Below, one piece after another: positions 1-51,401 of a stretch of DNA of 51,401 bases. The stretch is from the IMG/VR virus record IMGVR_UViG_3300023297_000013, positions 1-51,401 of that record; one strand, 5' to 3'. Source of the DNA: a virus (taxonomy: Duplodnaviria > Caudoviricetes). The translations under genes and the position numbers were made by a program. Position 1 is the first letter of the stretch, and the number at the start of each line of letters is the position of its first letter. Under the pieces are notes generated by a model. That model saw nothing but the letters and a program-made list of their open reading frames with translations. It did not search any database and was not told where the DNA came from.

Positions 1-126
1 TATTTTATTTTATTTTATTTTATTTTATTTTATTTTATTTTATTTTATTTTATTTTATTTTATTTTATTTTATTTTATTTTATTTTATTTTATTTTATTT
101 TATTTTATTTTATTTTATTTTATTTT
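1..126. repeat. (TATTT)n tandem repeat, about 25 units, running off the window start
   Basis: Directly visible 5-nt period. Confidence 0.95.
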
Positions 127-539
127 ACGAGATGAAGATGAGGTCTCTTAGACATTATCTTAGATAATTCCCCAACTTTTGGTAATGCATTTATTGCTCC
201 TGCTGGAGCCATTTTAATTCCAGTCAGTCTTTCTTGCAAATTAGAAACAAAGTTTTTATATATTGAAAATAGTTTTGCGTCAGGAGTCCCTTCAAAAAGA
301 ATCAAATCTTTCATAAGAGGAAACCTCTTTAACATTTCATCTGCTTCTAAAACGAAAGTTGGAATTGCTTGTCTGATCATATCCCTTATTCCCTCTGGAG
401 TTTGTATTGAAGATAAGACTCCTGGATATTTTAGACAAATATATCCTTCCCTTTCTACCTCTTCTATTATTTTCTCTCCGATCAAAAATCCTATTCCAAT
501 TACGCTATAAACTTTTACTCTCGACACTTCGTTTTTCAT
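120..539 (-). CDS. hypothetical protein
   Basis: 139-aa ORF, purine-rich RBS upstream, co-oriented with neighbours. Confidence 0.75.
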   Translation of the reverse strand: MKNEVSRVKVYSVIGIGFLIGEKIIEEVEREGYICLKYPGVLSSIQTPEGIRDMIRQAIPTFVLEADEMLKRFPLMKDLILFEGTPDAKLFSIYKNFVSNLQERLTGIKMAPAGAINALPKVGELSKIMSKRPHLHLVK

Positions 540-541
540 TT

Positions 542-814
542 CTACTCCTCCTTTTCATTTTTATTATCAGTTATATCTGTTAAACCAAAGATTCCTTTTT
601 GGTCTTTCATATACCACGTTGCCAAAGTCTTAAATACTTTCTGTGATATTTTTAAAGTACATGAACCACATGAACCACATGAACCAATAGTCAGTTTCAC
701 AATACAAAGATCACAGGAATCAGAATCAATCTCGATCTCGTCATTAAGATATCTTAATCCACTTACACTTAATTGGCCTTCATCAAATCCATCTTTACAA
801 TCGCATGGTCTCAT
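542..814 (-). CDS. hypothetical Cys-containing protein (MRPCDC start, GSC x3 from a 9-nt tandem repeat)
   Basis: ORF with AGGAAAGGA RBS; ATGAACCAC repeated at 661-687. Confidence 0.65.
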   Translation of the reverse strand: MRPCDCKDGFDEGQLSVSGLRYLNDEIEIDSDSCDLCIVKLTIGSCGSCGSCTLKISQKVFKTLATWYMKDQKGIFGLTDITDNKNEKEE

Positions 815-853
815 CTTATTTCCTTTCCTTCTTCTTTCCTTCTTCTTTTGTTC

Positions 854-1117
854 TTAGTCTTTCTTTACCGGTACAAGAATTGTTGCTCCGGTATTATCTT
901 TGCCAAGAATCCACTCTACATAATCTCCTTGATAAACTGGTTGCAAACGAAACCCTCTATTTACAAATTCTCCTTCTGTTCTTATTTCAAGTGTAAATGA
1001 TAATGAATCTATCGATAAATTAATTGTTTTACTTTCATCAATTTTTATTTCTCTTGGTGATTCTGTATTCTCTGAAACCAATCTTAATCTCCTCATTTTT
1101 TCTCTCTCTCCATCCAT
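854..1117 (-). CDS. hypothetical protein
   Basis: 87-aa ORF with GGAGG RBS. Confidence 0.65.
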   Translation of the reverse strand: MDGEREKMRRLRLVSENTESPREIKIDESKTINLSIDSLSFTLEIRTEGEFVNRGFRLQPVYQGDYVEWILGKDNTGATILVPVKKD

Positions 1118-1403
1118 TCTTTTCCTCCTTCTTTTTCTACTTCCTTTCTACTTCCTTTCTACTTCCTTTGTTCTCTCAGTCTAAAAATAAGTTCTCCTCA
1201 GTCTAATTTATTCTCTTTCTCTAATTTTCAGAAAGCTTGTAGACCCTTTATCTATACGCTTTTAGAGATAAAGAACCAACGCCATTGTATTTGAACTTTG
1301 TACCCATGTACTCACACCACATAGATTAAGTATATTTATTATTTAGTTAAGTTATATTTATGTATGTATTTGAACATTGATATTTGATAACAATTTATGT
1401 ATT

Positions 1404-1497
1404 GATTGTATTAAGATTGTTTATTAAGATTGTATTAAGATTGTTTATTAAGATTGTATTAAGATTGTATTAAGATTGTATTAAGATTGTTTATTAA
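1404..1497. repeat. intergenic tandem repeat of TTAAGATTGT(A/TTA) units
   Basis: Directly visible 11/13-nt units. Confidence 0.85.
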
Positions 1498-1503
1498 GAG
1501 TAT

Positions 1504-1797
1504 TCAGAGCATGAAGATTCTTCTATTCTCAACTCCATCTCGTATTTCTTTTTCTTCTGATATATCTCTTCTTTTAAAGTATTTTATCATTATCCTTTTA
1601 CATTTCATTTCTCTTTTCAATAATGATTTACCCGTATCACTTAACTTATGTACTATTAATTTCCATTGGTTTCTATTTAAAAATCTTCTGGCAGTTTTTG
1701 GTTTCATTGGTTTCGTTGGTTTCATTGGTTTCGTTGGTTTCATTGGTTTCGTTGGTTTCATTGGTTTTCTTACACGAAGTCCTTTAATAAATGTCAT
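1504..1797 (-). CDS. hypothetical basic protein with KPM/KPT repeats
   Basis: ORF; 9-nt tandem repeat at about 1700-1765. Confidence 0.55.
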   Translation of the reverse strand: MTFIKGLRVRKPMKPTKPMKPTKPMKPTKPMKPKTARRFLNRNQWKLIVHKLSDTGKSLLKREMKCKRIMIKYFKRRDISEEKEIRDGVENRRIFML

Positions 1798-2014
1798 TTG
1801 GTTTACTCCTTTCCTTTCTTACTTCATCTCTTCTTATTTCCATTTTAATTAATCCAGCTTCTTCTTCTTCCCATAAATACCCCGTTAAAGAATCAATAAT
1901 CTTTTCGGGTTCACCCTTACATATTACAGCAAGGTCTCTTACTGTTTTTCTTATAAAGAGATGTTTCGCAGAATACGTATTATCCCTTATGTCTATTTCC
2001 ATCTTTGTTTTCAT
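1784..2014 (-). CDS. hypothetical protein
   Basis: 76-aa ORF with AAGGAG RBS. Confidence 0.65.
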   Translation of the reverse strand: MKTKMEIDIRDNTYSAKHLFIRKTVRDLAVICKGEPEKIIDSLTGYLWEEEEAGLIKMEIRRDEVRKERSKPNDIY

Positions 2015-2126
2015 TTACTTCTACTCCTTCTACTCCTTCTACTCCTTCTTGGTCATCTTTGAGATTGTCTTTTAATATTTTCAAATCTCCTAAAGAAAGC
2101 TGAGTTGAACTTAACTCTATAAGCTT

Positions 2127-2321
2127 TTACTGCTGGAGCCATTTTAATTCCAGTGGTATTTTATCACAAGAAGAAGCAACAGGGCAATCTAAGCAACCTT
2201 TAAAAGTATTGCACTGAGATCCTGGAGGATATAGATTCTCTAATGGTTTATTCGGAGTATGAAGATTCTTCTGCTCTATCTCCTCTATTCTTTCTTCTAC
2301 CTTTTTAAATATTCCCATCAT
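2127..2321 (-). CDS. small Cys-rich hypothetical protein
   Basis: C-x5-CxxC-x5-C pattern. Confidence 0.5.
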   Translation of the reverse strand: MMGIFKKVEERIEEIEQKNLHTPNKPLENLYPPGSQCNTFKGCLDCPVASSCDKIPLELKWLQQ

Positions 2322-2442
2322 TCTTTTTTCCTTCTTTGCACCCTATTTTATACTATTTCTGATAGATCAGACACATCATTCATGAAACACCCTATTTTAT
2401 ACCTCACTTTTATACCTCACTTTTATACCTCACATTTATACC

Positions 2443-2640
2443 TCACAATAAAATCCTATTTGTAGTTATGCTATCTTCTACCTGACACAAAAACATATCG
2501 AATCTTGAACGCAACCTCCTAAGAATCTGCTCTTTTGCAATATAAAAATCATTATCGCTATATATTGCTCCGCCTAAAAACTTTGCCTCGTTCAATATCT
2601 CTGCTTCTACTTCTTCCTGTGTAATTTTAAATGATTCCAT
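2443..2640 (-). CDS. hypothetical protein
   Basis: ORF in co-oriented gene string. Confidence 0.55.
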   Translation of the reverse strand: MESFKITQEEVEAEILNEAKFLGGAIYSDNDFYIAKEQILRRLRSRFDMFLCQVEDSITTNRILL

Positions 2641-2650
2641 ATTATCTTCT

Positions 2651-2974
2651 CTATTCCTTTAATGCTTCTCTTACAGTCCATATTTCTAAATTCATTCCAA
2701 AAGGCCGTATTTTAATTGTTCCACTAAAAAGATTGACTTCTATAACTTCAACCTTAATTCCACTTTTCAAAAGAATTACTAATCCAGAATCGAAAAGTTT
2801 TTGTAAGGCTTCATAATCTTTAGATATTGACAAATCTACGACTTTATCAAGCAAGTTCTCAGATATAGCAGTAGTATGGCCTCCAACCGTATATTTTATT
2901 TGACCGGCAATCGAGACACTATAAAATAAAGAAACAAAAAATACTATTAAAAAAAGAGATTTAAAATACTTCAT
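2651..2974 (-). CDS. putative exported/membrane protein
   Basis: N-terminal signal-peptide-like MKYFKSLFLIVFFVSLFYSVSIA. Confidence 0.7.
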   Translation of the reverse strand: MKYFKSLFLIVFFVSLFYSVSIAGQIKYTVGGHTTAISENLLDKVVDLSISKDYEALQKLFDSGLVILLKSGIKVEVIEVNLFSGTIKIRPFGMNLEIWTVREALKE

Positions 2975-2975
2975 A

Positions 2976-3665
2976 TTACTCCTCCCATTCTAAAAACATT
3001 TCCATTGGTGGTCGTTTAAGAAAATCATTCCAATAAATACCCACATGCATATCCATATTACAAGGATATACTGCAAATTCACTGTCCAGCCATCTGACCT
3101 TACCGATAACTCTTTCCTGATTAAAAATTTCTTTAGGAAGAAGAACCCATTTATTAAGATCCTCTATATCGGTAATTGATTCTGCATTTAAGCAACTTAA
3201 ACTTAAAATTCTACATTTATTCAAACTATATCTTACCGTCGATGAAAGTCCATCAGGACTTATCTCTTCAGTCTCTCCATCTTTTAATTTCTTTAATGCT
3301 TCCAAAAAAGTGTACTTCTTTTCTTCGTTCCATCTCAAAGTCATCTTCATATCCGGTTTATTAAGACACTCGCCCCAAATCGCTTTTTGCCATATAGAAA
3401 AAAAAACAGGATAGACAATGTTCTCTTCTTTTTTCCAAACAACATTCTTAATGACTCTTGACTTCCGTACTTTTTTAATATACCAATTTCCAAGATAAAT
3501 AGCCGAAGATAAATAAATTTTTTGCTCATCCATAGTTTTACAAACTACCACTCCGTCTTCATTTAAAACAAAAACATTACCAAACATATCTGCCATCTCT
3601 TTGCAACTTCCGTCACTTAACCTTTTTACTGCTTCTAAGAATGTATAATCCGTTCTACTTTCCAT
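2976..3665 (-). CDS. hypothetical protein made of two internally repeated domains
   Basis: YTFLEAVKRLSDG...MKMTLRW and YTFLEALKKLKDG...MEMFLEW. Confidence 0.75.
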   Translation of the reverse strand: MESRTDYTFLEAVKRLSDGSCKEMADMFGNVFVLNEDGVVVCKTMDEQKIYLSSAIYLGNWYIKKVRKSRVIKNVVWKKEENIVYPVFFSIWQKAIWGECLNKPDMKMTLRWNEEKKYTFLEALKKLKDGETEEISPDGLSSTVRYSLNKCRILSLSCLNAESITDIEDLNKWVLLPKEIFNQERVIGKVRWLDSEFAVYPCNMDMHVGIYWNDFLKRPPMEMFLEWEE

Positions 3666-3928
3666 GACGCTTTCTCCTTTTTAATATTCATTATACTGTT
3701 TATACTGTTTATACTATTTTTAGGGAATTCAGATAATTTAGGAACGGGAAATTGAGTCCAATCTTCACCTGCTCTATATGATTTTATTCTTTTACAAACA
3801 GGAACACAAATACTTTTATATATCGACTCATATTTACAACCTTTACGGGGACTCTGTCTTGTATATCTGTCATCTAACGGGCTGATTCTCGCTGCTATCG
3901 TATTTTGGCTTGAAATATTATGAGTCAT
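3635..3928 (-). CDS. hypothetical protein
   Basis: 97-aa ORF in gene string. Confidence 0.5.
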   Translation of the reverse strand: MTHNISSQNTIAARISPLDDRYTRQSPRKGCKYESIYKSICVPVCKRIKSYRAGEDWTQFPVPKLSEFPKNSINSINSIMNIKKEKASWKVERIIHS

Positions 3929-3931
3929 ACT

Positions 3932-4282
3932 TTATTCTTTCTCCCGTTTTTCTCTTTCTACTTCTTCTTTTAATATTTTCTTTTCTAATCTTATTCTTAT
4001 TACTCTTGCCCGTTCTCTTAATAATTCAAGTTCTAATTTATCGAGCTTGGTTACTTCTATCAAATCAGAAAACGGAACTATTTCCCTGTACTTCGAAACT
4101 AAATACGCCAATGCAGTATTTTCTATTTCTAATGTTTCAACCCTCTCGGCTTCTATGATTCTATCTGCTCTTGCTAAAAACTGCATTCCTCCATATACAG
4201 TAAAAAAAGAAGAGATAATAAGAACGATAAAGCAAATAATAATTTTTCCTCTATACGAATATAATTCGTTCTTCTTTTTCAT
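3932..4282 (-). CDS. membrane-anchored coiled-coil protein
   Basis: Hydrophobic IIICFIVLIISSFF segment followed by a charged helix. Confidence 0.65.
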   Translation of the reverse strand: MKKKNELYSYRGKIIICFIVLIISSFFTVYGGMQFLARADRIIEAERVETLEIENTALAYLVSKYREIVPFSDLIEVTKLDKLELELLRERARVIRIRLEKKILKEEVEREKREKE

Positions 4283-4289
4283 GACATTC

Positions 4290-4523
4290 CTAATCCTTTA
4301 TAATCATAAGTACTTCAACTCCATTTACATCGAACTTTATTTCTTTATCCCATGCATAAATACGATTACATATTATATCCTTTTCGTACTTTTTATAAAT
4401 CTTCTTATTATAATCCATTTCGAGCCAGCAACCTCCTTCAATATTCATCTTAAAATTACAAGCCTTTTCCATCAAATCATTTGGTATTTTTTCAATTGAT
4501 TGAATTATTAGTTCTTTCTGCAT
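4290..4523 (-). CDS. hypothetical protein
   Basis: ORF with AAGGAG RBS; TATAAT box upstream at 4593-4598. Confidence 0.65.
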   Translation of the reverse strand: MQKELIIQSIEKIPNDLMEKACNFKMNIEGGCWLEMDYNKKIYKKYEKDIICNRIYAWDKEIKFDVNGVEVLMIIKD

Positions 4524-4654
4524 CTTTAAGTCTCCTTGTTACAGCCTCATACAGCCTCAGATTAGTCTTTATCCTTAACCCCTTATAATTTCATTATACA
4601 CTATTTTATAACTTATCGTAAGCCACCTCACAAATTTTACAAACTTTACAGACT

Positions 4655-5814
4655 TCACATATCGGCTTCACAACTCGGACATATATGCCCCTTACTTTCA
4701 TCAGAAACTTCTTTCAAATCGTTGTTTACCATTAGCCAAATCATATCATTAAAAGAAATACTGGGATACCAATTTAAAGTCCTATGAGCTTTTACAGCAT
4801 TACCTAATAAATTATTTACGTCTATTGGTCTATAATAACAAGGGTCAACACTAATTACTTCCTGGCCTACTTCTAAACGAGATAAAGATTTCAGAAAAGT
4901 ATATCCTCCATTATTACGTTTTTTAAGTTCCACTCTATTTATTATTCCTTTTTCATTTACTCCTTCTCCTTTCCATTCTAATTCAATACCAAAAACATCA
5001 AATGCTCTTTCACAAAACTCTCTAATAGAATGCTGTTCGCCTGTTGCGATTACAAAATCTTCTGGCTTATCTTGCTGAAGCATTAACCACATTGCACGAA
5101 CATAATCCTTTGCATATCCCCAATCCCTTTTAGAATTAAGATTTCCGAGATATAATTTATCCTGCAACCCAAGAGTAATTCTTGCTGCCGCTTTCGTAAT
5201 TTTTCTTGTAACAAAAGTTTCGCCTCTTCTTTCGGATTCATGGTTAAATAAAATACCATTACAGGCAAACATACCATACGCCTTCCTATACATATCTACA
5301 CACCAATAAGCGTATAGCTTTGCGATAGCATAAGGAGAACAAGGTTTAAAAGAAGTACTTTCATCTTGAGGGACTTCCATTGTATCCCCAAATAATTCCG
5401 AAGTTGAAGCTTGATAGAATTTAGTTTTCTTTTCTAATCCTAAAATCCTAATTGCTTCGAGCAATCTTAATGCACCAAGAGCATTTACGTCTACTGTATA
5501 TTCAGGGACACTAAAAGCAACCTTAACATGACTTTGTGCCGCCAGATTATAAATTTCATCTGGTTGTACTTCCTGAATAATACGAATTAAATTACTGGAA
5601 TCTGTTAGGTCTCCATAATAAAAAGTAATGTTTGCGCTTACATCGTGTGGATCTTGATATAAATGGTCTATTCTTTTTGTATTAAAAAGTGAAGCCCTTC
5701 TCTTTATTCCATAAACTTTATATCCTTTTTCGATAAGGAGCTCTGTTAAGTAACTTCCGTCTTGTCCTGTCATATGCCCGTGATTAGAGCTTTCTTCATT
5801 GTCTTTTTTATCAC
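4655..5814 (-). pseudogene. gmd: GDP-mannose 4,6-dehydratase with a 2-nt frameshift after codon MKKALITGI (could also be an assembly error)
   Basis: [47 protein letters not shown] motifs; the N-terminal MKKALITGI (5799-5773) lies in another frame and ends in TGA; AGGAGG RBS at 5825-5830 before GTG 5814. Confidence 0.85.
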
Positions 5815-6069
5815 GGTAGCACCACCTCCTTCATATAATATTTTTCCAAATCGTCCATTATCAGTTCTATGTTCTTCCATGTGACACTTTCTACACAAAG
5901 TCCAAATCCTCCCTTCCCAATCTAAACGATCATCCTCGTTCATTGATGGATCATGATGAATTTCAAGTTTTATTTTACTATTGCATTTTTCACAATATGT
6001 TTTTCTTTTATTTTTCTACTTACTGCCCCTCTGTTTCATTAAGCTCATCTTCAGGTGTCCAATTGCCAT
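5770..6069 (-). pseudogene. degenerate HNH endonuclease (in-frame TAG at 6016-6018)
   Basis: Hand translation: ...GSK*KNKRKTYCEKCNSKIKLEIHHD...WTLCRKCHMEEH; CxxC...HH...CxxCH pattern; not in the ORF track. Confidence 0.65.
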
Positions 6070-6078
6070 TCGTCTTCT

Positions 6079-6348
6079 TCATCTTCTCTTCCCCTTCCTT
6101 GTTGGTTCTTTTTTCTTTATATTGATCCTCTCTTTGCTCAATATACAAGAATTTTTTAATTCATAACTACTCATATCAGAATCAATAACTTCATTACTAA
6201 AAACATGGGCAAAATAACATCTGTCTATTACTGTTAATTCTAATATACAATCGTCTTTTAAATATATAGAAATATCTATATCGGGGACATTAATTTCTTC
6301 TTTTTTAATATAATCCAAAATCTCTTTTAGCACTCTTAATTTATTCAT
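6079..6348 (-). CDS. hypothetical protein
   Basis: 89-aa ORF with RBS. Confidence 0.6.
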   Translation of the reverse strand: MNKLRVLKEILDYIKKEEINVPDIDISIYLKDDCILELTVIDRCYFAHVFSNEVIDSDMSSYELKNSCILSKERINIKKKEPTRKGKRR

Positions 6349-6379
6349 TTCGCTTCCTTCTTCCTTAATTATATTCTAA

Positions 6380-6700
6380 TCATAATTTTTTATATCCATG
6401 AACAGGGCAGAACCATACATCTCTAATTTCAATAAAACTAACTCTCTTATTATATTCTTTTTCACAATTACATTTAGAAACAAAAGGAATAGAAGCAACT
6501 AACTGCCGATAATTTATCTCTTCCTCTAATTTCCTAATACGCTTTTTATAAAGTTCTGTTCTTTTATCAACCTCTCTTTGCAAATCATCATGTAAAGACC
6601 ATTTACCATTACCGCATACCACTTCCTGAACAAATTGCCTACTCGTATCAGGAATAACCCCTATCACCATATTGTATCTATTCATTTTCTTTTCCTCCAA
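6380..6700 (-). CDS. hypothetical protein with CNC...CPVHG zinc-ribbon-like end
   Basis: Paralogous to ORF 14649-14870. Confidence 0.7.
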   Translation of the reverse strand: MEEKKMNRYNMVIGVIPDTSRQFVQEVVCGNGKWSLHDDLQREVDKRTELYKKRIRKLEEEINYRQLVASIPFVSKCNCEKEYNKRVSFIEIRDVWFCPVHGYKKL

Positions 6701-7949
6701 CTACACTAATATCAGGCAACGGAAAAATAAACTTCATTCCGGCTTTCAAAAACTTTTCTTCCTTCTTAAGAATATTATCTTTAAAATGCCACGGAAGTAC
6801 AAATAAATAATCGATATTTCCAAAACCGCTTTCGGCCTCCTTCTGAGACACAATAGGAATTTTAGTTCCTGGAGTAAAGCATCCAAACTTATCCTCATTT
6901 ATTTCTACAATACAAGGAATATCTCTTTCATTAAAATTACACAACTGCAACAAGACATTGCCCTTCGTTGATGCCCCGTACCCTACAACTACTTTTCTTT
7001 CTCTATTTAACCTTTCAATAAACTCGATTAATCTACTCGTATGTTTAAATATATTCTTACGAAATTTCTTATACGGAGCCAGACTTAGAAATCCTTTCTG
7101 CTGTTCCTCCTTTAATATAGTATTAATAAAGAACTCATTGCTCAATCCCTTAACCCCACCACCTTTCTTAGCCAGTATTACTAAAAAACTGCCTCCGTTT
7201 GTAGAGTTAAATTCAACATTTACTATCTTAAAACCGACTCTATCGGCCATCCACCTTATTTGATAAAGCCCATAATATTCTAAATGCTCGTGACAGACCG
7301 TATCATAAGCATTCTGTTTTATCATCTCTGGCATATAACTTTGCTCCAGAACCCAAATCCCTTTATCATCTAATATATCGTAAACATCTTGCATAAATTC
7401 TAATGGTTTTGGTAAATCATAAAACATAGCAATAGACGTAACTACCTTTGCCTTTACACTTCTATAATGACTTCTAAAAATCTCTTTACTAAAAAAGTCA
7501 CCAAACAAGTCTACATTTGCAGGATAATACTTACTGAACTTTGCTGCTGTTGGGTCAAAAGCTACTAAATTATAATCTCCAAAATAATTTCTCAATAGAG
7601 TTCCGTCATTACTTCCAATATCAATAATCAAATCATCTGGCTGTAACGAAACCGTATTAGTAACTATTCTAACTATGGCTTGTAAATGAGCTACCATAGA
7701 GGGATTCAAGCCAGAACGATATCCATAATTATTTCCATACATCTTCTCCATATTCATAGAATGCTTTAACTGCAGAAGATGACAACAATTATCTCCATGA
7801 CATTTAACGAGTTCTAATGGAGCAACATCTACTTCTTCATTTTTAGTTTTTGGAAAAATTCCTGTTAAAGCTAATTCACCAAGATTAACTACAGGAGAAA
7901 GATTTTTATTTCCACATACTCTACATTCTTTTATTTCTTTGTATGGCAT
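6678..7949 (-). CDS. NDP-hexose C-methyltransferase (Zn-binding N-terminus, class I SAM domain, C-methyltransferase C-terminal domain)
   Basis: CRVC, YGYRSG, IDIGSNDG, YDTVCHEHLEYY, GYGASTKGN, TPGTKIPI, LPWHF motifs. Confidence 0.9.
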   Translation of the reverse strand: MPYKEIKECRVCGNKNLSPVVNLGELALTGIFPKTKNEEVDVAPLELVKCHGDNCCHLLQLKHSMNMEKMYGNNYGYRSGLNPSMVAHLQAIVRIVTNTVSLQPDDLIIDIGSNDGTLLRNYFGDYNLVAFDPTAAKFSKYYPANVDLFGDFFSKEIFRSHYRSVKAKVVTSIAMFYDLPKPLEFMQDVYDILDDKGIWVLEQSYMPEMIKQNAYDTVCHEHLEYYGLYQIRWMADRVGFKIVNVEFNSTNGGSFLVILAKKGGGVKGLSNEFFINTILKEEQQKGFLSLAPYKKFRKNIFKHTSRLIEFIERLNRERKVVVGYGASTKGNVLLQLCNFNERDIPCIVEINEDKFGCFTPGTKIPIVSQKEAESGFGNIDYLFVLPWHFKDNILKKEEKFLKAGMKFIFPLPDISVVGGKENE

Positions 7950-7953
7950 TTGT

Positions 7954-8430
7954 TTATTCCTCTTTGTTTTTTAATTTTAATATCATTAAGGGATCGTCAT
8001 TCCATAACAACCTATATATTTGATTTACCCATCTTCCAAATTCATAACAAATAACTTCTTCACTATCTTTTTCTTGCCACAGAACATCATTTGCAGTTGG
8101 ATTAATTGTTCGTAAACGGTGTATAAGAGCATGGCATAATTCATGAGCAACAATTTCCGTTGTCCATTTACCCGATATAAAATGAACTTCTCCAAGTTTA
8201 GGGGGTACTCTTTTTTCTTCTATCCCTTCTTTACTTATTTTGTAAGACCAAGAAGTAAGATTTACACATCCTGCTGATTGCCCCTTAATATTATCAAACG
8301 TATTTGCATCAAACGAGTCTTGCGAATCCCACAAGAACACATGAAAGTAATGGCTCTTTCCGGCCTTTATTCTATATTTTGCAATTAACTTAGATTCGTC
8401 TTTGATTCGTTTTGTTGGCATTTGCTTCAT
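7954..8430 (-). CDS. HExxH-motif protein (possible metallopeptidase fold)
   Basis: IVAHELCHAL plus downstream EEVIC. Confidence 0.55.
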   Translation of the reverse strand: MKQMPTKRIKDESKLIAKYRIKAGKSHYFHVFLWDSQDSFDANTFDNIKGQSAGCVNLTSWSYKISKEGIEEKRVPPKLGEVHFISGKWTTEIVAHELCHALIHRLRTINPTANDVLWQEKDSEEVICYEFGRWVNQIYRLLWNDDPLMILKLKNKEE

Positions 8431-8657
8431 TTACCTTTTACGTTTTTGATATTTATTTCCCTACCGTCTTCAAGGTCAATTCTTGCCGGAATCTTCCCAT
8501 GTCCACAACAAGAAGCTACAGTTGCAATATTTGCAGCATTCAAAGCAGCTACAATATCAGCAATACAAAAATCAATTCCTTGTACTCGTCCTTTAATCGG
8601 CATTGGTATTTGGCATTCATAAGTTCCCATTCCGCAGCATTTATTTGGCTTTTTCAT
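8427..8657 (-). CDS. conserved phage hypothetical protein
   Basis: IDFCIADIVAALN...TVASCCGHG motif; 4-nt overlaps with neighbours. Confidence 0.7.
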   Translation of the reverse strand: MKKPNKCCGMGTYECQIPMPIKGRVQGIDFCIADIVAALNAANIATVASCCGHGKIPARIDLEDGREINIKNVKGK

Positions 8658-8974
8658 TGTTCTCCTTTTGAGAATTCAATACGCGGTTTCCCACAAGCAA
8701 TACATATATTATGCTCTGGAACTGGATCCCATTCATCCTCAGAACAAACGCATCTGCTTCCAGAGTCATTATTTAGATTATCTTTCTCTTGCTGAAAATT
8801 AGATACGAGCAATGCTTTCAAAACCAAGTCATTTGTTTCGTCAGCCGTAACCCATTTTTGATTTTTATCATAAGCATAAAAAAGATTAGTATCTATATTA
8901 AAAAATATAGCGCCATAACGAACAACTGGAATTAAATTCTTAATTATTTCTTCTTGTTCTTCTCGTTCTTCCAT
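8654..8974 (-). CDS. hypothetical protein
   Basis: ORF with GGAG RBS and C-terminal CxC...CxxC. Confidence 0.6.
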   Translation of the reverse strand: MEEREEQEEIIKNLIPVVRYGAIFFNIDTNLFYAYDKNQKWVTADETNDLVLKALLVSNFQQEKDNLNNDSGSRCVCSEDEWDPVPEHNICIACGKPRIEFSKGEQ

Positions 8975-8986
8975 TTTATATTCTCC

Positions 8987-10750
8987 TTACCAATCTGATT
9001 GTGCCGATTTCATACTTGATTCTATTGTTATTTCTCCATCTCCTATTCCATATCTTAAAACTCTTGTACTCGCAATACAAGCATAATTAAATGAATGCCT
9101 AAAATGGTCTGCACCAAGTCTTACATAAATATATCTTTTGCTTCCTTTTACTTCATCTTCTACTAATTTCTTTGCGACATTATGACAGTGCTTTATGAAC
9201 TCCTCTACCTCTGGAATACCAGAAGCAGGAAGAATAACTTCTGCTGTATCAATAACAATATGACTTTCATCCATAGATTCAGTTCTATTTTCTTGCACAA
9301 TATACTCTTCCTCGTTCCAAGAAAAATCTCCCTTCCTATCTACATAATAATTCATAAAAACTTTTTTAGGAAATCGTTTTGCAAAAGCTCTGGCATTACG
9401 GGTCTCTGGAAGAGCATCAACTACACAGCATGCTACGGCAAATGATCTCATAAGATTATCCAATTCTTCCCAGTCTTTCAATATTCCTAAATACAATACC
9501 GTTGGTTTTCCAAATCTTAAAGAAGTAATTACTACATGCAAATCCGATCCTTGATCAACTCCCATAACGCAAGGACCAGAATCATGAGCTTGTAATTGAA
9601 AATTACCACAGCATTTTCTTATCGTTTCTACTGTTAATCTTGCAGTCGCAGATACCCATGGATGCCCGATCTTACTATTCCAAAACTCCTGTGGATTCGG
9701 CTGTCCAGTAACTGGTTTTCTTGTTCGTAAAACATGGATTTCATATTGTTCTAATATATTCACAGGAGCAACATACATACTGTTTAATTGACTAATCCAC
9801 CATCCTGAAGATAATCCTTTTGTGGTTACTTTTTTCACCCACTCGCAATTATTATCATACCCTACTTTAGGAAGTTCAGCCCCACATTTCTTACATGCTC
9901 TTATTACTTTTCCAAGTTTCTTTGAATAATATAAAATTTTTTGTTCTTCCCCATCTGCCGCAACAAACTCTTCTTCGAGACAAGTCCATGTATTACATTT
10001 ATCACATCTAATAAAAAAATGTTTTTGATCACTGGATTGATAAACAAGATTGATTCCAAAGTCAGGTAATGTAGGTGTTGACAAATATCTTTGGTGTTTA
10101 TATTTGCTATGGCTCGCTCTCTCTAATGCCAATTCAGGAGAAGTAAATAATTTCATCTCTCTTCCAGTAACAGAAATATGCTCGTCGTATTCATCAAAAA
10201 CTATTAAATCTACCGGAATAGTTTTCAAGCCACCCCTTGTTTTCATTCCTCTAAAATAAAAATTTCCCCTTCCAATCGACTTGATGTTTGCCGCATCAGT
10301 ATCTCTAACCCATTCTTGTAAAAATGGATTCTCATTCATTAATCTTGCAAACTTACTTTTACTAAAATCTGTTACGTCTGTTTTGGTAGGAAATAAATAT
10401 AGTACTCCATTAGGATATAGGTACTTGCACTTATGAAGACTTTCCAATATGACTCTTGTACTGAATCCCATCTGGGCTGCCTTCTGATAAACTTCAATTA
10501 TATTATCAGAATTGTAAACATCTATTAAATATTCATGACCCTTAAAAGAAAACTGGCTTCCATCTAATACGACTGGTGTAGCCAAACACCAGTATGATAA
10601 ATTTCTCTTTAAAGCAATAGCTTCTTGTTTTTCTTTTGAAGGATAATTAGAAGGACGACCAAGCTTGACAGATTTACCAAAGATATCTTTAACTCTTTTC
10701 TCTGGTTTCATTTCTCTTTTCTTTCTTTTCTTTCTTCTTTTAATCGCCAT
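8987..10750 (-). CDS. terL: terminase large subunit (GpA-like)
   Basis: KAAQMGFS Walker A, LIVFDEYDE Walker B, STPT motif, CxxC pair, GVDQG nuclease motif, DHFRHS C-terminus. Confidence 0.9.
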   Translation of the reverse strand: MAIKRRKKRKKREMKPEKRVKDIFGKSVKLGRPSNYPSKEKQEAIALKRNLSYWCLATPVVLDGSQFSFKGHEYLIDVYNSDNIIEVYQKAAQMGFSTRVILESLHKCKYLYPNGVLYLFPTKTDVTDFSKSKFARLMNENPFLQEWVRDTDAANIKSIGRGNFYFRGMKTRGGLKTIPVDLIVFDEYDEHISVTGREMKLFTSPELALERASHSKYKHQRYLSTPTLPDFGINLVYQSSDQKHFFIRCDKCNTWTCLEEEFVAADGEEQKILYYSKKLGKVIRACKKCGAELPKVGYDNNCEWVKKVTTKGLSSGWWISQLNSMYVAPVNILEQYEIHVLRTRKPVTGQPNPQEFWNSKIGHPWVSATARLTVETIRKCCGNFQLQAHDSGPCVMGVDQGSDLHVVITSLRFGKPTVLYLGILKDWEELDNLMRSFAVACCVVDALPETRNARAFAKRFPKKVFMNYYVDRKGDFSWNEEEYIVQENRTESMDESHIVIDTAEVILPASGIPEVEEFIKHCHNVAKKLVEDEVKGSKRYIYVRLGADHFRHSFNYACIASTRVLRYGIGDGEITIESSMKSAQSDW

Positions 10751-11363
10751 TCTTTACCCTCTTAATTTTCTTGTCCTTCTTAATTTTCTTGTCCTTCTTA
10801 ATTTTCTTGTCCTTCTTATACTCTATTCTCTTCTTTGCCTTCTTTTTATTTAAAAAACGATTCTTAATCATCTTCTTTGTATTTGAAATAACTATTTCTT
10901 GATATGCTTCTCGTATATCATCTGTATTTTCATCTGGTGTTATATCTACATTGGTATTTGAAAATACACCAGCTACTTTTTTAGGAGCTTCGCTAAATAC
11001 TCCCAACCTCTGACCCATAGTAACAAATCCATCATCTAAAAGATTCATCTCCTGAATTACTTTTAATTTCATCTCTGGAGTTTTGGTTGTTTTTAATATA
11101 GCTTCAAGCTGATCATATCTTCTCTGCTTTTTAATCTGGTATTGCAACAAAGTAAATTCCTTATTGGTATCGAATCTGTCCCTTGCAATATACTTTAACC
11201 GAGTTTCATATACAGAAGAAGACATTTGTAATTCCTGTCTTATCTGAGAATCGTCCCAGCTCTTAGCCCATAGAGCTTTTATCTGCTCGCATTCTTTTTT
11301 TATTTTCTGGTACTTTGGTCGTGGCATATATATTCTCCTTCTCCATCTTCTTCGTCTTCCCAA
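10740..11363 (-). CDS. probable terminase small subunit (start may be the later MPRPK)
   Basis: Immediately upstream of and overlapping terL; HTH-like N-terminus, QRLGVFSEAPKK segment. Confidence 0.5.
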   Translation of the reverse strand: MGRRRRWRRRIYMPRPKYQKIKKECEQIKALWAKSWDDSQIRQELQMSSSVYETRLKYIARDRFDTNKEFTLLQYQIKKQRRYDQLEAILKTTKTPEMKLKVIQEMNLLDDGFVTMGQRLGVFSEAPKKVAGVFSNTNVDITPDENTDDIREAYQEIVISNTKKMIKNRFLNKKKAKKRIEYKKDKKIKKDKKIKKDKKIKRVKNGD

Positions 11364-11536
11364 ATATAAACTTTCTGTCCATTCTTGACATCATCGTATC
11401 CAGAAAGAAAGCCCTTTTTGATTTTTTTATTCTTCATTGGAATACCAGCCTTTTTTAATTTGTCAGCAACCATAGTAATCCCCGTAAATCCCTTATCATT
11501 TATACACTCACATAAATCTACCTTTACTTTTATCAT
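11300..11536 (-). CDS. hypothetical protein
   Basis: ORF in gene string. Confidence 0.55.
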   Translation of the reverse strand: MIKVKVDLCECINDKGFTGITMVADKLKKAGIPMKNKKIKKGFLSGYDDVKNGQKVYIWEDEEDGEGEYICHDQSTRK

Positions 11537-11547
11537 TCTTTACCCTC

Positions 11548-11943
11548 TTATCTTTTCTTTATAATTTTTGTTCCCGACATTAATTCTTTAACATCTTCTA
11601 TACCGTCACCAAATATTTGTTTTAATTCTTCTGCTTCTTGTTTTGATAGTGGATATTTTTCTTCTGCGGTATCTCCTAAAAATCCATGCCTTTCTAGATG
11701 ATTTAAAATAAAAGCTCTTTCATAAGTCAATTCCTTGGTTTGAAAAGTCTTTATCTTTCTAACAAATTCCAAGATTCTATCTAACTTATCTAAATCTCCT
11801 GCCTTTAAAAGTTCAACACTAATTTGCATCAACAAATTATTTAATGTTCCTAAATCAACAGGAACGACAGGAAGTACGGATTCTTTTTTTATTCTTCTTT
11901 TAATTTTTTTGATTCTTTTGATTCTTTTAATTTTTTTAATCAT
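11548..11943 (-). CDS. hypothetical protein
   Basis: 131-aa ORF overlapping the upstream gene. Confidence 0.65.
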   Translation of the reverse strand: MIKKIKRIKRIKKIKRRIKKESVLPVVPVDLGTLNNLLMQISVELLKAGDLDKLDRILEFVRKIKTFQTKELTYERAFILNHLERHGFLGDTAEEKYPLSKQEAEELKQIFGDGIEDVKELMSGTKIIKKR

Positions 11944-12166
11944 TAGATTGTGTCTTCCTTCTTATACTTGGCCTGTTCAATTTTATCTTCAATCTCTTCA
12001 TCTCCAATCTAAGAGCTTCTCTGGATATTCCTAATTTATCAGCAAAGATTTCTATACTATAAAACTTTTTATAACCACCGCTCAACATTGCCTTTACCTG
12101 CACAAACTCCGTATCAAAAACACTATTATAAAAATCAACAATTTCAAACCAATCTATTTTCCTCAT
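11936..12166 (-). CDS. small HTH-like protein
   Basis: FADKLGISREALR helix-turn-helix-like segment. Confidence 0.55.
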   Translation of the reverse strand: MRKIDWFEIVDFYNSVFDTEFVQVKAMLSGGYKKFYSIEIFADKLGISREALRLEMKRLKIKLNRPSIRRKTQSND

Positions 12167-12168
12167 AT

Positions 12169-12450
12169 CTACAGCCTTCTTTTTATTTTTCTATGCTTTC
12201 TTGTTCCCAACAACCCATCAATAAACAATACGGCATCTTTACCATATTTTAAAACAATATATTCCCGCATAGAACCATGCTCTTCTTCTATATACCCTTG
12301 TTTATGTAACCAACCATCAAATTTGATAATATCAAGATCGAATTTTTGAGTAACCATCGTTATCAATGGTTCCAAAAACAACTTGCTATCAACATCAAAA
12401 TAAGTTTTAAACCCATTATGGGCTTGTATTATTGAATCTTGCATACTCAT
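12169..12450 (-). CDS. hypothetical protein
   Basis: ORF with AAGGAG RBS. Confidence 0.7.
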   Translation of the reverse strand: MSMQDSIIQAHNGFKTYFDVDSKLFLEPLITMVTQKFDLDIIKFDGWLHKQGYIEEEHGSMREYIVLKYGKDAVLFIDGLLGTRKHRKIKRRL

Positions 12451-12587
12451 ATTAAAAGGCTCCTTTCTAATTCAAACCAATCTATTTTCCTCATTCTATT
12501 TTTCCTCTATTCATAATACTCATAATACTCATAATACTCATAAACACTAACAACACTAATAATACTAACTATCTACGGTTAGGACTA

Positions 12588-13103
12588 TTAGCAACTACAA
12601 AGCCCTAAGCCATGAGCATAAAACTTCTCCAGAGGAGCAAAACCAAAACCATAACCATCATAAATAAAAATAGGTCTTTCTATTACACCATACCCTATTC
12701 TATATTTAACATCATGCATTTTCTTTTTTCCAAACAATACCTTTTTCCACCACCAACTCAACTCCGGATTCTTTTCTGCCCTCTTAATGAAAGGGCACTT
12801 GCATTGTATAAGTCTATTGATTGCTTCTTGGTTTTTTATCTCTCGTGTCTTTCTATTCTTTACGATTCTAAGAGCATAACATCTTGCAAATTGTCTTCCC
12901 GTTTCATCTGAAGCCCGTTCATTTTTAAAGTCCTCTTCGGACAATACGGCAATTCCTCTTCCAACCACCCCTGAATCTGTCAAGACACAACAAACAGTTA
13001 CAATCGTATTTCCTTCCTTATCATAATAATAATCAAATCCTTCTTTTACAATTACGGTTTTCTTTTTTGCTTTCTTTTTAATTGCTTTCCCAATAGTCAT
13101 CAT
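12588..13103 (-). CDS. hypothetical protein
   Basis: 171-aa ORF with AAGGAG RBS. Confidence 0.7.
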   Translation of the reverse strand: MMTIGKAIKKKAKKKTVIVKEGFDYYYDKEGNTIVTVCCVLTDSGVVGRGIAVLSEEDFKNERASDETGRQFARCYALRIVKNRKTREIKNQEAINRLIQCKCPFIKRAEKNPELSWWWKKVLFGKKKMHDVKYRIGYGVIERPIFIYDGYGFGFAPLEKFYAHGLGLCSC

Positions 13104-13123
13104 TCTTTCTCCTTTCTAATATT

Positions 13124-13603
13124 CTAATATTTTATATCATCAAAAATTATAGGGACTTTTGTTTTAAGAGCAGTTGGTAATACTCCACGAGCAATTTGTG
13201 GCGATAGTCCATTTCTTATCTCTTGATTATATACAGCTTGTACTGCCTCAAAAAGTATTTCCCTTCTTAATCTTTGCACATTTGTTAAGCACCCAGGAAA
13301 TATAATTTGAATTCCGCCTTTAGAATAATTGCAATACCTTGTACTTTCCTGACTATAAGCCGCAAGCCTATGTCTTACAATTTCATGACTTACTCCTCTA
13401 TCACAAATAAATCTTACCGTAATACTGGCATGTTCAATCACAGAATGATGTCCTCGTTTTGTAATCATCTTTACAAATTTTTCCGCACTTCCTTCTGTAA
13501 TTTTTTCTTCGCTCTTATAACAAGTTCTCCCTGCCTTCTCGATAAGTTCTAACAAATCTGGCTGAATAAATAAAATTTCATGGCTTGGTTTTACCTCTTC
13601 CAT
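13124..13603 (-). CDS. thyX: FAD-dependent thymidylate synthase ThyX with apparent internal deletion near the C-terminus (possibly inactive)
   Basis: AGRTCYKS, GHHSVIEH, SHEIVRHRLAAYSQESTRY signature; ARGVLPTALKT joined directly to KVPIIFDDI. Confidence 0.85.
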   Translation of the reverse strand: MEEVKPSHEILFIQPDLLELIEKAGRTCYKSEEKITEGSAEKFVKMITKRGHHSVIEHASITVRFICDRGVSHEIVRHRLAAYSQESTRYCNYSKGGIQIIFPGCLTNVQRLRREILFEAVQAVYNQEIRNGLSPQIARGVLPTALKTKVPIIFDDIKY

Positions 13604-14019
13604 TTTCTTTCCTCCTCCTTTCTCTCTCCTTTCTTATTAATGAATTTTGGTAGTTCCACTATCAAAGATTCTTCTGCCATATCTTTTCCTGCCTTATCTG
13701 AACTACCAATTCTAAAGGGTCTATCGTCATAAGATTTATTTTGAATATACGTAAGCAACATCATACAGTTTGCAATAACATGACAAAGTGGATGTTCGCC
13801 TGATTCCTCATCTCTATCTTCTTTAAGATAAAACCACCTAACTAAATGCCGTAAGGTTGCCGCAAAAAGCTTGGCGAATCTAATTCCAGGTAGCCAAGTC
13901 CTTGTTCCATGGTACTTTACCCTTCCCTTTTCAAATACTCTTATTACCCCATCCATTACTTCTAACGGAACTAAAGACCAATCCAATTTTCCTTTGTATT
14001 CTTTATTTCCTTCTCTCAT
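13591..14019 (-). CDS. dATP/dGTP diphosphohydrolase-like protein (DUF5664)
   Basis: KLDWSLVP, GRVKY, W, RHL, DEESGEHPLCHVIAN motifs. Confidence 0.8.
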   Translation of the reverse strand: MREGNKEYKGKLDWSLVPLEVMDGVIRVFEKGRVKYHGTRTWLPGIRFAKLFAATLRHLVRWFYLKEDRDEESGEHPLCHVIANCMMLLTYIQNKSYDDRPFRIGSSDKAGKDMAEESLIVELPKFINKKGERKEEERKWKR

Positions 14020-14057
14020 ATACTTCTACCTCCTGCTTCTATTTTTATTCATCCTTA

Positions 14058-14074
14058 TTTGAAGTTAACTCTAC
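14058..14074 (+). promoter_or_regulatory. 17-bp dispersed motif TTTGAAGTTAACTCTAC (putative operator)
   Basis: Identical copies at 23417-23433 (reverse) and 41693-41709; near copies at 50002-50018 and 51088-51104. Confidence 0.6.
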
Positions 14075-14358
14075 GAAGATTCTACACCAATTCTATACCG
14101 CATTGTCTGTATTGCTCCGAGAGACCTTCCGATAAGCCTGGATATTACTCGATCTGGCAACCTATCGGCATTATCAACTACAAAATCAATATCTTCAACC
14201 GTCCATCTTTGATTTTTATTCGGGACGTCTTGAAACTTTCGATAGTACCTGTTCTTTGTAGCCAACCACTTCTCGGGGTTCTTCTTTCGCCATCTTTTAT
14301 TTCTTTCGTATCCAGAAGTCATTATCGCCTCTTTATTTTTATCTTTTCTTATAACCAT
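14071..14358 (-). CDS. Myb/HTH-like DNA-binding protein
   Basis: RWTVEDIDF...ISRLIGRSLGAIQTMR pattern. Confidence 0.55.
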   Translation of the reverse strand: MVIRKDKNKEAIMTSGYERNKRWRKKNPEKWLATKNRYYRKFQDVPNKNQRWTVEDIDFVVDNADRLPDRVISRLIGRSLGAIQTMRYRIGVESS

Positions 14359-14428
14359 GAACGGGACAATACCAAGTAGGCAAACAAGATTAATATCATT
14401 AAAATGCGCATCAATATATTCTATGCAA

Positions 14429-14710
14429 TTACATCTTACCTTCCACCTTTTTGAATCTTATACCCTGCTCGGTTATTATTATTTCAACATCTACTCCTTT
14501 TTGCACCTCGATTTTGATATACTCAATTAATACCCGAACCGAAATACTTTTAAACGCATGATTCGTTCTATCTAAAAAAACAGGCACAACTAATTCATCT
14601 TCTTCTGGCAATCCCTCGTAAATGGGCAAATCAGTTATTTTTTTATAATTAGTCATTTTGCCTCCTTTTATACCCATGAACAGGGCATACCCAGCAGTCT
14701 GTATTAGCAC
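14429..14710 (-). CDS. hypothetical protein (true start probably MTNYKK)
   Basis: GGAGG RBS lies before the internal Met. Confidence 0.5.
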   Translation of the reverse strand: MLIQTAGYALFMGIKGGKMTNYKKITDLPIYEGLPEEDELVVPVFLDRTNHAFKSISVRVLIEYIKIEVQKGVDVEIIITEQGIRFKKVEGKM

Positions 14711-14870
14711 AATTATTATAGATAGCTTTTATTTTTTCTTCGCAATTACATTTAATAATAGGTAACCGCCGAAAGCCCAATTTCCACTCTAATTCTCTAA
14801 TACGATTCTCGTAAATTCCCGATAATCTTCCCTTCGACTCAATTAATTCTTTTTGCGTATCACTATACAA
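14649..14870 (-). CDS. hypothetical protein with CNC...CPVHG end, paralog of 6380-6700
   Basis: Shared GKW, RIRxLE, KCNCE, WxCPVHGYK motifs. Confidence 0.6.
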   Translation of the reverse strand: MYSDTQKELIESKGRLSGIYENRIRELEWKLGFRRLPIIKCNCEEKIKAIYNNCANTDCWVCPVHGYKRRQND

Positions 14871-14908
14871 ACACCATTTACCATCAATATCTTCAACAAC
14901 ACTTCCGG

Positions 14909-15535
14909 CTACAAAAACATATCTTTTCGTCTATTTCTCCTCTTTATCTTCTTCTTATTTTTCTCCCCCTTCTTTACAGAATAATATTTTAAATTTATTA
15001 TTTCCAAAATCTTTTCTAATTCTTTTGTCAACCGAGTCTTCCCAGATTTCTTTTCCTTTAATGCCAATTCCAATCTCAAAACGGCTTTTGGCAATTTTCT
15101 TCTATTCGGATATATTTGAAAATAAAACTTTTTAATTTTATTATACTCTCTCTTTCCTATCTTCCTTGGTTTCGGCCTTTCACTTGGATGAATATACTCA
15201 GGCTTCATAGGCGGATTTACAAGATAATTGGCCAAGTTTCTTACTGCATCTTCTAATGATATTCCCTGCTTATGTAATCCGTATCTCTTAAAGGCATTAG
15301 CAACCTTGCCTTCCCAACTATTAGCTTGAAACTGCAAGACCCCTCTCAATAAGCCTTTGCCTTCTTCTCCCAACTTCTCTTTTCTACTTTTATGTTTATG
15401 ATCAAAAACAGCCTCGCTATAAGGAATCTTCCGTTTTAATATAGGACAGATTCTTCTTTGCTTAAAGTACTGTTTCTTTCGAAGAGCCTTAAATTCTTTT
15501 GGGGTTATTTCTTTTAATTTATTTAATTTATTCAT
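14909..15535 (-). CDS. recombination endonuclease VII-like Holliday junction resolvase
   Basis: CPIL...DHKH...RGVL...ANSWEGK...HP motifs. Confidence 0.8.
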   Translation of the reverse strand: MNKLNKLKEITPKEFKALRKKQYFKQRRICPILKRKIPYSEAVFDHKHKSRKEKLGEEGKGLLRGVLQFQANSWEGKVANAFKRYGLHKQGISLEDAVRNLANYLVNPPMKPEYIHPSERPKPRKIGKREYNKIKKFYFQIYPNRRKLPKAVLRLELALKEKKSGKTRLTKELEKILEIINLKYYSVKKGEKNKKKIKRRNRRKDMFL

Positions 15536-15735
15536 CTTAAATAATACGCTCCATTACAATCATGTCCGTGTACTTTCTTTAATGCTACATTTAGTTTCGT
15601 AATTAATTTTAAAGCAACCCCATAATCATATCTTTCATCTGAATATGCTGGAGGCTTTTCTTTTTCTCTCCCCCTTCCTTTATAAACTATATCTCTAATA
15701 GTCTGAAGTTCACCTTTTGCAATATCTATTTTCAT
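15532..15735 (-). CDS. hypothetical protein
   Basis: ORF with ATGA overlap. Confidence 0.6.
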   Translation of the reverse strand: MKIDIAKGELQTIRDIVYKGRGREKEKPPAYSDERYDYGVALKLITKLNVALKKVHGHDCNGAYYLR

Positions 15736-15737
15736 TT

Positions 15738-16355
15738 TTAATTTATCCTCTTTAATCTTCTCGTTACGATAGATTCAACTCCATTATGTTCTACTCCATA
15801 TACTTTATCACAATATTTTGTAATCTGTTTATCATGAGTTACAAGAATAACTTGTAAATTAAATTTCTTGCTAATGTACTTTAACATCTTTCCAGCTCTT
15901 GGAACAAGGTCTCCAAGAAAACGAAACGGTTCATCAAGAAAGAGTACATTCCTGGACTTTGGGTCTTCCATATACCATAGAACTATTCTAAACCCAAAAG
16001 CAATAACATCTAAAATTCCACCACCCAAATCATCATCATTTGGTTTAAGTTCTTCTCCGTTCTCTTTAACAATAGGCATCATTTCTATATTGTTTCTCTT
16101 ATTTAAAAAATGCAATTCGAATGAAAGCGGACGACTATATACAGATTGAATTGCATAGGTAATTAAACTTTCTATTCTTTTTTTAAATTGTCTTTGTATA
16201 ACATTACTAATTTCTAATAAGACTTCTCGAGCATCTACATGAGATTTTATCTTGGATTGTACTTCTTCTAACTCCTTTTTCTTTCCCTCTTTTAATTTTA
16301 ATGTCAAAGACTTTGAAACTAAAAGATTTTCATATCTTTCTCTAACCCTTCTCAT
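15738..16355 (-). CDS. Rad50/SbcC-like ATPase, C-terminal half
   Basis: LGGG signature, LFLDEP Walker B, LVTHD H-loop; no Walker A. Confidence 0.85.
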   Translation of the reverse strand: MRRVRERYENLLVSKSLTLKLKEGKKKELEEVQSKIKSHVDAREVLLEISNVIQRQFKKRIESLITYAIQSVYSRPLSFELHFLNKRNNIEMMPIVKENGEELKPNDDDLGGGILDVIAFGFRIVLWYMEDPKSRNVLFLDEPFRFLGDLVPRAGKMLKYISKKFNLQVILVTHDKQITKYCDKVYGVEHNGVESIVTRRLKRIN

Positions 16356-16597
16356 GATTCAGTTCCGTTAAACCTATATAAAGCTTTTTCGGCTTTCAGA
16401 TAAAGTCCACTTTCTTCTTCCTTTAATTTCTCAATTTGCATTCTTAATTCTTTTAGATGTCCGTTTACTTTTTTGGGAGAAGAAATACTATACTCTTTCT
16501 TTAATTTATAAATAAGCCTTTCCAAATCAGACTCTCTAACTGCAAGGTCATGGTCAATTTGAATTAAACTATCTTTTATTCTTTCAAGCGATTTCAC
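16352..16597 (-). CDS. small coiled-coil protein in the Mre11/Rad50 operon
   Basis: Heptad-like leucine pattern; overlaps both neighbours. Confidence 0.65.
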   Translation of the reverse strand: MKSLERIKDSLIQIDHDLAVRESDLERLIYKLKKEYSISSPKKVNGHLKELRMQIEKLKEEESGLYLKAEKALYRFNGTES

Positions 16598-17522
16598 GAT
16601 TTGTTATCTCCATTAATAAATTTTTAGTTTCTTTACTCGTCTTTCTTTTTTTCATAACTTTCCAAATTAATTGACGCACCGTCATTACTGGCTTGTTCTG
16701 CTTCTTCATCATAAGATTTGAAAAACGAACAAGAGATTCTTCAGATAAAGAAATATCTTCTCTTCTTTTAATTTTAATATGAGTACGAGAAAGAACTTCA
16801 CTCGAATTTTTATGGGGGATTTCAATTTTTTTTAAAGAATGATGATTAGAATCATAAATAAAAAAACAAGGATGGTGAGACATATTATACCGTGAACTGA
16901 CAAGTCTTAACATTGGTCCGGTATTGACTACGATCGTATCTCTTTTTTTCTGATTATTATAAATGGATTGTATATGAATGTCTCCAACCAAAACCAAATC
17001 CCAACCTTTATTTTTTCTTAAGAAATATCTAACTCCTGTAAAGGAATGACCTGTATACGCTGCCTTGTTAGAAATGGATGCATGGATAACAAGAATATTT
17101 ATTTTTCCTGGAGTGGGCGAAGGAATCTTAGAATCCCAACTGCAACCGTATAGGCAAATATTTCCTATGGATCCTATGGATACAGGAAACTTATTTAATA
17201 TTTTAATCAGGCCAAGTCGATTTAATACCCCCATTGTAGTTGGCGTATCTAACTGGTTAGCCCGCATTAATAAATCATGTTGCCCGAATATAGAATATAG
17301 ATTTATTCCATATTTTTTTAATAACTCGATCATCATATACAGAATATGCCAATCTCTCGAATTATCAAAAAAGTCCCCTGCTTGTAAAATTGGGCAGTTA
17401 TGTTTTTTGGCGTACTCTAAAACGAATAAGAACTTCTCTTTAAAGGTATCAATAATACGGTCTTCCCGCCCAACAGGATTACGGCTAATAGCATGAATAT
17501 CAGAAAGAAGTAATAGTTTCAT
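16584..17522 (-). CDS. Mre11/SbcD-like metallophosphoesterase nuclease
   Basis: SDIH, AGDFFD, GQHD, GDIH, NTGPMLR motifs. Confidence 0.9.
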   Translation of the reverse strand: MKLLLLSDIHAISRNPVGREDRIIDTFKEKFLFVLEYAKKHNCPILQAGDFFDNSRDWHILYMMIELLKKYGINLYSIFGQHDLLMRANQLDTPTTMGVLNRLGLIKILNKFPVSIGSIGNICLYGCSWDSKIPSPTPGKINILVIHASISNKAAYTGHSFTGVRYFLRKNKGWDLVLVGDIHIQSIYNNQKKRDTIVVNTGPMLRLVSSRYNMSHHPCFFIYDSNHHSLKKIEIPHKNSSEVLSRTHIKIKRREDISLSEESLVRFSNLMMKKQNKPVMTVRQLIWKVMKKRKTSKETKNLLMEITNREIA

Positions 17523-17535
17523 AATTCCTCAGCTT

Positions 17536-18504
17536 TTACCTTTCTTTAGAAATTTCTTTTTTAATTTTTCTAATACAATCAGAATTAATTTTACCAAAAC
17601 AAACAGGACATTTCTTTTTTCTTTTGATTACTAAAATATATTCTTCTACATGCTCTTTTCTGAAGGTATTTAATTTAGCTATATCCCTTTGGACTTTTTT
17701 AATGTCTAAGATAAGGTTTTCTTGATACTCAGCAAGCCTCAGGTCTTCCTGACAGGCCTCTAACTGTTTTAATAAGCCTTTGCCCTTAAAATACCTTTCC
17801 CTATCCTTCACAGCCCGATAAGAAATTTGAATTTGTTCTTGTAAGGCTTCTACTTCTTCATATTCTGCTTGTGCTTCTTTTCTATTAGAATGAACTAATT
17901 CTAATTTTGATATTGTCCTGCCAATACGTTTCATTCCCTTAAAAGATTTTATCTGATTATCAATTATTTCTATATCGGCCTTAAGAATACCTTCCCTTGT
18001 TTTCAAGTTCGATAATGTTTTCTTTATTGTTTGAATCCAAGAATTAATTTTATCTGTTTGTGTAATTTTACTAATTGCTCTTGCAATCTGTCCACCAGAA
18101 GAAGCGGCCAGGAAATGAGAATCTAATTGCTTTTGAAAATTAATTTCTCCTATGTTTAATTCGTTCTTTACAAGGTCAGGTACTTTCTGATTTAATTTTC
18201 CAAACCTTTTAATTCTCTTTCCTGGAACTTCTAATTTATAAACAGCATCTTTCGCTGTTTTAGTTAATGTTACTTTAGAATCTTTATCTGTAGTAATGCA
18301 ACCACTCGTCCTTTTATCTTTCTTAGCAAAATGAGAATGAAAACGAAAACCTCCAGGGCGATTAGAAACGATCCATTGTATCACCCTTAAAATAGGGGTC
18401 TTCCCATTTAAGCTCTCTCCAATAATCCCCGTAATTCCAGGAACGAAATTAATTTTTGTATCCCTATGAGATTGATAATTTTTAATTTCTAAGGACTTTA
18501 ACAT
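17536..18504 (-). CDS. Rad50/SbcC-like ATPase, N-terminal half ending at the zinc hook
   Basis: LEIKNYQSH, GESLNGKT Walker A, Q-loop QKQLD, coiled coil, terminal CPVC. Confidence 0.85.
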   Translation of the reverse strand: MLKSLEIKNYQSHRDTKINFVPGITGIIGESLNGKTPILRVIQWIVSNRPGGFRFHSHFAKKDKRTSGCITTDKDSKVTLTKTAKDAVYKLEVPGKRIKRFGKLNQKVPDLVKNELNIGEINFQKQLDSHFLAASSGGQIARAISKITQTDKINSWIQTIKKTLSNLKTREGILKADIEIIDNQIKSFKGMKRIGRTISKLELVHSNRKEAQAEYEEVEALQEQIQISYRAVKDRERYFKGKGLLKQLEACQEDLRLAEYQENLILDIKKVQRDIAKLNTFRKEHVEEYILVIKRKKKCPVCFGKINSDCIRKIKKEISKER

Positions 18505-18867
18505 TTATTTGCCTTTCTTTTTGGCTACTTTCTTTTTGGCTACTTTCTTTGTTACTTTTTTCTTCTTTGTTACTTTCTCTCCTTTCTCTCCTTTCTCTGC
18601 CATCTTTGCCTTTTTATTTTTCTTTTTCTTTTCAAGAATATCTCCACGAATTAATTTTGCTTCTTTGATAATCCCCTGCAAACCTACCCTGACTCTTACT
18701 CCTGGCTTTATAGTCCCCTTATCGAATTTTCTGGAATCATACAAAAGTTCATCGATAGACTCTCGAAGACCGATAAGTAAAACTTCAATTTCTTTACTTC
18801 TCTTCTTTACTTTCGAATTGGCCTCTTTCTCTACCTCTACTTCTTCTACCTTTTTCTTTTTTGCCAT
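18505..18867 (-). CDS. histone H1-like (Hc1-type) nucleoid protein
   Basis: KFDKGTIKPGVRVRVGLQ core and Lys/Ala-rich KKKVAK tail. Confidence 0.65.
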   Translation of the reverse strand: MAKKKKVEEVEVEKEANSKVKKRSKEIEVLLIGLRESIDELLYDSRKFDKGTIKPGVRVRVGLQGIIKEAKLIRGDILEKKKKNKKAKMAEKGEKGEKVTKKKKVTKKVAKKKVAKKKGK

Positions 18868-18951
18868 TTCTTTCTCCTTCTGTTTTCTGTTAATAGTTTA
18901 CTTTCTGTTACTTTCTGTTACCTTCTGTTACTTTCTGTTAATAGTTAATAA

Positions 18952-19197
18952 TTAATCTTTACCAGAATCAACTTTAGCCTTAAATAAAGACAAGGCGGCT
19001 ATTCCCGCCGCAGCACCAATAATGCAATCAACTATACGGTCAACTCTGTTAACAGAAATATCCTTAGGATTATTTGGAATGTTTAATGCTCTCGCAAATA
19101 GATTATTTAACAAATCCTTTGCTTCTTACCTTTCTTCTTCTACTTCTTCTTTTAACTTTAATGCTGCCATTACTGCCTGTTCTGCTGTTATTGCCAT
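18952..19197 (-). pseudogene. small gene interrupted by in-frame TAA (19126-19128)
   Basis: AAGGAG RBS, ATG, 23 codons, TAA, then 57 more open codons in the same frame. Confidence 0.5.
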
Positions 19198-19265
19198 TTC
19201 TTATTTCTCCTTTTTAGCTATATTCACACTCATAATGATTATTTTCCTTCCTTTGAGCAATCCCT

Positions 19266-19460
19266 TTATCTTTTATCCTCGACAAGATTAAAACAAGCAA
19301 GACAAGCCATTATATTTTTGCCTCCTCTTATTTCATATTCGTCAAAATGAGGGCACCAATCACCGCAGGTATTAGTCCCACAAATATGATTGCGGAAAAC
19401 TGCTGAGCCTAATTTTTTTACTAACAAAGTGCCACCTTTAGATATTTTAGCATCTAACAT
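19266..19460 (-). CDS. small Cys-rich hypothetical protein
   Basis: CGDWCPHF motif. Confidence 0.55.
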   Translation of the reverse strand: MLDAKISKGGTLLVKKLGSAVFRNHICGTNTCGDWCPHFDEYEIRGGKNIMACLACFNLVEDKR

Positions 19461-19652
19461 ATTTAATCCATCTCGTACGATCCCTTTATTTTGATAATAA
19501 CTTTTGTTCTGTTTTATTGACTATTTCTTGGAAGAATATTTGTAGAAATTCAAGTTCTTCCCGTGTAAACTGGCTATTCTTCAATTCATTTAAAATGGCT
19601 AAACAGTTCTTTTCTATTATATCTATTTTCATACTGCCTCCTTAAATATTAA

Positions 19653-20648
19653 TTATCTTAAAAAAGCCTTCTCCCATTTAATAAAGTTATCATTATCTAA
19701 AAAACTTTTAAAATGATGCTGGTCAAATACTCTTAAGAACTTTTGTCTTGTAAATCGATTTCTTCTTAAGACCATTCTTTTTATTTCATTATCAAAAGGC
19801 AACGACACTAATTTTAAATTCCTTTTAATAATCTCTTGCCCCTCCTTGCTCTCTATCTTATCATAAATTTTACCCTTAACAAGTTTGCCTATAATATATT
19901 TCAGCGCCTTAGATGCCGCCTTCTTGGGATCGCTTGCACCTCTTATTCCTACTACCCCATCACCATCACAACCACCAATTGCTTTTGCCATAGCCCATTG
20001 GTTAGGCAGAACACCAAAATCGATTAATAAATTTCTCTTCGTAAAGAACTTCTTCTTTTGTGGATTCCATATATCACAGTAATCTAATTCCTGATACATA
20101 TCTGCATCCGTAGTAACCATAACAACTCGAGCCTTTACTTTTCTTTCATTTAATCTTAAAACCCACCACGCCAGAATATCGTCGCCCTCATACCCAGAAC
20201 AAATAAAGTTATTTTTAAAACCAAGCTCTGGTAAAACATAATTCATTAATCCTTCTCTTTGACGAATCAAAGATTGATGAGCTTCCCGTTCTTCTATCGT
20301 TTTTTCTTTTCTATTCTTTATTCTTTTTGATTTATACTTTGCATAAATCTTTTCTCGATTGCTACCTTTAGAATCCCAACAAAAAATAAATTTATTAGTC
20401 TTGAATTTATTAGAGAGAGATAAGATTTTTTGCAATACTCCATAAGTTACCCCAGTATTCTTACCATTATAAGACAAATGCCCCATAGCATTAAGAGCCA
20501 TATAACAAAGAACACTTCCATCTATTAAAAGTATAGGAGAATTTTCTGTCTTAGTATCTTTAGTATCTCGACTTTCTTGATGAGACTTCGTCTTCGAAAA
20601 CAGACTCAATATATTCCCATTTCTTGCTTGCTTTTTTAATAAGCTCAT
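19653..20648 (-). CDS. 5'-3' exonuclease / RNase H (PolA N-terminal, FEN-like); start uncertain
   Basis: LLIDGS, CWDS, YKSKR, YEGDD, TTDADMYQ, GCDGDGVVGI motifs. Confidence 0.85.
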   Translation of the reverse strand: MSLLKKQARNGNILSLFSKTKSHQESRDTKDTKTENSPILLIDGSVLCYMALNAMGHLSYNGKNTGVTYGVLQKILSLSNKFKTNKFIFCWDSKGSNREKIYAKYKSKRIKNRKEKTIEEREAHQSLIRQREGLMNYVLPELGFKNNFICSGYEGDDILAWWVLRLNERKVKARVVMVTTDADMYQELDYCDIWNPQKKKFFTKRNLLIDFGVLPNQWAMAKAIGGCDGDGVVGIRGASDPKKAASKALKYIIGKLVKGKIYDKIESKEGQEIIKRNLKLVSLPFDNEIKRMVLRRNRFTRQKFLRVFDQHHFKSFLDNDNFIKWEKAFLR

Positions 20649-21666
20649 CTTCTAAATTATTTCCTTCTATATATTTTACAAAAGATTCTCTCGTCTTAAA
20701 CTTCTCTCCATTAAACTTAATTTTTTTCTTTCCCCATAAGTAATCTATCATGGACTGTAAATCATCAAGACCATAATCATAAAGAATATTAAAATTACTT
20801 TCTCTAAATGGCTTTGCTACCTTACTTCTTTCTACTTTAATATGACTCTGAATGCCATAAACTTTTTTCTCCCCCTGTCTTGTTTTTGCAAGCTTCTGTA
20901 TTTCCCTAATCCACGCAACTTGATGCGTATAAAAATCTAAACTTTTCCCCCCTGCCCTGTAAGTCTTCTTTCCAAAAGTAACGCCAATCTTTGTTCTAAT
21001 CTGAGACAAGATCATAAGAGTCGCATCTTTTTTATTTGTTTCTGCCAAACTGCAAACATACGCAAAAAAAGCAGAGCCGTACTTTTGCTTCTCGAGATTA
21101 TAACTCCCCTCTATTTCTCCCCCCGTATCAACACTCTTTTTAAATCTTTCAGTATCAGCATAAGAACGTAAAGCATCCCAAGAATCAATAATGAAAAGTA
21201 AAAAATAACCTTTCTTTAATTCATTCATCCTCGATATATAATCCCTTCCCATAGATTCTATATTTTTAGGAGTAACCCATTCAACAGAATTGACAAAATC
21301 TTTTCCATACATTTTCTTAATTGGGAAATCCATGACCCCTTCTGCATTACAATAAACTATCTTTACCTCTTTAACTTTTGGAAAGATTTTTGACTTTACT
21401 TTTTTGATGTTTTTATAACACCAAAAGGCAAGTTCCAATGCGAGCAATGTTTTACCACTACTCCCATCACCAACAAGGTTTAAAACTCTTGCTCTTGCCC
21501 AACCGCCATCTTTACCCTCCCCGCTCAAGGCGAGATTCAATGTAGTACTTCCACTTCCCAAGAACTCTACTGTGGGAATTTCATTTCTTTTTCCCACAGA
21601 CCTCTTAGCATCAGCAACACATTCTGATACCGTTCCGCCTCTACGTTTAAGACTTCTTTTTTTCAC
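20560..21666 (-). CDS. recA: RecA/UvsX-like recombinase
   Basis: SGSTTLNLALSG, GDGSSGKT Walker A, IIDSWDAL, SQIRTKIG, AGGKSLDFY, KVAKPFR. Confidence 0.9.
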   Translation of the reverse strand: MKKRSLKRRGGTVSECVADAKRSVGKRNEIPTVEFLGSGSTTLNLALSGEGKDGGWARARVLNLVGDGSSGKTLLALELAFWCYKNIKKVKSKIFPKVKEVKIVYCNAEGVMDFPIKKMYGKDFVNSVEWVTPKNIESMGRDYISRMNELKKGYFLLFIIDSWDALRSYADTERFKKSVDTGGEIEGSYNLEKQKYGSAFFAYVCSLAETNKKDATLMILSQIRTKIGVTFGKKTYRAGGKSLDFYTHQVAWIREIQKLAKTRQGEKKVYGIQSHIKVERSKVAKPFRESNFNILYDYGLDDLQSMIDYLWGKKKIKFNGEKFKTRESFVKYIEGNNLEDELIKKASKKWEYIESVFEDEVSSRKSRY

Positions 21667-21688
21667 AGCTTCACCTTGTTAAAAGTTA

Positions 21689-22741
21689 TTAAAATGGGAT
21701 GTCGCTTTCCTTTTCAAACTTATCTTCAAGAGCTTCGACAATTTTTTCTTTCACCTCTTCTTCTTCATCTTTTCTTTTAACCTTTACATCCAAATCATTT
21801 TCTTCGATAAACTCTTTTAATTCATCCATATCTTCAAGGTCTTCTACCTCGTCTAATAAATCTTCCAATTCATCTTCATTTTCATTTCCTGAAACTTCTT
21901 CCTTCTCATCATCATCTTTATCGTCTTTGTGACTTCTCTTTTTTCCTTCTTCTTCTTTATCCTTACCGCCCCAGTACGCCTCGGAGATTTCATCATAATC
22001 TGCCTTGATAACTTCATCATCTAAAGTAAAGGCAGCATCAAGGATTTCGTCATCTACTTCATAATCTCTTTCATCAAAACTATGCCCAACATATTTTGGA
22101 TAATCGTTTTTACTTTTCGCTGGTTCAACACTAAAGGAAATAGACCTTCCATCAACAGGATCGGCAAAATTAATTAATTTCTCTTTTCCTCCACGCCTTG
22201 AAGGTTTCTTGCTGATAGCAAGAACAAGCTTTTCAAAGTAATGATAAGATACGTCCCAAATCTGTACTCCTTTTTTCTCTTCCCCTTTATCATAACAAAT
22301 TACATTGTAAAGGTTTCTTCTTTTTGGGAATAACTTTTTCCAAATATCGTCACTAACTCCCTTCTCCCTCAGCCTCTGCCTTTCCTCACAAATTGGGCAA
22401 GGTTTATTATACATTTCTGCAGGACACAAATACATTCCTTCATTTGGACCAACTCTTGTATGCGCCCAGTATTCAAAGGTATAAGTCGGATCTCCTTTTT
22501 TAACAAACGGATCGCTCTTTCCTGCCAAATACGGGACAACATCAACAATATGGGAACCATCTTTTGGACGCCACATAGATACATCAGGATTTTCTTTTAA
22601 AATATTTTTTGATTTTCCCTGGCTTCTCTCTTGCCCTGCCTGAACTCTTGCCTGTAATCTTTCACTTTGTATTCTTCTTTTCTCTCTGCTTTTTGTTCTT
22701 GAATTTTTCTTGCCATTCTTGCCCTTTCTGTCTCTGCTCAT
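21689..22741 (-). CDS. T4 gp32-like single-stranded DNA-binding protein
   Basis: H...CP...CPICE zinc motif, GVQIWD, DPVDG, very acidic tail ending DIPF. Confidence 0.75.
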   Translation of the reverse strand: MSRDRKGKNGKKNSRTKSREKRRIQSERLQARVQAGQERSQGKSKNILKENPDVSMWRPKDGSHIVDVVPYLAGKSDPFVKKGDPTYTFEYWAHTRVGPNEGMYLCPAEMYNKPCPICEERQRLREKGVSDDIWKKLFPKRRNLYNVICYDKGEEKKGVQIWDVSYHYFEKLVLAISKKPSRRGGKEKLINFADPVDGRSISFSVEPAKSKNDYPKYVGHSFDERDYEVDDEILDAAFTLDDEVIKADYDEISEAYWGGKDKEEEGKKRSHKDDKDDDEKEEVSGNENEDELEDLLDEVEDLEDMDELKEFIEENDLDVKVKRKDEEEEVKEKIVEALEDKFEKESDIPF

Positions 22742-22892
22742 TAGTACCCTCCTCCTTTTTTGTGTTTTTTATGTTTTTACTAAAGACCTGCATAAAACTT
22801 TTGGCAACTGCCAATCCCGCTAATCGGAAAAAAATATAGCAGAATAAGAAAGCAATCACAACTATCAATACATTTCTAAATACCTCTGCCAT
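22662..22892 (-). CDS. small membrane protein
   Basis: N-terminal hydrophobic helix. Confidence 0.5.
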   Translation of the reverse strand: MAEVFRNVLIVVIAFLFCYIFFRLAGLAVAKSFMQVFSKNIKNTKKEEGTNEQRQKGQEWQEKFKNKKQREKKNTK

Positions 22893-23392
22893 TACTTTCT
22901 CCTTTTAAGATTCCTACAAATAGTCCGTTTCGTATCTCCTCTTTCCGATTCTTTATTTTCTTTATACCCTTTCGAGGTTTTTGGTTCTGAAAAATGTAAA
23001 CGTAAATCTAACTGAACCAATCCTTCAAGCGATTTCTTTCTACTACTAAAAGACTTCTCCATTTTCTCAAGAACCCTTTCCTCCATTACAGCCTCTAAAT
23101 AATTAGCATTATATTCCTTTACTCTTTCATGAAGCATTACTGCATTCCTTATCATAGCCTCGGTAATCTTTCCTTTTTCGTTAATCCCGTGCTTCTTCGG
23201 GTCTTTACGAATTTCATCTTCTGCTTCTGCTCTAACAATATCTAAATCTTTTTTGGCGGCATCTTTATCCCCTGCGGCCTGAACAGCCTTCAAAGCCCAA
23301 TCGAAATACCTCTGTGGTTGCTTAACAAGCTCTTCATCAAGATTATATTTATCAATAAACAATTCATTCCTGTATTTACTGTATTTTCCCAT
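22892..23392 (-). CDS. UvsY-like recombination mediator
   Basis: Helical protein with IDKYNLDEEL and KITEAMI segments, upstream of SSB and RecA. Confidence 0.55.
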   Translation of the reverse strand: MGKYSKYRNELFIDKYNLDEELVKQPQRYFDWALKAVQAAGDKDAAKKDLDIVRAEAEDEIRKDPKKHGINEKGKITEAMIRNAVMLHERVKEYNANYLEAVMEERVLEKMEKSFSSRKKSLEGLVQLDLRLHFSEPKTSKGYKENKESERGDTKRTICRNLKRRK

Positions 23393-23444
23393 TGTTCTAC
23401 TCCTGTTCTACTCCTTGTAGAGTTAACTTCAAATAAGCCCGTAT

Positions 23445-23461
23445 ATTTATATTATATCACG
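23445..23461 (-). promoter_or_regulatory. extended -10 promoter motif CGTGATATAATATAAAT
   Basis: TGn-TATAAT; matches the two copies at 35446-35462 and 35631-35647 except at one base. Confidence 0.65.
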
Positions 23462-23463
23462 CT

Positions 23464-26400
23464 TTAGCTTTTCCTTGGTACAAAAATCTTCAACAATCTG
23501 AAAAAAGAATTTAGTCCTTTTTTGAAGTACTTTTTATTCTCTGAATTGTAAAGAACTGCCGACGGGTGTAAACACCAAACGACCCACGCACCATACTCCT
23601 CGTTCCATATAACTTTTCCACTTAAATTCATAATTCCTGTTTTCTGTTGAGTAAAAAATTGTAGAGAAGTATTACCAAACGCTAAGATAACCACTGGCCG
23701 TACTTCTACAAGCTCTCGTTTTAAAAAAGTACTGCATTTTTTTATTTGTGAAGTAATTGGTTTTCTGGTTTTAGAAGGAAAACACTTACAAATATTTGTA
23801 ATATGAAATAAGCTTTTATCATATCCTCTTCTATTTATACTCTTCCATAATAATTTTCCTGTCTGCCCAACAAAACCAATTCCTTGTTTATCCTCTTCTT
23901 TTCCAGGAGCTTCACCAATAATCACAATATTATACTTTCCTGGGGTTGGAGTAACTGGGCTTTTACACTCCTTCCTAAGATCACAACGAGAACAGGCCAT
24001 AAGCTTATCATGCCCCGAAAACTCTACTTCTCTTAAAGCCGACTTCGGTGCTTTTCTAACTTCTTTTATGTCACCCGCTAACAATTTATCAATTACATCA
24101 AGTCGAATCTTACCATTAAAAAGAGTAAAGAGTTTTTTGTAACTGGCTTGAGAATTTACAACAATACGAAAATCAAAAAACGATTCTACTTCTTCATCTA
24201 CCTGAACACTATCATATTGATTATAAGAACCAATCTTATTAAGGATTTTTCCTAACACTCCTTTTTGCTTTACAACTACATTTGATTTCTTCTTGGTAAA
24301 AAACTTCTTAATATCATTAGTAGTTATTCCCGCATTAGCTATTTCAACAGCCTTGACAGCCCCTATACCCCGTACTTCTACGAAGGGTATATATAACTTA
24401 CCTTCTTTTGCGACCCACCTTGTAGCCTCGCTTATGCCTACCTTTGGTAATACAGCAGTCAGTCCTAAACGATACGCTTCTTCAATTAATACCGATTTCT
24501 TATCCTTTGCACCAAAAGTTAATGCCGCACAAATAAATTCAGTAGGAAAATATTTTTTTAACCACGCTGACTGGTATCCTAATAAAGCATAAGCAACAGA
24601 ATGGCTGGCATTAAAACTATATCTACAATGCTCTTCTAATCCAGTCCAAAATTCTTCTGCTTCTTTTCTCGAAAGGGTTTTTTGTTTTAAACATCCACGA
24701 ATAAATTTTTTCTTATATGGCATGAATTCTTTTTTACTTCTCTTCTTGCCAATTATCTTTCTAATTTTATCAGCAGTAGAATAAGACAAACCAGCAACTT
24801 CACTAATAACTTTCATCACCTGTTCTTGGAATACAACTACCCCATGAGTATCAGCAGTAATAGATTCATATATTTTATGTTTCGTTTCCCAAGAACCACC
24901 TCGTTTTCTTCTTATGTATTCGGCAGTCATTCCCGATTGCATAATTCCTGGTCGAACAAGAGCGACAATATCTCTTAAATCATTAAATTTCTTAACCCCA
25001 ACTTCACCAATCAAACTTGTTGTTGCCCTTGTATTTAACTGAAACAGCCCAACAGTATTTCCATTATCAATTTCTTGATAAACAGCCTTATCATCTATAT
25101 TTATTTTGTCAAAGTCAATATCTTGATTAGAATTATTTTTGATATTTTTTAATGTTTCCCCAAAAATAGAAAGAAGCTTTAATCTCAAAGCATCTAATTT
25201 CATAAGGCCAACAAATTCTGCATTATTCTTTTCCCAATTTACAAGAAGTACGTCTTTTCTCCTAAGCAAATTACATCTTCCGCTCTGATCTAATGGTTCA
25301 TTAGAAACAATCAAAGCCGCAGCGTGTTGAGAATAATTTTTTATTTGCCCTTCTAAAACTTTAGCGATTCTAATAACTTCAGGGTGTCTATCATTAAATT
25401 CTGCCCCTTCTTGATAATTATCGATAGACTCTTGTATTCCGGTATGTTCATCATTGTCTTCAATTAAATCTGTAAAACTATTGACTTCATCAAAAGGTAC
25501 GCTAAAAACTTTACTTACATCTTTTATAACAGCCTTTGCCTTCATTCTATTAAAAGAACTTACGTTAGCAATATGGCTATCTCCATACATCGTTTCAAGA
25601 TGCTGTTTTACAAGATGCCCCTTAATATGCTCAAAATCTACATCTATATCTGGATAGTCAATTCTGTCCTCGTTAATAAATCTACTAAAAAGTAATCCAT
25701 GTTTAATCGGATCAATAGCAGTAATTCCAAGTAAAAATGCAATAAGGCTTCCTGCCGCTGATCCTCTTCCTGGACCAACTAAAATATCATTTGATTTACA
25801 CCATTTAACCAATTCCCACACAATAAGAAAATAACGAGCGAATTTCTTCTTAACGATAAGATTGTACTCTTCCTTTAGACGAGAAAGATATCCTCCGCTT
25901 ATTTCTTTCTTAAACTTATTTTTATACCCTTCAAGACATAGTTCCCAAAAGAATTTCTTTTCTCTTAATACCCCTTTGACTCTTGGTAAATGAATTTCTT
26001 GTTTTGGAATTCTAAAAGAACTGCACTTCTCTGCTATCTCAATAGTATTTAAAAGATATTCTTTTTTGTAAGCATTTACTTTTCTTAATGCCCTTATCAT
26101 TTCTGACACAGATCGTAGATGCAATCCTCTAATATCGAATTTCCATCTATTGGGATCACTCCACAATTTTTTTGTTTGAATAGCAAGAAGTACTTCCTGT
26201 GCTTTCCAATCACTTCTTTGTATATAATGGCTATCGTTTGTCGCTATAATTTTACAGCCTGATTTTTTCGCAAGACGAATATTTAATTTGTTTGCTTTTA
26301 TTTGCCCATCTAATTGATGAGGCATTACTTCACAATATAAATCCTCTCCAATCTTATCTAACAAATCATAAAAAAACTTTTCTCCTTCTTTGCACTTTAT

Positions 26401-26823
26401 TAAAAACGAACTACAACAAGCAGTAGAAACAACCAACCCTTCGCAATGTTTTAGAAGCATTTTATAATCTATTCTTGGCCTATAATAAAGCCCTTCTAAA
26501 TTAGCATATGTAAGTAATCTACATAAATTATTAAAGCCTTCTTGATTCTTAACCAAAAGTAAAATATGCCCTCGCCTCTTATCATTTTTTACTTTTGCAT
26601 CTGGAACGATATAGGCTTCACAACCAAGTATTGGAGAAATATTATATTTATCGCAAGCTTTCTGAAATTCAATTAACCCATTTATAGACCCATGGTCTGT
26701 AAGAGCAAGATATTTGAACCCCATTTCAGAAGCCTTTTTTGCATAGGCATCTACCGTTCCTACTCCGTCAAGAACGCTATATTCACTATGCAAATGAAGA
26801 TGGGTGAAGTTTTTATTTTCCAT
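23464..26823 (-). CDS. dnaE: DNA polymerase III alpha (family C) with C-terminal family-4 uracil-DNA glycosylase domain
   Basis: PHP domain HLHLHSEYSVLDG, ALTDHG, TNDSHY; GPGRGSAAGS, YPDIDVDF, KLDAL, YSFNASHS; then CSRCDL, GEAPGKEED, FVG, TNICKCFP, HPSAVL. Confidence 0.95.
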   Translation of the reverse strand: MENKNFTHLHLHSEYSVLDGVGTVDAYAKKASEMGFKYLALTDHGSINGLIEFQKACDKYNISPILGCEAYIVPDAKVKNDKRRGHILLLVKNQEGFNNLCRLLTYANLEGLYYRPRIDYKMLLKHCEGLVVSTACCSSFLIKCKEGEKFFYDLLDKIGEDLYCEVMPHQLDGQIKANKLNIRLAKKSGCKIIATNDSHYIQRSDWKAQEVLLAIQTKKLWSDPNRWKFDIRGLHLRSVSEMIRALRKVNAYKKEYLLNTIEIAEKCSSFRIPKQEIHLPRVKGVLREKKFFWELCLEGYKNKFKKEISGGYLSRLKEEYNLIVKKKFARYFLIVWELVKWCKSNDILVGPGRGSAAGSLIAFLLGITAIDPIKHGLLFSRFINEDRIDYPDIDVDFEHIKGHLVKQHLETMYGDSHIANVSSFNRMKAKAVIKDVSKVFSVPFDEVNSFTDLIEDNDEHTGIQESIDNYQEGAEFNDRHPEVIRIAKVLEGQIKNYSQHAAALIVSNEPLDQSGRCNLLRRKDVLLVNWEKNNAEFVGLMKLDALRLKLLSIFGETLKNIKNNSNQDIDFDKINIDDKAVYQEIDNGNTVGLFQLNTRATTSLIGEVGVKKFNDLRDIVALVRPGIMQSGMTAEYIRRKRGGSWETKHKIYESITADTHGVVVFQEQVMKVISEVAGLSYSTADKIRKIIGKKRSKKEFMPYKKKFIRGCLKQKTLSRKEAEEFWTGLEEHCRYSFNASHSVAYALLGYQSAWLKKYFPTEFICAALTFGAKDKKSVLIEEAYRLGLTAVLPKVGISEATRWVAKEGKLYIPFVEVRGIGAVKAVEIANAGITTNDIKKFFTKKKSNVVVKQKGVLGKILNKIGSYNQYDSVQVDEEVESFFDFRIVVNSQASYKKLFTLFNGKIRLDVIDKLLAGDIKEVRKAPKSALREVEFSGHDKLMACSRCDLRKECKSPVTPTPGKYNIVIIGEAPGKEEDKQGIGFVGQTGKLLWKSINRRGYDKSLFHITNICKCFPSKTRKPITSQIKKCSTFLKRELVEVRPVVILAFGNTSLQFFTQQKTGIMNLSGKVIWNEEYGAWVVWCLHPSAVLYNSENKKYFKKGLNSFFRLLKIFVPRKS

Positions 26824-26887
26824 TTTTTCCTTCTTTTATTTCTTAATCCATCAAATCCATCAATCTCAACATGAGCCTACATCAATC

Positions 26888-27493
26888 TCAACATGAGCCT
26901 ACATCAATCAACCCTTGTTTTAGCAAAAATTCAATTACCTCATCCACACATTGCTGCAAATTAAGTTTATCTGTAGCGATAATAAAATCAGAATGTTCAG
27001 GAATTTCATAAGGCGCAGAAATTCCCGTCATATTTATTATTTCACCCATGCGACCCTTTTCATAAAGACCTTTTGGATCACGCTTTGCACATTCTTCAAT
27101 ACTACATTTAATATATACTTCATAACAAGGCCAACCAGTCATTAACCTGCGTACGTATTCTCTGCTTTGCTTATATGGAGTAATAAAAGCGGCAAAAACG
27201 AGCAATCCCGCATCCACCATAATTTTGGACACCTCGGCAATACGGCGAACATTCTCTTTTCTGTCTTCAGAGCTTAAAGTTAAATCCTTATTTAATCCCG
27301 TTCTAATATTATCTCCATCAAGAACATAACTGCACACGCAAAGGGAATACAACTTTTCTTCAACAGCATGAGCAAGGGTGGACTTTCCACTTCCAGATAG
27401 ACCCGTGAACCAGAGCAGACCTCCGCTATGACCATTTAATAGATACCGATCAACAGTAGAAACAGATGATGGAGAAGGAAAAATATTATTCAT
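26888..27493 (-). CDS. cysC: adenylyl-sulfate (APS) kinase
   Basis: LWFTGLSGSGKSTLA, LDGDNIRTGLN, DRKENVRR, RDPKGLY, TGISAPYE. Confidence 0.95.
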   Translation of the reverse strand: MNNIFPSPSSVSTVDRYLLNGHSGGLLWFTGLSGSGKSTLAHAVEEKLYSLCVCSYVLDGDNIRTGLNKDLTLSSEDRKENVRRIAEVSKIMVDAGLLVFAAFITPYKQSREYVRRLMTGWPCYEVYIKCSIEECAKRDPKGLYEKGRMGEIINMTGISAPYEIPEHSDFIIATDKLNLQQCVDEVIEFLLKQGLIDVGSC

Positions 27494-28458
27494 ATCAATT
27501 CCCTAATCCCAACTCTTTTATTTTTTTCCCATGGCCTTGCAATTATTTCTGACATTGTTTTGTCAACTGTATTTTCTTCTCGTGCCCAGTCTACTTCTTC
27601 TTTTGTAGGTATTGGCAATGTTGCTTTACCCATTTTGTCCGGTAAGAATCCAACCCTGTAAGATATTGCATCACACCATTTGCATGGTATGAAATTCCTG
27701 TTTCTATCGTATAATAATTTTCTTGCGATATCGAATTCCTTGCCGTTCCAAATATCGTCTAAGTTCCCTTCCTTTTTTACTTCTCCACAATAGTAATGCC
27801 CCCTCCAATCATTACAACAAATAGCAATCTTACCATCCCATCTAATACTCAATTCCCTAAACGGCTTTGCGCATCTCTTCTTCATTGGAGAAAATAATGA
27901 AGGAGCGGCACACCCACAATGATTATTCAAAACGCTATGCCCCCCAGTTTTAGCATCTTGTATATCTTTTATATAGATAACTTTTTTGGTATCGATTCGA
28001 AACTTTTTATGTGGGCTTTCACCTCCAGGATATTCTTCGCCTTTTACTTTTGATTTGATTTTCTTTGAGAATGGATTATGACTATAATCATCTATACCAA
28101 GAATATTTATTCCATTAGAAAATAATCTTTTTACTTTTTCTTTTGGCGAAGGAAGAAGTCCAATCCCGTTCGTCAACATCGTTAATTGGTTTTGTGGAAG
28201 ATAACTTCTAAATATTTTTATAATTTCTAAATGTCTTGGATTTAAGGTAGGCTCGCCATGCATAGCAAACTCAATACGTGACCCCCATTTTGTTGCACCA
28301 ATTTGCTTTGCGATATTTTTACTACATTCTAACGACATAAATTTACATTCGTTTGGTTTTTTTCTTATGCCACGTATACCACAAAATTTACAAAATAAAT
28401 TACAGCCTTCTGTAAGCTCAACTTGTATTGCAAATGGTGGTTCTTGTTTTTCTTTCAT
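27490..28458 (-). CDS. radical SAM protein with SPASM/twitch domain
   Basis: CNLFCKFC cluster motif, HGEPTLNP, TNG, then CAKPF...ICCNDW...CKWC. Confidence 0.9.
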   Translation of the reverse strand: MKEKQEPPFAIQVELTEGCNLFCKFCGIRGIRKKPNECKFMSLECSKNIAKQIGATKWGSRIEFAMHGEPTLNPRHLEIIKIFRSYLPQNQLTMLTNGIGLLPSPKEKVKRLFSNGINILGIDDYSHNPFSKKIKSKVKGEEYPGGESPHKKFRIDTKKVIYIKDIQDAKTGGHSVLNNHCGCAAPSLFSPMKKRCAKPFRELSIRWDGKIAICCNDWRGHYYCGEVKKEGNLDDIWNGKEFDIARKLLYDRNRNFIPCKWCDAISYRVGFLPDKMGKATLPIPTKEEVDWAREENTVDKTMSEIIARPWEKNKRVGIRELI

Positions 28459-29237
28459 TTTATAATTTTCCCTTCTCTATCCAGCGCCCATCCAAATTCG
28501 GAAAGATTAATTTCGCGTAACTCATTATCATTCAAAACTTTTTTTAATTCAGATATAATTCCAAACTCCTCTATGTAGACTTTATACCTATTAACAAGAT
28601 CTTCAGGAGCTGCAGTTTTTTTAATGCCGGTAAACGAAGACCCCCCACCATAACTATGGATTTTATCTACCATATGGCCATCATTATTCGGAAGCCCCAA
28701 TCTCTTCGCAATTTTAATACGATATTTCTTTTTAGTCAACCAGTCATTATAGTTTAATCTAATACAAAAATTAAAGTTTTTATTAAGAAGAAGTTTTTTC
28801 CAATGAGCAATGCATTCGGAATACCATCCAGGAGGAGTGAATTTTTTATGTCTGCTATCAAATTTTAATCGGCTTGCGACATAGTTATATACGTCTCGAA
28901 CGACAATAATATATTTAATGTGACTATTTATTATCCCATATTTTTTATGCCTATACAGGCCATCTGAATATCTTAACGGGTCTTCGTATGTAGTAATAAC
29001 AAACGAATGAGATATTTTCAATCTTCCCCTTTCATATTCTCTCAATTGGATTTCGTTATTCGCATTATGGAACGGATATTTTATATTCCAATACTTGGTT
29101 GGACGACTCCACTTTACATTCGGCCGAAGAGAATTAATTAATACGCCCGATTCTTCAAAATGAGATGCGACCCATTCAACAATCGCATGGCCACCAGACC
29201 TTCTTTGGAAAAAGAGTCTATATTCTATTTGAGCCAT
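28455..29237 (-). CDS. PAPS-dependent sulfotransferase-fold protein
   Basis: QRRSGGHAI (5'-PSB-like loop), VVRDVYNYVAS (3'-PB-like), LNYNDW; two genes upstream of cysC in the same coupled string. Confidence 0.65.
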   Translation of the reverse strand: MAQIEYRLFFQRRSGGHAIVEWVASHFEESGVLINSLRPNVKWSRPTKYWNIKYPFHNANNEIQLREYERGRLKISHSFVITTYEDPLRYSDGLYRHKKYGIINSHIKYIIVVRDVYNYVASRLKFDSRHKKFTPPGWYSECIAHWKKLLLNKNFNFCIRLNYNDWLTKKKYRIKIAKRLGLPNNDGHMVDKIHSYGGGSSFTGIKKTAAPEDLVNRYKVYIEEFGIISELKKVLNDNELREINLSEFGWALDREGKIIK

Positions 29238-30061
29238 GATCTAATTCCTCCATTCGCCCTTCCCTTTTCATTAAAACTTTTCTTCCATTGTATAATGACG
29301 TCGATTCTTACTTTGCTATCAAAACCTTTCCATACTTTTGAACTTTCTTTTTTAACTACCCTTACGTATCTTGGAAACTTTTGTGCTAATAAAATAGCAC
29401 TTTCTTTTTGCATTTTAGATGTTCTGTATAAAGAGCAACCTCCATCAGCACCACTCTGATTTTGGCTCCATACATACTTATACGTAACACGATTTTTAAA
29501 TCCAAGTTGAAACAATGATAGCGTTACTAAAAAGTCTTCCATAACAAGCTGCTTACCATGCTTGTTTTCAAGAGAATCAAATGATACATTATGCTTTTCT
29601 TTTAACTCAATCATCTTTTCGCAATTATACGCATACGCATTATTCATTCTTGTAACTTCCAGATAATCTTCCTCTATTCTATTGTTACCGAATCTTTGAC
29701 TTATTCCTACATGTACCAATCCCTCTTCGAGCCAGCCTTCAAGGAGCATAACCATCTCAGCAAATTCTTTAGGACTACACCTATGCAATTTTAATTCTTT
29801 ATTACGAACAGAAAAATCCATATCATCATCTAACATCAATGCATATTTCCTTTTACTGTTCTCAAGAATCCATTGTCTTGTTTTACATATCCCCTTCTCA
29901 GGACATTCTATAACATTCGACCCATATAGTTCTTTATATCTTTTAAAATCTTTTTTATCAACCACAATGAAAGTATTTTTTATTAATCTTTTAGGTATAA
30001 AATTAAAGGTTCTTTGTTTTTCTGGTCTTCTATGGCTTGGTATATATATGGCTATCTTCAT
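29225..30061 (-). CDS. TET-associated (TAGT/GREB1-like) GT-A glycosyltransferase
   Basis: IYIPSHRRP, GICKTRQWIL, MLDDD, MEDFLVTL, GGCS motifs. Confidence 0.8.
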   Translation of the reverse strand: MKIAIYIPSHRRPEKQRTFNFIPKRLIKNTFIVVDKKDFKRYKELYGSNVIECPEKGICKTRQWILENSKRKYALMLDDDMDFSVRNKELKLHRCSPKEFAEMVMLLEGWLEEGLVHVGISQRFGNNRIEEDYLEVTRMNNAYAYNCEKMIELKEKHNVSFDSLENKHGKQLVMEDFLVTLSLFQLGFKNRVTYKYVWSQNQSGADGGCSLYRTSKMQKESAILLAQKFPRYVRVVKKESSKVWKGFDSKVRIDVIIQWKKSFNEKGRANGGIRSWLK

Positions 30062-30086
30062 AATTTTAATTCCCCTACTACTTCTT

Positions 30087-31514
30087 CTACTTCGTTAAAT
30101 CAATTCCTTCCTTTACCCATCTGGCCTCGTACTCACTTGGATTATAGACGTAAACATAATTATCTTCTTCGTCCATTCTAATAGGCATCATTTTTCCATG
30201 AAAATAATTTCTTGGATTTCCAGGAGACCTGAGATTATTCCACGTTTCCCTTGCAAAATCTAAGTACGTTATACCTCGCCTCTGACTTGCAGTCATTCCT
30301 GTAACACCAATATGATCCTGACCAAAAGTAGAGTCGCTTAAAAATGGACTTTCCTTTGGATCAAAAACTTTGCTAAATTTAAAATGAACAATTTTACCAT
30401 CACGATGAAATTTTTTTCTGGCTTCTTTTAGGGCGTAAGTCAATTGGCTCTTTCCCCAATTTTCCATTTCCTTATTCTCTTTATAGGTATCAGGCAACCC
30501 ACAACAACAACCAGACATCCCTAACTCTTTATAGTCGGGGTCACTACATGAAAATAAAATATCATTATCTACACAAAACGTATACATCTTTTTTACAATC
30601 TTCTCTTTCACTAATCTGTTAAGTCGCATGTATCCGCCTCGTTCACTTGGACTTAATGCTTTAAAATATTCTAACAAATCTTTTGTTCCTGTTAATTCTC
30701 CAAGCCATTTATACCTCTTAGCAATATGCTCATTATGCCTTTGGTCAATTGCCATGAACTCTGTACTTATCGCATTTATTCCCGCTTCTTTTGCTTGATG
30801 AAGTAAATCGTCAAGACCAATATCAGAAATTCCTATAATAAAAGGTCGAAGACGAAGTACGGTATAGTACCCCATATCTGATAAATGTTTTAATGCCTTT
30901 ATCCTTCTGCTCGTAACAGGGACTCCTATTTCTACTTGCTTACTCATTTCATCTGAAGGACAAACAATAGATACCTGAAAAGCAAAATTCTTTTGATGTG
31001 CATATTTTGTAAATAACTTCTCAAAGTTCGGACGGAAAACAGCCGATCCCTTAAAACTAAAAAGAGTTGGATAGCTTTCTTTTCCCAAAGCAGAAACAAT
31101 CTTATACCCGACTCCATTAACTTTTTCAAAATTACAGAAAGGAGAAGCAAGACCACCCCAATGAAATACAAACCTCTTAGAAAAAAAGTTCTTATGCATT
31201 GCCTTGAGTCTACTTGTTGGAGGCTTTCCCTTAATAGTAGCAACAAGCTTCTTCTCGTCTACAGAATGTAACTTATGAGAAAAGCTTGGATTTTGGCTTT
31301 TCATATAATATGCAAAACAGTATGTACACCCCATCGAGCAATAAGAATATTGGTCGAAGGTCATCGGTAAAGAACAATCCATAAACTCAGAACTTATTCT
31401 CGGACTGATATAAGTTCTGGATTTGTCTATTTTCATCCCCCTATTTTCTCGAATAAATTCCTGAGAGTCTCTTGTTACTTTCTTTTTTAAATCATCAAAC
31501 GATTCTTTTTTCAT
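30087..31514 (-). CDS. radical SAM protein, spore photoproduct lyase-like branch
   Basis: DQYSYCSMGCTYCF, RRIKAL, LRLRPFIIG, additional CCCG cluster. Confidence 0.8.
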   Translation of the reverse strand: MKKESFDDLKKKVTRDSQEFIRENRGMKIDKSRTYISPRISSEFMDCSLPMTFDQYSYCSMGCTYCFAYYMKSQNPSFSHKLHSVDEKKLVATIKGKPPTSRLKAMHKNFFSKRFVFHWGGLASPFCNFEKVNGVGYKIVSALGKESYPTLFSFKGSAVFRPNFEKLFTKYAHQKNFAFQVSIVCPSDEMSKQVEIGVPVTSRRIKALKHLSDMGYYTVLRLRPFIIGISDIGLDDLLHQAKEAGINAISTEFMAIDQRHNEHIAKRYKWLGELTGTKDLLEYFKALSPSERGGYMRLNRLVKEKIVKKMYTFCVDNDILFSCSDPDYKELGMSGCCCGLPDTYKENKEMENWGKSQLTYALKEARKKFHRDGKIVHFKFSKVFDPKESPFLSDSTFGQDHIGVTGMTASQRRGITYLDFARETWNNLRSPGNPRNYFHGKMMPIRMDEEDNYVYVYNPSEYEARWVKEGIDLTK

Positions 31515-31897
31515 AACCTTATCTTGCCTCCCCTACGGGTTCTGAAAGAATACTTTTTGCCATCCCATTTAATTCTTCCTTCCTCTATCAAGCGAATCAG
31601 CTCCGTTAAAAATAATACTTCGTGACAATTATTTTCTATGTAAGAATTTATAGTAACAATCTTCCCCAACCTCTTAATAAAATCGGGACTGGGAAAAGAA
31701 AAGAAAAGAGTTCGCTTCTTGAAATTTGACATCCCTGTTTTAGTCCCCTTGTACTTTGGAATCGGCATTGGTTTTAAAAGATGCATTTCCAATACTCTCT
31801 GTTCTTGCTTTGTAGTAGAAGGAAGAATCATCTTTTCAAATCTTATCATTTGATTTTCTTCCTTACTTCTTTTATTGACAAACTTCGTTATGTCCAT
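31511..31897 (-). CDS. hypothetical protein
   Basis: Coupled to neighbours (ATGA overlap). Confidence 0.7.
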   Translation of the reverse strand: MDITKFVNKRSKEENQMIRFEKMILPSTTKQEQRVLEMHLLKPMPIPKYKGTKTGMSNFKKRTLFFSFPSPDFIKRLGKIVTINSYIENNCHEVLFLTELIRLIEEGRIKWDGKKYSFRTRRGGKIRL

Positions 31898-32305
31898 TCA
31901 TTCCCCTTTCTTTAATCCATAATAAGATTCTGGTGGCTTCCCTTTATGCCTTTTAAGAATGTCAATTATTTGTTGCGAATGATATCCATTGCAACAAAAA
32001 GTACTACTAATCTTGGCTAAGAGTTTTGGATTCTGTTTTTTCTTCCTCTTGGGATATTTAAGATATGGTGCATTCTTTTGTTTTGGAACCCCTAAATTAT
32101 AAAGAGTATCTCTTGCCCAAGACGGCAGACGAGATACGAACCTATTCATATCGATAGAAAACAAAATGGTTCCTTTCTGAAAAGAAAGAATTCTGTTAAC
32201 CATAAATTCGTTCTGTACTTTCACTTCTTCTTTTGTAAAAAGAGCACTTGCTATACCAAAACTATTATTGCTATTATTTTTCTTTTTCATTTTGTTTTTA
32301 TCCAA
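31898..32305 (-). CDS. probable clamp loader small subunit (T4 gp62-like)
   Basis: FMVNRILS motif, size, position directly after the clamp loader ATPase. Confidence 0.6.
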   Translation of the reverse strand: MDKNKMKKKNNSNNSFGIASALFTKEEVKVQNEFMVNRILSFQKGTILFSIDMNRFVSRLPSWARDTLYNLGVPKQKNAPYLKYPKRKKKQNPKLLAKISSTFCCNGYHSQQIIDILKRHKGKPPESYYGLKKGE

Positions 32306-33215
32306 AAGAAATATTTACTTCCATTAAATCCATTAACTCAAGACAACAAGCGGTACAATTGATTTCCTTATCTGGAACAGTCCTATCTTTATAAAGATAG
32401 CCAGCAGTAATAATTGCCGCCTCAGACTTAACATCTTTATCCAAAAACTCAGGGATAAAAATATTGAACAGATATTTATACACCCATACAAAATCCATCT
32501 TCCCATTAAATATTTCTCTTATCTTAAACAAGTTCCCGTCTAATAAAAATTCTCTAAATAAATTCAGGTCTATCAAGACTTCGGAATCTTCAAGCTTCTT
32601 GCCGATACTATTTTTCTGAAGAAGATTAATAATAGACCTGATATCGGGATAGCAAAGTTCTATTATCCTGTTAATACTTTTTTCTTTATATTTAATCCCT
32701 TCTTTGTCCAGCATCTTTTTAAGATGAATAAGAAGTTTGTCCTTAGGATAAGTATCAAACTGAAAAGGAATACATCTGGAAGCAATCTCCGGAATGACCA
32801 TGTCAATATGATTGCAAGTAAATATAAAACGACAATTTTTATGGTAGGTCTCTACCGTATTTTTCAATGCCATTTGTGCATCAAAAGTAAGACCGTCTGC
32901 TTCGTCTAAAAAAACGACATTCAATTTATCAGAACTTGTCCTCTTGGCAGTAGCAAATTGTTTTACTTTTATTTTAATTGTTGCTATTCCTCGATCACCA
33001 CTACTTGCATTGAGAATTAACTTCCTCGAAGCAGTTGCTTTCAAAAGAATCATAGCCAATGTAGTCTTACCACTTCCAGGCGGTCCATAGAAAAGTACAT
33101 GAGGAATTTGTTTTTCTCTTATATATTCTCTAAATATTTTCTTTGCCTTTAGTGGTAAGGTCATTGAAGATAAACTGTCAGGCCGAAACTTTTCGTACCA
33201 TATAAGATTCTTCAA
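32298..33215 (-). CDS. clamp loader AAA+ subunit (RFC small / T4 gp44-like)
   Basis: WYEKFRP, GPPGSGKTT, LNAS, LDEADGL, SRC motifs. Confidence 0.9.
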   Translation of the reverse strand: MKNLIWYEKFRPDSLSSMTLPLKAKKIFREYIREKQIPHVLFYGPPGSGKTTLAMILLKATASRKLILNASSGDRGIATIKIKVKQFATAKRTSSDKLNVVFLDEADGLTFDAQMALKNTVETYHKNCRFIFTCNHIDMVIPEIASRCIPFQFDTYPKDKLLIHLKKMLDKEGIKYKEKSINRIIELCYPDIRSIINLLQKNSIGKKLEDSEVLIDLNLFREFLLDGNLFKIREIFNGKMDFVWVYKYLFNIFIPEFLDKDVKSEAAIITAGYLYKDRTVPDKEINCTACCLELMDLMEVNISFG

Positions 33216-33226
33216 GATTTTTCTCC

Positions 33227-34051
33227 TTAATCTTCATTTTCCAAATCAGTTAACGGAACAAGAGCCCAAACCGTACCTTCAGCTTCTATCATTATAAGTT
33301 TCTCTTCTGCAAAAGATAATACTGGTGGTTCATCTTCATCAAAACCAATCGTATTAAAAATTCGAGCAAGATGTTCTCCGTTAACCTTAAGACTAAATGG
33401 GTCTACTTCATCTCCTTCTACTTCATTACTTAATACCAATTCAAACTTATGGTCATTTGATCCACCACAAATAAAAGCAATTTCCTCAGCCCCATCAAAT
33501 TCAAGAACGACATCCTTCGTTTTTAACAGGCCAATATACGTAAGAAAATCTTTCATGAATGAAGCAGATAATTCTACATTATACTCCATCATCTTCTTCA
33601 TCTTTAAGTAAGGGTCTTCCTTATCATCAGAATCCTCATCTACCTGTAACTGAGTAGCGATTAGTTCTGGCTGAGTTAATAAGTAATTCAGTTTTCTTCG
33701 TTTATCTTTTCTTGAAAGTTCAAAGCTTGACCCGTCCTTCTTGTATTTAAAAAAGAGTTTCTGGTCTTCTACTGAAGATAAGAACTTAATAAGAAGATCT
33801 AAATTTCCAAGTCCTAACTGGCCGCTTACGTCTTTAGAAGCAACAGCACCCTTACAAATAACGATAAGGGAATTGGTAATATCTACTGCTTCTACTTTTG
33901 CCCTCCCATAGTTTATAGATACCATACATTCTTCTAACAATCCGCCCAAATAAATTTCCTTTAATATTCTAAGGAAAGATTTCGTTTTGAAAATATTATC
34001 TTTTTTCTTTAATGTTTTTGCCATAACTATTATTGCCCTCCTAACATACAA
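33227..34051 (-). CDS. probable sliding clamp (gp45/PCNA-like); start probably MAKTLKK
   Basis: Size, acidity, beta-rich pattern, position upstream of clamp loader. Confidence 0.6.
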   Translation of the reverse strand: MYVRRAIIVMAKTLKKKDNIFKTKSFLRILKEIYLGGLLEECMVSINYGRAKVEAVDITNSLIVICKGAVASKDVSGQLGLGNLDLLIKFLSSVEDQKLFFKYKKDGSSFELSRKDKRRKLNYLLTQPELIATQLQVDEDSDDKEDPYLKMKKMMEYNVELSASFMKDFLTYIGLLKTKDVVLEFDGAEEIAFICGGSNDHKFELVLSNEVEGDEVDPFSLKVNGEHLARIFNTIGFDEDEPPVLSFAEEKLIMIEAEGTVWALVPLTDLENED

Positions 34052-34055
34052 GAAT

Positions 34056-34094
34056 AAGAGCGTCAGAGGCTATGAGATAAGCTCTGACGCTCTT
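34056..34094 (-). terminator. 13-bp hairpin, probable terminator or processing stem
   Basis: AAGAGCGTCAGAG / CTCTGACGCTCTT inverted repeat followed by a T-rich stretch on the minus strand. Confidence 0.55.
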
Positions 34095-34139
34095 GTATTA
34101 TTAACTAAAGGTTTTATGCTAACTTATATTTAACTGAGC

Positions 34140-34880
34140 TTATTCCTCCTCTGATAATTTAAAAGTAGCTTCCGTTTCATCACCCGACATAGTCAAAACA
34201 ATAGGCACAACCTTGGATATCTTTCGGCTAACTACCCGAATAACTATACCCATACACTTCTCCGCTTCTTTATCTTTTTCGTCAGCAACCAATTCGGCCA
34301 GACTACCCCATGTAGCGTCACCCTCTTCGATCGCTTCTAAAAGCATTTTTGGAAGTTTGCCTTTTACTTTAGAAGTTTTTTTGTCTTTCTTTTTGTCTTT
34401 CTTTTTGTCTTTCTTTTTGTCAGCCTTTTTATCTTTTTTCTTATCTTTCTCCTTAGGCTCGGGCTCGCCCTCTTCGCCAGCCAACTCCAGAATTTCTTCG
34501 ATAATATCATCAACTTTCTTTTTTGTAATTTTCGTTTCAAGTTCAAGGTCTTCTTCTTCGATATATGCCTTTAACTCTTTAAATGACATATCCTCAAGTT
34601 CTTCTTTTAACTCGTCAAGGTCAACTTCATCTTCACCATCTTTACCGTCTTTCTCAGGTTCTTTCTCGGCCTCGCCCTCTTCGAGAAGTCCTTCATAATA
34701 ATCAATTATTTCTTTATCAACTTTGTCGGCCTTACCAGCATCGTCAATTTCCTCAATGGCCGAAATGAACTCTTCCTGCATCTCCCCAACATCACCCCTC
34801 GTTCCAATCTTGTCAGCCAGTTTTAACTTATTAAGTTTTTTGATAAAGCTGCCAAGTTCTTTTTTAACTACTTTACTCAT
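34140..34880 (-). CDS. highly charged hypothetical protein (acidic blocks and KKKD repeats)
   Basis: 246-aa ORF with AAGGAG RBS. Confidence 0.75.
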   Translation of the reverse strand: MSKVVKKELGSFIKKLNKLKLADKIGTRGDVGEMQEEFISAIEEIDDAGKADKVDKEIIDYYEGLLEEGEAEKEPEKDGKDGEDEVDLDELKEELEDMSFKELKAYIEEEDLELETKITKKKVDDIIEEILELAGEEGEPEPKEKDKKKDKKADKKKDKKKDKKKDKKTSKVKGKLPKMLLEAIEEGDATWGSLAELVADEKDKEAEKCMGIVIRVVSRKISKVVPIVLTMSGDETEATFKLSEEE

Positions 34881-34998
34881 AATTGAATAACTCCTTTTAA
34901 TAAAAAATAATTAGTAATGTTACAAACTATACTCCCTATACTCCGAACAATCCATACAAATTTTTATTCTTCCCTCCTCGTATTTATTGAATATTTAT

Positions 34999-35108
34999 TG
35001 ATGGGAATAGGATTCGAACCTATATATTCCGGTGACAAAACCACCATAGTGCATCACCAGATGCTCTGCTCAATTCTTACTTTGACCAGTCATTTGAGCT
35101 ACCCCATC
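34999..35108 (-). ncRNA. tRNA-like RNA 1 (110 nt, expanded D and anticodon arms, no assignable anticodon)
   Basis: Acceptor GATGGGG/TCCCATC, TA-GCTC...GAGC D stem, T arm ATAGG-TTCGAAT-CCTAT. Confidence 0.7.
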
Positions 35109-35233
35109 AATTTAACAATCAACAACTAATTTAACAAAAACTGGTAACTAACAATCAATCATAAGCAACCTCCTTTCTTACTTTAAGAAGATTTTTTCTA
35201 CCCTACCTGGTCTTTCCACAATCAACTTGTTAT

Positions 35234-35433
35234 TGCTAAGAACAGGATTCGAACCTGCAATAAGTTTTGTTAGTCCTCTCGGCTTCATCGCTTCAACGCT
35301 TTCGCTCCACTCCACCTTCATACTCCATAGCAAACTTACAAACTTTTGGTTATTATAGAATCGGTTACCAATGATAAACACTTCGAAAAGATATTCTGAA
35401 AAATATCCTGTTTACCAATCCCGCTACCTTAGC
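35234..35433 (-). ncRNA. tRNA-like RNA 2 (200 nt, large internal domain)
   Basis: Acceptor GCTAAGG/TCTTAGC, D-loop-like GATTGGTAAAC, T arm GCAGG-TTCGAAT-CCTGT. Confidence 0.65.
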
Positions 35434-35445
35434 AATTTTCTCAAC

Positions 35446-35462
35446 ATTTATATTATAACACG
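35446..35462 (-). promoter_or_regulatory. extended -10 promoter CGTGTTATAATATAAAT for tRNA-like RNA 2
   Basis: TGnTATAAT just upstream of the acceptor stem; identical to 35631-35647. Confidence 0.7.
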
Positions 35463-35509
35463 TTTTAAAAAAAAGTTACAGCTAATTAAAAAATAATTAA
35501 TAGAGGAAC

Positions 35510-35618
35510 TAATGAAGACGAGATTTGAACCCGTACTGCTTGCCTAAAGAATATCGCCGGATTTGAACCAATCAGATCGACCCTGTGGATCGTGCATTAC
35601 CAATTCTACCACCCCATC
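35510..35618 (-). ncRNA. tRNA-like RNA 3 (109 nt, two T-loop-like hairpins)
   Basis: Acceptor GATGGGG/CTTCATT with G-U pairs, D loop AATTGGTAA, GGTTCAAATC occurs twice. Confidence 0.55.
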
Positions 35619-35630
35619 AATTTCTCCAAT

Positions 35631-35647
35631 ATTTATATTATAACACG
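35631..35647 (-). promoter_or_regulatory. extended -10 promoter CGTGTTATAATATAAAT for tRNA-like RNA 3
   Basis: Identical 17-mer to 35446-35462 at the same spacing from the acceptor stem. Confidence 0.7.
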
Positions 35648-35649
35648 TT

Positions 35650-37269
35650 TTAAAAAGAAGTTCCAGATAATCTATATTTTTTCCCACGGAAGAAAAGTCT
35701 GGAATTGTCAACCATTGGTTCTGCCGTAACCAGCCTCTGTGTTATAAGAACTTCGTGTTTAACACTAAACATAATATGCCTATGAAATAAAACATTCATT
35801 CTTGTGATATTCAATTCTTTCTCATCATCGGTTTGATTAATTGCAAGGCGAACATCTAAATGAGAATCTTTTGTTTTAGATTCTGAAGTTGACATCTGAT
35901 CTAAAGCATACTGAGTTCTACTGGTTTTTGTAGCTTGATCAGCAGTAAGAACAAGACAGTTCATTTCTCCTGCCATTCTTGCGGCCTTCTTCCATTTTCT
36001 ATCAACATCAATTCTTTCCTGTAAATTACCAGCTTCAGGTGCAAGAATATCCAAATAATCAAAAACAATTATATCTGGAACCCAACCAGTTCTGTCAACA
36101 TAACGACGAACATAATCATAAACTTCATCAAAAGTAACGGAAAATCTCGGAAAGCATTTTACTCTTAAATTAGAAAGCCCAGTCATTCTATTTCTATTAA
36201 TGGCTTTAGCAACTCTTCCATTTGATATTGGCATAATTCTTGTTTTGTCAAACCAAATTGTAGGAATGAATCTTTTAGAAGAAGCAGCATTTCTGCGAAT
36301 ATTAGGATCGTTTCTGCACTGAGTACAAACTTTCCAGCCTTCCCGATTCATAAAGTCAACAACTTCCGTACTATCTTTAAATAATCCTTTTTTATTTTTC
36401 AAGGTACTTAAAATTCTACAAGTCCCATTCTGATTATTTTCACAATCAAAAACTGGATAGATTACTTTCTGTGACCGCTTTTTATTTGTAGTAAGTGTAA
36501 GCCTTCTTCTTGTTCTGTTTCTAACAATACTTTCGCCAAGTTCCAGATTTATTATTAGAACTTTTTTCCTTTGATAAAGTGCCGCCTGAAAAGCCATTTC
36601 CTGAAGAAAATAACTCTTACCGGTTTTCTCTGTTCCCGTTATAGCAACAAGCCATGTCCTATTAAGCGAACCAACCATGTGATGCAAATCACCATCAAAC
36701 TGAAAAGCAACGTCAGCCGCACTATGAGATTCATCATGATTAACGAGATCTTCGCTTGAGTATGGAATAATCGTCCCAAGGGTCTCATCTTCTTCATTCT
36801 TGTTTAATACAGGATACGTTGATACAATTTTTTCTGCTTCTTCGTATTGTCCTTTGTCTATCTTATCTTGTGCCTTCAATATTCTTTCAGATATTTCTCT
36901 CTTTCTTATAAAGTCTAACAAAACTTCATTACGAATATAAGCAGGATCGACCGAATCTTCTTGATAAAGAATAAACTCTTCAGCAAGACGATCTAAGTAA
37001 TCATCTATTATTTCACAATCCCCTTTTGATAAATTTTTCTTTTTCTCTTCAAAGACTTTTTGGATTGTACGCCCAGGTGCTTTATGATGTTGTGCATGGT
37101 ATCTAATCAACCAACGGAAGATTGGTTGAAAATATTTTGTAAAGTGTTTCGTTTTTAACTGTCCCGATTTATATCTGGAATAGCCGGAAAAAAGTACGGA
37201 AGTATTCATGATCATATATGACAAAACTAAAAACTCAGAATTGTCTTCTACTTTCTTTCTCATAATCAT
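35650..37269 (-). CDS. replicative DNA helicase (DnaB/T4 gp41-like, SF4)
   Basis: GTEKTGKS Walker A, INLEL, IIVFDYLDIL, LTADQ, SES motifs. Confidence 0.85.
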   Translation of the reverse strand: MIMRKKVEDNSEFLVLSYMIMNTSVLFSGYSRYKSGQLKTKHFTKYFQPIFRWLIRYHAQHHKAPGRTIQKVFEEKKKNLSKGDCEIIDDYLDRLAEEFILYQEDSVDPAYIRNEVLLDFIRKREISERILKAQDKIDKGQYEEAEKIVSTYPVLNKNEEDETLGTIIPYSSEDLVNHDESHSAADVAFQFDGDLHHMVGSLNRTWLVAITGTEKTGKSYFLQEMAFQAALYQRKKVLIINLELGESIVRNRTRRRLTLTTNKKRSQKVIYPVFDCENNQNGTCRILSTLKNKKGLFKDSTEVVDFMNREGWKVCTQCRNDPNIRRNAASSKRFIPTIWFDKTRIMPISNGRVAKAINRNRMTGLSNLRVKCFPRFSVTFDEVYDYVRRYVDRTGWVPDIIVFDYLDILAPEAGNLQERIDVDRKWKKAARMAGEMNCLVLTADQATKTSRTQYALDQMSTSESKTKDSHLDVRLAINQTDDEKELNITRMNVLFHRHIMFSVKHEVLITQRLVTAEPMVDNSRLFFRGKKYRLSGTSF

Positions 37270-38183
37270 AGAATTAGTTTACTCCTATCTAAAACAAGAT
37301 TAGTTCTAACAAGTTCATTAGGAATTTGTTGTTCCCAAAAAATTTTATTGGAGAGGTAACCAGCATGCTTTGGTTTAAAGTCTTTTGCCCTATTCAACAT
37401 CCCGTCAATAAGATCTATAAGAACAAGACAATCAATTTTATTTTTCTCACCAAAAGAGAAAAGCTTTTTACTACATAAAACAAATTGATTAATATCGCCA
37501 GTATTTATTTTATCATATTTTATAAATTCCTTCCAAATAGCCTTAATCCTTTTTGTAATATCTGGATATTTATCTTTTATCTTTATCGTGTATTTTTCAG
37601 AAAGATAACTTTCTCCACGTAAACATTCTTGAAACCAAGACACGGGAATTCCAGAATCATTTTTATTAAAAAAACTCATTTTATTTTTATCGTATCTAAA
37701 AAAATCTGGAAGACTTATTTTTCTTTTAGAAAAAAGGATTCTGTATTTGAACCAATCAGCATTAAATACTTTTGATAAAAGATCAATGCTAAAAAGTATT
37801 TTTTCTTTTCCGTATTTTTTAAAATTTTTATTTATTCTTTCTAAAGCAATTGATGTGGTTTTATTTAATTCTGGTCTATGATGAATAAACGGATGTCCAA
37901 TATTGTTCCAGTAATAAAAAATTATCCTCGCAGAAGAAGTTTCAAAGTTAATTGGTTTAGAAGTATTTTTCCTTAATCCGGAAGTAGGAAAATAATTATT
38001 TTTTGAATGAAACATATTTGTATAAGAAATATTCTTTTCCCATTTTCCCATTTTCCCATTTTTGAATTTAAAAGGTTTTACTGTTATTCTTCTTGATAAT
38101 TTTCCACTGCCAATTAATGGTTCTTTTAATAAAACATTTAATGGTGGAATTACTCTAAGTTTTAAATCATTTTGTTTTTTCAT
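37266..38183 (-). CDS. hypothetical protein coupled to the helicase (possible initiator/loader)
   Basis: 305-aa ORF, ATGA overlap with helicase; function inferred from position only. Confidence 0.6.
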   Translation of the reverse strand: MKKQNDLKLRVIPPLNVLLKEPLIGSGKLSRRITVKPFKFKNGKMGKWEKNISYTNMFHSKNNYFPTSGLRKNTSKPINFETSSARIIFYYWNNIGHPFIHHRPELNKTTSIALERINKNFKKYGKEKILFSIDLLSKVFNADWFKYRILFSKRKISLPDFFRYDKNKMSFFNKNDSGIPVSWFQECLRGESYLSEKYTIKIKDKYPDITKRIKAIWKEFIKYDKINTGDINQFVLCSKKLFSFGEKNKIDCLVLIDLIDGMLNRAKDFKPKHAGYLSNKIFWEQQIPNELVRTNLVLDRSKLIL

Positions 38184-38240
38184 AATTTATTTTTCCTTCT
38201 TTTATTTACTCCTTTATTCAAACAAATAAAAAATTAGAAA

Positions 38241-38381
38241 CACGATTTGGAGCGAAAGCGAAAATCGTGGAACCACGGAGCGAAGCGAGTGGTTCTTTTA
38301 ATATATTAGTATATAGTAATTATATTATTATTATTTAATATAAAAAAATAAAATAAGCGTAGCTTATTTATTTATTTTTTA
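38241..38381. other. candidate replication origin: three hairpins and an AT-rich tract
   Basis: Inverted repeats at 38241-38269, 38270-38295 and 38351-38369 capped by GCGAAAGC, GCGAAGC and GCGTAGC; A/T-rich run between them. Confidence 0.45.
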
Positions 38382-38535
38382 CGAGCGGGCGCAGGTATAT
38401 AGGGACAAGCATGGAGGTTTTTTCGTGACCGAGCTTTTGAATGTCCTCTTCAACTAATTGGATTCTTTATAAATAAAGATGTTCTTCCTCTCAATGCCAT
38501 TTTTATTTGTATATTCCCTCGTTCGCATTTTTATT

Positions 38536-38763
38536 TTATTTTTTTAATTCGTTTTGACTTTCTTTTTTAAAAATCTCTCTATCAAAACCCGTTTTCTTTT
38601 TTTCAATCGCAGTTTTTATTTGATGCTCATAGAAAAATTGGTCTTTCTCCAGATAGTTTATTTTCTCTTGTAATCTATTCCGTTCTTTTTTTAAATATTC
38701 TGTGTAATTAATTTAATTTCTTAAGCATCGTTTATGCCGGTCTATATCCATCTTTGTTTTCAT
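38536..38763 (-). pseudogene. small coiled-coil gene with in-frame TAA (38713-38715)
   Basis: AAGGAG RBS; MKTKMDIDRHKRCLRN*INYTEYLKKERNRLQEK...GFDREIF. Confidence 0.55.
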
Positions 38764-38967
38764 TTACTTCTCCTTTCTTTTCTACTTCTTTTCTACTTCT
38801 TTTACTTTTGTTTTACGATAGCTTGTTTTTAAGGTTTAGATTTAACTTATAAACATATATCAGGCTTCCGCATTGACTGAAATAACCTTACTTCTACTTT
38901 TTTTAATATATATCCTTAACCTAAATTTTTAATGCCGCTTAAAAGGTCAATAAGAAGTTTCGTTTTT

Positions 38968-39873
38968 TTATTTTATCCCCAATTTGTATTTTATTATTTC
39001 TGCTTCTTCTAACGAAAGTTCTCCTGGATCATTTACTTCTGTCAAACTTATTATTTCTATTTTCTTTACAATAGGCAATAACATAGATGAAATTTTTTCT
39101 GCACCCCGTTCTCCTGTCAAATCATTATCAAATAAAATAAATAAATTTCTAATACGTTTATTTTTTAAAGCGATGATTTGTTTTGAAGTACAAGAAACTC
39201 CAAACAAAGAACAAGAACCTACACCAAACTTCCAGACATCAAGCGGTCCTTCTACTAAGATAATATCTGAGTTAGGAATTATTTTATCATAATTATAAAC
39301 AGCATGCTTTATATTCATTCCTTCAATAAGAGAATTACTCAAGTACTTTGGGTCTTGAAGATCTGTTATATCTCGTGTACTAAACGATACCAATTTTCTA
39401 TTCATATAAACCGGAATCACAATCCTAAATTTATAATCTCCTATTTCATGAACCGCCCGTAATTTATATTTTTCAATAAAAGATTCTGGTGGAGTAAATC
39501 CCCTTTTCTTTAAATAGGCAATATGCTTTTTAGAAAATGATGTTGTAGACTCCAGAGGAAGAGTGGCTCTTAAGTTAAGTATTGGTGAAGTACTCTGTTC
39601 TAAAGGAGGATTGCTACCTTCCTCTGGAGATAATGCCTTTTTTATATTGTTCGTTTCGTAGTTATTAAGGCCAGTCAATTCTTTTATCAAATCAAATAAA
39701 TTATGGTGCCCGCATCTCCAACAAGAAACATAAAGGTCTTTTAATCTTATTCCCATATGGTTGCTTGTATCATCACAAAAAGGACATTGGATATTTATCC
39801 AGCCCCGTCCAACATTCTTTCCGTCTTCCCAGTATCTAATATCGTGGTCGTCAAAGAATTCTTTTATTTCCAT
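38968..39873 (-). CDS. DNA primase (zinc finger + TOPRIM)
   Basis: CPFC...CWRC, RIVIP, PKY, LVEGPLD, FDNDLTG, DPGE. Confidence 0.9.
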   Translation of the reverse strand: MEIKEFFDDHDIRYWEDGKNVGRGWINIQCPFCDDTSNHMGIRLKDLYVSCWRCGHHNLFDLIKELTGLNNYETNNIKKALSPEEGSNPPLEQSTSPILNLRATLPLESTTSFSKKHIAYLKKRGFTPPESFIEKYKLRAVHEIGDYKFRIVIPVYMNRKLVSFSTRDITDLQDPKYLSNSLIEGMNIKHAVYNYDKIIPNSDIILVEGPLDVWKFGVGSCSLFGVSCTSKQIIALKNKRIRNLFILFDNDLTGERGAEKISSMLLPIVKKIEIISLTEVNDPGELSLEEAEIIKYKLGIK

Positions 39874-39900
39874 TTTATATCCAGCCTTTATATCCAGCCT

Positions 39901-41316
39901 TTATATCCAGCCTTGGTTTATATAAACTTGTATTCGTTCAATAGCATGCTCGGCAAGGTAAGGATAAGGGTCTAACATATCAACTAATTTTACGGTGGTT
40001 TTATTTTCTGTTATACGAAGCCCTCTACCAATAGATTGTATAACTCCTTTTTCTTCTTTTCCCCCACAAGCATTTATGATTTTATTTAGAGAAGGAATGT
40101 TTGTTCCCTCTTTCCATATACGAGAACAGATTGCAACTCTTAATTTTCCAGACTTCAACCTTTCTTTTATCTTTGTTCTAACTTCTTTATCCGTAGCACC
40201 ATAAACAAAACGAACCTTTATATGTTTATATTTTAACATTTTTTTTAGAATACGTCCATGCTCTGTTCTTTCTATTATGATTAGTACTATCTCTTTTTTC
40301 TTTAGACTCTCTTGTACTTCATTAACGATAAGCGAATTGCGAGCTTCGTTTTCTATGACCCCATACTGATAGTAATTCACATATTTATTTTTACATTCGA
40401 TTTTTATCTTTGGATCAAAAGGTACAGGTACTAATTTAATTTCGGGCTTTGCTACTATTTTTTTCTTGATCCCTTCCTGTATCGTTAATTCAGAAATGAC
40501 CGGACCAAGCAATCCTTCATTAATAAGTTTTTCTTTCTGCCCTGTTGATTCGGTAGCGGTAAGCCCGTATCTTCGAGGAGCGAGATTAGAAGACATGGCC
40601 TTACCATATTGGCTATCAAGAGAATTGAGATGATGCTCTTCGTCTATAATAACCAAATCAAAAAAGGCACTATATTTTTTTGATGGGATATTAGAAAAGC
40701 TTTGTATAGTACTCAGCACAATTACTTCTTTTAAATTACAGAACTTCTCCCACTTGGTTTTGTACCCAGCCCCGATAATATAAAAATTAGAATCAAATCT
40801 CTTTTCGATTTCTATCTTTGTTTGGCTTATTAAATCTGTAGTATGACACAAAAATAATATTCTATAATTAAGAAACATAGACATTATCCCCAATGCAATA
40901 ATTGTCTTTCCACTTCCGGTTGGAAAAACAATTTTCCCCCGAGGAGTTATTCTGGCTTTCCTTAATGCCTTGCTCTGGTCAGGGCGAAAGACTATCCCAG
41001 GAACATGAGCTTTTTTATTTGGAATAATCTTTTCTTCCTGACCAACAATACTTATTTTATCTCCTAACTCTTTTTTAATTCTTGGAAGTAATCCAGTTAA
41101 GAAAGTTCCTGCAGTTCCTTGTCTACCAGTAATAAGATGCGAAGAAACTATTTTAGGACTTCTTCCTCCATAACGAGTTTTCTTCCACATAGTCGATTCG
41201 TACTTTAAAATTGGAAGTAATAATTCTCGAGCTTTCAAATCTGCTTTACAATGAACTACGTCAAGAATTTCTATTGTTGGTTTAGTTTCCATTTTATCCC
41301 TTCTATAATCCATCAA
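39901..41316 (-). CDS. superfamily 2 helicase (UvsW-like); start probably METKPT
   Basis: PTGSGKT, IIDEEHH, GLTAT, EGTNIP, QSIGRGLR. Confidence 0.9.
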   Translation of the reverse strand: MMDYRRDKMETKPTIEILDVVHCKADLKARELLLPILKYESTMWKKTRYGGRSPKIVSSHLITGRQGTAGTFLTGLLPRIKKELGDKISIVGQEEKIIPNKKAHVPGIVFRPDQSKALRKARITPRGKIVFPTGSGKTIIALGIMSMFLNYRILFLCHTTDLISQTKIEIEKRFDSNFYIIGAGYKTKWEKFCNLKEVIVLSTIQSFSNIPSKKYSAFFDLVIIDEEHHLNSLDSQYGKAMSSNLAPRRYGLTATESTGQKEKLINEGLLGPVISELTIQEGIKKKIVAKPEIKLVPVPFDPKIKIECKNKYVNYYQYGVIENEARNSLIVNEVQESLKKKEIVLIIIERTEHGRILKKMLKYKHIKVRFVYGATDKEVRTKIKERLKSGKLRVAICSRIWKEGTNIPSLNKIINACGGKEEKGVIQSIGRGLRITENKTTVKLVDMLDPYPYLAEHAIERIQVYINQGWI

Positions 41317-41671
41317 CCCATCCCGATATTTCTTTAATCGTTAAGTCTGTAATGAATGTACTTTTCCAGACATTATAAAAATATTTTCTGACATTTCTTT
41401 TTGTTATTCTTTTGGTTTTGGAAGTAGACATTAAATTTAATATTTCTGCAGGAGAATTAAGAATTACGGTTATCATTTCTTTTGCTTCATGACTTAAATC
41501 TCGCCATGATTCTTCCTTTAGAAGAAGGGCAACAGGGGTCAATTCATTATTATATAAAGGAGCACCATCTTCTTCTTCTTCATAGTAGTCACAGGGGTCA
41601 ACTCGAAGCCATTGACCGAACAGAATTTCATAAGCAGATAGATAATTAGCACTTACAACTTTTTTTGGCAT
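41303..41671 (-). CDS. hypothetical protein
   Basis: 122-aa ORF with GAGGAG RBS. Confidence 0.65.
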   Translation of the reverse strand: MPKKVVSANYLSAYEILFGQWLRVDPCDYYEEEEDGAPLYNNELTPVALLLKEESWRDLSHEAKEMITVILNSPAEILNLMSTSKTKRITKRNVRKYFYNVWKSTFITDLTIKEISGWVDGL

Positions 41672-41735
41672 TGTATTTTCTCCTCTTTCTTGTTTGAAGT
41701 TAACTCTACAACTTAAAGCTATTTAAGATTATTCT

Positions 41736-41945
41736 TTAAGCATCAATGACTTCGATACTCCCACAGTTTTTACATACAAGAGAACACAGAAAGTCGTTAT
41801 ATGCCGGAGTTCTACAAGCATCAATTCGTAAAATGCAATCTACAGAACCACAAGTATGGCAAGAAAGACCAATTGAAAAGTCTTTTAATTCTACTTCTTT
41901 CCTTTCCCGATTAAAGTTCATTACTTCTACTTTTTGTTGCATCAT
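41736..41945 (-). CDS. small zinc-ribbon protein
   Basis: CHTC...CKNC. Confidence 0.6.
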   Translation of the reverse strand: MMQQKVEVMNFNRERKEVELKDFSIGLSCHTCGSVDCILRIDACRTPAYNDFLCSLVCKNCGSIEVIDA

Positions 41946-41966
41946 GATAAGTTTCCTCCTTTTGTT

Positions 41967-42164
41967 TTAGCAATACCATCCTGGTGGATAATAACCATAC
42001 TCCTCTTTATACTCTTCTCTCTCTATTCTGGTTGCATTCTTCCATCTTTTAATTTGCTTCTTTCGGTAATAAGAATCCATTATAAAATTAATTCCGTAGT
42101 TGATTATAGAAGCAATTATTACTCCAATTAGAAAGGCTATTAAAATTTTGATAAAAAGAATCAT
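41967..42164 (-). CDS. small membrane protein
   Basis: N-terminal hydrophobic helix; AGGAGG RBS. Confidence 0.6.
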   Translation of the reverse strand: MILFIKILIAFLIGVIIASIINYGINFIMDSYYRKKQIKRWKNATRIEREEYKEEYGYYPPGWYC

Positions 42165-42715
42165 TTCTTATTCCTCCTTTTTAGCTTTTTTCTTTTTGGT
42201 TTTATTTTCGGCTCCTCAATTTTTTTACTTCTTCTCTTAAGCTGTTTTTTTGACTCGGGTGGTGTAGGCTTTTTACTTCTTCTCTTTATATGTTTTTCCT
42301 CTTCTACTTCTTCTACTTCTTTCTCTTTCGCAAATCCTTTAGGAATTAATATTTTTTTACAATTGAGCCAATAGGTTCTTATAATTAATTTGATATCTCT
42401 ATCAAACTGTCTACACTTAGAACACTTACTAAATCCATCGAAACTTTTTTGATTTCGTCGTCTATTTAGACAGGCGATAAAGGGCATGAAACAATTATTT
42501 TTATCACAATAAAAATTGCTTGAGGGAGAAAAATATTCACAGCTATTCGAATCGGCTGTTATGTTTTTCTTAGCAATAGGGCAAACACGAGTAATCATAC
42601 GATGTTTAGATTTCTTAGAAGAATCGCTGTCTGTATCTCTTCTTATAACGGCAGACTTAGACCAGAAAGTACAATATATACATTTGAATAAATTGTTTTT
42701 TGCTAACTTTGACAT
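42161..42715 (-). CDS. Cys-rich hypothetical protein with basic tail
   Basis: Multiple Cys clusters; GGAGG RBS. Confidence 0.7.
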   Translation of the reverse strand: MSKLAKNNLFKCIYCTFWSKSAVIRRDTDSDSSKKSKHRMITRVCPIAKKNITADSNSCEYFSPSSNFYCDKNNCFMPFIACLNRRRNQKSFDGFSKCSKCRQFDRDIKLIIRTYWLNCKKILIPKGFAKEKEVEEVEEEKHIKRRSKKPTPPESKKQLKRRSKKIEEPKIKPKRKKLKRRNKK

Positions 42716-42845
42716 TACGCCTCCTTTTTGTTACGCGATTATATCCTCTTTAAAAGATTAAAATAATAAATGATTCTTAATATATTCTTAATATAAAGTA
42801 AAGCTTTTTATTCATTGAGTCCTTGTAACGAAAGGTTCCTACAAG

Positions 42846-42890
42846 CAACTTCACCCAAACCAAGTATTTGAAGTGGTTTGGGTGAAGTTG
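42846..42890. other. perfect 17-bp hairpin closing the early region
   Basis: CAACTTCACCCAAACCA-11 nt-TGGTTTGGGTGAAGTTG. Confidence 0.8.
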
Positions 42891-42913
42891 AAGCGAATTG
42901 AAAACCTTATCCA

Positions 42914-43783
42914 TTATATATCAAGTTTTCTTTTTAACTTAAAGTCGGGGATTTTCTGAAGGCTTCCAATAATCTTTTCTAACTTATTGCCAAGCTTGTT
43001 TCGAAAGTCTTCATTCCCTTTAAGTCTTTCAGCACTTGTCCCCCTCATCTGTTTTTGTAAATCTTTCATAATAGTGTGTAACTTTTTTTCGTCTACATGA
43101 TCTTTCCACAGGCCATCCCATCTTTTTAGAAACTTGCTAATAGACCCGACCGTACCAGCATTGATTTTACCACTGTCGCATTGTCCAGCTAATTTTTCAA
43201 TTCGCTTGAACAGCATATTTCCCACGACATTGATCGTCATTTCTTCCATTTTGGAAATCATTTGCGTGAACTTTTCCTGTTCCCTTTTGTAAAGGGCAGG
43301 CGAAAGGGTCTTGGCTTCTTTAGACGGAGCGGCAAAATGTAAAAAGTTCCAGAAAAAATAAAACTTGTTTTTGATTCCTGGAATTGATGGATAATTCTTT
43401 TTGTCATAAAATTCAGGATACTGCTCCTGAAAATTACTTTCCATTTCTTTTATATTGTCGCACAAAATCTTCACTCTGTTTTTGTACTCCTCTCGAAACT
43501 CGTTGAGTTTTTTATCGACTTCAACAATTTTCTCTTTTGGAATCCAGAAAACATTATCAATTGGAAAAGGTAAAGAATTCCGAAGAAGCAAGCCTTTAGC
43601 CGACCTACGAATCGTACTCAAATCTTTAAGGTAAGTTCTGTCACTAATAATATCTTGTCTTGCTCGAACTATTTCGCGTGGTATTCTTTTACCAAAATGT
43701 TTACTTGGCATCTTAATAATAGCATCCCAACGACCCATTTTCAAACTACAAAAAACACCTTCTTTTAATTGATTCTCTTTCAT
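42914..43783 (-). CDS. DUF3150-like protein
   Basis: GVFCSLKMGRW, SLPFP...FWIP, YPS...KF pattern; association with AAA ATPase. Confidence 0.6.
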   Translation of the reverse strand: MKENQLKEGVFCSLKMGRWDAIIKMPSKHFGKRIPREIVRARQDIISDRTYLKDLSTIRRSAKGLLLRNSLPFPIDNVFWIPKEKIVEVDKKLNEFREEYKNRVKILCDNIKEMESNFQEQYPEFYDKKNYPSIPGIKNKFYFFWNFLHFAAPSKEAKTLSPALYKREQEKFTQMISKMEEMTINVVGNMLFKRIEKLAGQCDSGKINAGTVGSISKFLKRWDGLWKDHVDEKKLHTIMKDLQKQMRGTSAERLKGNEDFRNKLGNKLEKIIGSLQKIPDFKLKRKLDI

Positions 43784-43817
43784 AATAATCCCCCTTTTAT
43801 TTATTTATTTTGGTTTA

Positions 43818-43874
43818 CCTCATCAGTACATAAGTTACCATCTTATGCAGACTCGGGCTACGCCCGAGTTTCGG
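43818..43874 (-). ncRNA. type II hammerhead ribozyme, copy 1
   Basis: CC-GAAA-CTCGGGC(GTA)GCCCGAG-TC/TGCATAAG(ATGGTAA)CTTATGTA-CTGATGA-GG; predicted cleavage between 43850 and 43849. Confidence 0.93.
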
Positions 43875-43977
43875 ATATCCTCTTTTAATAAAGAATTAAA
43901 AAAAGAAATAAAACGATTAAAATAAGAATCGAAGAATATTTACATAATTCTTTAAGCATTTGTTTTAGCATTGTTCC

Positions 43978-44184
43978 TTACCTCTCATCTTTTGTAATTT
44001 TATAATTATCTTTATCTCCATTAAAATAATATCGAACTTTACTTTCAGATACCCTTAATGTTCTTGCTAATTGGACAATGAATTGTCTGTGAGCAATTAC
44101 TGAATTTTTTGCAGAAGTCCAAATTTTATGAACTTCTCCATACCAATTGAATTGACCAAAATAAAGACATTTAAACTCTTTCAT
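43978..44184 (-). CDS. hypothetical protein
   Basis: 68-aa ORF with GAGG RBS. Confidence 0.7.
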   Translation of the reverse strand: MKEFKCLYFGQFNWYGEVHKIWTSAKNSVIAHRQFIVQLARTLRVSESKVRYYFNGDKDNYKITKDER

Positions 44185-44195
44185 TTTATTTCCTC

Positions 44196-44396
44196 TTAAG
44201 TAACATTAACATATTCCATTGTTACGCCAAGCAGGTGGTCATAATCTCCGTCCATTGCCTCTTTTAAATACTGGTCAATATATTCCTTATCAGCACCAGC
44301 GTCTTTTAAGACTTTAGTAACAACTCCCATAATTGCAAAGACATTGCTGCTTTCCCCAACAAGTTTTACTGTCGGAGTTTCTTTCGGTTTTTCCAT
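44196..44396 (-). CDS. conserved small phage hypothetical protein
   Basis: VKLVGESSNVFAIMG...GDYDHLL motif; GGGGGA RBS after ribozyme 2. Confidence 0.75.
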   Translation of the reverse strand: MEKPKETPTVKLVGESSNVFAIMGVVTKVLKDAGADKEYIDQYLKEAMDGDYDHLLGVTMEYVNVT

Positions 44397-44420
44397 AATA
44401 TCCCCCTTATTAATTGTTTA

Positions 44421-44477
44421 CCTCATCGGTACATAAGGAACAACCTTATGCAGACTCGGGCTACGCCCGAGTTTCGG
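44421..44477 (-). ncRNA. type II hammerhead ribozyme, copy 2 (variant loop I; core CCGATGA)
   Basis: Stem I TGCATAAGG(TTGTT)CCTTATGTA; U4C change in the core. Confidence 0.8.
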
Positions 44478-44489
44478 TTAAGATTAAAA

Positions 44490-45899
44490 TTAAATATCTA
44501 ATTGCCTTTTGCCATTATTAAACTGGATTTCCTCAGCAGGGATTGTTCGGCCTTTTGCCCAATCCCGCAACCCGTTAATATTCTCAGCCATTGTTTTGGC
44601 CTGAGGTATAATACATTTAACAGCTTCTTCAAAACCAATTCCCCTCATATCAGCGATATGAACTAATGCTTCAACTTCTGCCCCTGAAAAATCCTTCATT
44701 AAATCCCTTCTCCATCTTTTTGGAAGACTTAATCCGGCCTTCTTAGCATAATATTTTAAAATCTCATCTTTAACATTATCTGTCGGCAAATCAATAAAAA
44801 ATGGAGATGTATCCCAACGACCTGGTCTGATATATTCTCCAGGAATACCAGAAAAGGAATTTGCTGTTCCAACAATATAAACCCCTTTTGGACGATCTTG
44901 AAGAAAGTCAAGCCAACGGCCTGTCGCTCTTCGTGTAGTTCCACTATCCAATGAACCGTCTGACCCCGAACCAGCAAATTGTTTCTCAAATTCATCGATA
45001 AGAACAAGGCAATCACCGATTGCCGTAATAAGATTAATTACAGTATCTATATTACTGTCCGTTTCTCCTTGATACTTACTAAACAATTTTCCCATATTGA
45101 TAGATAATCCAAACTTTCCTGTTTCGCCGACAACTGCTTTCATAAGAGCAGTCTTGCCGCATCCTGGAGGACCAATCGTCATAATTCCTTTTGACTTTGG
45201 ATTATTAATTGTTCCCATAATAAACTTCTTAATATTCTTGTACCCGATTATATTTGAAAAATTTGTGGTCGGTTCCAAGACATCAAGAAAACCAGTCTTG
45301 CGAATTGTAATAGCCTTGTAATCATTAATAGTTTTTCTTGAAAATGATTTGCCTTCTGTTTCTACAAAAGACAAGGCCAAGATTTGTTCCAGTTCCACTC
45401 TTGTAAACCCCTTACATGACGATATTAAACGAGTAAGACTGTCACCCTTAGGAATTACCTTTGAATTTGGAGCGACATGGTTAATGGCGTCTGATATCTC
45501 TACTTCATTTGGCAATGGCAAATTAAGCAACAAAAAATCTTTCTGTAATTCCAACGGAATCTTTTCCACTGGAGAAACACAAATAATTGCCTTTCCTGCG
45601 CTTGCCCATGAAGCAAGGTTATCTTGTATAGTTTGAATTATCTGTGGTTTATCCGCATACCAATGAAAGTTATAAGCAAACAAAAGAGTAAAATCTTCTG
45701 CATTATTAAACTGCTCTAAGGTCTTCATTGGGTTCGGTTCAGCAGTACATGTCCACTCCATAATTTCATACTTTCCCCCATCCTTTCTTTCAAAAGAACG
45801 GAGCATTTCATAGACATTTTTTCGTACTCTATTTGGTTCAGAAGTTTTTAACCAAAAGGCTGGAAATCCTGCACGCAAATAATTTATAATCTTCTTCAT
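44490..45899 (-). CDS. AAA+ ATPase, Ycf46-like
   Basis: IPLEL, GPPGCGKT, LIDEFEK, VGTAN, RPGRWD, FSGAEVE, LRDWA motifs. Confidence 0.85.
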   Translation of the reverse strand: MKKIINYLRAGFPAFWLKTSEPNRVRKNVYEMLRSFERKDGGKYEIMEWTCTAEPNPMKTLEQFNNAEDFTLLFAYNFHWYADKPQIIQTIQDNLASWASAGKAIICVSPVEKIPLELQKDFLLLNLPLPNEVEISDAINHVAPNSKVIPKGDSLTRLISSCKGFTRVELEQILALSFVETEGKSFSRKTINDYKAITIRKTGFLDVLEPTTNFSNIIGYKNIKKFIMGTINNPKSKGIMTIGPPGCGKTALMKAVVGETGKFGLSINMGKLFSKYQGETDSNIDTVINLITAIGDCLVLIDEFEKQFAGSGSDGSLDSGTTRRATGRWLDFLQDRPKGVYIVGTANSFSGIPGEYIRPGRWDTSPFFIDLPTDNVKDEILKYYAKKAGLSLPKRWRRDLMKDFSGAEVEALVHIADMRGIGFEEAVKCIIPQAKTMAENINGLRDWAKGRTIPAEEIQFNNGKRQLDI

Positions 45900-45933
45900 A
45901 ATAATCCCCCTTTTATTTATTTATTTTGGTTTA

Positions 45934-45990
45934 CCTCATCAGTACATAAGTTACCATCTTATGCAGACTCGGGCTACGCCCGAGTTTCGG
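45934..45990 (-). ncRNA. type II hammerhead ribozyme, copy 3
   Basis: Identical 57-nt core to copy 1. Confidence 0.93.
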
Positions 45991-45991
45991 A

Positions 45992-46141
45992 TTAAAGCTT
46001 TCTTATAATCACTTCCGATTCACAGTCTATCCAAAAAGAAACAAGTGCCTTTTTTGATTCGTGTTTGACCTTTTCAATTACAATTTCAACTTCATTTGTT
46101 TTTTTGTGAACTACTGCTGCTATGATTCTAATTTCTACCAT
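45992..46141 (-). CDS. 49-aa hypothetical protein (below ORF-track cutoff)
   Basis: MVEIRIIAAVVHKK...IIRKL*, AAGGA RBS, stop 1 nt before ribozyme 3. Confidence 0.55.
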   Translation of the reverse strand: MVEIRIIAAVVHKKTNEVEIVIEKVKHESKKALVSFWIDCESEVIIRKL

Positions 46142-46169
46142 AATACTTGTCCTTTCTACTCTTTAAAAT

Positions 46170-46559
46170 TTAACATACAAGAGTAATTTTTACTGCCCCT
46201 GTTTCTTTTATATTTTCAGAAAAGGAATTTTTTACAATATCCATTGGTACGTTTTGAAAAATAAGTTTAGTGCTATATTCTTGCAAAACTTCACCAAGCT
46301 TTTTCATCGTATGAGGCTGAGAACCAAAATGGTCATAAGAAATTTGACCTTCTTTATTAATAGCAATTGGATATCTCCAGCCATCAAGAGAAATAGAAGC
46401 AACAGCCTGAACAGTATTGGAACCAAAGAATTTAACTGTTTGCTCACTCTGCTCATTTAACCTATTCAAAAAATTAACCTTGTGCCCTTTATTTAGAGCA
46501 ACATTACAAAACAAATTGACATCTTTTACTTTAATAGCATATGTTGATGTATGGCTCAT
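46170..46559 (-). CDS. DUF1257 / Ycf35-like protein
   Basis: MSHTST...IKVKD start, GWRYPI, located between DUF2997 and Ycf46-like ATPase. Confidence 0.75.
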   Translation of the reverse strand: MSHTSTYAIKVKDVNLFCNVALNKGHKVNFLNRLNEQSEQTVKFFGSNTVQAVASISLDGWRYPIAINKEGQISYDHFGSQPHTMKKLGEVLQEYSTKLIFQNVPMDIVKNSFSENIKETGAVKITLVC

Positions 46560-46570
46560 GGCAATCCCCT

Positions 46571-46777
46571 TTAGCCGCAGTGCCCTTCTGGAACAGGGTC
46601 TACGAGAATATTTCGTTCGTTGATTTCATAGTAACAATCCTTGTAATCAGTGTTGGTTCTTTTAAATAAATTATCTAAAAACTCCGTCGCTTCTTCACAA
46701 GAAGTACCACTAAAGCCATGAGCAGAAACTTCTATCGCCCCATCTTTACCGACAATGATTTCCACTGTTTTACTCAT
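46571..46777 (-). CDS. DUF2997-like protein
   Basis: IIVGKDGAIEV...GFSGTSCEEAT...YY motif. Confidence 0.8.
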   Translation of the reverse strand: MSKTVEIIVGKDGAIEVSAHGFSGTSCEEATEFLDNLFKRTNTDYKDCYYEINERNILVDPVPEGHCG

Positions 46778-46805
46778 ATTTTATCCTCCTTATTAAATTA
46801 GTTTA

Positions 46806-46862
46806 CCTCATCAGTACATAAGTTACCATCTTATGCAGACTCGGGCTACGCCCGAGTTTCGG
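46806..46862 (-). ncRNA. type II hammerhead ribozyme, copy 4
   Basis: Identical 57-nt core; 3' tail ACTA instead of ACCA. Confidence 0.92.
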
Positions 46863-46868
46863 ATTAGA

Positions 46869-47864
46869 TTAAATTGATTTTTTAATTCTGTAGAAGCTTT
46901 CATTCTGTGTCATTACCAAAGTAATTTCCATTCCCTCTTTTTTAAAACGACGGATGTTTCCCTTAACTCTACCATTTGCCTTTTTTGTAGGTAACTTAAA
47001 TTCCTTTTCCAAAAGGCCGACAAGCTCTGAAAGACTTATCCCCTTAATCATTTGTTCTTTAATCAAATCAGTGATTCTTTGTCTTACTGATTTTTCTTTT
47101 GGTTCTTTTAATTCTTTCTTATCAGCTTTCTTATCAGCTTTCTTATCAGCTTTCTTATCAGCTTTTTTATCACGTCTTTTTATTACTTTTTTATCACGTC
47201 TTTTTATTACTTTTTTATTTACTTTTTTATTTACTTTTTTATTTACTTTTCTCAAAGGGTCATTTTTTTCTTCAAACCCTTTTGGAAGAGTAACATTCGC
47301 CCTGTCATAAGCTGTTCGAAGAGCTTTTCTACAGGCCGTAACGTATCCTTTTGGTATTTTTTCATTTTTGTTTTCCCATAAAATATCAAGTTCGTTCAAA
47401 TGAAATAATGCTTTTTTGGAAACTTCCTGGTCAACATTATCAAAGAAAGGAAAGCCTGATGGAATATGAATTATCTGAACTACTCCACCTGACTTTTGTT
47501 TTGCTTCAAAGCAAGGAATTTTTATTCCTTCTACTTCTTCTTTTACTTCTTCTTTTACTTCTTCTTTTACTTCTTCTTTTACTTCTTCTTTTACTTCTTT
47601 TTTTGACTTCTTAACGGACTTGATTATGGGCTTGACAGGAGCAATAGACTTCTTTACTTCCTTTTTTAATCCTTTTGTCAAAGCTTCTGCAATTGTATCT
47701 TTAAAAACTTTGTAAGCCTTACATTTCGCACAGCTAACATCTTTAAGAGAAGCTTTCTTGTCCACAATCAAACCAGCCTGTTTTTTGTCGCAAAGTGCGC
47801 AACCATCAATTACTACATGAAGTACTCTTCCCTTTGGTGATTTTCCAAATTTTAATGCTGTCAT
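46869..47864 (-). CDS. Lys-rich hypothetical protein with N-terminal zinc finger and low-complexity repeats
   Basis: H...C...CAKC; EVKE, KKVN, KKAD repeats from 12-nt tandem units. Confidence 0.75.
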   Translation of the reverse strand: MTALKFGKSPKGRVLHVVIDGCALCDKKQAGLIVDKKASLKDVSCAKCKAYKVFKDTIAEALTKGLKKEVKKSIAPVKPIIKSVKKSKKEVKEEVKEEVKEEVKEEVKEEVEGIKIPCFEAKQKSGGVVQIIHIPSGFPFFDNVDQEVSKKALFHLNELDILWENKNEKIPKGYVTACRKALRTAYDRANVTLPKGFEEKNDPLRKVNKKVNKKVNKKVIKRRDKKVIKRRDKKADKKADKKADKKADKKELKEPKEKSVRQRITDLIKEQMIKGISLSELVGLLEKEFKLPTKKANGRVKGNIRRFKKEGMEITLVMTQNESFYRIKKSI

Positions 47865-47898
47865 AATAATCCCCCTTTTATTTATTTATTTTGGTTTA

Positions 47899-47955
47899 CC
47901 TCATCAGTACATAAGTTACCATCTTATGCAGACTCGGGCTACGCCCGAGTTTCGG
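47899..47955 (-). ncRNA. type II hammerhead ribozyme, copy 5
   Basis: Identical 57-nt core to copy 1. Confidence 0.93.
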
Positions 47956-47961
47956 TTATGT

Positions 47962-48885
47962 TTAAAATGAATCGATAAGTTTTGCAATATCTTTAACTTG
48001 TTTTATATTAAGTTCTTTGTCAATTCCCTTAATAGAATAAGAAAGTTTATTGTCTGTTTCGGTCGTTGCTATCACCTTTAACTTTTTATAGTGAACTTCT
48101 TTCGAATCATCAAAAACAACCATTCGTTGATTTCTACCATATGAATGACTGTAACGGTTCAAGATTTCTTCTTTCGTAATTCCGAAGGCCTCAATTAACT
48201 TCTCAATAAAAGTTGACTTTTTTTCTCTCTTTATTGCCATCTTTTCTGCCGCTTTCGTAATCTCAAGAATTATTTTCTCAATTCTTTTGTGAAGACTCTG
48301 TGCTAAGTTCTTTGCACCAAAATCTTTTTTTAACCTATCAGCAGAATAAGAATATAAACTACAACCAATTTTTAAGGAATAGCCTGTCTGCCGATAATTA
48401 ATACTTCTACTATATACGCCTTCTCTATATATAGAAAACATTACCGAAGCATTATTTTCACCTTCATAAAATTTCCTGATTATTTTCGTATTTTTTTCAT
48501 TAAGAAAATAATCAGGATTTTCTTTTTTTAAGTCGGCTTCAAGCTGTTTCCAGTTTTTTGCTTCCTCAAGTACTGCGGCCTTTTGTGCAATCTCTCTTAT
48601 AATTTCTCGCTCGCATTTTTTACACTGACCATTAGGATTTAAAGCACTTTTAATATCAACTCTTTTATGACAGACGTTACATTCGACAGCATCTCTGGCA
48701 CAAATAAAATCAGATTTAATAACCAACTTTTGTTCAAGCTCTTCAGCCTTGTTTATTAAGGTTTGCAGTGCATGAACTTTTTTAATTTCATTGTAAACCT
48801 TTATATCCGCGACCTTAACCTTGTCAGGATAACCATTTTTACCAACAATGATTTCTATTGTTTCACCATTATTAACTTCTTTCAT
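47962..48885 (-). CDS. hypothetical protein with CxxC...CxxC
   Basis: 307-aa ORF with AGGAGG RBS after ribozyme 6. Confidence 0.75.
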   Translation of the reverse strand: MKEVNNGETIEIIVGKNGYPDKVKVADIKVYNEIKKVHALQTLINKAEELEQKLVIKSDFICARDAVECNVCHKRVDIKSALNPNGQCKKCEREIIREIAQKAAVLEEAKNWKQLEADLKKENPDYFLNEKNTKIIRKFYEGENNASVMFSIYREGVYSRSINYRQTGYSLKIGCSLYSYSADRLKKDFGAKNLAQSLHKRIEKIILEITKAAEKMAIKREKKSTFIEKLIEAFGITKEEILNRYSHSYGRNQRMVVFDDSKEVHYKKLKVIATTETDNKLSYSIKGIDKELNIKQVKDIAKLIDSF

Positions 48886-48926
48886 AATAATCCTCCTTTT
48901 AAATGTTTATTAATTATTTTGGTTTA

Positions 48927-48983
48927 CCTCATCAGTACATAAGTTACCATCTTATGCAGACTCGGGCTACGCCCGAGTTTCGG
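48927..48983 (-). ncRNA. type II hammerhead ribozyme, copy 6
   Basis: Identical 57-nt core; abuts the stop codon at 48984. Confidence 0.93.
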
Positions 48984-49214
48984 TTAGTAAATACATTTTT
49001 TAGATAGTAAATGCAAATCATCTTCTGTTAAATAACTATTATTGTAAAGACCGGTTTTTATTGGAACTTTAATTCTTTCAGGAGCCCGTTTCCATCGCTT
49101 AACTTTTCCAGTGACTCTCCATCTTTGAGAAGAACCATCAGCATTTTTATTTATTGTGTGATATAGTATTTGTCCAATTTCTAATTTTTTTGCTTCTTCT
49201 AAAGTCAAAGTCAT
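48984..49214 (-). CDS. conserved small phage hypothetical protein
   Basis: NKNADG...RWRVTGKVKRWK...VPIKTGLY; AGGAGG RBS. Confidence 0.75.
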   Translation of the reverse strand: MTLTLEEAKKLEIGQILYHTINKNADGSSQRWRVTGKVKRWKRAPERIKVPIKTGLYNNSYLTEDDLHLLSKKCIY

Positions 49215-49241
49215 AATATATCCTCCTTATTAATTTTGGTT

Positions 49242-49305
49242 GCCTCATCAGTATCTGAATACCATTTCAGACAGACACCGAGGCTTTACGCCCCAGTGTT
49301 TCGGC
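49242..49305 (-). ncRNA. type II hammerhead ribozyme, copy 7 (divergent stems, intact core)
   Basis: GCC-GAAA-CACTGGGGC(GTAAA)GCCTCGGTG-TC/TGTCTGAA(ATGGTA)TTCAGATA-CTGATGA-GGC. Confidence 0.92.
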
Positions 49306-49317
49306 CTTTATTTACCC

Positions 49318-49515
49318 TTATTTACCTTTCGTGTAAATGTTTAAACCAATCATCGCACCACCAGTTTCCGGGATTTCACGGTTCCCAAGGGTCGATGAAA
49401 TTCTTGTATTTCCTTTTGGAGTAGTTTGTCCACGATGCTTTAAGTTGATTTCCAGTGTAAGCTTATTTCCCTTTACTTCATACTTTACATTTTCCGTTCC
49501 TTCTAACTTGTTCAT
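49318..49515 (-). CDS. conserved small hypothetical protein
   Basis: ISSTLGN...IGLNIY motif; AGGAGG RBS. Confidence 0.75.
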   Translation of the reverse strand: MNKLEGTENVKYEVKGNKLTLEINLKHRGQTTPKGNTRISSTLGNREIPETGGAMIGLNIYTKGK

Positions 49516-49556
49516 AATAATCCTCCTTTTAAATGTTTATTAATTATTTTGGTTTA

Positions 49557-49613
49557 CCTCATCAGTACATAAGTTACCATCTTATGCAGACTCGGGCTAC
49601 GCCCGAGTTTCGG
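49557..49613 (-). ncRNA. type II hammerhead ribozyme, copy 8
   Basis: Identical 57-nt core to copy 1. Confidence 0.93.
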
Positions 49614-49616
49614 ATT

Positions 49617-49934
49617 TTACATACCATTCTTTTTTCTAATTTTTTCTAAATTATCTTTTGTTTTCCATAAGATTGCAAGCCTCCAGAATCCTTCTGGATT
49701 AAGGTATTTATTGTATTCCTTTAAAAAATTCAATTCCCTTTCTTCTTCATCTGTTAAATTAAAATTGAATTTATTATCAATTTCTTTTTGCATCAAATCC
49801 ATTGTTCTGGCGGCATCAGCCTTATCATCAGCATAATAACATCTGCTTTCTACTCTTTTATTATTTTCATAATAAACAACTACCCATTCACAATAATCTT
49901 TTTTATATCTTAATTTTAAAATTGGCTTTGACAT
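49617..49934 (-). CDS. hypothetical protein, first gene of the early region
   Basis: AGGAGG RBS; YYADDKADA motif. Confidence 0.75.
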   Translation of the reverse strand: MSKPILKLRYKKDYCEWVVVYYENNKRVESRCYYADDKADAARTMDLMQKEIDNKFNFNLTDEEERELNFLKEYNKYLNPEGFWRLAILWKTKDNLEKIRKKNGM

Positions 49935-50766
49935 ATTTCCTCCTTAATTTAATTAGTTTATTTATAAGTTTCTACCTACTTAAAACCTATAATAAAAGGC
50001 TGTAGAGTTAACTACAAATAACCACAAATAATATTATAAGCTTTAAGTAGGCCACGATTTAAAACGAGTAGGCACTCAAATCGTGACTCACTAAAGGAGG
50101 AGGATTTTTTGCATCACCTTGCACCCTTACTCAGCTTATTCGGGGTGGTGTTTCCAGCATGTCTTAATGGATTTACTTTAGCATAAAAAATTATTAAAGA
50201 CAAAAAGCCTGCTTTATTAAACTAACATAATAAAGTCTATAATTTTTATTTTCAAACCAAGGAATTTAAAGACCCGCAATTCTACTGGATTTTAAGAGTG
50301 ATGGCTAACTTGTTCGCTTCTAATTAAGGAGGCTGATTTAACCTGTCAAATATAATTATATTTTTTACTTTTTAGCTGTCGGACACTACTGTCTTTTGAC
50401 GCTGGTAATTATTGGGTCGCCCCTATACCTTTATAGCAAAAAAGAAATTAATTATATCATTTCCCGCACAACGACGTTAAAATCCGGTTAAAGCCTTAAC
50501 ACGCCCTCCTATTTTTCTTTCGGTCAGGGCGAATATAAGTTAAGTAGCGAGGTAAGACAGCCACCCTATATCCAAACCTGAATTTCCAAAAAACAAGAAA
50601 ATTTCTTAAAAAACAAGAAAAAAGCCTGTTTTAACTAAAAATTTCATTCAACTCAGCTTTCCAAACGGTCTTTTTGACATTTTAGGCTATCCAAGCTTAT
50701 TTAAGGCTTCCGATGGGTGTGCCCGACTTTGTTAAAAAACCCGTTTTTACTAACTTTTGTTGCCTA

Positions 50767-50778
50767 TGTAAAAGAACA
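50767..50778 (-). promoter_or_regulatory. boxA-like antitermination motif TGTTCTTTTACA
   Basis: Close to the boxA consensus TGCTCTTTAACA; a possible promoter (TTTACA-17 nt-AATAGT) lies about 20-50 nt upstream. Confidence 0.45.
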
Positions 50779-51159
50779 ATTTAAACTTATCGTAAGTGAA
50801 CTATTACATACAAATAGTGCCTTGTAAAGGATTAAATGACCTTTTTATCATTTATTTGCAAATAAATTGATTTTAGGGCGTTTTTTAAATAAAGGGGCAT
50901 AATAGACTCATATAGGCATTTTATAATAAAGGGACATAATGGCCTTATTTTAGAATAAAAAGGGTTCTGAGGGTCTGTGAGGAAGCTTATTTTTAATGTG
51001 AGCTGTTACGTGCTAAAATAAGGTGTCAAAATTAAGATTATTTTAAAAGGTTATTAATTTGTAGTTATTTGTAGTTATTTGTAGTTATTTGTAGTTAACT
51101 CTATAAATAAAGCCTTAAAAATAACTAAAGGTTAAAAGGCCGCTACAGCCTGTTAAAAA

Positions 51160-51401
51160 TTAAAGGTTAAGGTTTTGCCCGCATTTAACTATTAATGCTG
51201 CCGCCGAATTAGTTGGACTGAAAACTATAATGCTTCCTGTTTTAACATCAGTATTAAAAACAGAATTGATATTATATCCTGAAGAGCAACTAAATGTTTC
51301 AGCAGTAGTGAAGTTTAGATTCTTTGCAGTTATTCTTTTTGTTTCACCCGTAGCCTTATTTGTAGTATCTGACACATCTCTTGTCGTGAGATAATCACCA
51401 T
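51160..51401 (-). CDS. 3' part of a gene running off the window, possibly virion-associated
   Basis: Frame is open to the window end: GDYLTTRDVSDTTNKATGETKRIT. Confidence 0.55.
   Translation of the reverse strand, partial: GDYLTTRDVSDTTNKATGETKRITAKNLNFTTAETFSCSSGYNINSVFNTDVKTGSIIVFSPTNSAAALIVKCGQNLNL

Follow-up and report, generated by a model that had tools for sequence, protein, structure and literature searches.

Two routes to the hydroxymethyl handle of hypermodified DNA are known to us, one through a thymidylate synthase homolog acting before replication and one through an O2-dependent dioxygenase acting after it. In the thymidine hypermodifications of phages M6, PaMx11 and ViI the handle is 5-hydroxymethyluracil, supplied by a dUMP hydroxymethylase before replication; M6 also has a radical SAM enzyme resembling spore photoproduct lyase (SPL), gp53, that acts on DNA as an isomerase, and its pathway, as described in the cited sections of that source, includes neither sugar nor sulfate (PMC8989533). 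Phage clusters that combine a TET/JBP dioxygenase (5mYOX) with a GT-A glycosyltransferase carrying R..DDD..ED[YF] motifs (10.1101/2023.12.21.572611) oxidize the methyl group post-replicatively and then glycosylate it, giving base-J-like glycosylation (10.1101/2023.12.21.572611, 10.1101/2025.08.14.668559). Here we describe a six-gene cassette, found in a 51,401-nt stretch of phage DNA (the window), that may encode a related pathway: an SPL-fold radical SAM enzyme (RS1) and a small partner would make 5-hydroxymethyluracil, a TAGT glycosyltransferase would glycosylate it, and a sulfotransferase with CysC would provide sulfation. Judging from sequences and structure models, we place this complete scheme just short of an even chance, while it is highly likely that the cassette is a DNA-modification locus of some kind.

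The window derives from an uncultured salt-lake phage, in which the cassette sits inside the DNA-replication operon. All genes discussed here lie on the minus strand. From upstream to downstream, the cassette encodes a small basic protein of no known family, the predicted RS1 partner (31511-31897, 128 aa); RS1 (30087-31514, 475 aa); the TAGT glycosyltransferase (29225-30061, 278 aa); a sulfotransferase recognized by fold and motifs, of a family outside Pfam (28455-29237, 260 aa); a radical SAM/SPASM enzyme, RS2 (27490-28458, 322 aa); and the adenylyl-sulfate kinase CysC (26888-27493, 201 aa). The original prediction comprised the last five genes, all of them real, separated by a 25-nt gap and then 13-, 4- and 4-nt overlaps; these coordinates and the family assignments were all confirmed, but the sixth gene, which overlaps RS1 by 4 nt, had been missed. 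The proposed flanks also hold: PHROGs 225 and 168 identify the large and small clamp loader subunits upstream (32298-33215 and 31898-32305), and Pfam identifies a PolIII-alpha carrying a UDG domain at its C terminus downstream (23464-26823). All six reading frames are intact. Contigs from four public runs match the window, no difference being listed; two of them cover its full length and may be its source, and no RNA record is listed as containing it. The phage is also represented by a larger contig, G001, which is 81% complete.

By gene neighborhood, the conserved core of the cassette is RS1 and its small partner. Of 66 distinct loci with sufficient flanking sequence, 59 have the partner gene preceding RS1. 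Its members have no PHROG in common, and no family was found for it in the Atlas or PHROGs. A predicted RS1-partner complex scored 0.87, against 0.00 for the best of three controls; the mark applied to this score is reached by 116 of 157 solved pairs and by 2 of 215 mismatched pairs. At least 65% of contacts are shared between complex runs, the partner pLDDT is 76 or higher, and we predict that the protein is a subunit of RS1. The five genes originally proposed as a unit are not conserved as one: among the 53 distinct RS1 loci whose downstream sequence extends to 3 kb or more, the sulfotransferase occurs in two, an occasional add-on, and CysC in one, a rarity that counts against the scheme.

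Spore photoproduct lyase is the best fold match to the RS1 model (pLDDT 93.7), occupying Foldseek ranks 1 to 6 and giving a VIA Z of 17.6 and an rmsd of 3.7 over 279 aligned positions. The CxxxCxxC radical SAM motif (C59/C63/C66) is invariant in 80 of 80 RS1 sequences, and C47, C314, C337 and C338 are additional invariant cysteines. A sequence search of the PDB with RS1 returned nothing meaningful, and RS1 stayed below the curated NCBIfam cut-offs for PA0069 (45.9 bits, cut-off 360) and Rv2578c (38.5 bits, cut-off 430). The family (633 homologs; 86 distinct loci here) is, by its distribution, phage-borne: 185,579 species genomes yielded four matches, three on bin contigs of 3-4 kb and the fourth on a 64-kb contig equal in length and match to a viral locus (L050). 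GenBank phages gave a single weak match each for RS1 and RS2, with no close match to RS1, and we found no description of the RS1 family in the open-access literature. RS1 is not SPL itself, as the hydrogen donor Cys140 of SPL is replaced by Gly121 in 80 of 80 sequences, a position assigned by motif spacing only. Nor is it the ortholog of M6 gp53, which scores 14 bits against the RS1 profile; their kinship is distant (20-26% identity, E 4e-6), and a separate gp53 ortholog (39-60% identical) adjoins RS1 in L042/G028. G028 carries RS1 and its partner alongside genes resembling M6 gp51-53 and lacks a hydroxymethylase, which sets RS1 apart from the gp53 isomerase.

A glycosyltransferase, amino acid:DNA transferase or P-loop kinase lies within 7 kb in 48 of the 53 RS1 loci (22 with TAGT, 14 with a GT-B-like enzyme, 14 with a kinase and 8 with an amino acid:DNA transferase), the GT-B label of two neighbor clusters resting on one weak Pfam match; the other five loci lack a recognized handle-using enzyme, which counts against our reading. 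In characterized systems, as far as the cited sections go, both downstream branches need a 5-hydroxymethylpyrimidine (PMC8989533, 10.1101/2023.12.21.572611). No TET/JBP, thymidylate-synthase-family or C5-methyltransferase match occurs in the window, as originally noted, or in G001 (81% complete). PF12851 was found in 0 of 39 records, with Cr30 as a working control, and this profile is reported to miss 5-17% of phage dioxygenases (10.1101/2025.08.14.668559). A six-frame scan of 15 records with the Cr30 TET domain gave no match, and the same scan found an M6-type hydroxymethylase only in G038, the sole record without RS1; the 14 RS1-bearing records, scanned whole, thus have neither. Among 61 distinct RS2 loci, the M6-type hydroxymethylase alone is found in 51, RS1 alone in one, both in one and neither in eight; in the locus with both, the hydroxymethylase match is 257 aa and 33 bits, compared with a median of 428 (M6 gp58 scores 425 bits on this profile). 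Next to the same downstream enzymes, RS1 thus takes the place of the M6-type hydroxymethylase and vice versa. This exchange, together with the lack of hydroxymethylase and TET matches in the 14 RS1 records, suggests that RS1 likely supplies 5-hydroxymethyluracil without oxygen, and the RS1 family is probably the entry enzyme of these pathways. PF00145 was likewise found in 0 of 39 records, so 5-methylcytosine was set aside as the substrate, host-made 5-methylcytosine being a possible exception; on the comparative evidence the modified base can be narrowed to thymine. Ordinary dTMP likely comes from a ThyX-family protein of the phage (13124-13603, 159 aa; PF02511, E 3e-31), whose match covers positions 8-149 of the 191-position profile.

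The proposed first step borrows from SPL: like SPL, RS1 would flip out a thymine, whose 5-methyl group would lose a hydrogen to the 5'-deoxyadenosyl radical. Since Gly replaces the hydrogen donor Cys140 in RS1, the allyl radical would be oxidized, perhaps via a second metal site at C47/C314/C337/C338, and then hydrated; in SPL without Cys140, the thymine allyl radical is trapped by other reagents (PMC3467042, cited sections). The TAGT enzyme would then make a base-J-like glycosyl-hmU and RS2 would alter the sugar by radical chemistry. Finally, CysC would turn host APS into PAPS, from which the sulfotransferase would move sulfate onto a sugar hydroxyl. The modification could protect against restriction nucleases and glycosylases.

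Alternatively, RS1 could act later, in tailoring or in lesion processing, as gp53 or SPL do, with the handle coming from an unrecognized phage or host enzyme. Its SPL fold and distant relationship to gp53 are compatible with this, as are the many ORFs without a family in RS1-bearing genomes. Among the RS1 records, four incomplete ones include a gene of the thymidylate synthase family, and in L049 a gene of this fold directly follows RS1, its product having Asp at what we take to be the position selecting cytosine, which also counts against our main reading. RS1, however, accompanies chemically unrelated downstream sets, nearly excludes the hydroxymethylase, has Gly at the Cys140 position and coexists with a true gp53 ortholog in G028, so that we consider this role distinctly unlikely. 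A further possibility, which we regard as improbable, is that the family works as proposed and that loss of the likely SAM-binding Asp from RS1 has weakened or inactivated the cassette in this phage. The residue at 124 is Ser, unique to this copy, where relatives have Asp (162 distinct motifs) or Glu (2), which counts against activity; its codon, TCT, differs from an Asp codon by two bases, and the four runs show no variant. By motif spacing Ser124 aligns with Asp143 of SPL, gp53 likewise having Asp there, and positions 124 and 155 are 31 apart, as are Asp143 and Lys174 of SPL. Asp143 binds the amino group of SAM, but SPL is also described as using Ser at this site (PMC3467042, cited sections). 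Of 158 conserved columns the window RS1 deviates at 3, and of 81 in RS2 one deviates, equal to the medians of their relatives (3 and 1), and all six frames are undamaged. Ser124 may impair this copy of RS1, but it is likely active.

The TAGT enzyme scores 57.7 bits against PF20691 (cut-off 27.5) and matches phrog_842 at E 7e-46, with R62, DDD78-80 and EDF175-177 intact. Its best GenBank phage matches adjoin dUMP hydroxymethylases, and in a tree it is intermixed with hydroxymethylase-linked TAGTs; we predict that it glycosylates 5-hydroxymethyluracil. RS2 (PF04055 and PF13186) adjoins TAGT in 47 of 61 loci and is fused to it in L271, and likely tailors the sugar. A role as a sulfate-linked maturase is unlikely, as the sulfotransferase accompanies RS2 in only 2 of 61 loci. 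By these associations, the TAGT and SPASM enzymes derive from hydroxymethyluracil-glycosylation clusters. For 28455-29237, sulfotransferases fill the first 38 Foldseek ranks shown (model pLDDT 92.8; best E 1e-4), with TMq of only 0.40-0.48 (0.40 for the best-E match). A profile search matched a solved sulfotransferase (E 0.009), and a single-sequence PDB search returned nothing meaningful. The family conserves RRSGxHA and RDxxNxxASR, presumably the PAPS 5'- and 3'-phosphate-binding motifs. A kinase, raised in the original prediction as a competing identity, was rejected, fold and motifs being those of a sulfotransferase and unlike a kinase. CysC scores 222 bits against TIGR00455 (cut-off 138.7) and is about 50% identical to annotated cysC; it is a lineage-specific addition, its slot in the closest relative, L005, being taken by a homing-endonuclease-like gene.

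Gene context points to a sugar as the sulfate acceptor, but whether that sugar is attached to DNA we regard as evenly balanced. RS1, its partner, TAGT and RS2 could glycosylate DNA while sulfation by the sulfotransferase and CysC is directed at a glycan of the virion or one linked to protein. Consistent with this, TAGT and sulfotransferase genes lie between head protease and capsid genes in L141, and the other viral sulfotransferases of this family are mostly found near structural genes or in general glycan loci. Family members also occur as fusions with GT2, GT8, GT9 and Stf0 domains, and a late glycan island of G019 contains CysC. The phage itself has GT4 and methyltransferase genes among its late genes, and its GDP-mannose 4,6-dehydratase (4655-5773) and NDP-sugar C-methyltransferase (6678-7949) genes, near the terminase, are perhaps part of a virion-glycan set, although they could also supply the sugar donor. 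Against this, in the window, L005 and L056 the sulfotransferase gene comes immediately after TAGT within the replication operon; G038 and L216 repeat TAGT, the same sulfotransferase family and RS2 beside a hydroxymethylase; and Ralstonia phage phiRSL1 repeats the pairing with an unrelated sulfotransferase family. The six sulfotransferases adjacent to TAGT all group in a single 10-row branch (SH-aLRT 96, in a quick tree with long branches). We consider virion sulfation unlikely, though a reading to be taken seriously. It is very improbable that the 5-hydroxymethyl itself is sulfated, creating a sulfate leaving group instead of the phosphate added by 5-HMU DNA kinase. Chemical analogy to that kinase step (PMC8989533, cited sections) and the basic character of the sulfotransferase (pI 9.7) would fit, but many members outside DNA contexts are just as basic, so that isoelectric point does not separate the two groups; the family is fused to glycosyltransferases, and no amino acid:DNA transferase was found in the window or G001.

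The original proposal of an oxygen-independent route from radical SAM enzyme to sugar to sulfate thus fits the comparative tests, with a chemistry that we infer. If true, the radical SAM route would explain DNA hypermodification by phages of anaerobes, and RS1 would be an anaerobic enzyme functionalizing a thymine C-H bond. A sulfated sugar would be a new anionic DNA decoration, bearing on evasion of restriction nucleases and glycosylases and on enzymatic DNA labeling. For experiments, the predicted partner indicates what to co-express, and the Ser124 caveat which homolog to choose. Iyer et al. 2013 (NAR 41:7635) may already note TAGT genes with sulfotransferase or radical SAM neighbors. We found no description of a sulfated base in the open-access literature, and the words "radical", "rSAM" and "sulfo" are absent from the main text of the GT-A paper (10.1101/2023.12.21.572611). 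More speculatively, a two-subunit SPL-fold radical SAM enzyme might constitute a third, oxygen-independent route to 5-hydroxymethyluracil, carrying the first sulfated, radical-tailored nucleobase glycan.

Among described systems, SPL is the best fold match to RS1 and shares the Asp143/Lys174 spacing; RS1 differs in its low identity (12-14%), length (475 versus 340 aa), four extra invariant cysteines, Gly at the Cys140 position, predicted partner subunit and phage-borne distribution. The cultured phage phiRSL1 clusters three TAGTs, a sulfotransferase, an APS-kinase-like protein and NDP-sugar genes (ORF230-238, by annotation only), but has a dUMP hydroxymethylase instead of RS1 and a Sulfotransfer_2 (PF03567) enzyme with no match to the window's family; we found no open-access paper on its modified base. 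M6-type clusters resemble the cassette in that the same hydroxymethylase family flanks TAGT and RS2 in its relatives, and RS1 relatives carry kinase, amino acid:DNA transferase and PLP genes. The 5mYOX clusters are similar in their order of reactions and in that one dioxygenase subclass also requires a partner protein (10.1101/2023.12.21.572611, 10.1101/2025.08.14.668559, cited sections). In contrast to them, the window cassette has no TET or C5-methyltransferase gene, and its proposed oxidant is SAM rather than O2 and 2-oxoglutarate.

The cassette is real and intact. Its five ORFs lie on the minus strand throughout, with the single 25-nt gap and the 13-, 4-, and 4-nt overlaps originally noted, and a sixth ORF (31511-31897, minus strand) overlaps the gene for the radical SAM enzyme RS1 (30087-31514) by 4 nt. 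Its placement between the clamp loader genes and the DNA polymerase was also borne out: the setting is a phage replication operon, with a PolIII-alpha-UDG fusion on the other side. The window is a virus record that is 65% complete; a second contig of this phage, G001, is 99.9% identical to it and 81% complete. The 24 listed runs in which the stretch occurs all derive from salt lake metagenomes, and 13 of these may be its source; contigs from four runs show zero differences from the window.

The polymerase (23464-26823) belongs to family C and carries its UDG domain at the C-terminus; UDG-fused A-family polymerases have been reported in T-modified phages (PMC13697223). Elsewhere, a dATP/dGTP diphosphohydrolase-like gene (PF18909; 13591-14019) adjoins ThyX, and no purine-modification partner for it was noticed in the Pfam annotation of the window. 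An intergenic repeat of approximately 120 nt occurs seven times in 43772-49631 (64-94% alike), several copies directly 5' of minus-strand start codons, and resembles an early promoter/RBS cassette present in multiple copies. A 331-aa ORF (46869-47864) contains 12-nt tandem repeats (47102-47611), and in G001 a 693-aa head-region protein (L144:13146-15227) includes a topoisomerase IB catalytic domain.

Among the cassette proteins, the adenylyl-sulfate kinase CysC (26888-27493) scores above its equivalog cut-off, both radical SAM and SPASM domains are detected in RS2 (27490-28458), and the TAGT glycosyltransferase (29225-30061) exceeds the PF20691 cut-off and has intact R, DDD, and EDF motifs, the set given for phage GT-A enzymes (10.1101/2023.12.21.572611). 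The structural model of RS1 (pLDDT 93.7) has spore photoproduct lyase (SPL) as its top fold match (Z 17.6; next 15.4), in keeping with its designation as SPL-like. The 260-aa orphan at 28455-29237 has no match in Pfam, and its predicted sulfotransferase fold is upheld by its family (2634 representatives at E 0.001), in which RRSGxHA and RDxxNxxASR are conserved and whose profile matches a solved sulfotransferase (E 0.009), and by its model (pLDDT 92.8), for which sulfotransferases rank first. Kinases appear only from rank 40 on, and a kinase identity was rejected. In a scan of 24 members of the family, fusions to GT2, GT8, or GT9 occur in three and a fusion to Stf0 in one, so the acceptor predicted from these fusions is probably a sugar.

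RS1 loci were drawn from the viral collection (54), metagenomes (the best 80 of 183 stretches), and genomes (4), and collapsed at 95% identity to 86 distinct sequences, leaving out the remote locus L054. In this set, with its best 80 of 183 metagenome stretches, the small sixth gene lies upstream of RS1 in 59 of the 66 loci whose flank is long enough (53/73 under a stricter rule). RS1 and this partner gave a complex score of 0.87 versus 0.00 for the best control, with agreement of at least 65% among runs and the partner modeled at a pLDDT of 76 or more. Of solved pairs, 116 of 157 attain the mark for this score, as do 2 of 215 mismatched pairs, a benchmark only rough here because custom alignments and ligands were used. 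In the model, E37 and P43, the two best-conserved partner residues, form part of the predicted interface. RS1 genes are split or enlarged in five loci (L027, L034, L041, L047, L051), with intein domains confirmed in one; inteins tend to sit in essential DNA-metabolism genes.

Neighborhood conservation, the check suggested for the original prediction, was found for the small gene-RS1 pair but not for the downstream genes. Across the 53 loci in which sequence extends 3 kb or more beyond RS1 on its downstream side (again including the best 80 of 183 metagenome stretches), these comprise a TAGT (22), a GT-B-like gene (14), a P-loop kinase (14), an amino acid:DNA transferase (AADT; 8), RS2 (15), a B12 radical SAM (5), the sulfotransferase (2), and CysC (1); a shorter third locus, L056, has a TAGT and then the sulfotransferase. 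At least one glycosyltransferase, AADT, or kinase is present in 48 of the 53, and none in five.

In characterized phages, 5-hydroxymethylpyrimidine is described as the start for sugar transfer and for the kinase/AADT route (PMC8989533; 10.1101/2023.12.21.572611). RS2 loci (the best 80 of 160 stretches, minus four window copies and two without a called RS2 ORF, with identical loci collapsed to 61) contain dUMP hydroxymethylase alone in 51 cases, RS1 alone in one, both in one, and neither in eight. The enzyme in the sole locus with both is short and different from the M6 type, scoring 33 bits against the hydroxymethylase profile versus 425 for M6 gp58. When 15 records (two from the window's phage; G031 minus its last 1 kb) were scanned in all six frames, hydroxymethylase was detected only in G038, which is without RS1, and PF00303 is found in none of nine RS1 records at least 90% complete and in 4 of 28 less complete ones. 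In line with the lack of visible TET/JBP and C5-methyltransferase genes first noted, PF12851 matched 0/39 records and 0/125 motif-selected ORFs (out of 729), with the Cr30 gp129 control matched, and PF00145 matched 0/39 records. ThyX occurs in the window's phage and in 12 of 39 records. TAGTs of RS1 loci are intermixed with those of hydroxymethylase loci in a FastTree phylogeny (3 changes), and the top three GenBank phage matches to the window's TAGT each adjoin a hydroxymethylase. G028 combines RS1 with a true ortholog of the M6 glycinyl-thymine isomerase gp53, a PLP enzyme, and an AADT, without a hydroxymethylase. The simplest reading of these gene contents is that RS1 and its partner convert thymine to 5-hydroxymethyluracil.

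The G028 locus (L042:11281-15044) runs from RS1 through an intein-containing gp53 ortholog, PLP enzyme, and AADT to a kinase; the pathway is M6-like but without a hydroxymethylase, and the record has terminal repeats. Immediately 3' of RS1 in another locus is a 470-aa thymidylate-synthase-fold protein (L049:11317-12729), with Asp at the cytosine-selecting position. A widespread cluster (L229-L303) joins hydroxymethylase, TAGT or GT-B, and RS2; RS2 has 1177 homologs, is fused to a TAGT in L271, and is an uncharacterized candidate DNA-sugar tailoring enzyme.

A TAGT, the window's sulfotransferase family, and RS2 adjoin a hydroxymethylase in G038 and L216, and phiRSL1 has a hydroxymethylase, three TAGTs, an APS-kinase-like gene, and a sulfotransferase of a different family; this cultured phage's cluster (L201:8259-16653) also has NDP-sugar and HMUDK-helical genes. 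A quick tree groups all six sulfotransferases that adjoin a TAGT in a single 10-row branch, although long branches converge there and the label needs four changes. Against sulfate on DNA, a TAGT and a sulfotransferase are found among head genes in L141:2309-3708, flanked by those for the prohead protease and the major capsid protein, most other viral members of the family belong to general glycan loci or sit with structural genes, and the window's phage has late glycosylation genes of its own. CysC is missing from its slot in the closest relative and in G019 lies inside a late glycan island; it is therefore a donor booster, not proof of the target.

Overall, the function of the locus is very likely DNA modification, and it fits phage thymidine hypermodification, to which it would bring two candidate novelties: entry through a radical SAM enzyme and sulfation of the sugar. 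That the full route of radical SAM entry, sugar, and sulfate holds for the window's cassette is a tentative proposal, to which we assign slightly less than even confidence. Searches of open-access literature listings found no description of the RS1 family or of a sulfated base.

The substrate of RS1 is more likely DNA than a nucleotide, judging from the SPL fold. Positions 124 and 155 of RS1 match SPL Asp143 and Lys174 by spacing; position 124 is Ser in the window, Asp in 162 distinct motifs of its relatives, and Glu in two, and gp53 likewise carries Asp at the equivalent position. The window's RS1 departs from its relatives at 3 of 158 conserved columns (median of relatives, 3), and Ser124 may be tolerated or may alter or impair the enzyme. 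SPL generates an allyl radical on thymine and gives the hydrogen back via Cys140, without which other reagents are reported to trap the radical (PMC3467042). Because the spacing of 124 and 155 matches Asp143 and Lys174, an invariant Gly of RS1 would fall at the Cys140 position; one-electron oxidation of the allyl radical and capture of water could then yield a hydroxymethyl group without O2, and four further invariant cysteines of RS1 could house the electron acceptor.

What the first reader, a model, noticed from the sequence alone, without database searches (positions are those of the whole stretch)
43818..49613. Array of eight hammerhead ribozymes that punctuates the phage early operon gene by gene
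Seen: a 57-nt element recurs at 43818, 44421, 45934, 46806, 47899, 48927, 49242 and 49557. On the coding strand it folds as a type II hammerhead: CC-GAAA-stem III-GUC cleavage site-stem I-CUGAUGA-GG. Seven of eight begin 0-12 nt after a stop codon, and all are followed by a short AT-rich spacer, a strong RBS and an ATG. Predicted cuts (3' of 49589, 49274, 48959, 47931, 46838, 45966, 44453, 43850) give pieces of 315, 315, 1028, 1093, 872, 1513 and 603 nt, each starting with a 5'-OH hairpin and ending in a hairpin plus cyclic phosphate. Established: hammerheads occur in phage and bacterial intergenic regions. Inference: a protein-independent mRNA maturation system that turns one long early transcript into stabilised, insulated mRNAs, much as RNase III sites do in T7 early RNA.
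Basis: partly seen in the sequence, partly recalled or inferred. Interest (0 to 1): 0.93.

Follow-up and report, generated by a model that had tools for sequence, protein, structure and literature searches.

The report
Eight hammerhead ribozymes punctuate phage operon
Eight predicted self-cutting hammerhead RNAs sit between the gene blocks of one operon in an uncultured lake phage and likely chop its long message into gene-sized pieces, an arrangement described in 2011; related phages fill the same gaps with pistol ribozymes or long hairpins, which would make the purpose of such arrays testable.

Summary
Eight type II hammerheads lie on the coding strand at the stated places. Seven pass Rfam's cut-off; the eighth has a U4C core and a compensated pseudoknot. 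Each starts 0-13 nt after a stop codon and is predicted to cut 56-73 nt before a start codon.

The idea is not new: Perreault 2011 described clustered hammerheads flanking phage genes, proposed this processing, and showed triple arrays cleaving. This scan also noted similar arrays on other DNA.

What the relatives add:
- 85 hammerheads in 15 of 28 sequences, none on the opposite strand, with loop-tail covariation.
- The slot before the AAA ATPase gene holds a structured element in 19 of 21 loci: hammerhead 12, rearranged pistol-like 1, long hairpin 6, interleaved on the tree.
- Element-bounded gene blocks are reordered while replication genes stay collinear, and one extra cassette appears at lower depth in four runs.

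Most likely the array cuts one transcript into hairpin-capped pieces, and the repeats also serve as shuffling points. Cleavage, 'early' timing and stabilisation are untested; no RNA data exist. Five of seven inner pieces carry one gene, two carry three.

The parts
49548..49615 (-). Type II hammerhead 1, predicted cut 3' of 49589; 2-bp stem II; loop UGGU / tail ACCA
   Evidence: (39.3 bits)
49234..49306 (-). Type II hammerhead 2, divergent stems, predicted cut 3' of 49274; 3-bp stem II
   Evidence: (48.1 bits)
48918..48985 (-). Type II hammerhead 3, predicted cut 3' of 48959; shares a 103-nt identical run with copy 1
   Evidence: (42.2 bits)
47890..47957 (-). Type II hammerhead 4, predicted cut 3' of 47931
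   Evidence: (42.2 bits)
46797..46864 (-). Type II hammerhead 5, predicted cut 3' of 46838; tail ACUA gives one G-U pair in the pseudoknot
   Evidence: (38.2 bits)
45925..45992 (-). Type II hammerhead 6, predicted cut 3' of 45966
   Evidence: (39.3 bits)
44412..44479 (-). Type II hammerhead 7, U4C core variant (CCGAUGA), compensated pseudoknot (loop UUGU / tail ACAA), predicted cut 3' of 44453
   Evidence: below Rfam reporting
43809..43876 (-). Type II hammerhead 8, predicted cut 3' of 43850
   Evidence: (39.3 bits)
49617..49934 (-). First ORF, 105 aa, phrog_7884 (unknown function), upstream of hammerhead 1
49318..49515 (-). 65-aa ORF alone on a 315-nt piece
48984..49214 (-). 76-aa ORF alone on a 315-nt piece; family shared with L152 and L154
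47962..48885 (-). 307-aa ORF of no known family, alone on the 1028-nt piece
46869..47864 (-). 331-aa lysine-rich ORF, conserved in the clade, alone on the 1093-nt piece
45992..46777 (-). Three-ORF block on the 872-nt piece: DUF2997 (68 aa), conserved 129-aa ORF, 49-aa ORF
44490..45899 (-). AAA ATPase, 469 aa (PF00004, phrog_8638), alone on the 1513-nt piece
43885..44396 (-). Three-ORF block on the 603-nt piece: phrog_1933 (66 aa), 68-aa ORF, 28-codon hydrophobic ORF
42914..43783 (-). DUF3150 gene (289 aa) after the last hammerhead
49935..51159 (-). Non-coding leader with sigma-70-like sites (e.g. 50480-50451, extended -10); promoter use inferred

Best explanation
Eight type II hammerhead folds sit on the coding strand between the gene blocks of one phage operon, are predicted to self-cleave, and likely cut one long transcript into one- to three-gene mRNAs with a hairpin at each new end. 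Shown by sequence: every copy has the catalytic core, three stems and a loop I / tail pseudoknot, begins 0-13 nt after a stop codon and is followed by an A-rich spacer, a strong ribosome-binding site and ATG 56-73 nt past the cut. Follows from hammerhead chemistry: the upstream piece would end in stem III plus one base and a 2',3'-cyclic phosphate; the downstream piece would start with a 5'-OH paired into stem I. Inferred: these ends protect the pieces and uncouple each block's decay and translation from its neighbours. Inferred side effect: the ribozyme-spacer-RBS repeat (62-103 identical nt among six copies) also acts as a homologous-recombination point, so genes are gained, lost and reordered as ready-made expression cassettes.
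For: Rfam 7 of 8; chance control. In relatives found through the AAA ATPase: 85 descriptor hits in 15 of 28 sequences, all on the coding strand, 0 on the other. After dropping 4 duplicates (L149) and 1 misparsed copy, 78 of 80 cut 56-77 nt before a start codon and 66 of 80 begin within 15 nt of a stop. Loop-tail pairing is cognate-specific: 4.67 vs 3.86 in shuffles (71 unique pairs, 0 of 2000 reach it) and 4.61 vs 3.98 within genomes (63 pairs, 0 of 2000). Stems use up to six pair types (partly built into the descriptor). In two near-complete relatives all Rfam matches lie in this one region. L159 mixes 5 Rfam pistols with 4 descriptor hammerheads in the same slots, so a second cleaving class substitutes. 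The slot before the AAA gene is structured in 19 of 21 loci, with types interleaved on the tree. Published triple arrays cleave in vitro and in E. coli (PMC3088659). A ribozyme-plus-hairpin insulator raised mRNA about twofold in E. coli (PMC6206723 abstract).
Against: No cleavage, transcript or end-mapping data were obtained. Stem II is 2-3 bp and is not predicted by ViennaRNA (probability 0.16 or less), so folding relies on the pseudoknot. Copy 44421 has U4C, which lowers activity in vitro (PMC3088659 Discussion). 4 of 18 consensus hammerheads tested in that paper were inactive. Six of 21 AAA slots hold hairpins with no known ribozyme and 2 hold nothing obvious, so cleavage may be dispensable. 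Predicted ribosome-site accessibility barely changes on cutting (0-0.17), so no translational switch is evident. Ribozyme cleavage can also trigger decay, as for glmS (PMC6765202 passage). 'Early' is untested.
Confidence: 0.65

Rival explanations
1. The repeats are kept mainly as recombination points that let the phage add, drop and reorder accessory genes, like T4-type PeSL cassettes; cleavage is incidental.
For: Four gene blocks occur in at least five orders among 14 of 16 loci, while replication genes are collinear in 13 of 13 loci showing two or more. DUF2997 and its partner, never separated by an element, keep their order in 15 of 15. A 99.9% identical contig (L014) diverges exactly at the 5' edge of copy 48927 and has another copy's spacer behind copy 47899. 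Its extra gene is a separate 426-444-nt contig ending in the ribozyme, at lower depth than its neighbour in four runs. Precedent: PMC2839356 abstract.
Against: Recombination needs identity, not a catalytic core, yet cores and pseudoknots are kept in arrays whose copies are only about 0.58-0.61 alike (L148, L153, L157). Strand and spacing are fixed. The extra cassette's 5' end was not seen, and L014 could be an assembly chimera across the repeat.
Confidence: 0.14
2. Cleavage is used to destabilise or down-tune the transcript, exposing 5'-OH ends to a host 5' exonuclease so that these genes are expressed only briefly.
For: glmS ribozyme cleavage leads to degradation (PMC6765202 passage). All genes have very strong ribosome-binding sites, which could need a matching off-switch.
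Against: Type II geometry leaves a base-paired 5' end and a 3' hairpin, and the rearranged pistol of L152 also leaves a hairpin on the downstream piece. RNase III single cuts that leave 3' hairpins protect RNA (PMC1540722 passage).
Confidence: 0.1
3. The pieces are ligated into circular or spliced RNAs, or mobilised as retro-elements, because each carries a 5'-OH and a cyclic phosphate.
For: The end chemistry fits ligation (established); PMC3088659 raises the possibility. A host ligase could act.
Against: That study detected neither product. No RtcB in 0 of 5 related records (0 of 3 near-complete), no reverse transcriptase in 0 of 5 (0 of 4), none in the window's 50 scanned proteins.
Confidence: 0.05
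4. The hairpins themselves are the functional part (exonuclease roadblocks or insulators), and the catalytic core is a replaceable or near-neutral extra.
For: L154 and L167 carry a short GC hairpin followed by a long hairpin and a similar tail, without the core, inside a 100/99 clade with hammerhead-bearing L148 and L172.
Against: Cores are intact in 77 of 80 copies at position 4 and the pseudoknot covaries; pistols substitute in L159. The long hairpins (15-26 pairs at the AAA and DUF3150 slots of L151, L154, L158, L167, L178) exceed the 11-bp helix that RNase III needs (PMC1540722), so they may be cut by a protein.
Confidence: 0.06

Closest known systems
Clustered hammerhead ribozymes flanking genes in prophages (Perreault et al. 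2011, PMC3088659; Results parts 1-2 of 3, Discussion part 1 of 2 and passages read; supplements not opened)
   Same: Several hammerheads close together between single genes or short blocks; type II with loop I / 3'-tail pseudoknot and short stem II; same proposed role.
   Different: The arrays tested there were triple; here eight, six of them identical, and up to 14 or more in relatives. The clade shows no tyrosine integrase. I did not see Figure 3 or the supplements, which may show larger clusters.
Hammerhead_II, Rfam RF02276
   Same: Seven of eight copies pass the gathering score over the full model.
   Different: Copy 44421 (U4C) falls below reporting.
RNase III processing of the bacteriophage T7 polycistronic mRNA precursor (PMC3867540 and PMC1540722, passages read)
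   Same: One long transcript cut at several intergenic signals, leaving protective hairpins.
   Different: Here the cut is RNA-catalysed and leaves 5'-OH and cyclic phosphate; RNase III leaves 5'-phosphate and 3'-OH (recalled). Relatives with long hairpins may be true analogues, untested.
PeSL regulatory cassettes of T4-type phages (PMC2839356, abstract read)
   Same: Repeated intergenic expression elements in a variable gene region, tied to gene gain, loss and shuffling.
   Different: PeSLs are promoter plus terminator stem-loop; these repeats are ribozyme plus spacer plus ribosome-binding site, with no terminator on the coding strand.
RiboJ synthetic insulator (PMC6206723, abstract read)
   Same: Self-cleaving RNA placed before a ribosome-binding site to standardise the 5' end.
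   Different: Engineered; a different ribozyme class (hairpin ribozyme, recalled).

Membership tests
Type II hammerhead ribozyme (RF02276) | Core GAAA, NUH cleavage triplet and CUGANGA in type II order | tested here: met
   8 of 8 have GAAA and GUC; 7 of 8 CUGAUGA, one CCGAUGA
Type II hammerhead ribozyme (RF02276) | Stems I and III closed by loops, stem II open | tested here: met
   Stem III probability 1.0, stem I 0.75-0.98; stem II has 2-3 complementary pairs but probability 0.16 or less
Type II hammerhead ribozyme (RF02276) | Loop I / 3'-tail pseudoknot | tested here: met
   Four loop-tail variants in the window all pair, one with compensatory changes; cognate score beats 2000 of 2000 shuffles across the clade
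Type II hammerhead ribozyme (RF02276) | Rfam gathering score | tested here: met
   7 of 8; copy 44421 not met
Type II hammerhead ribozyme (RF02276) | Self-cleavage 3' of C17 | not testable with these tools
   No RNA run listed
Clustered phage hammerhead arrays (Perreault 2011) | Several hammerheads flanking single genes or short blocks in a phage genome | tested here: met
   Virus record with terminase, DnaE, DnaB-like helicase, primase; five one-gene and two three-gene pieces
Clustered phage hammerhead arrays (Perreault 2011) | Cleavage of the native polycistronic RNA into the expected pieces | not testable with these tools
   Needs transcription assay
T7-type RNase III early-mRNA processing | Intergenic double-helical RNase III sites | tested here: not met
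   The window's elements are ribozyme folds with 7-9-bp stems; works-like resemblance only. Relatives' hairpins were not tested for RNase III determinants
T7-type RNase III early-mRNA processing | One transcript from host-polymerase early promoters | tested here: inconclusive
   Candidate sites in the leader, no enrichment over shuffles
PeSL cassettes | Each repeat holds a sigma-70 promoter and a terminator stem-loop | tested here: not met
   No terminator-like site on the coding strand at any copy; only weak 9-of-12 promoter matches in two spacers
PeSL cassettes | Gene shuffling at the repeats | tested here: inconclusive
   Reordered blocks and one breakpoint at a repeat edge; assembly artefact not excluded
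Retrozyme-like or ligated circular RNA element | Linked reverse transcriptase or RNA ligase | tested here: not met
   PF00078 0 of 5 records, PF01139 0 of 5; host enzymes not excluded
Integron-like cassette array | Tyrosine integrase nearby | tested here: not met
   PF00589 0 of 5 records, 0 of 4 near-complete; none among 50 window proteins

The most novel reading that the evidence does not exclude
This phage clade runs a modular expression operon whose every block starts with an interchangeable RNA-cutting device: hammerhead, canonical pistol, a naturally rearranged pistol, or an RNase III-type hairpin, swapped repeatedly at the same slots. The repeated device also serves as the recombination point for cassette exchange, and a conserved anti-Shine-Dalgarno leader, released by the first cut, would regulate the set. 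It would show that phage ribozymes are a protein-free stand-in for RNase III processing.
Probability: 0.3. Interest if true: 0.8.

Novelty: new member of a known kind. Interest (0 to 1): 0.5.

Why it matters
The role of bacterial and phage self-cleaving ribozymes is stated as open in reviews (PMC6765202, PMC6155905; passages). The array alone repeats a 2011 observation at higher copy number. Its value is the natural experiment around it: orthologous slots filled by two ribozyme classes, a rearranged pistol-like RNA and long hairpins allow swap tests that separate cutting, end protection and recombination. The uniform ribozyme-spacer-RBS part is also a natural counterpart of synthetic insulators.

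Tried and rejected
RNA evidence: no RNA holder listed among 24 runs; both read-laying runs used DNA contigs and say nothing on expression. No contig joint that removes a whole cassette with long sides was seen; the one joint is explained by the repeat. Search for more context of the extra L014 gene found only L014's own contig. A pattern scan for further rearranged pistols returned 120 loci, none of which passed the structure filter; across all 367 loci only L152 and its duplicate L177 did (that filter found only 2 of the 5 Rfam pistols of L159, so it is insensitive). A general hammerhead pattern scan was sampled at 2 of 64 parts and not analysed further. The DUF3150 alignment could not be used for a locus scan. 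No Pfam family above cut-off for the conserved partner of DUF2997, the lysine-rich protein or the extra gene; a paper search on the DUF names gave nothing relevant by listing. Terminator or promoter role of the repeat rejected. Translational switch by ribosome-site masking not supported. Plus-strand role rejected: the hairpins fold on either strand but core and genes are on the minus strand only. Paper searches for a described clade-level swap or a natural permuted pistol found none by listing; subscription papers, including the 2015 pistol discovery paper and its supplements, were not seen.


Full report
Setting. The window is a whole linear virus record, 65% complete, 33% GC. It encodes a terminase large subunit, DnaE-type polymerase, DnaB-like helicase, primase and RecA, so it is a tailed-phage-like genome. 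The stretch is held by salt lake metagenome runs. A relative's contig is filed in a Desulfobacteraceae genome bin (L247), a weak hint at the host group. All genes around the finding read on the minus strand, from a 1.2-kb non-coding leader through the array into the replication genes.

Observation. Seven pass Rfam Hammerhead_II (38.2-48.1 bits, cut-off 37). Six are identical over 57 nt, with identical runs of 62-103 nt; 44421 matches 52 of 57 and has a U4C core; 49242 is a different 62-nt hammerhead. A descriptor finds 8 on the coding strand and 0 on the other; 95 of 100 shuffles give none and 5 give one. Each element begins 0-13 nt after a stop codon, the last after a 28-codon ORF, and is predicted to cut 56-73 nt before an ATG with a strong ribosome-binding site. 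The loop of stem I pairs with the 3' tail in all copies, and copy 44421 changes both sides together. Stem II is 2-3 bp and is not predicted by nearest-neighbour folding; PMC3088659 reports active type II ribozymes with one or two pairs there. Five of seven inner pieces carry one gene and two carry three.

Prior art. PMC3088659 (Results parts 1-2 of 3, Discussion part 1 of 2 and passages read) describes multiple hammerheads flanking single genes or short blocks in prophages, proposes processing into operon- or gene-length mRNAs, shows three tandem arrays cleaving in vitro and one in E. coli, and found no spliced or circular products. It notes that U4C lowers activity in vitro but supports viroid infectivity. 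Reviews call the biological role open (PMC6765202, PMC6155905; passages) and note that different ribozyme classes share gene neighbourhoods. Earlier notes of this scan report seven-copy arrays, hairpin arrays and a rearranged pistol on other DNA.

Relatives. The AAA ATPase gene led to related loci at 42-67% identity. The descriptor found 85 hammerheads in 15 of 28 sequences, all on the coding strand, up to 14 in L153. After removing 4 duplicates (L149 lies within L171) and 1 misparsed copy, 78 of 80 cut 56-77 nt before a start codon, 66 of 80 start within 15 nt of a stop (9 farther, 5 not found), 70 of 80 have GUC and 3 have U4C. Loop-tail pairing is specific to the cognate partner: 4.67 against 3.86 in shuffles and 4.61 against 3.98 within genomes, 0 of 2000 shuffles reaching either. 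Anchored stem pairs hold in 68-75 of 75 unique copies with up to six pair types, against 6-52 of 75 when slid by one (the descriptor demands stems, so the percentages are partly circular). In two near-complete relatives all Rfam matches lie in this single region. The window's array is the most uniform (mean 0.90 within, 0.55-0.66 to others), whereas L148, L153 and L157 are 0.58-0.61 within.

Slot swapping. Several relatives have other elements in the same position, between stop codon and spacer-RBS. L159 mixes 5 Rfam pistols with 4 descriptor hammerheads. L152 has six pistol-like elements whose P1 hairpin, carrying the pseudoknot loop, lies 3' of the core; Rfam scores three of them weakly with P1 missing. 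The synthetic permuted pistol was opened at stem III, a different place (PMC10353319 passage). L151, L158, L175, L176 and L178 have long hairpins with an internal loop; L154 and L167 have a short GC hairpin followed by a long one. None of the hairpins reaches an Rfam cut-off. Before the AAA gene, 19 of 21 readable in-clade loci have a structured element: 12 hammerheads, 1 pistol-like, 6 hairpins; 2 have none and 2 more were cut off (with L170 and L175 corrected). On the AAA tree the types are interleaved: L154 and L167 group with hammerhead-bearing L148 and L172 (100/99), and L158 and L175 with L157 and L159 (100/99) (one gene, so recombination could contribute). Inference: the slot is under selection for an RNA-level signal, and cutting is the function that hammerhead and pistol share. 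The hairpins are long enough for RNase III (11-bp minimum; internal loops give single cuts and protective 3' hairpins; PMC1540722 passages), as in the T7 precursor (PMC3867540 passage), but this was not tested.

Shuffling. Four blocks (lysine-rich gene, DUF2997 plus partner, AAA ATPase, DUF3150) occur in at least five orders among 14 of 16 loci. DUF2997 and its partner have no element between them and keep their order in 15 of 15. Replication genes are collinear in 13 of 13 loci that show two or more; L151 and L156 have another genome layout. L014, 99.9% identical to the window, diverges exactly at the 5' edge of copy 48927 with a gene absent from the window and has a swapped spacer behind copy 47899. 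In four runs that gene lies on its own contig (444, 426, 444 and 151 nt) at depth 17, 7.9, 4.8 and 2.1 against 49, 45.2, 15.8 and 13 for the neighbour, while the window's own cassette there is at full depth. This fits an extra cassette in part of the population, but depth is not a share of genomes, the 5' end was not seen, and an assembly chimera or a sister phage is possible. Precedent for repeat-mediated shuffling: PeSLs (PMC2839356 abstract). No RtcB, reverse transcriptase or tyrosine integrase was found in 5 related records each; the window encodes RecA.

Mechanism. Shown: fold, strand, spacing, conservation, substitution by a second ribozyme class. Established chemistry: cleavage 3' of C17 gives a cyclic phosphate and a 5'-OH. 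Inferred: co-transcriptional cutting of one transcript into one- to three-gene mRNAs with hairpins at both ends (0.65), with recombination as a side role. Against: no RNA data, weak stem II, one U4C copy, hairpin-only relatives, little predicted change in ribosome-site access, and the glmS case where cutting starts decay. 'Early' rests on position and on unenriched promoter matches.

Verdict. Real, a new member of a known kind. The array itself is a dense example of a 2011 observation. The clade comparison, not found in print in my searches (listings only, subscription papers unseen), makes the open question of function directly testable. Interest 0.5.

Noticed in passing
window 50094-50105 (minus strand); L147:5644, L148:9130, L151:6294, L152:6812, L153:424, L157:4940, L158:3140, L159:6071: An anti-Shine-Dalgarno-like 9-mer (TCCTCCTCC), complementary to the array's ribosome-binding sites, occurs once on the coding strand of the window and once in the leader before the array in 8 relatives (9 of 19 sequences scanned; several lack the leader), whatever element type follows. 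No consistent reverse-strand ORF by eye.
   Followed up: partly
L152:8495, 8815, 9891, 11432, 12512, 13447: Six pistol-like elements with P1 moved to the 3' side, P1 pairs covarying among copies; a natural rearrangement not found in my paper searches, noted before by this scan.
   Followed up: partly
L151:6813-11764; L158:3626-12728; L175, L176, L178, L181: Repeated long hairpins with a conserved internal loop in the ribozyme slots; RNase III sites or an unknown ribozyme.
   Followed up: partly
L154:4947-13501; L167:125-10869: Twin hairpins (short GC stem then 16-20-bp stem) with a tail like that of the hammerheads but no core; possibly derived from hammerheads by loss of the core.
   Followed up: partly
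L014:1-287: Extra gene of no known family directly before a ribozyme copy, at lower depth in four runs; candidate polymorphic cassette.
   Followed up: partly
window 42831-42895 (minus strand): A 17-bp hairpin follows the DUF3150 gene, after the last ribozyme; possible terminator or processing site.
   Followed up: no
window 50003-50031 and 51075-51103; also 14042-14074, 41677-41709: A 29-nt inverted repeat (97%) brackets the non-coding leader, and its core recurs at two other intergenic sites; possible protein-binding motif.
   Followed up: no
L176:1790-1850: A pistol-like core whose pseudoknot partner seems to lie directly 5' of P2, not in a P1 loop.
   Followed up: no
L149, L150, L171: Many hammerheads carry one extra base between the core and stem II (18 of 75 unique copies) and CUGACGA or CUGAAGA cores.
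   Followed up: no
window 26888-31514, 4655-7949, 23464-26823: APS kinase, two radical SAM proteins, a TET-associated glycosyltransferase, GDP-mannose dehydratase and a C-methyltransferase suggest a DNA or surface modification pathway; DnaE is fused to a uracil-DNA glycosylase domain.
   Followed up: no
window 35412-35671: Two 75-nt repeats around a weak tRNA-like Rfam match (28.8 bits, cut-off 29).
   Followed up: no
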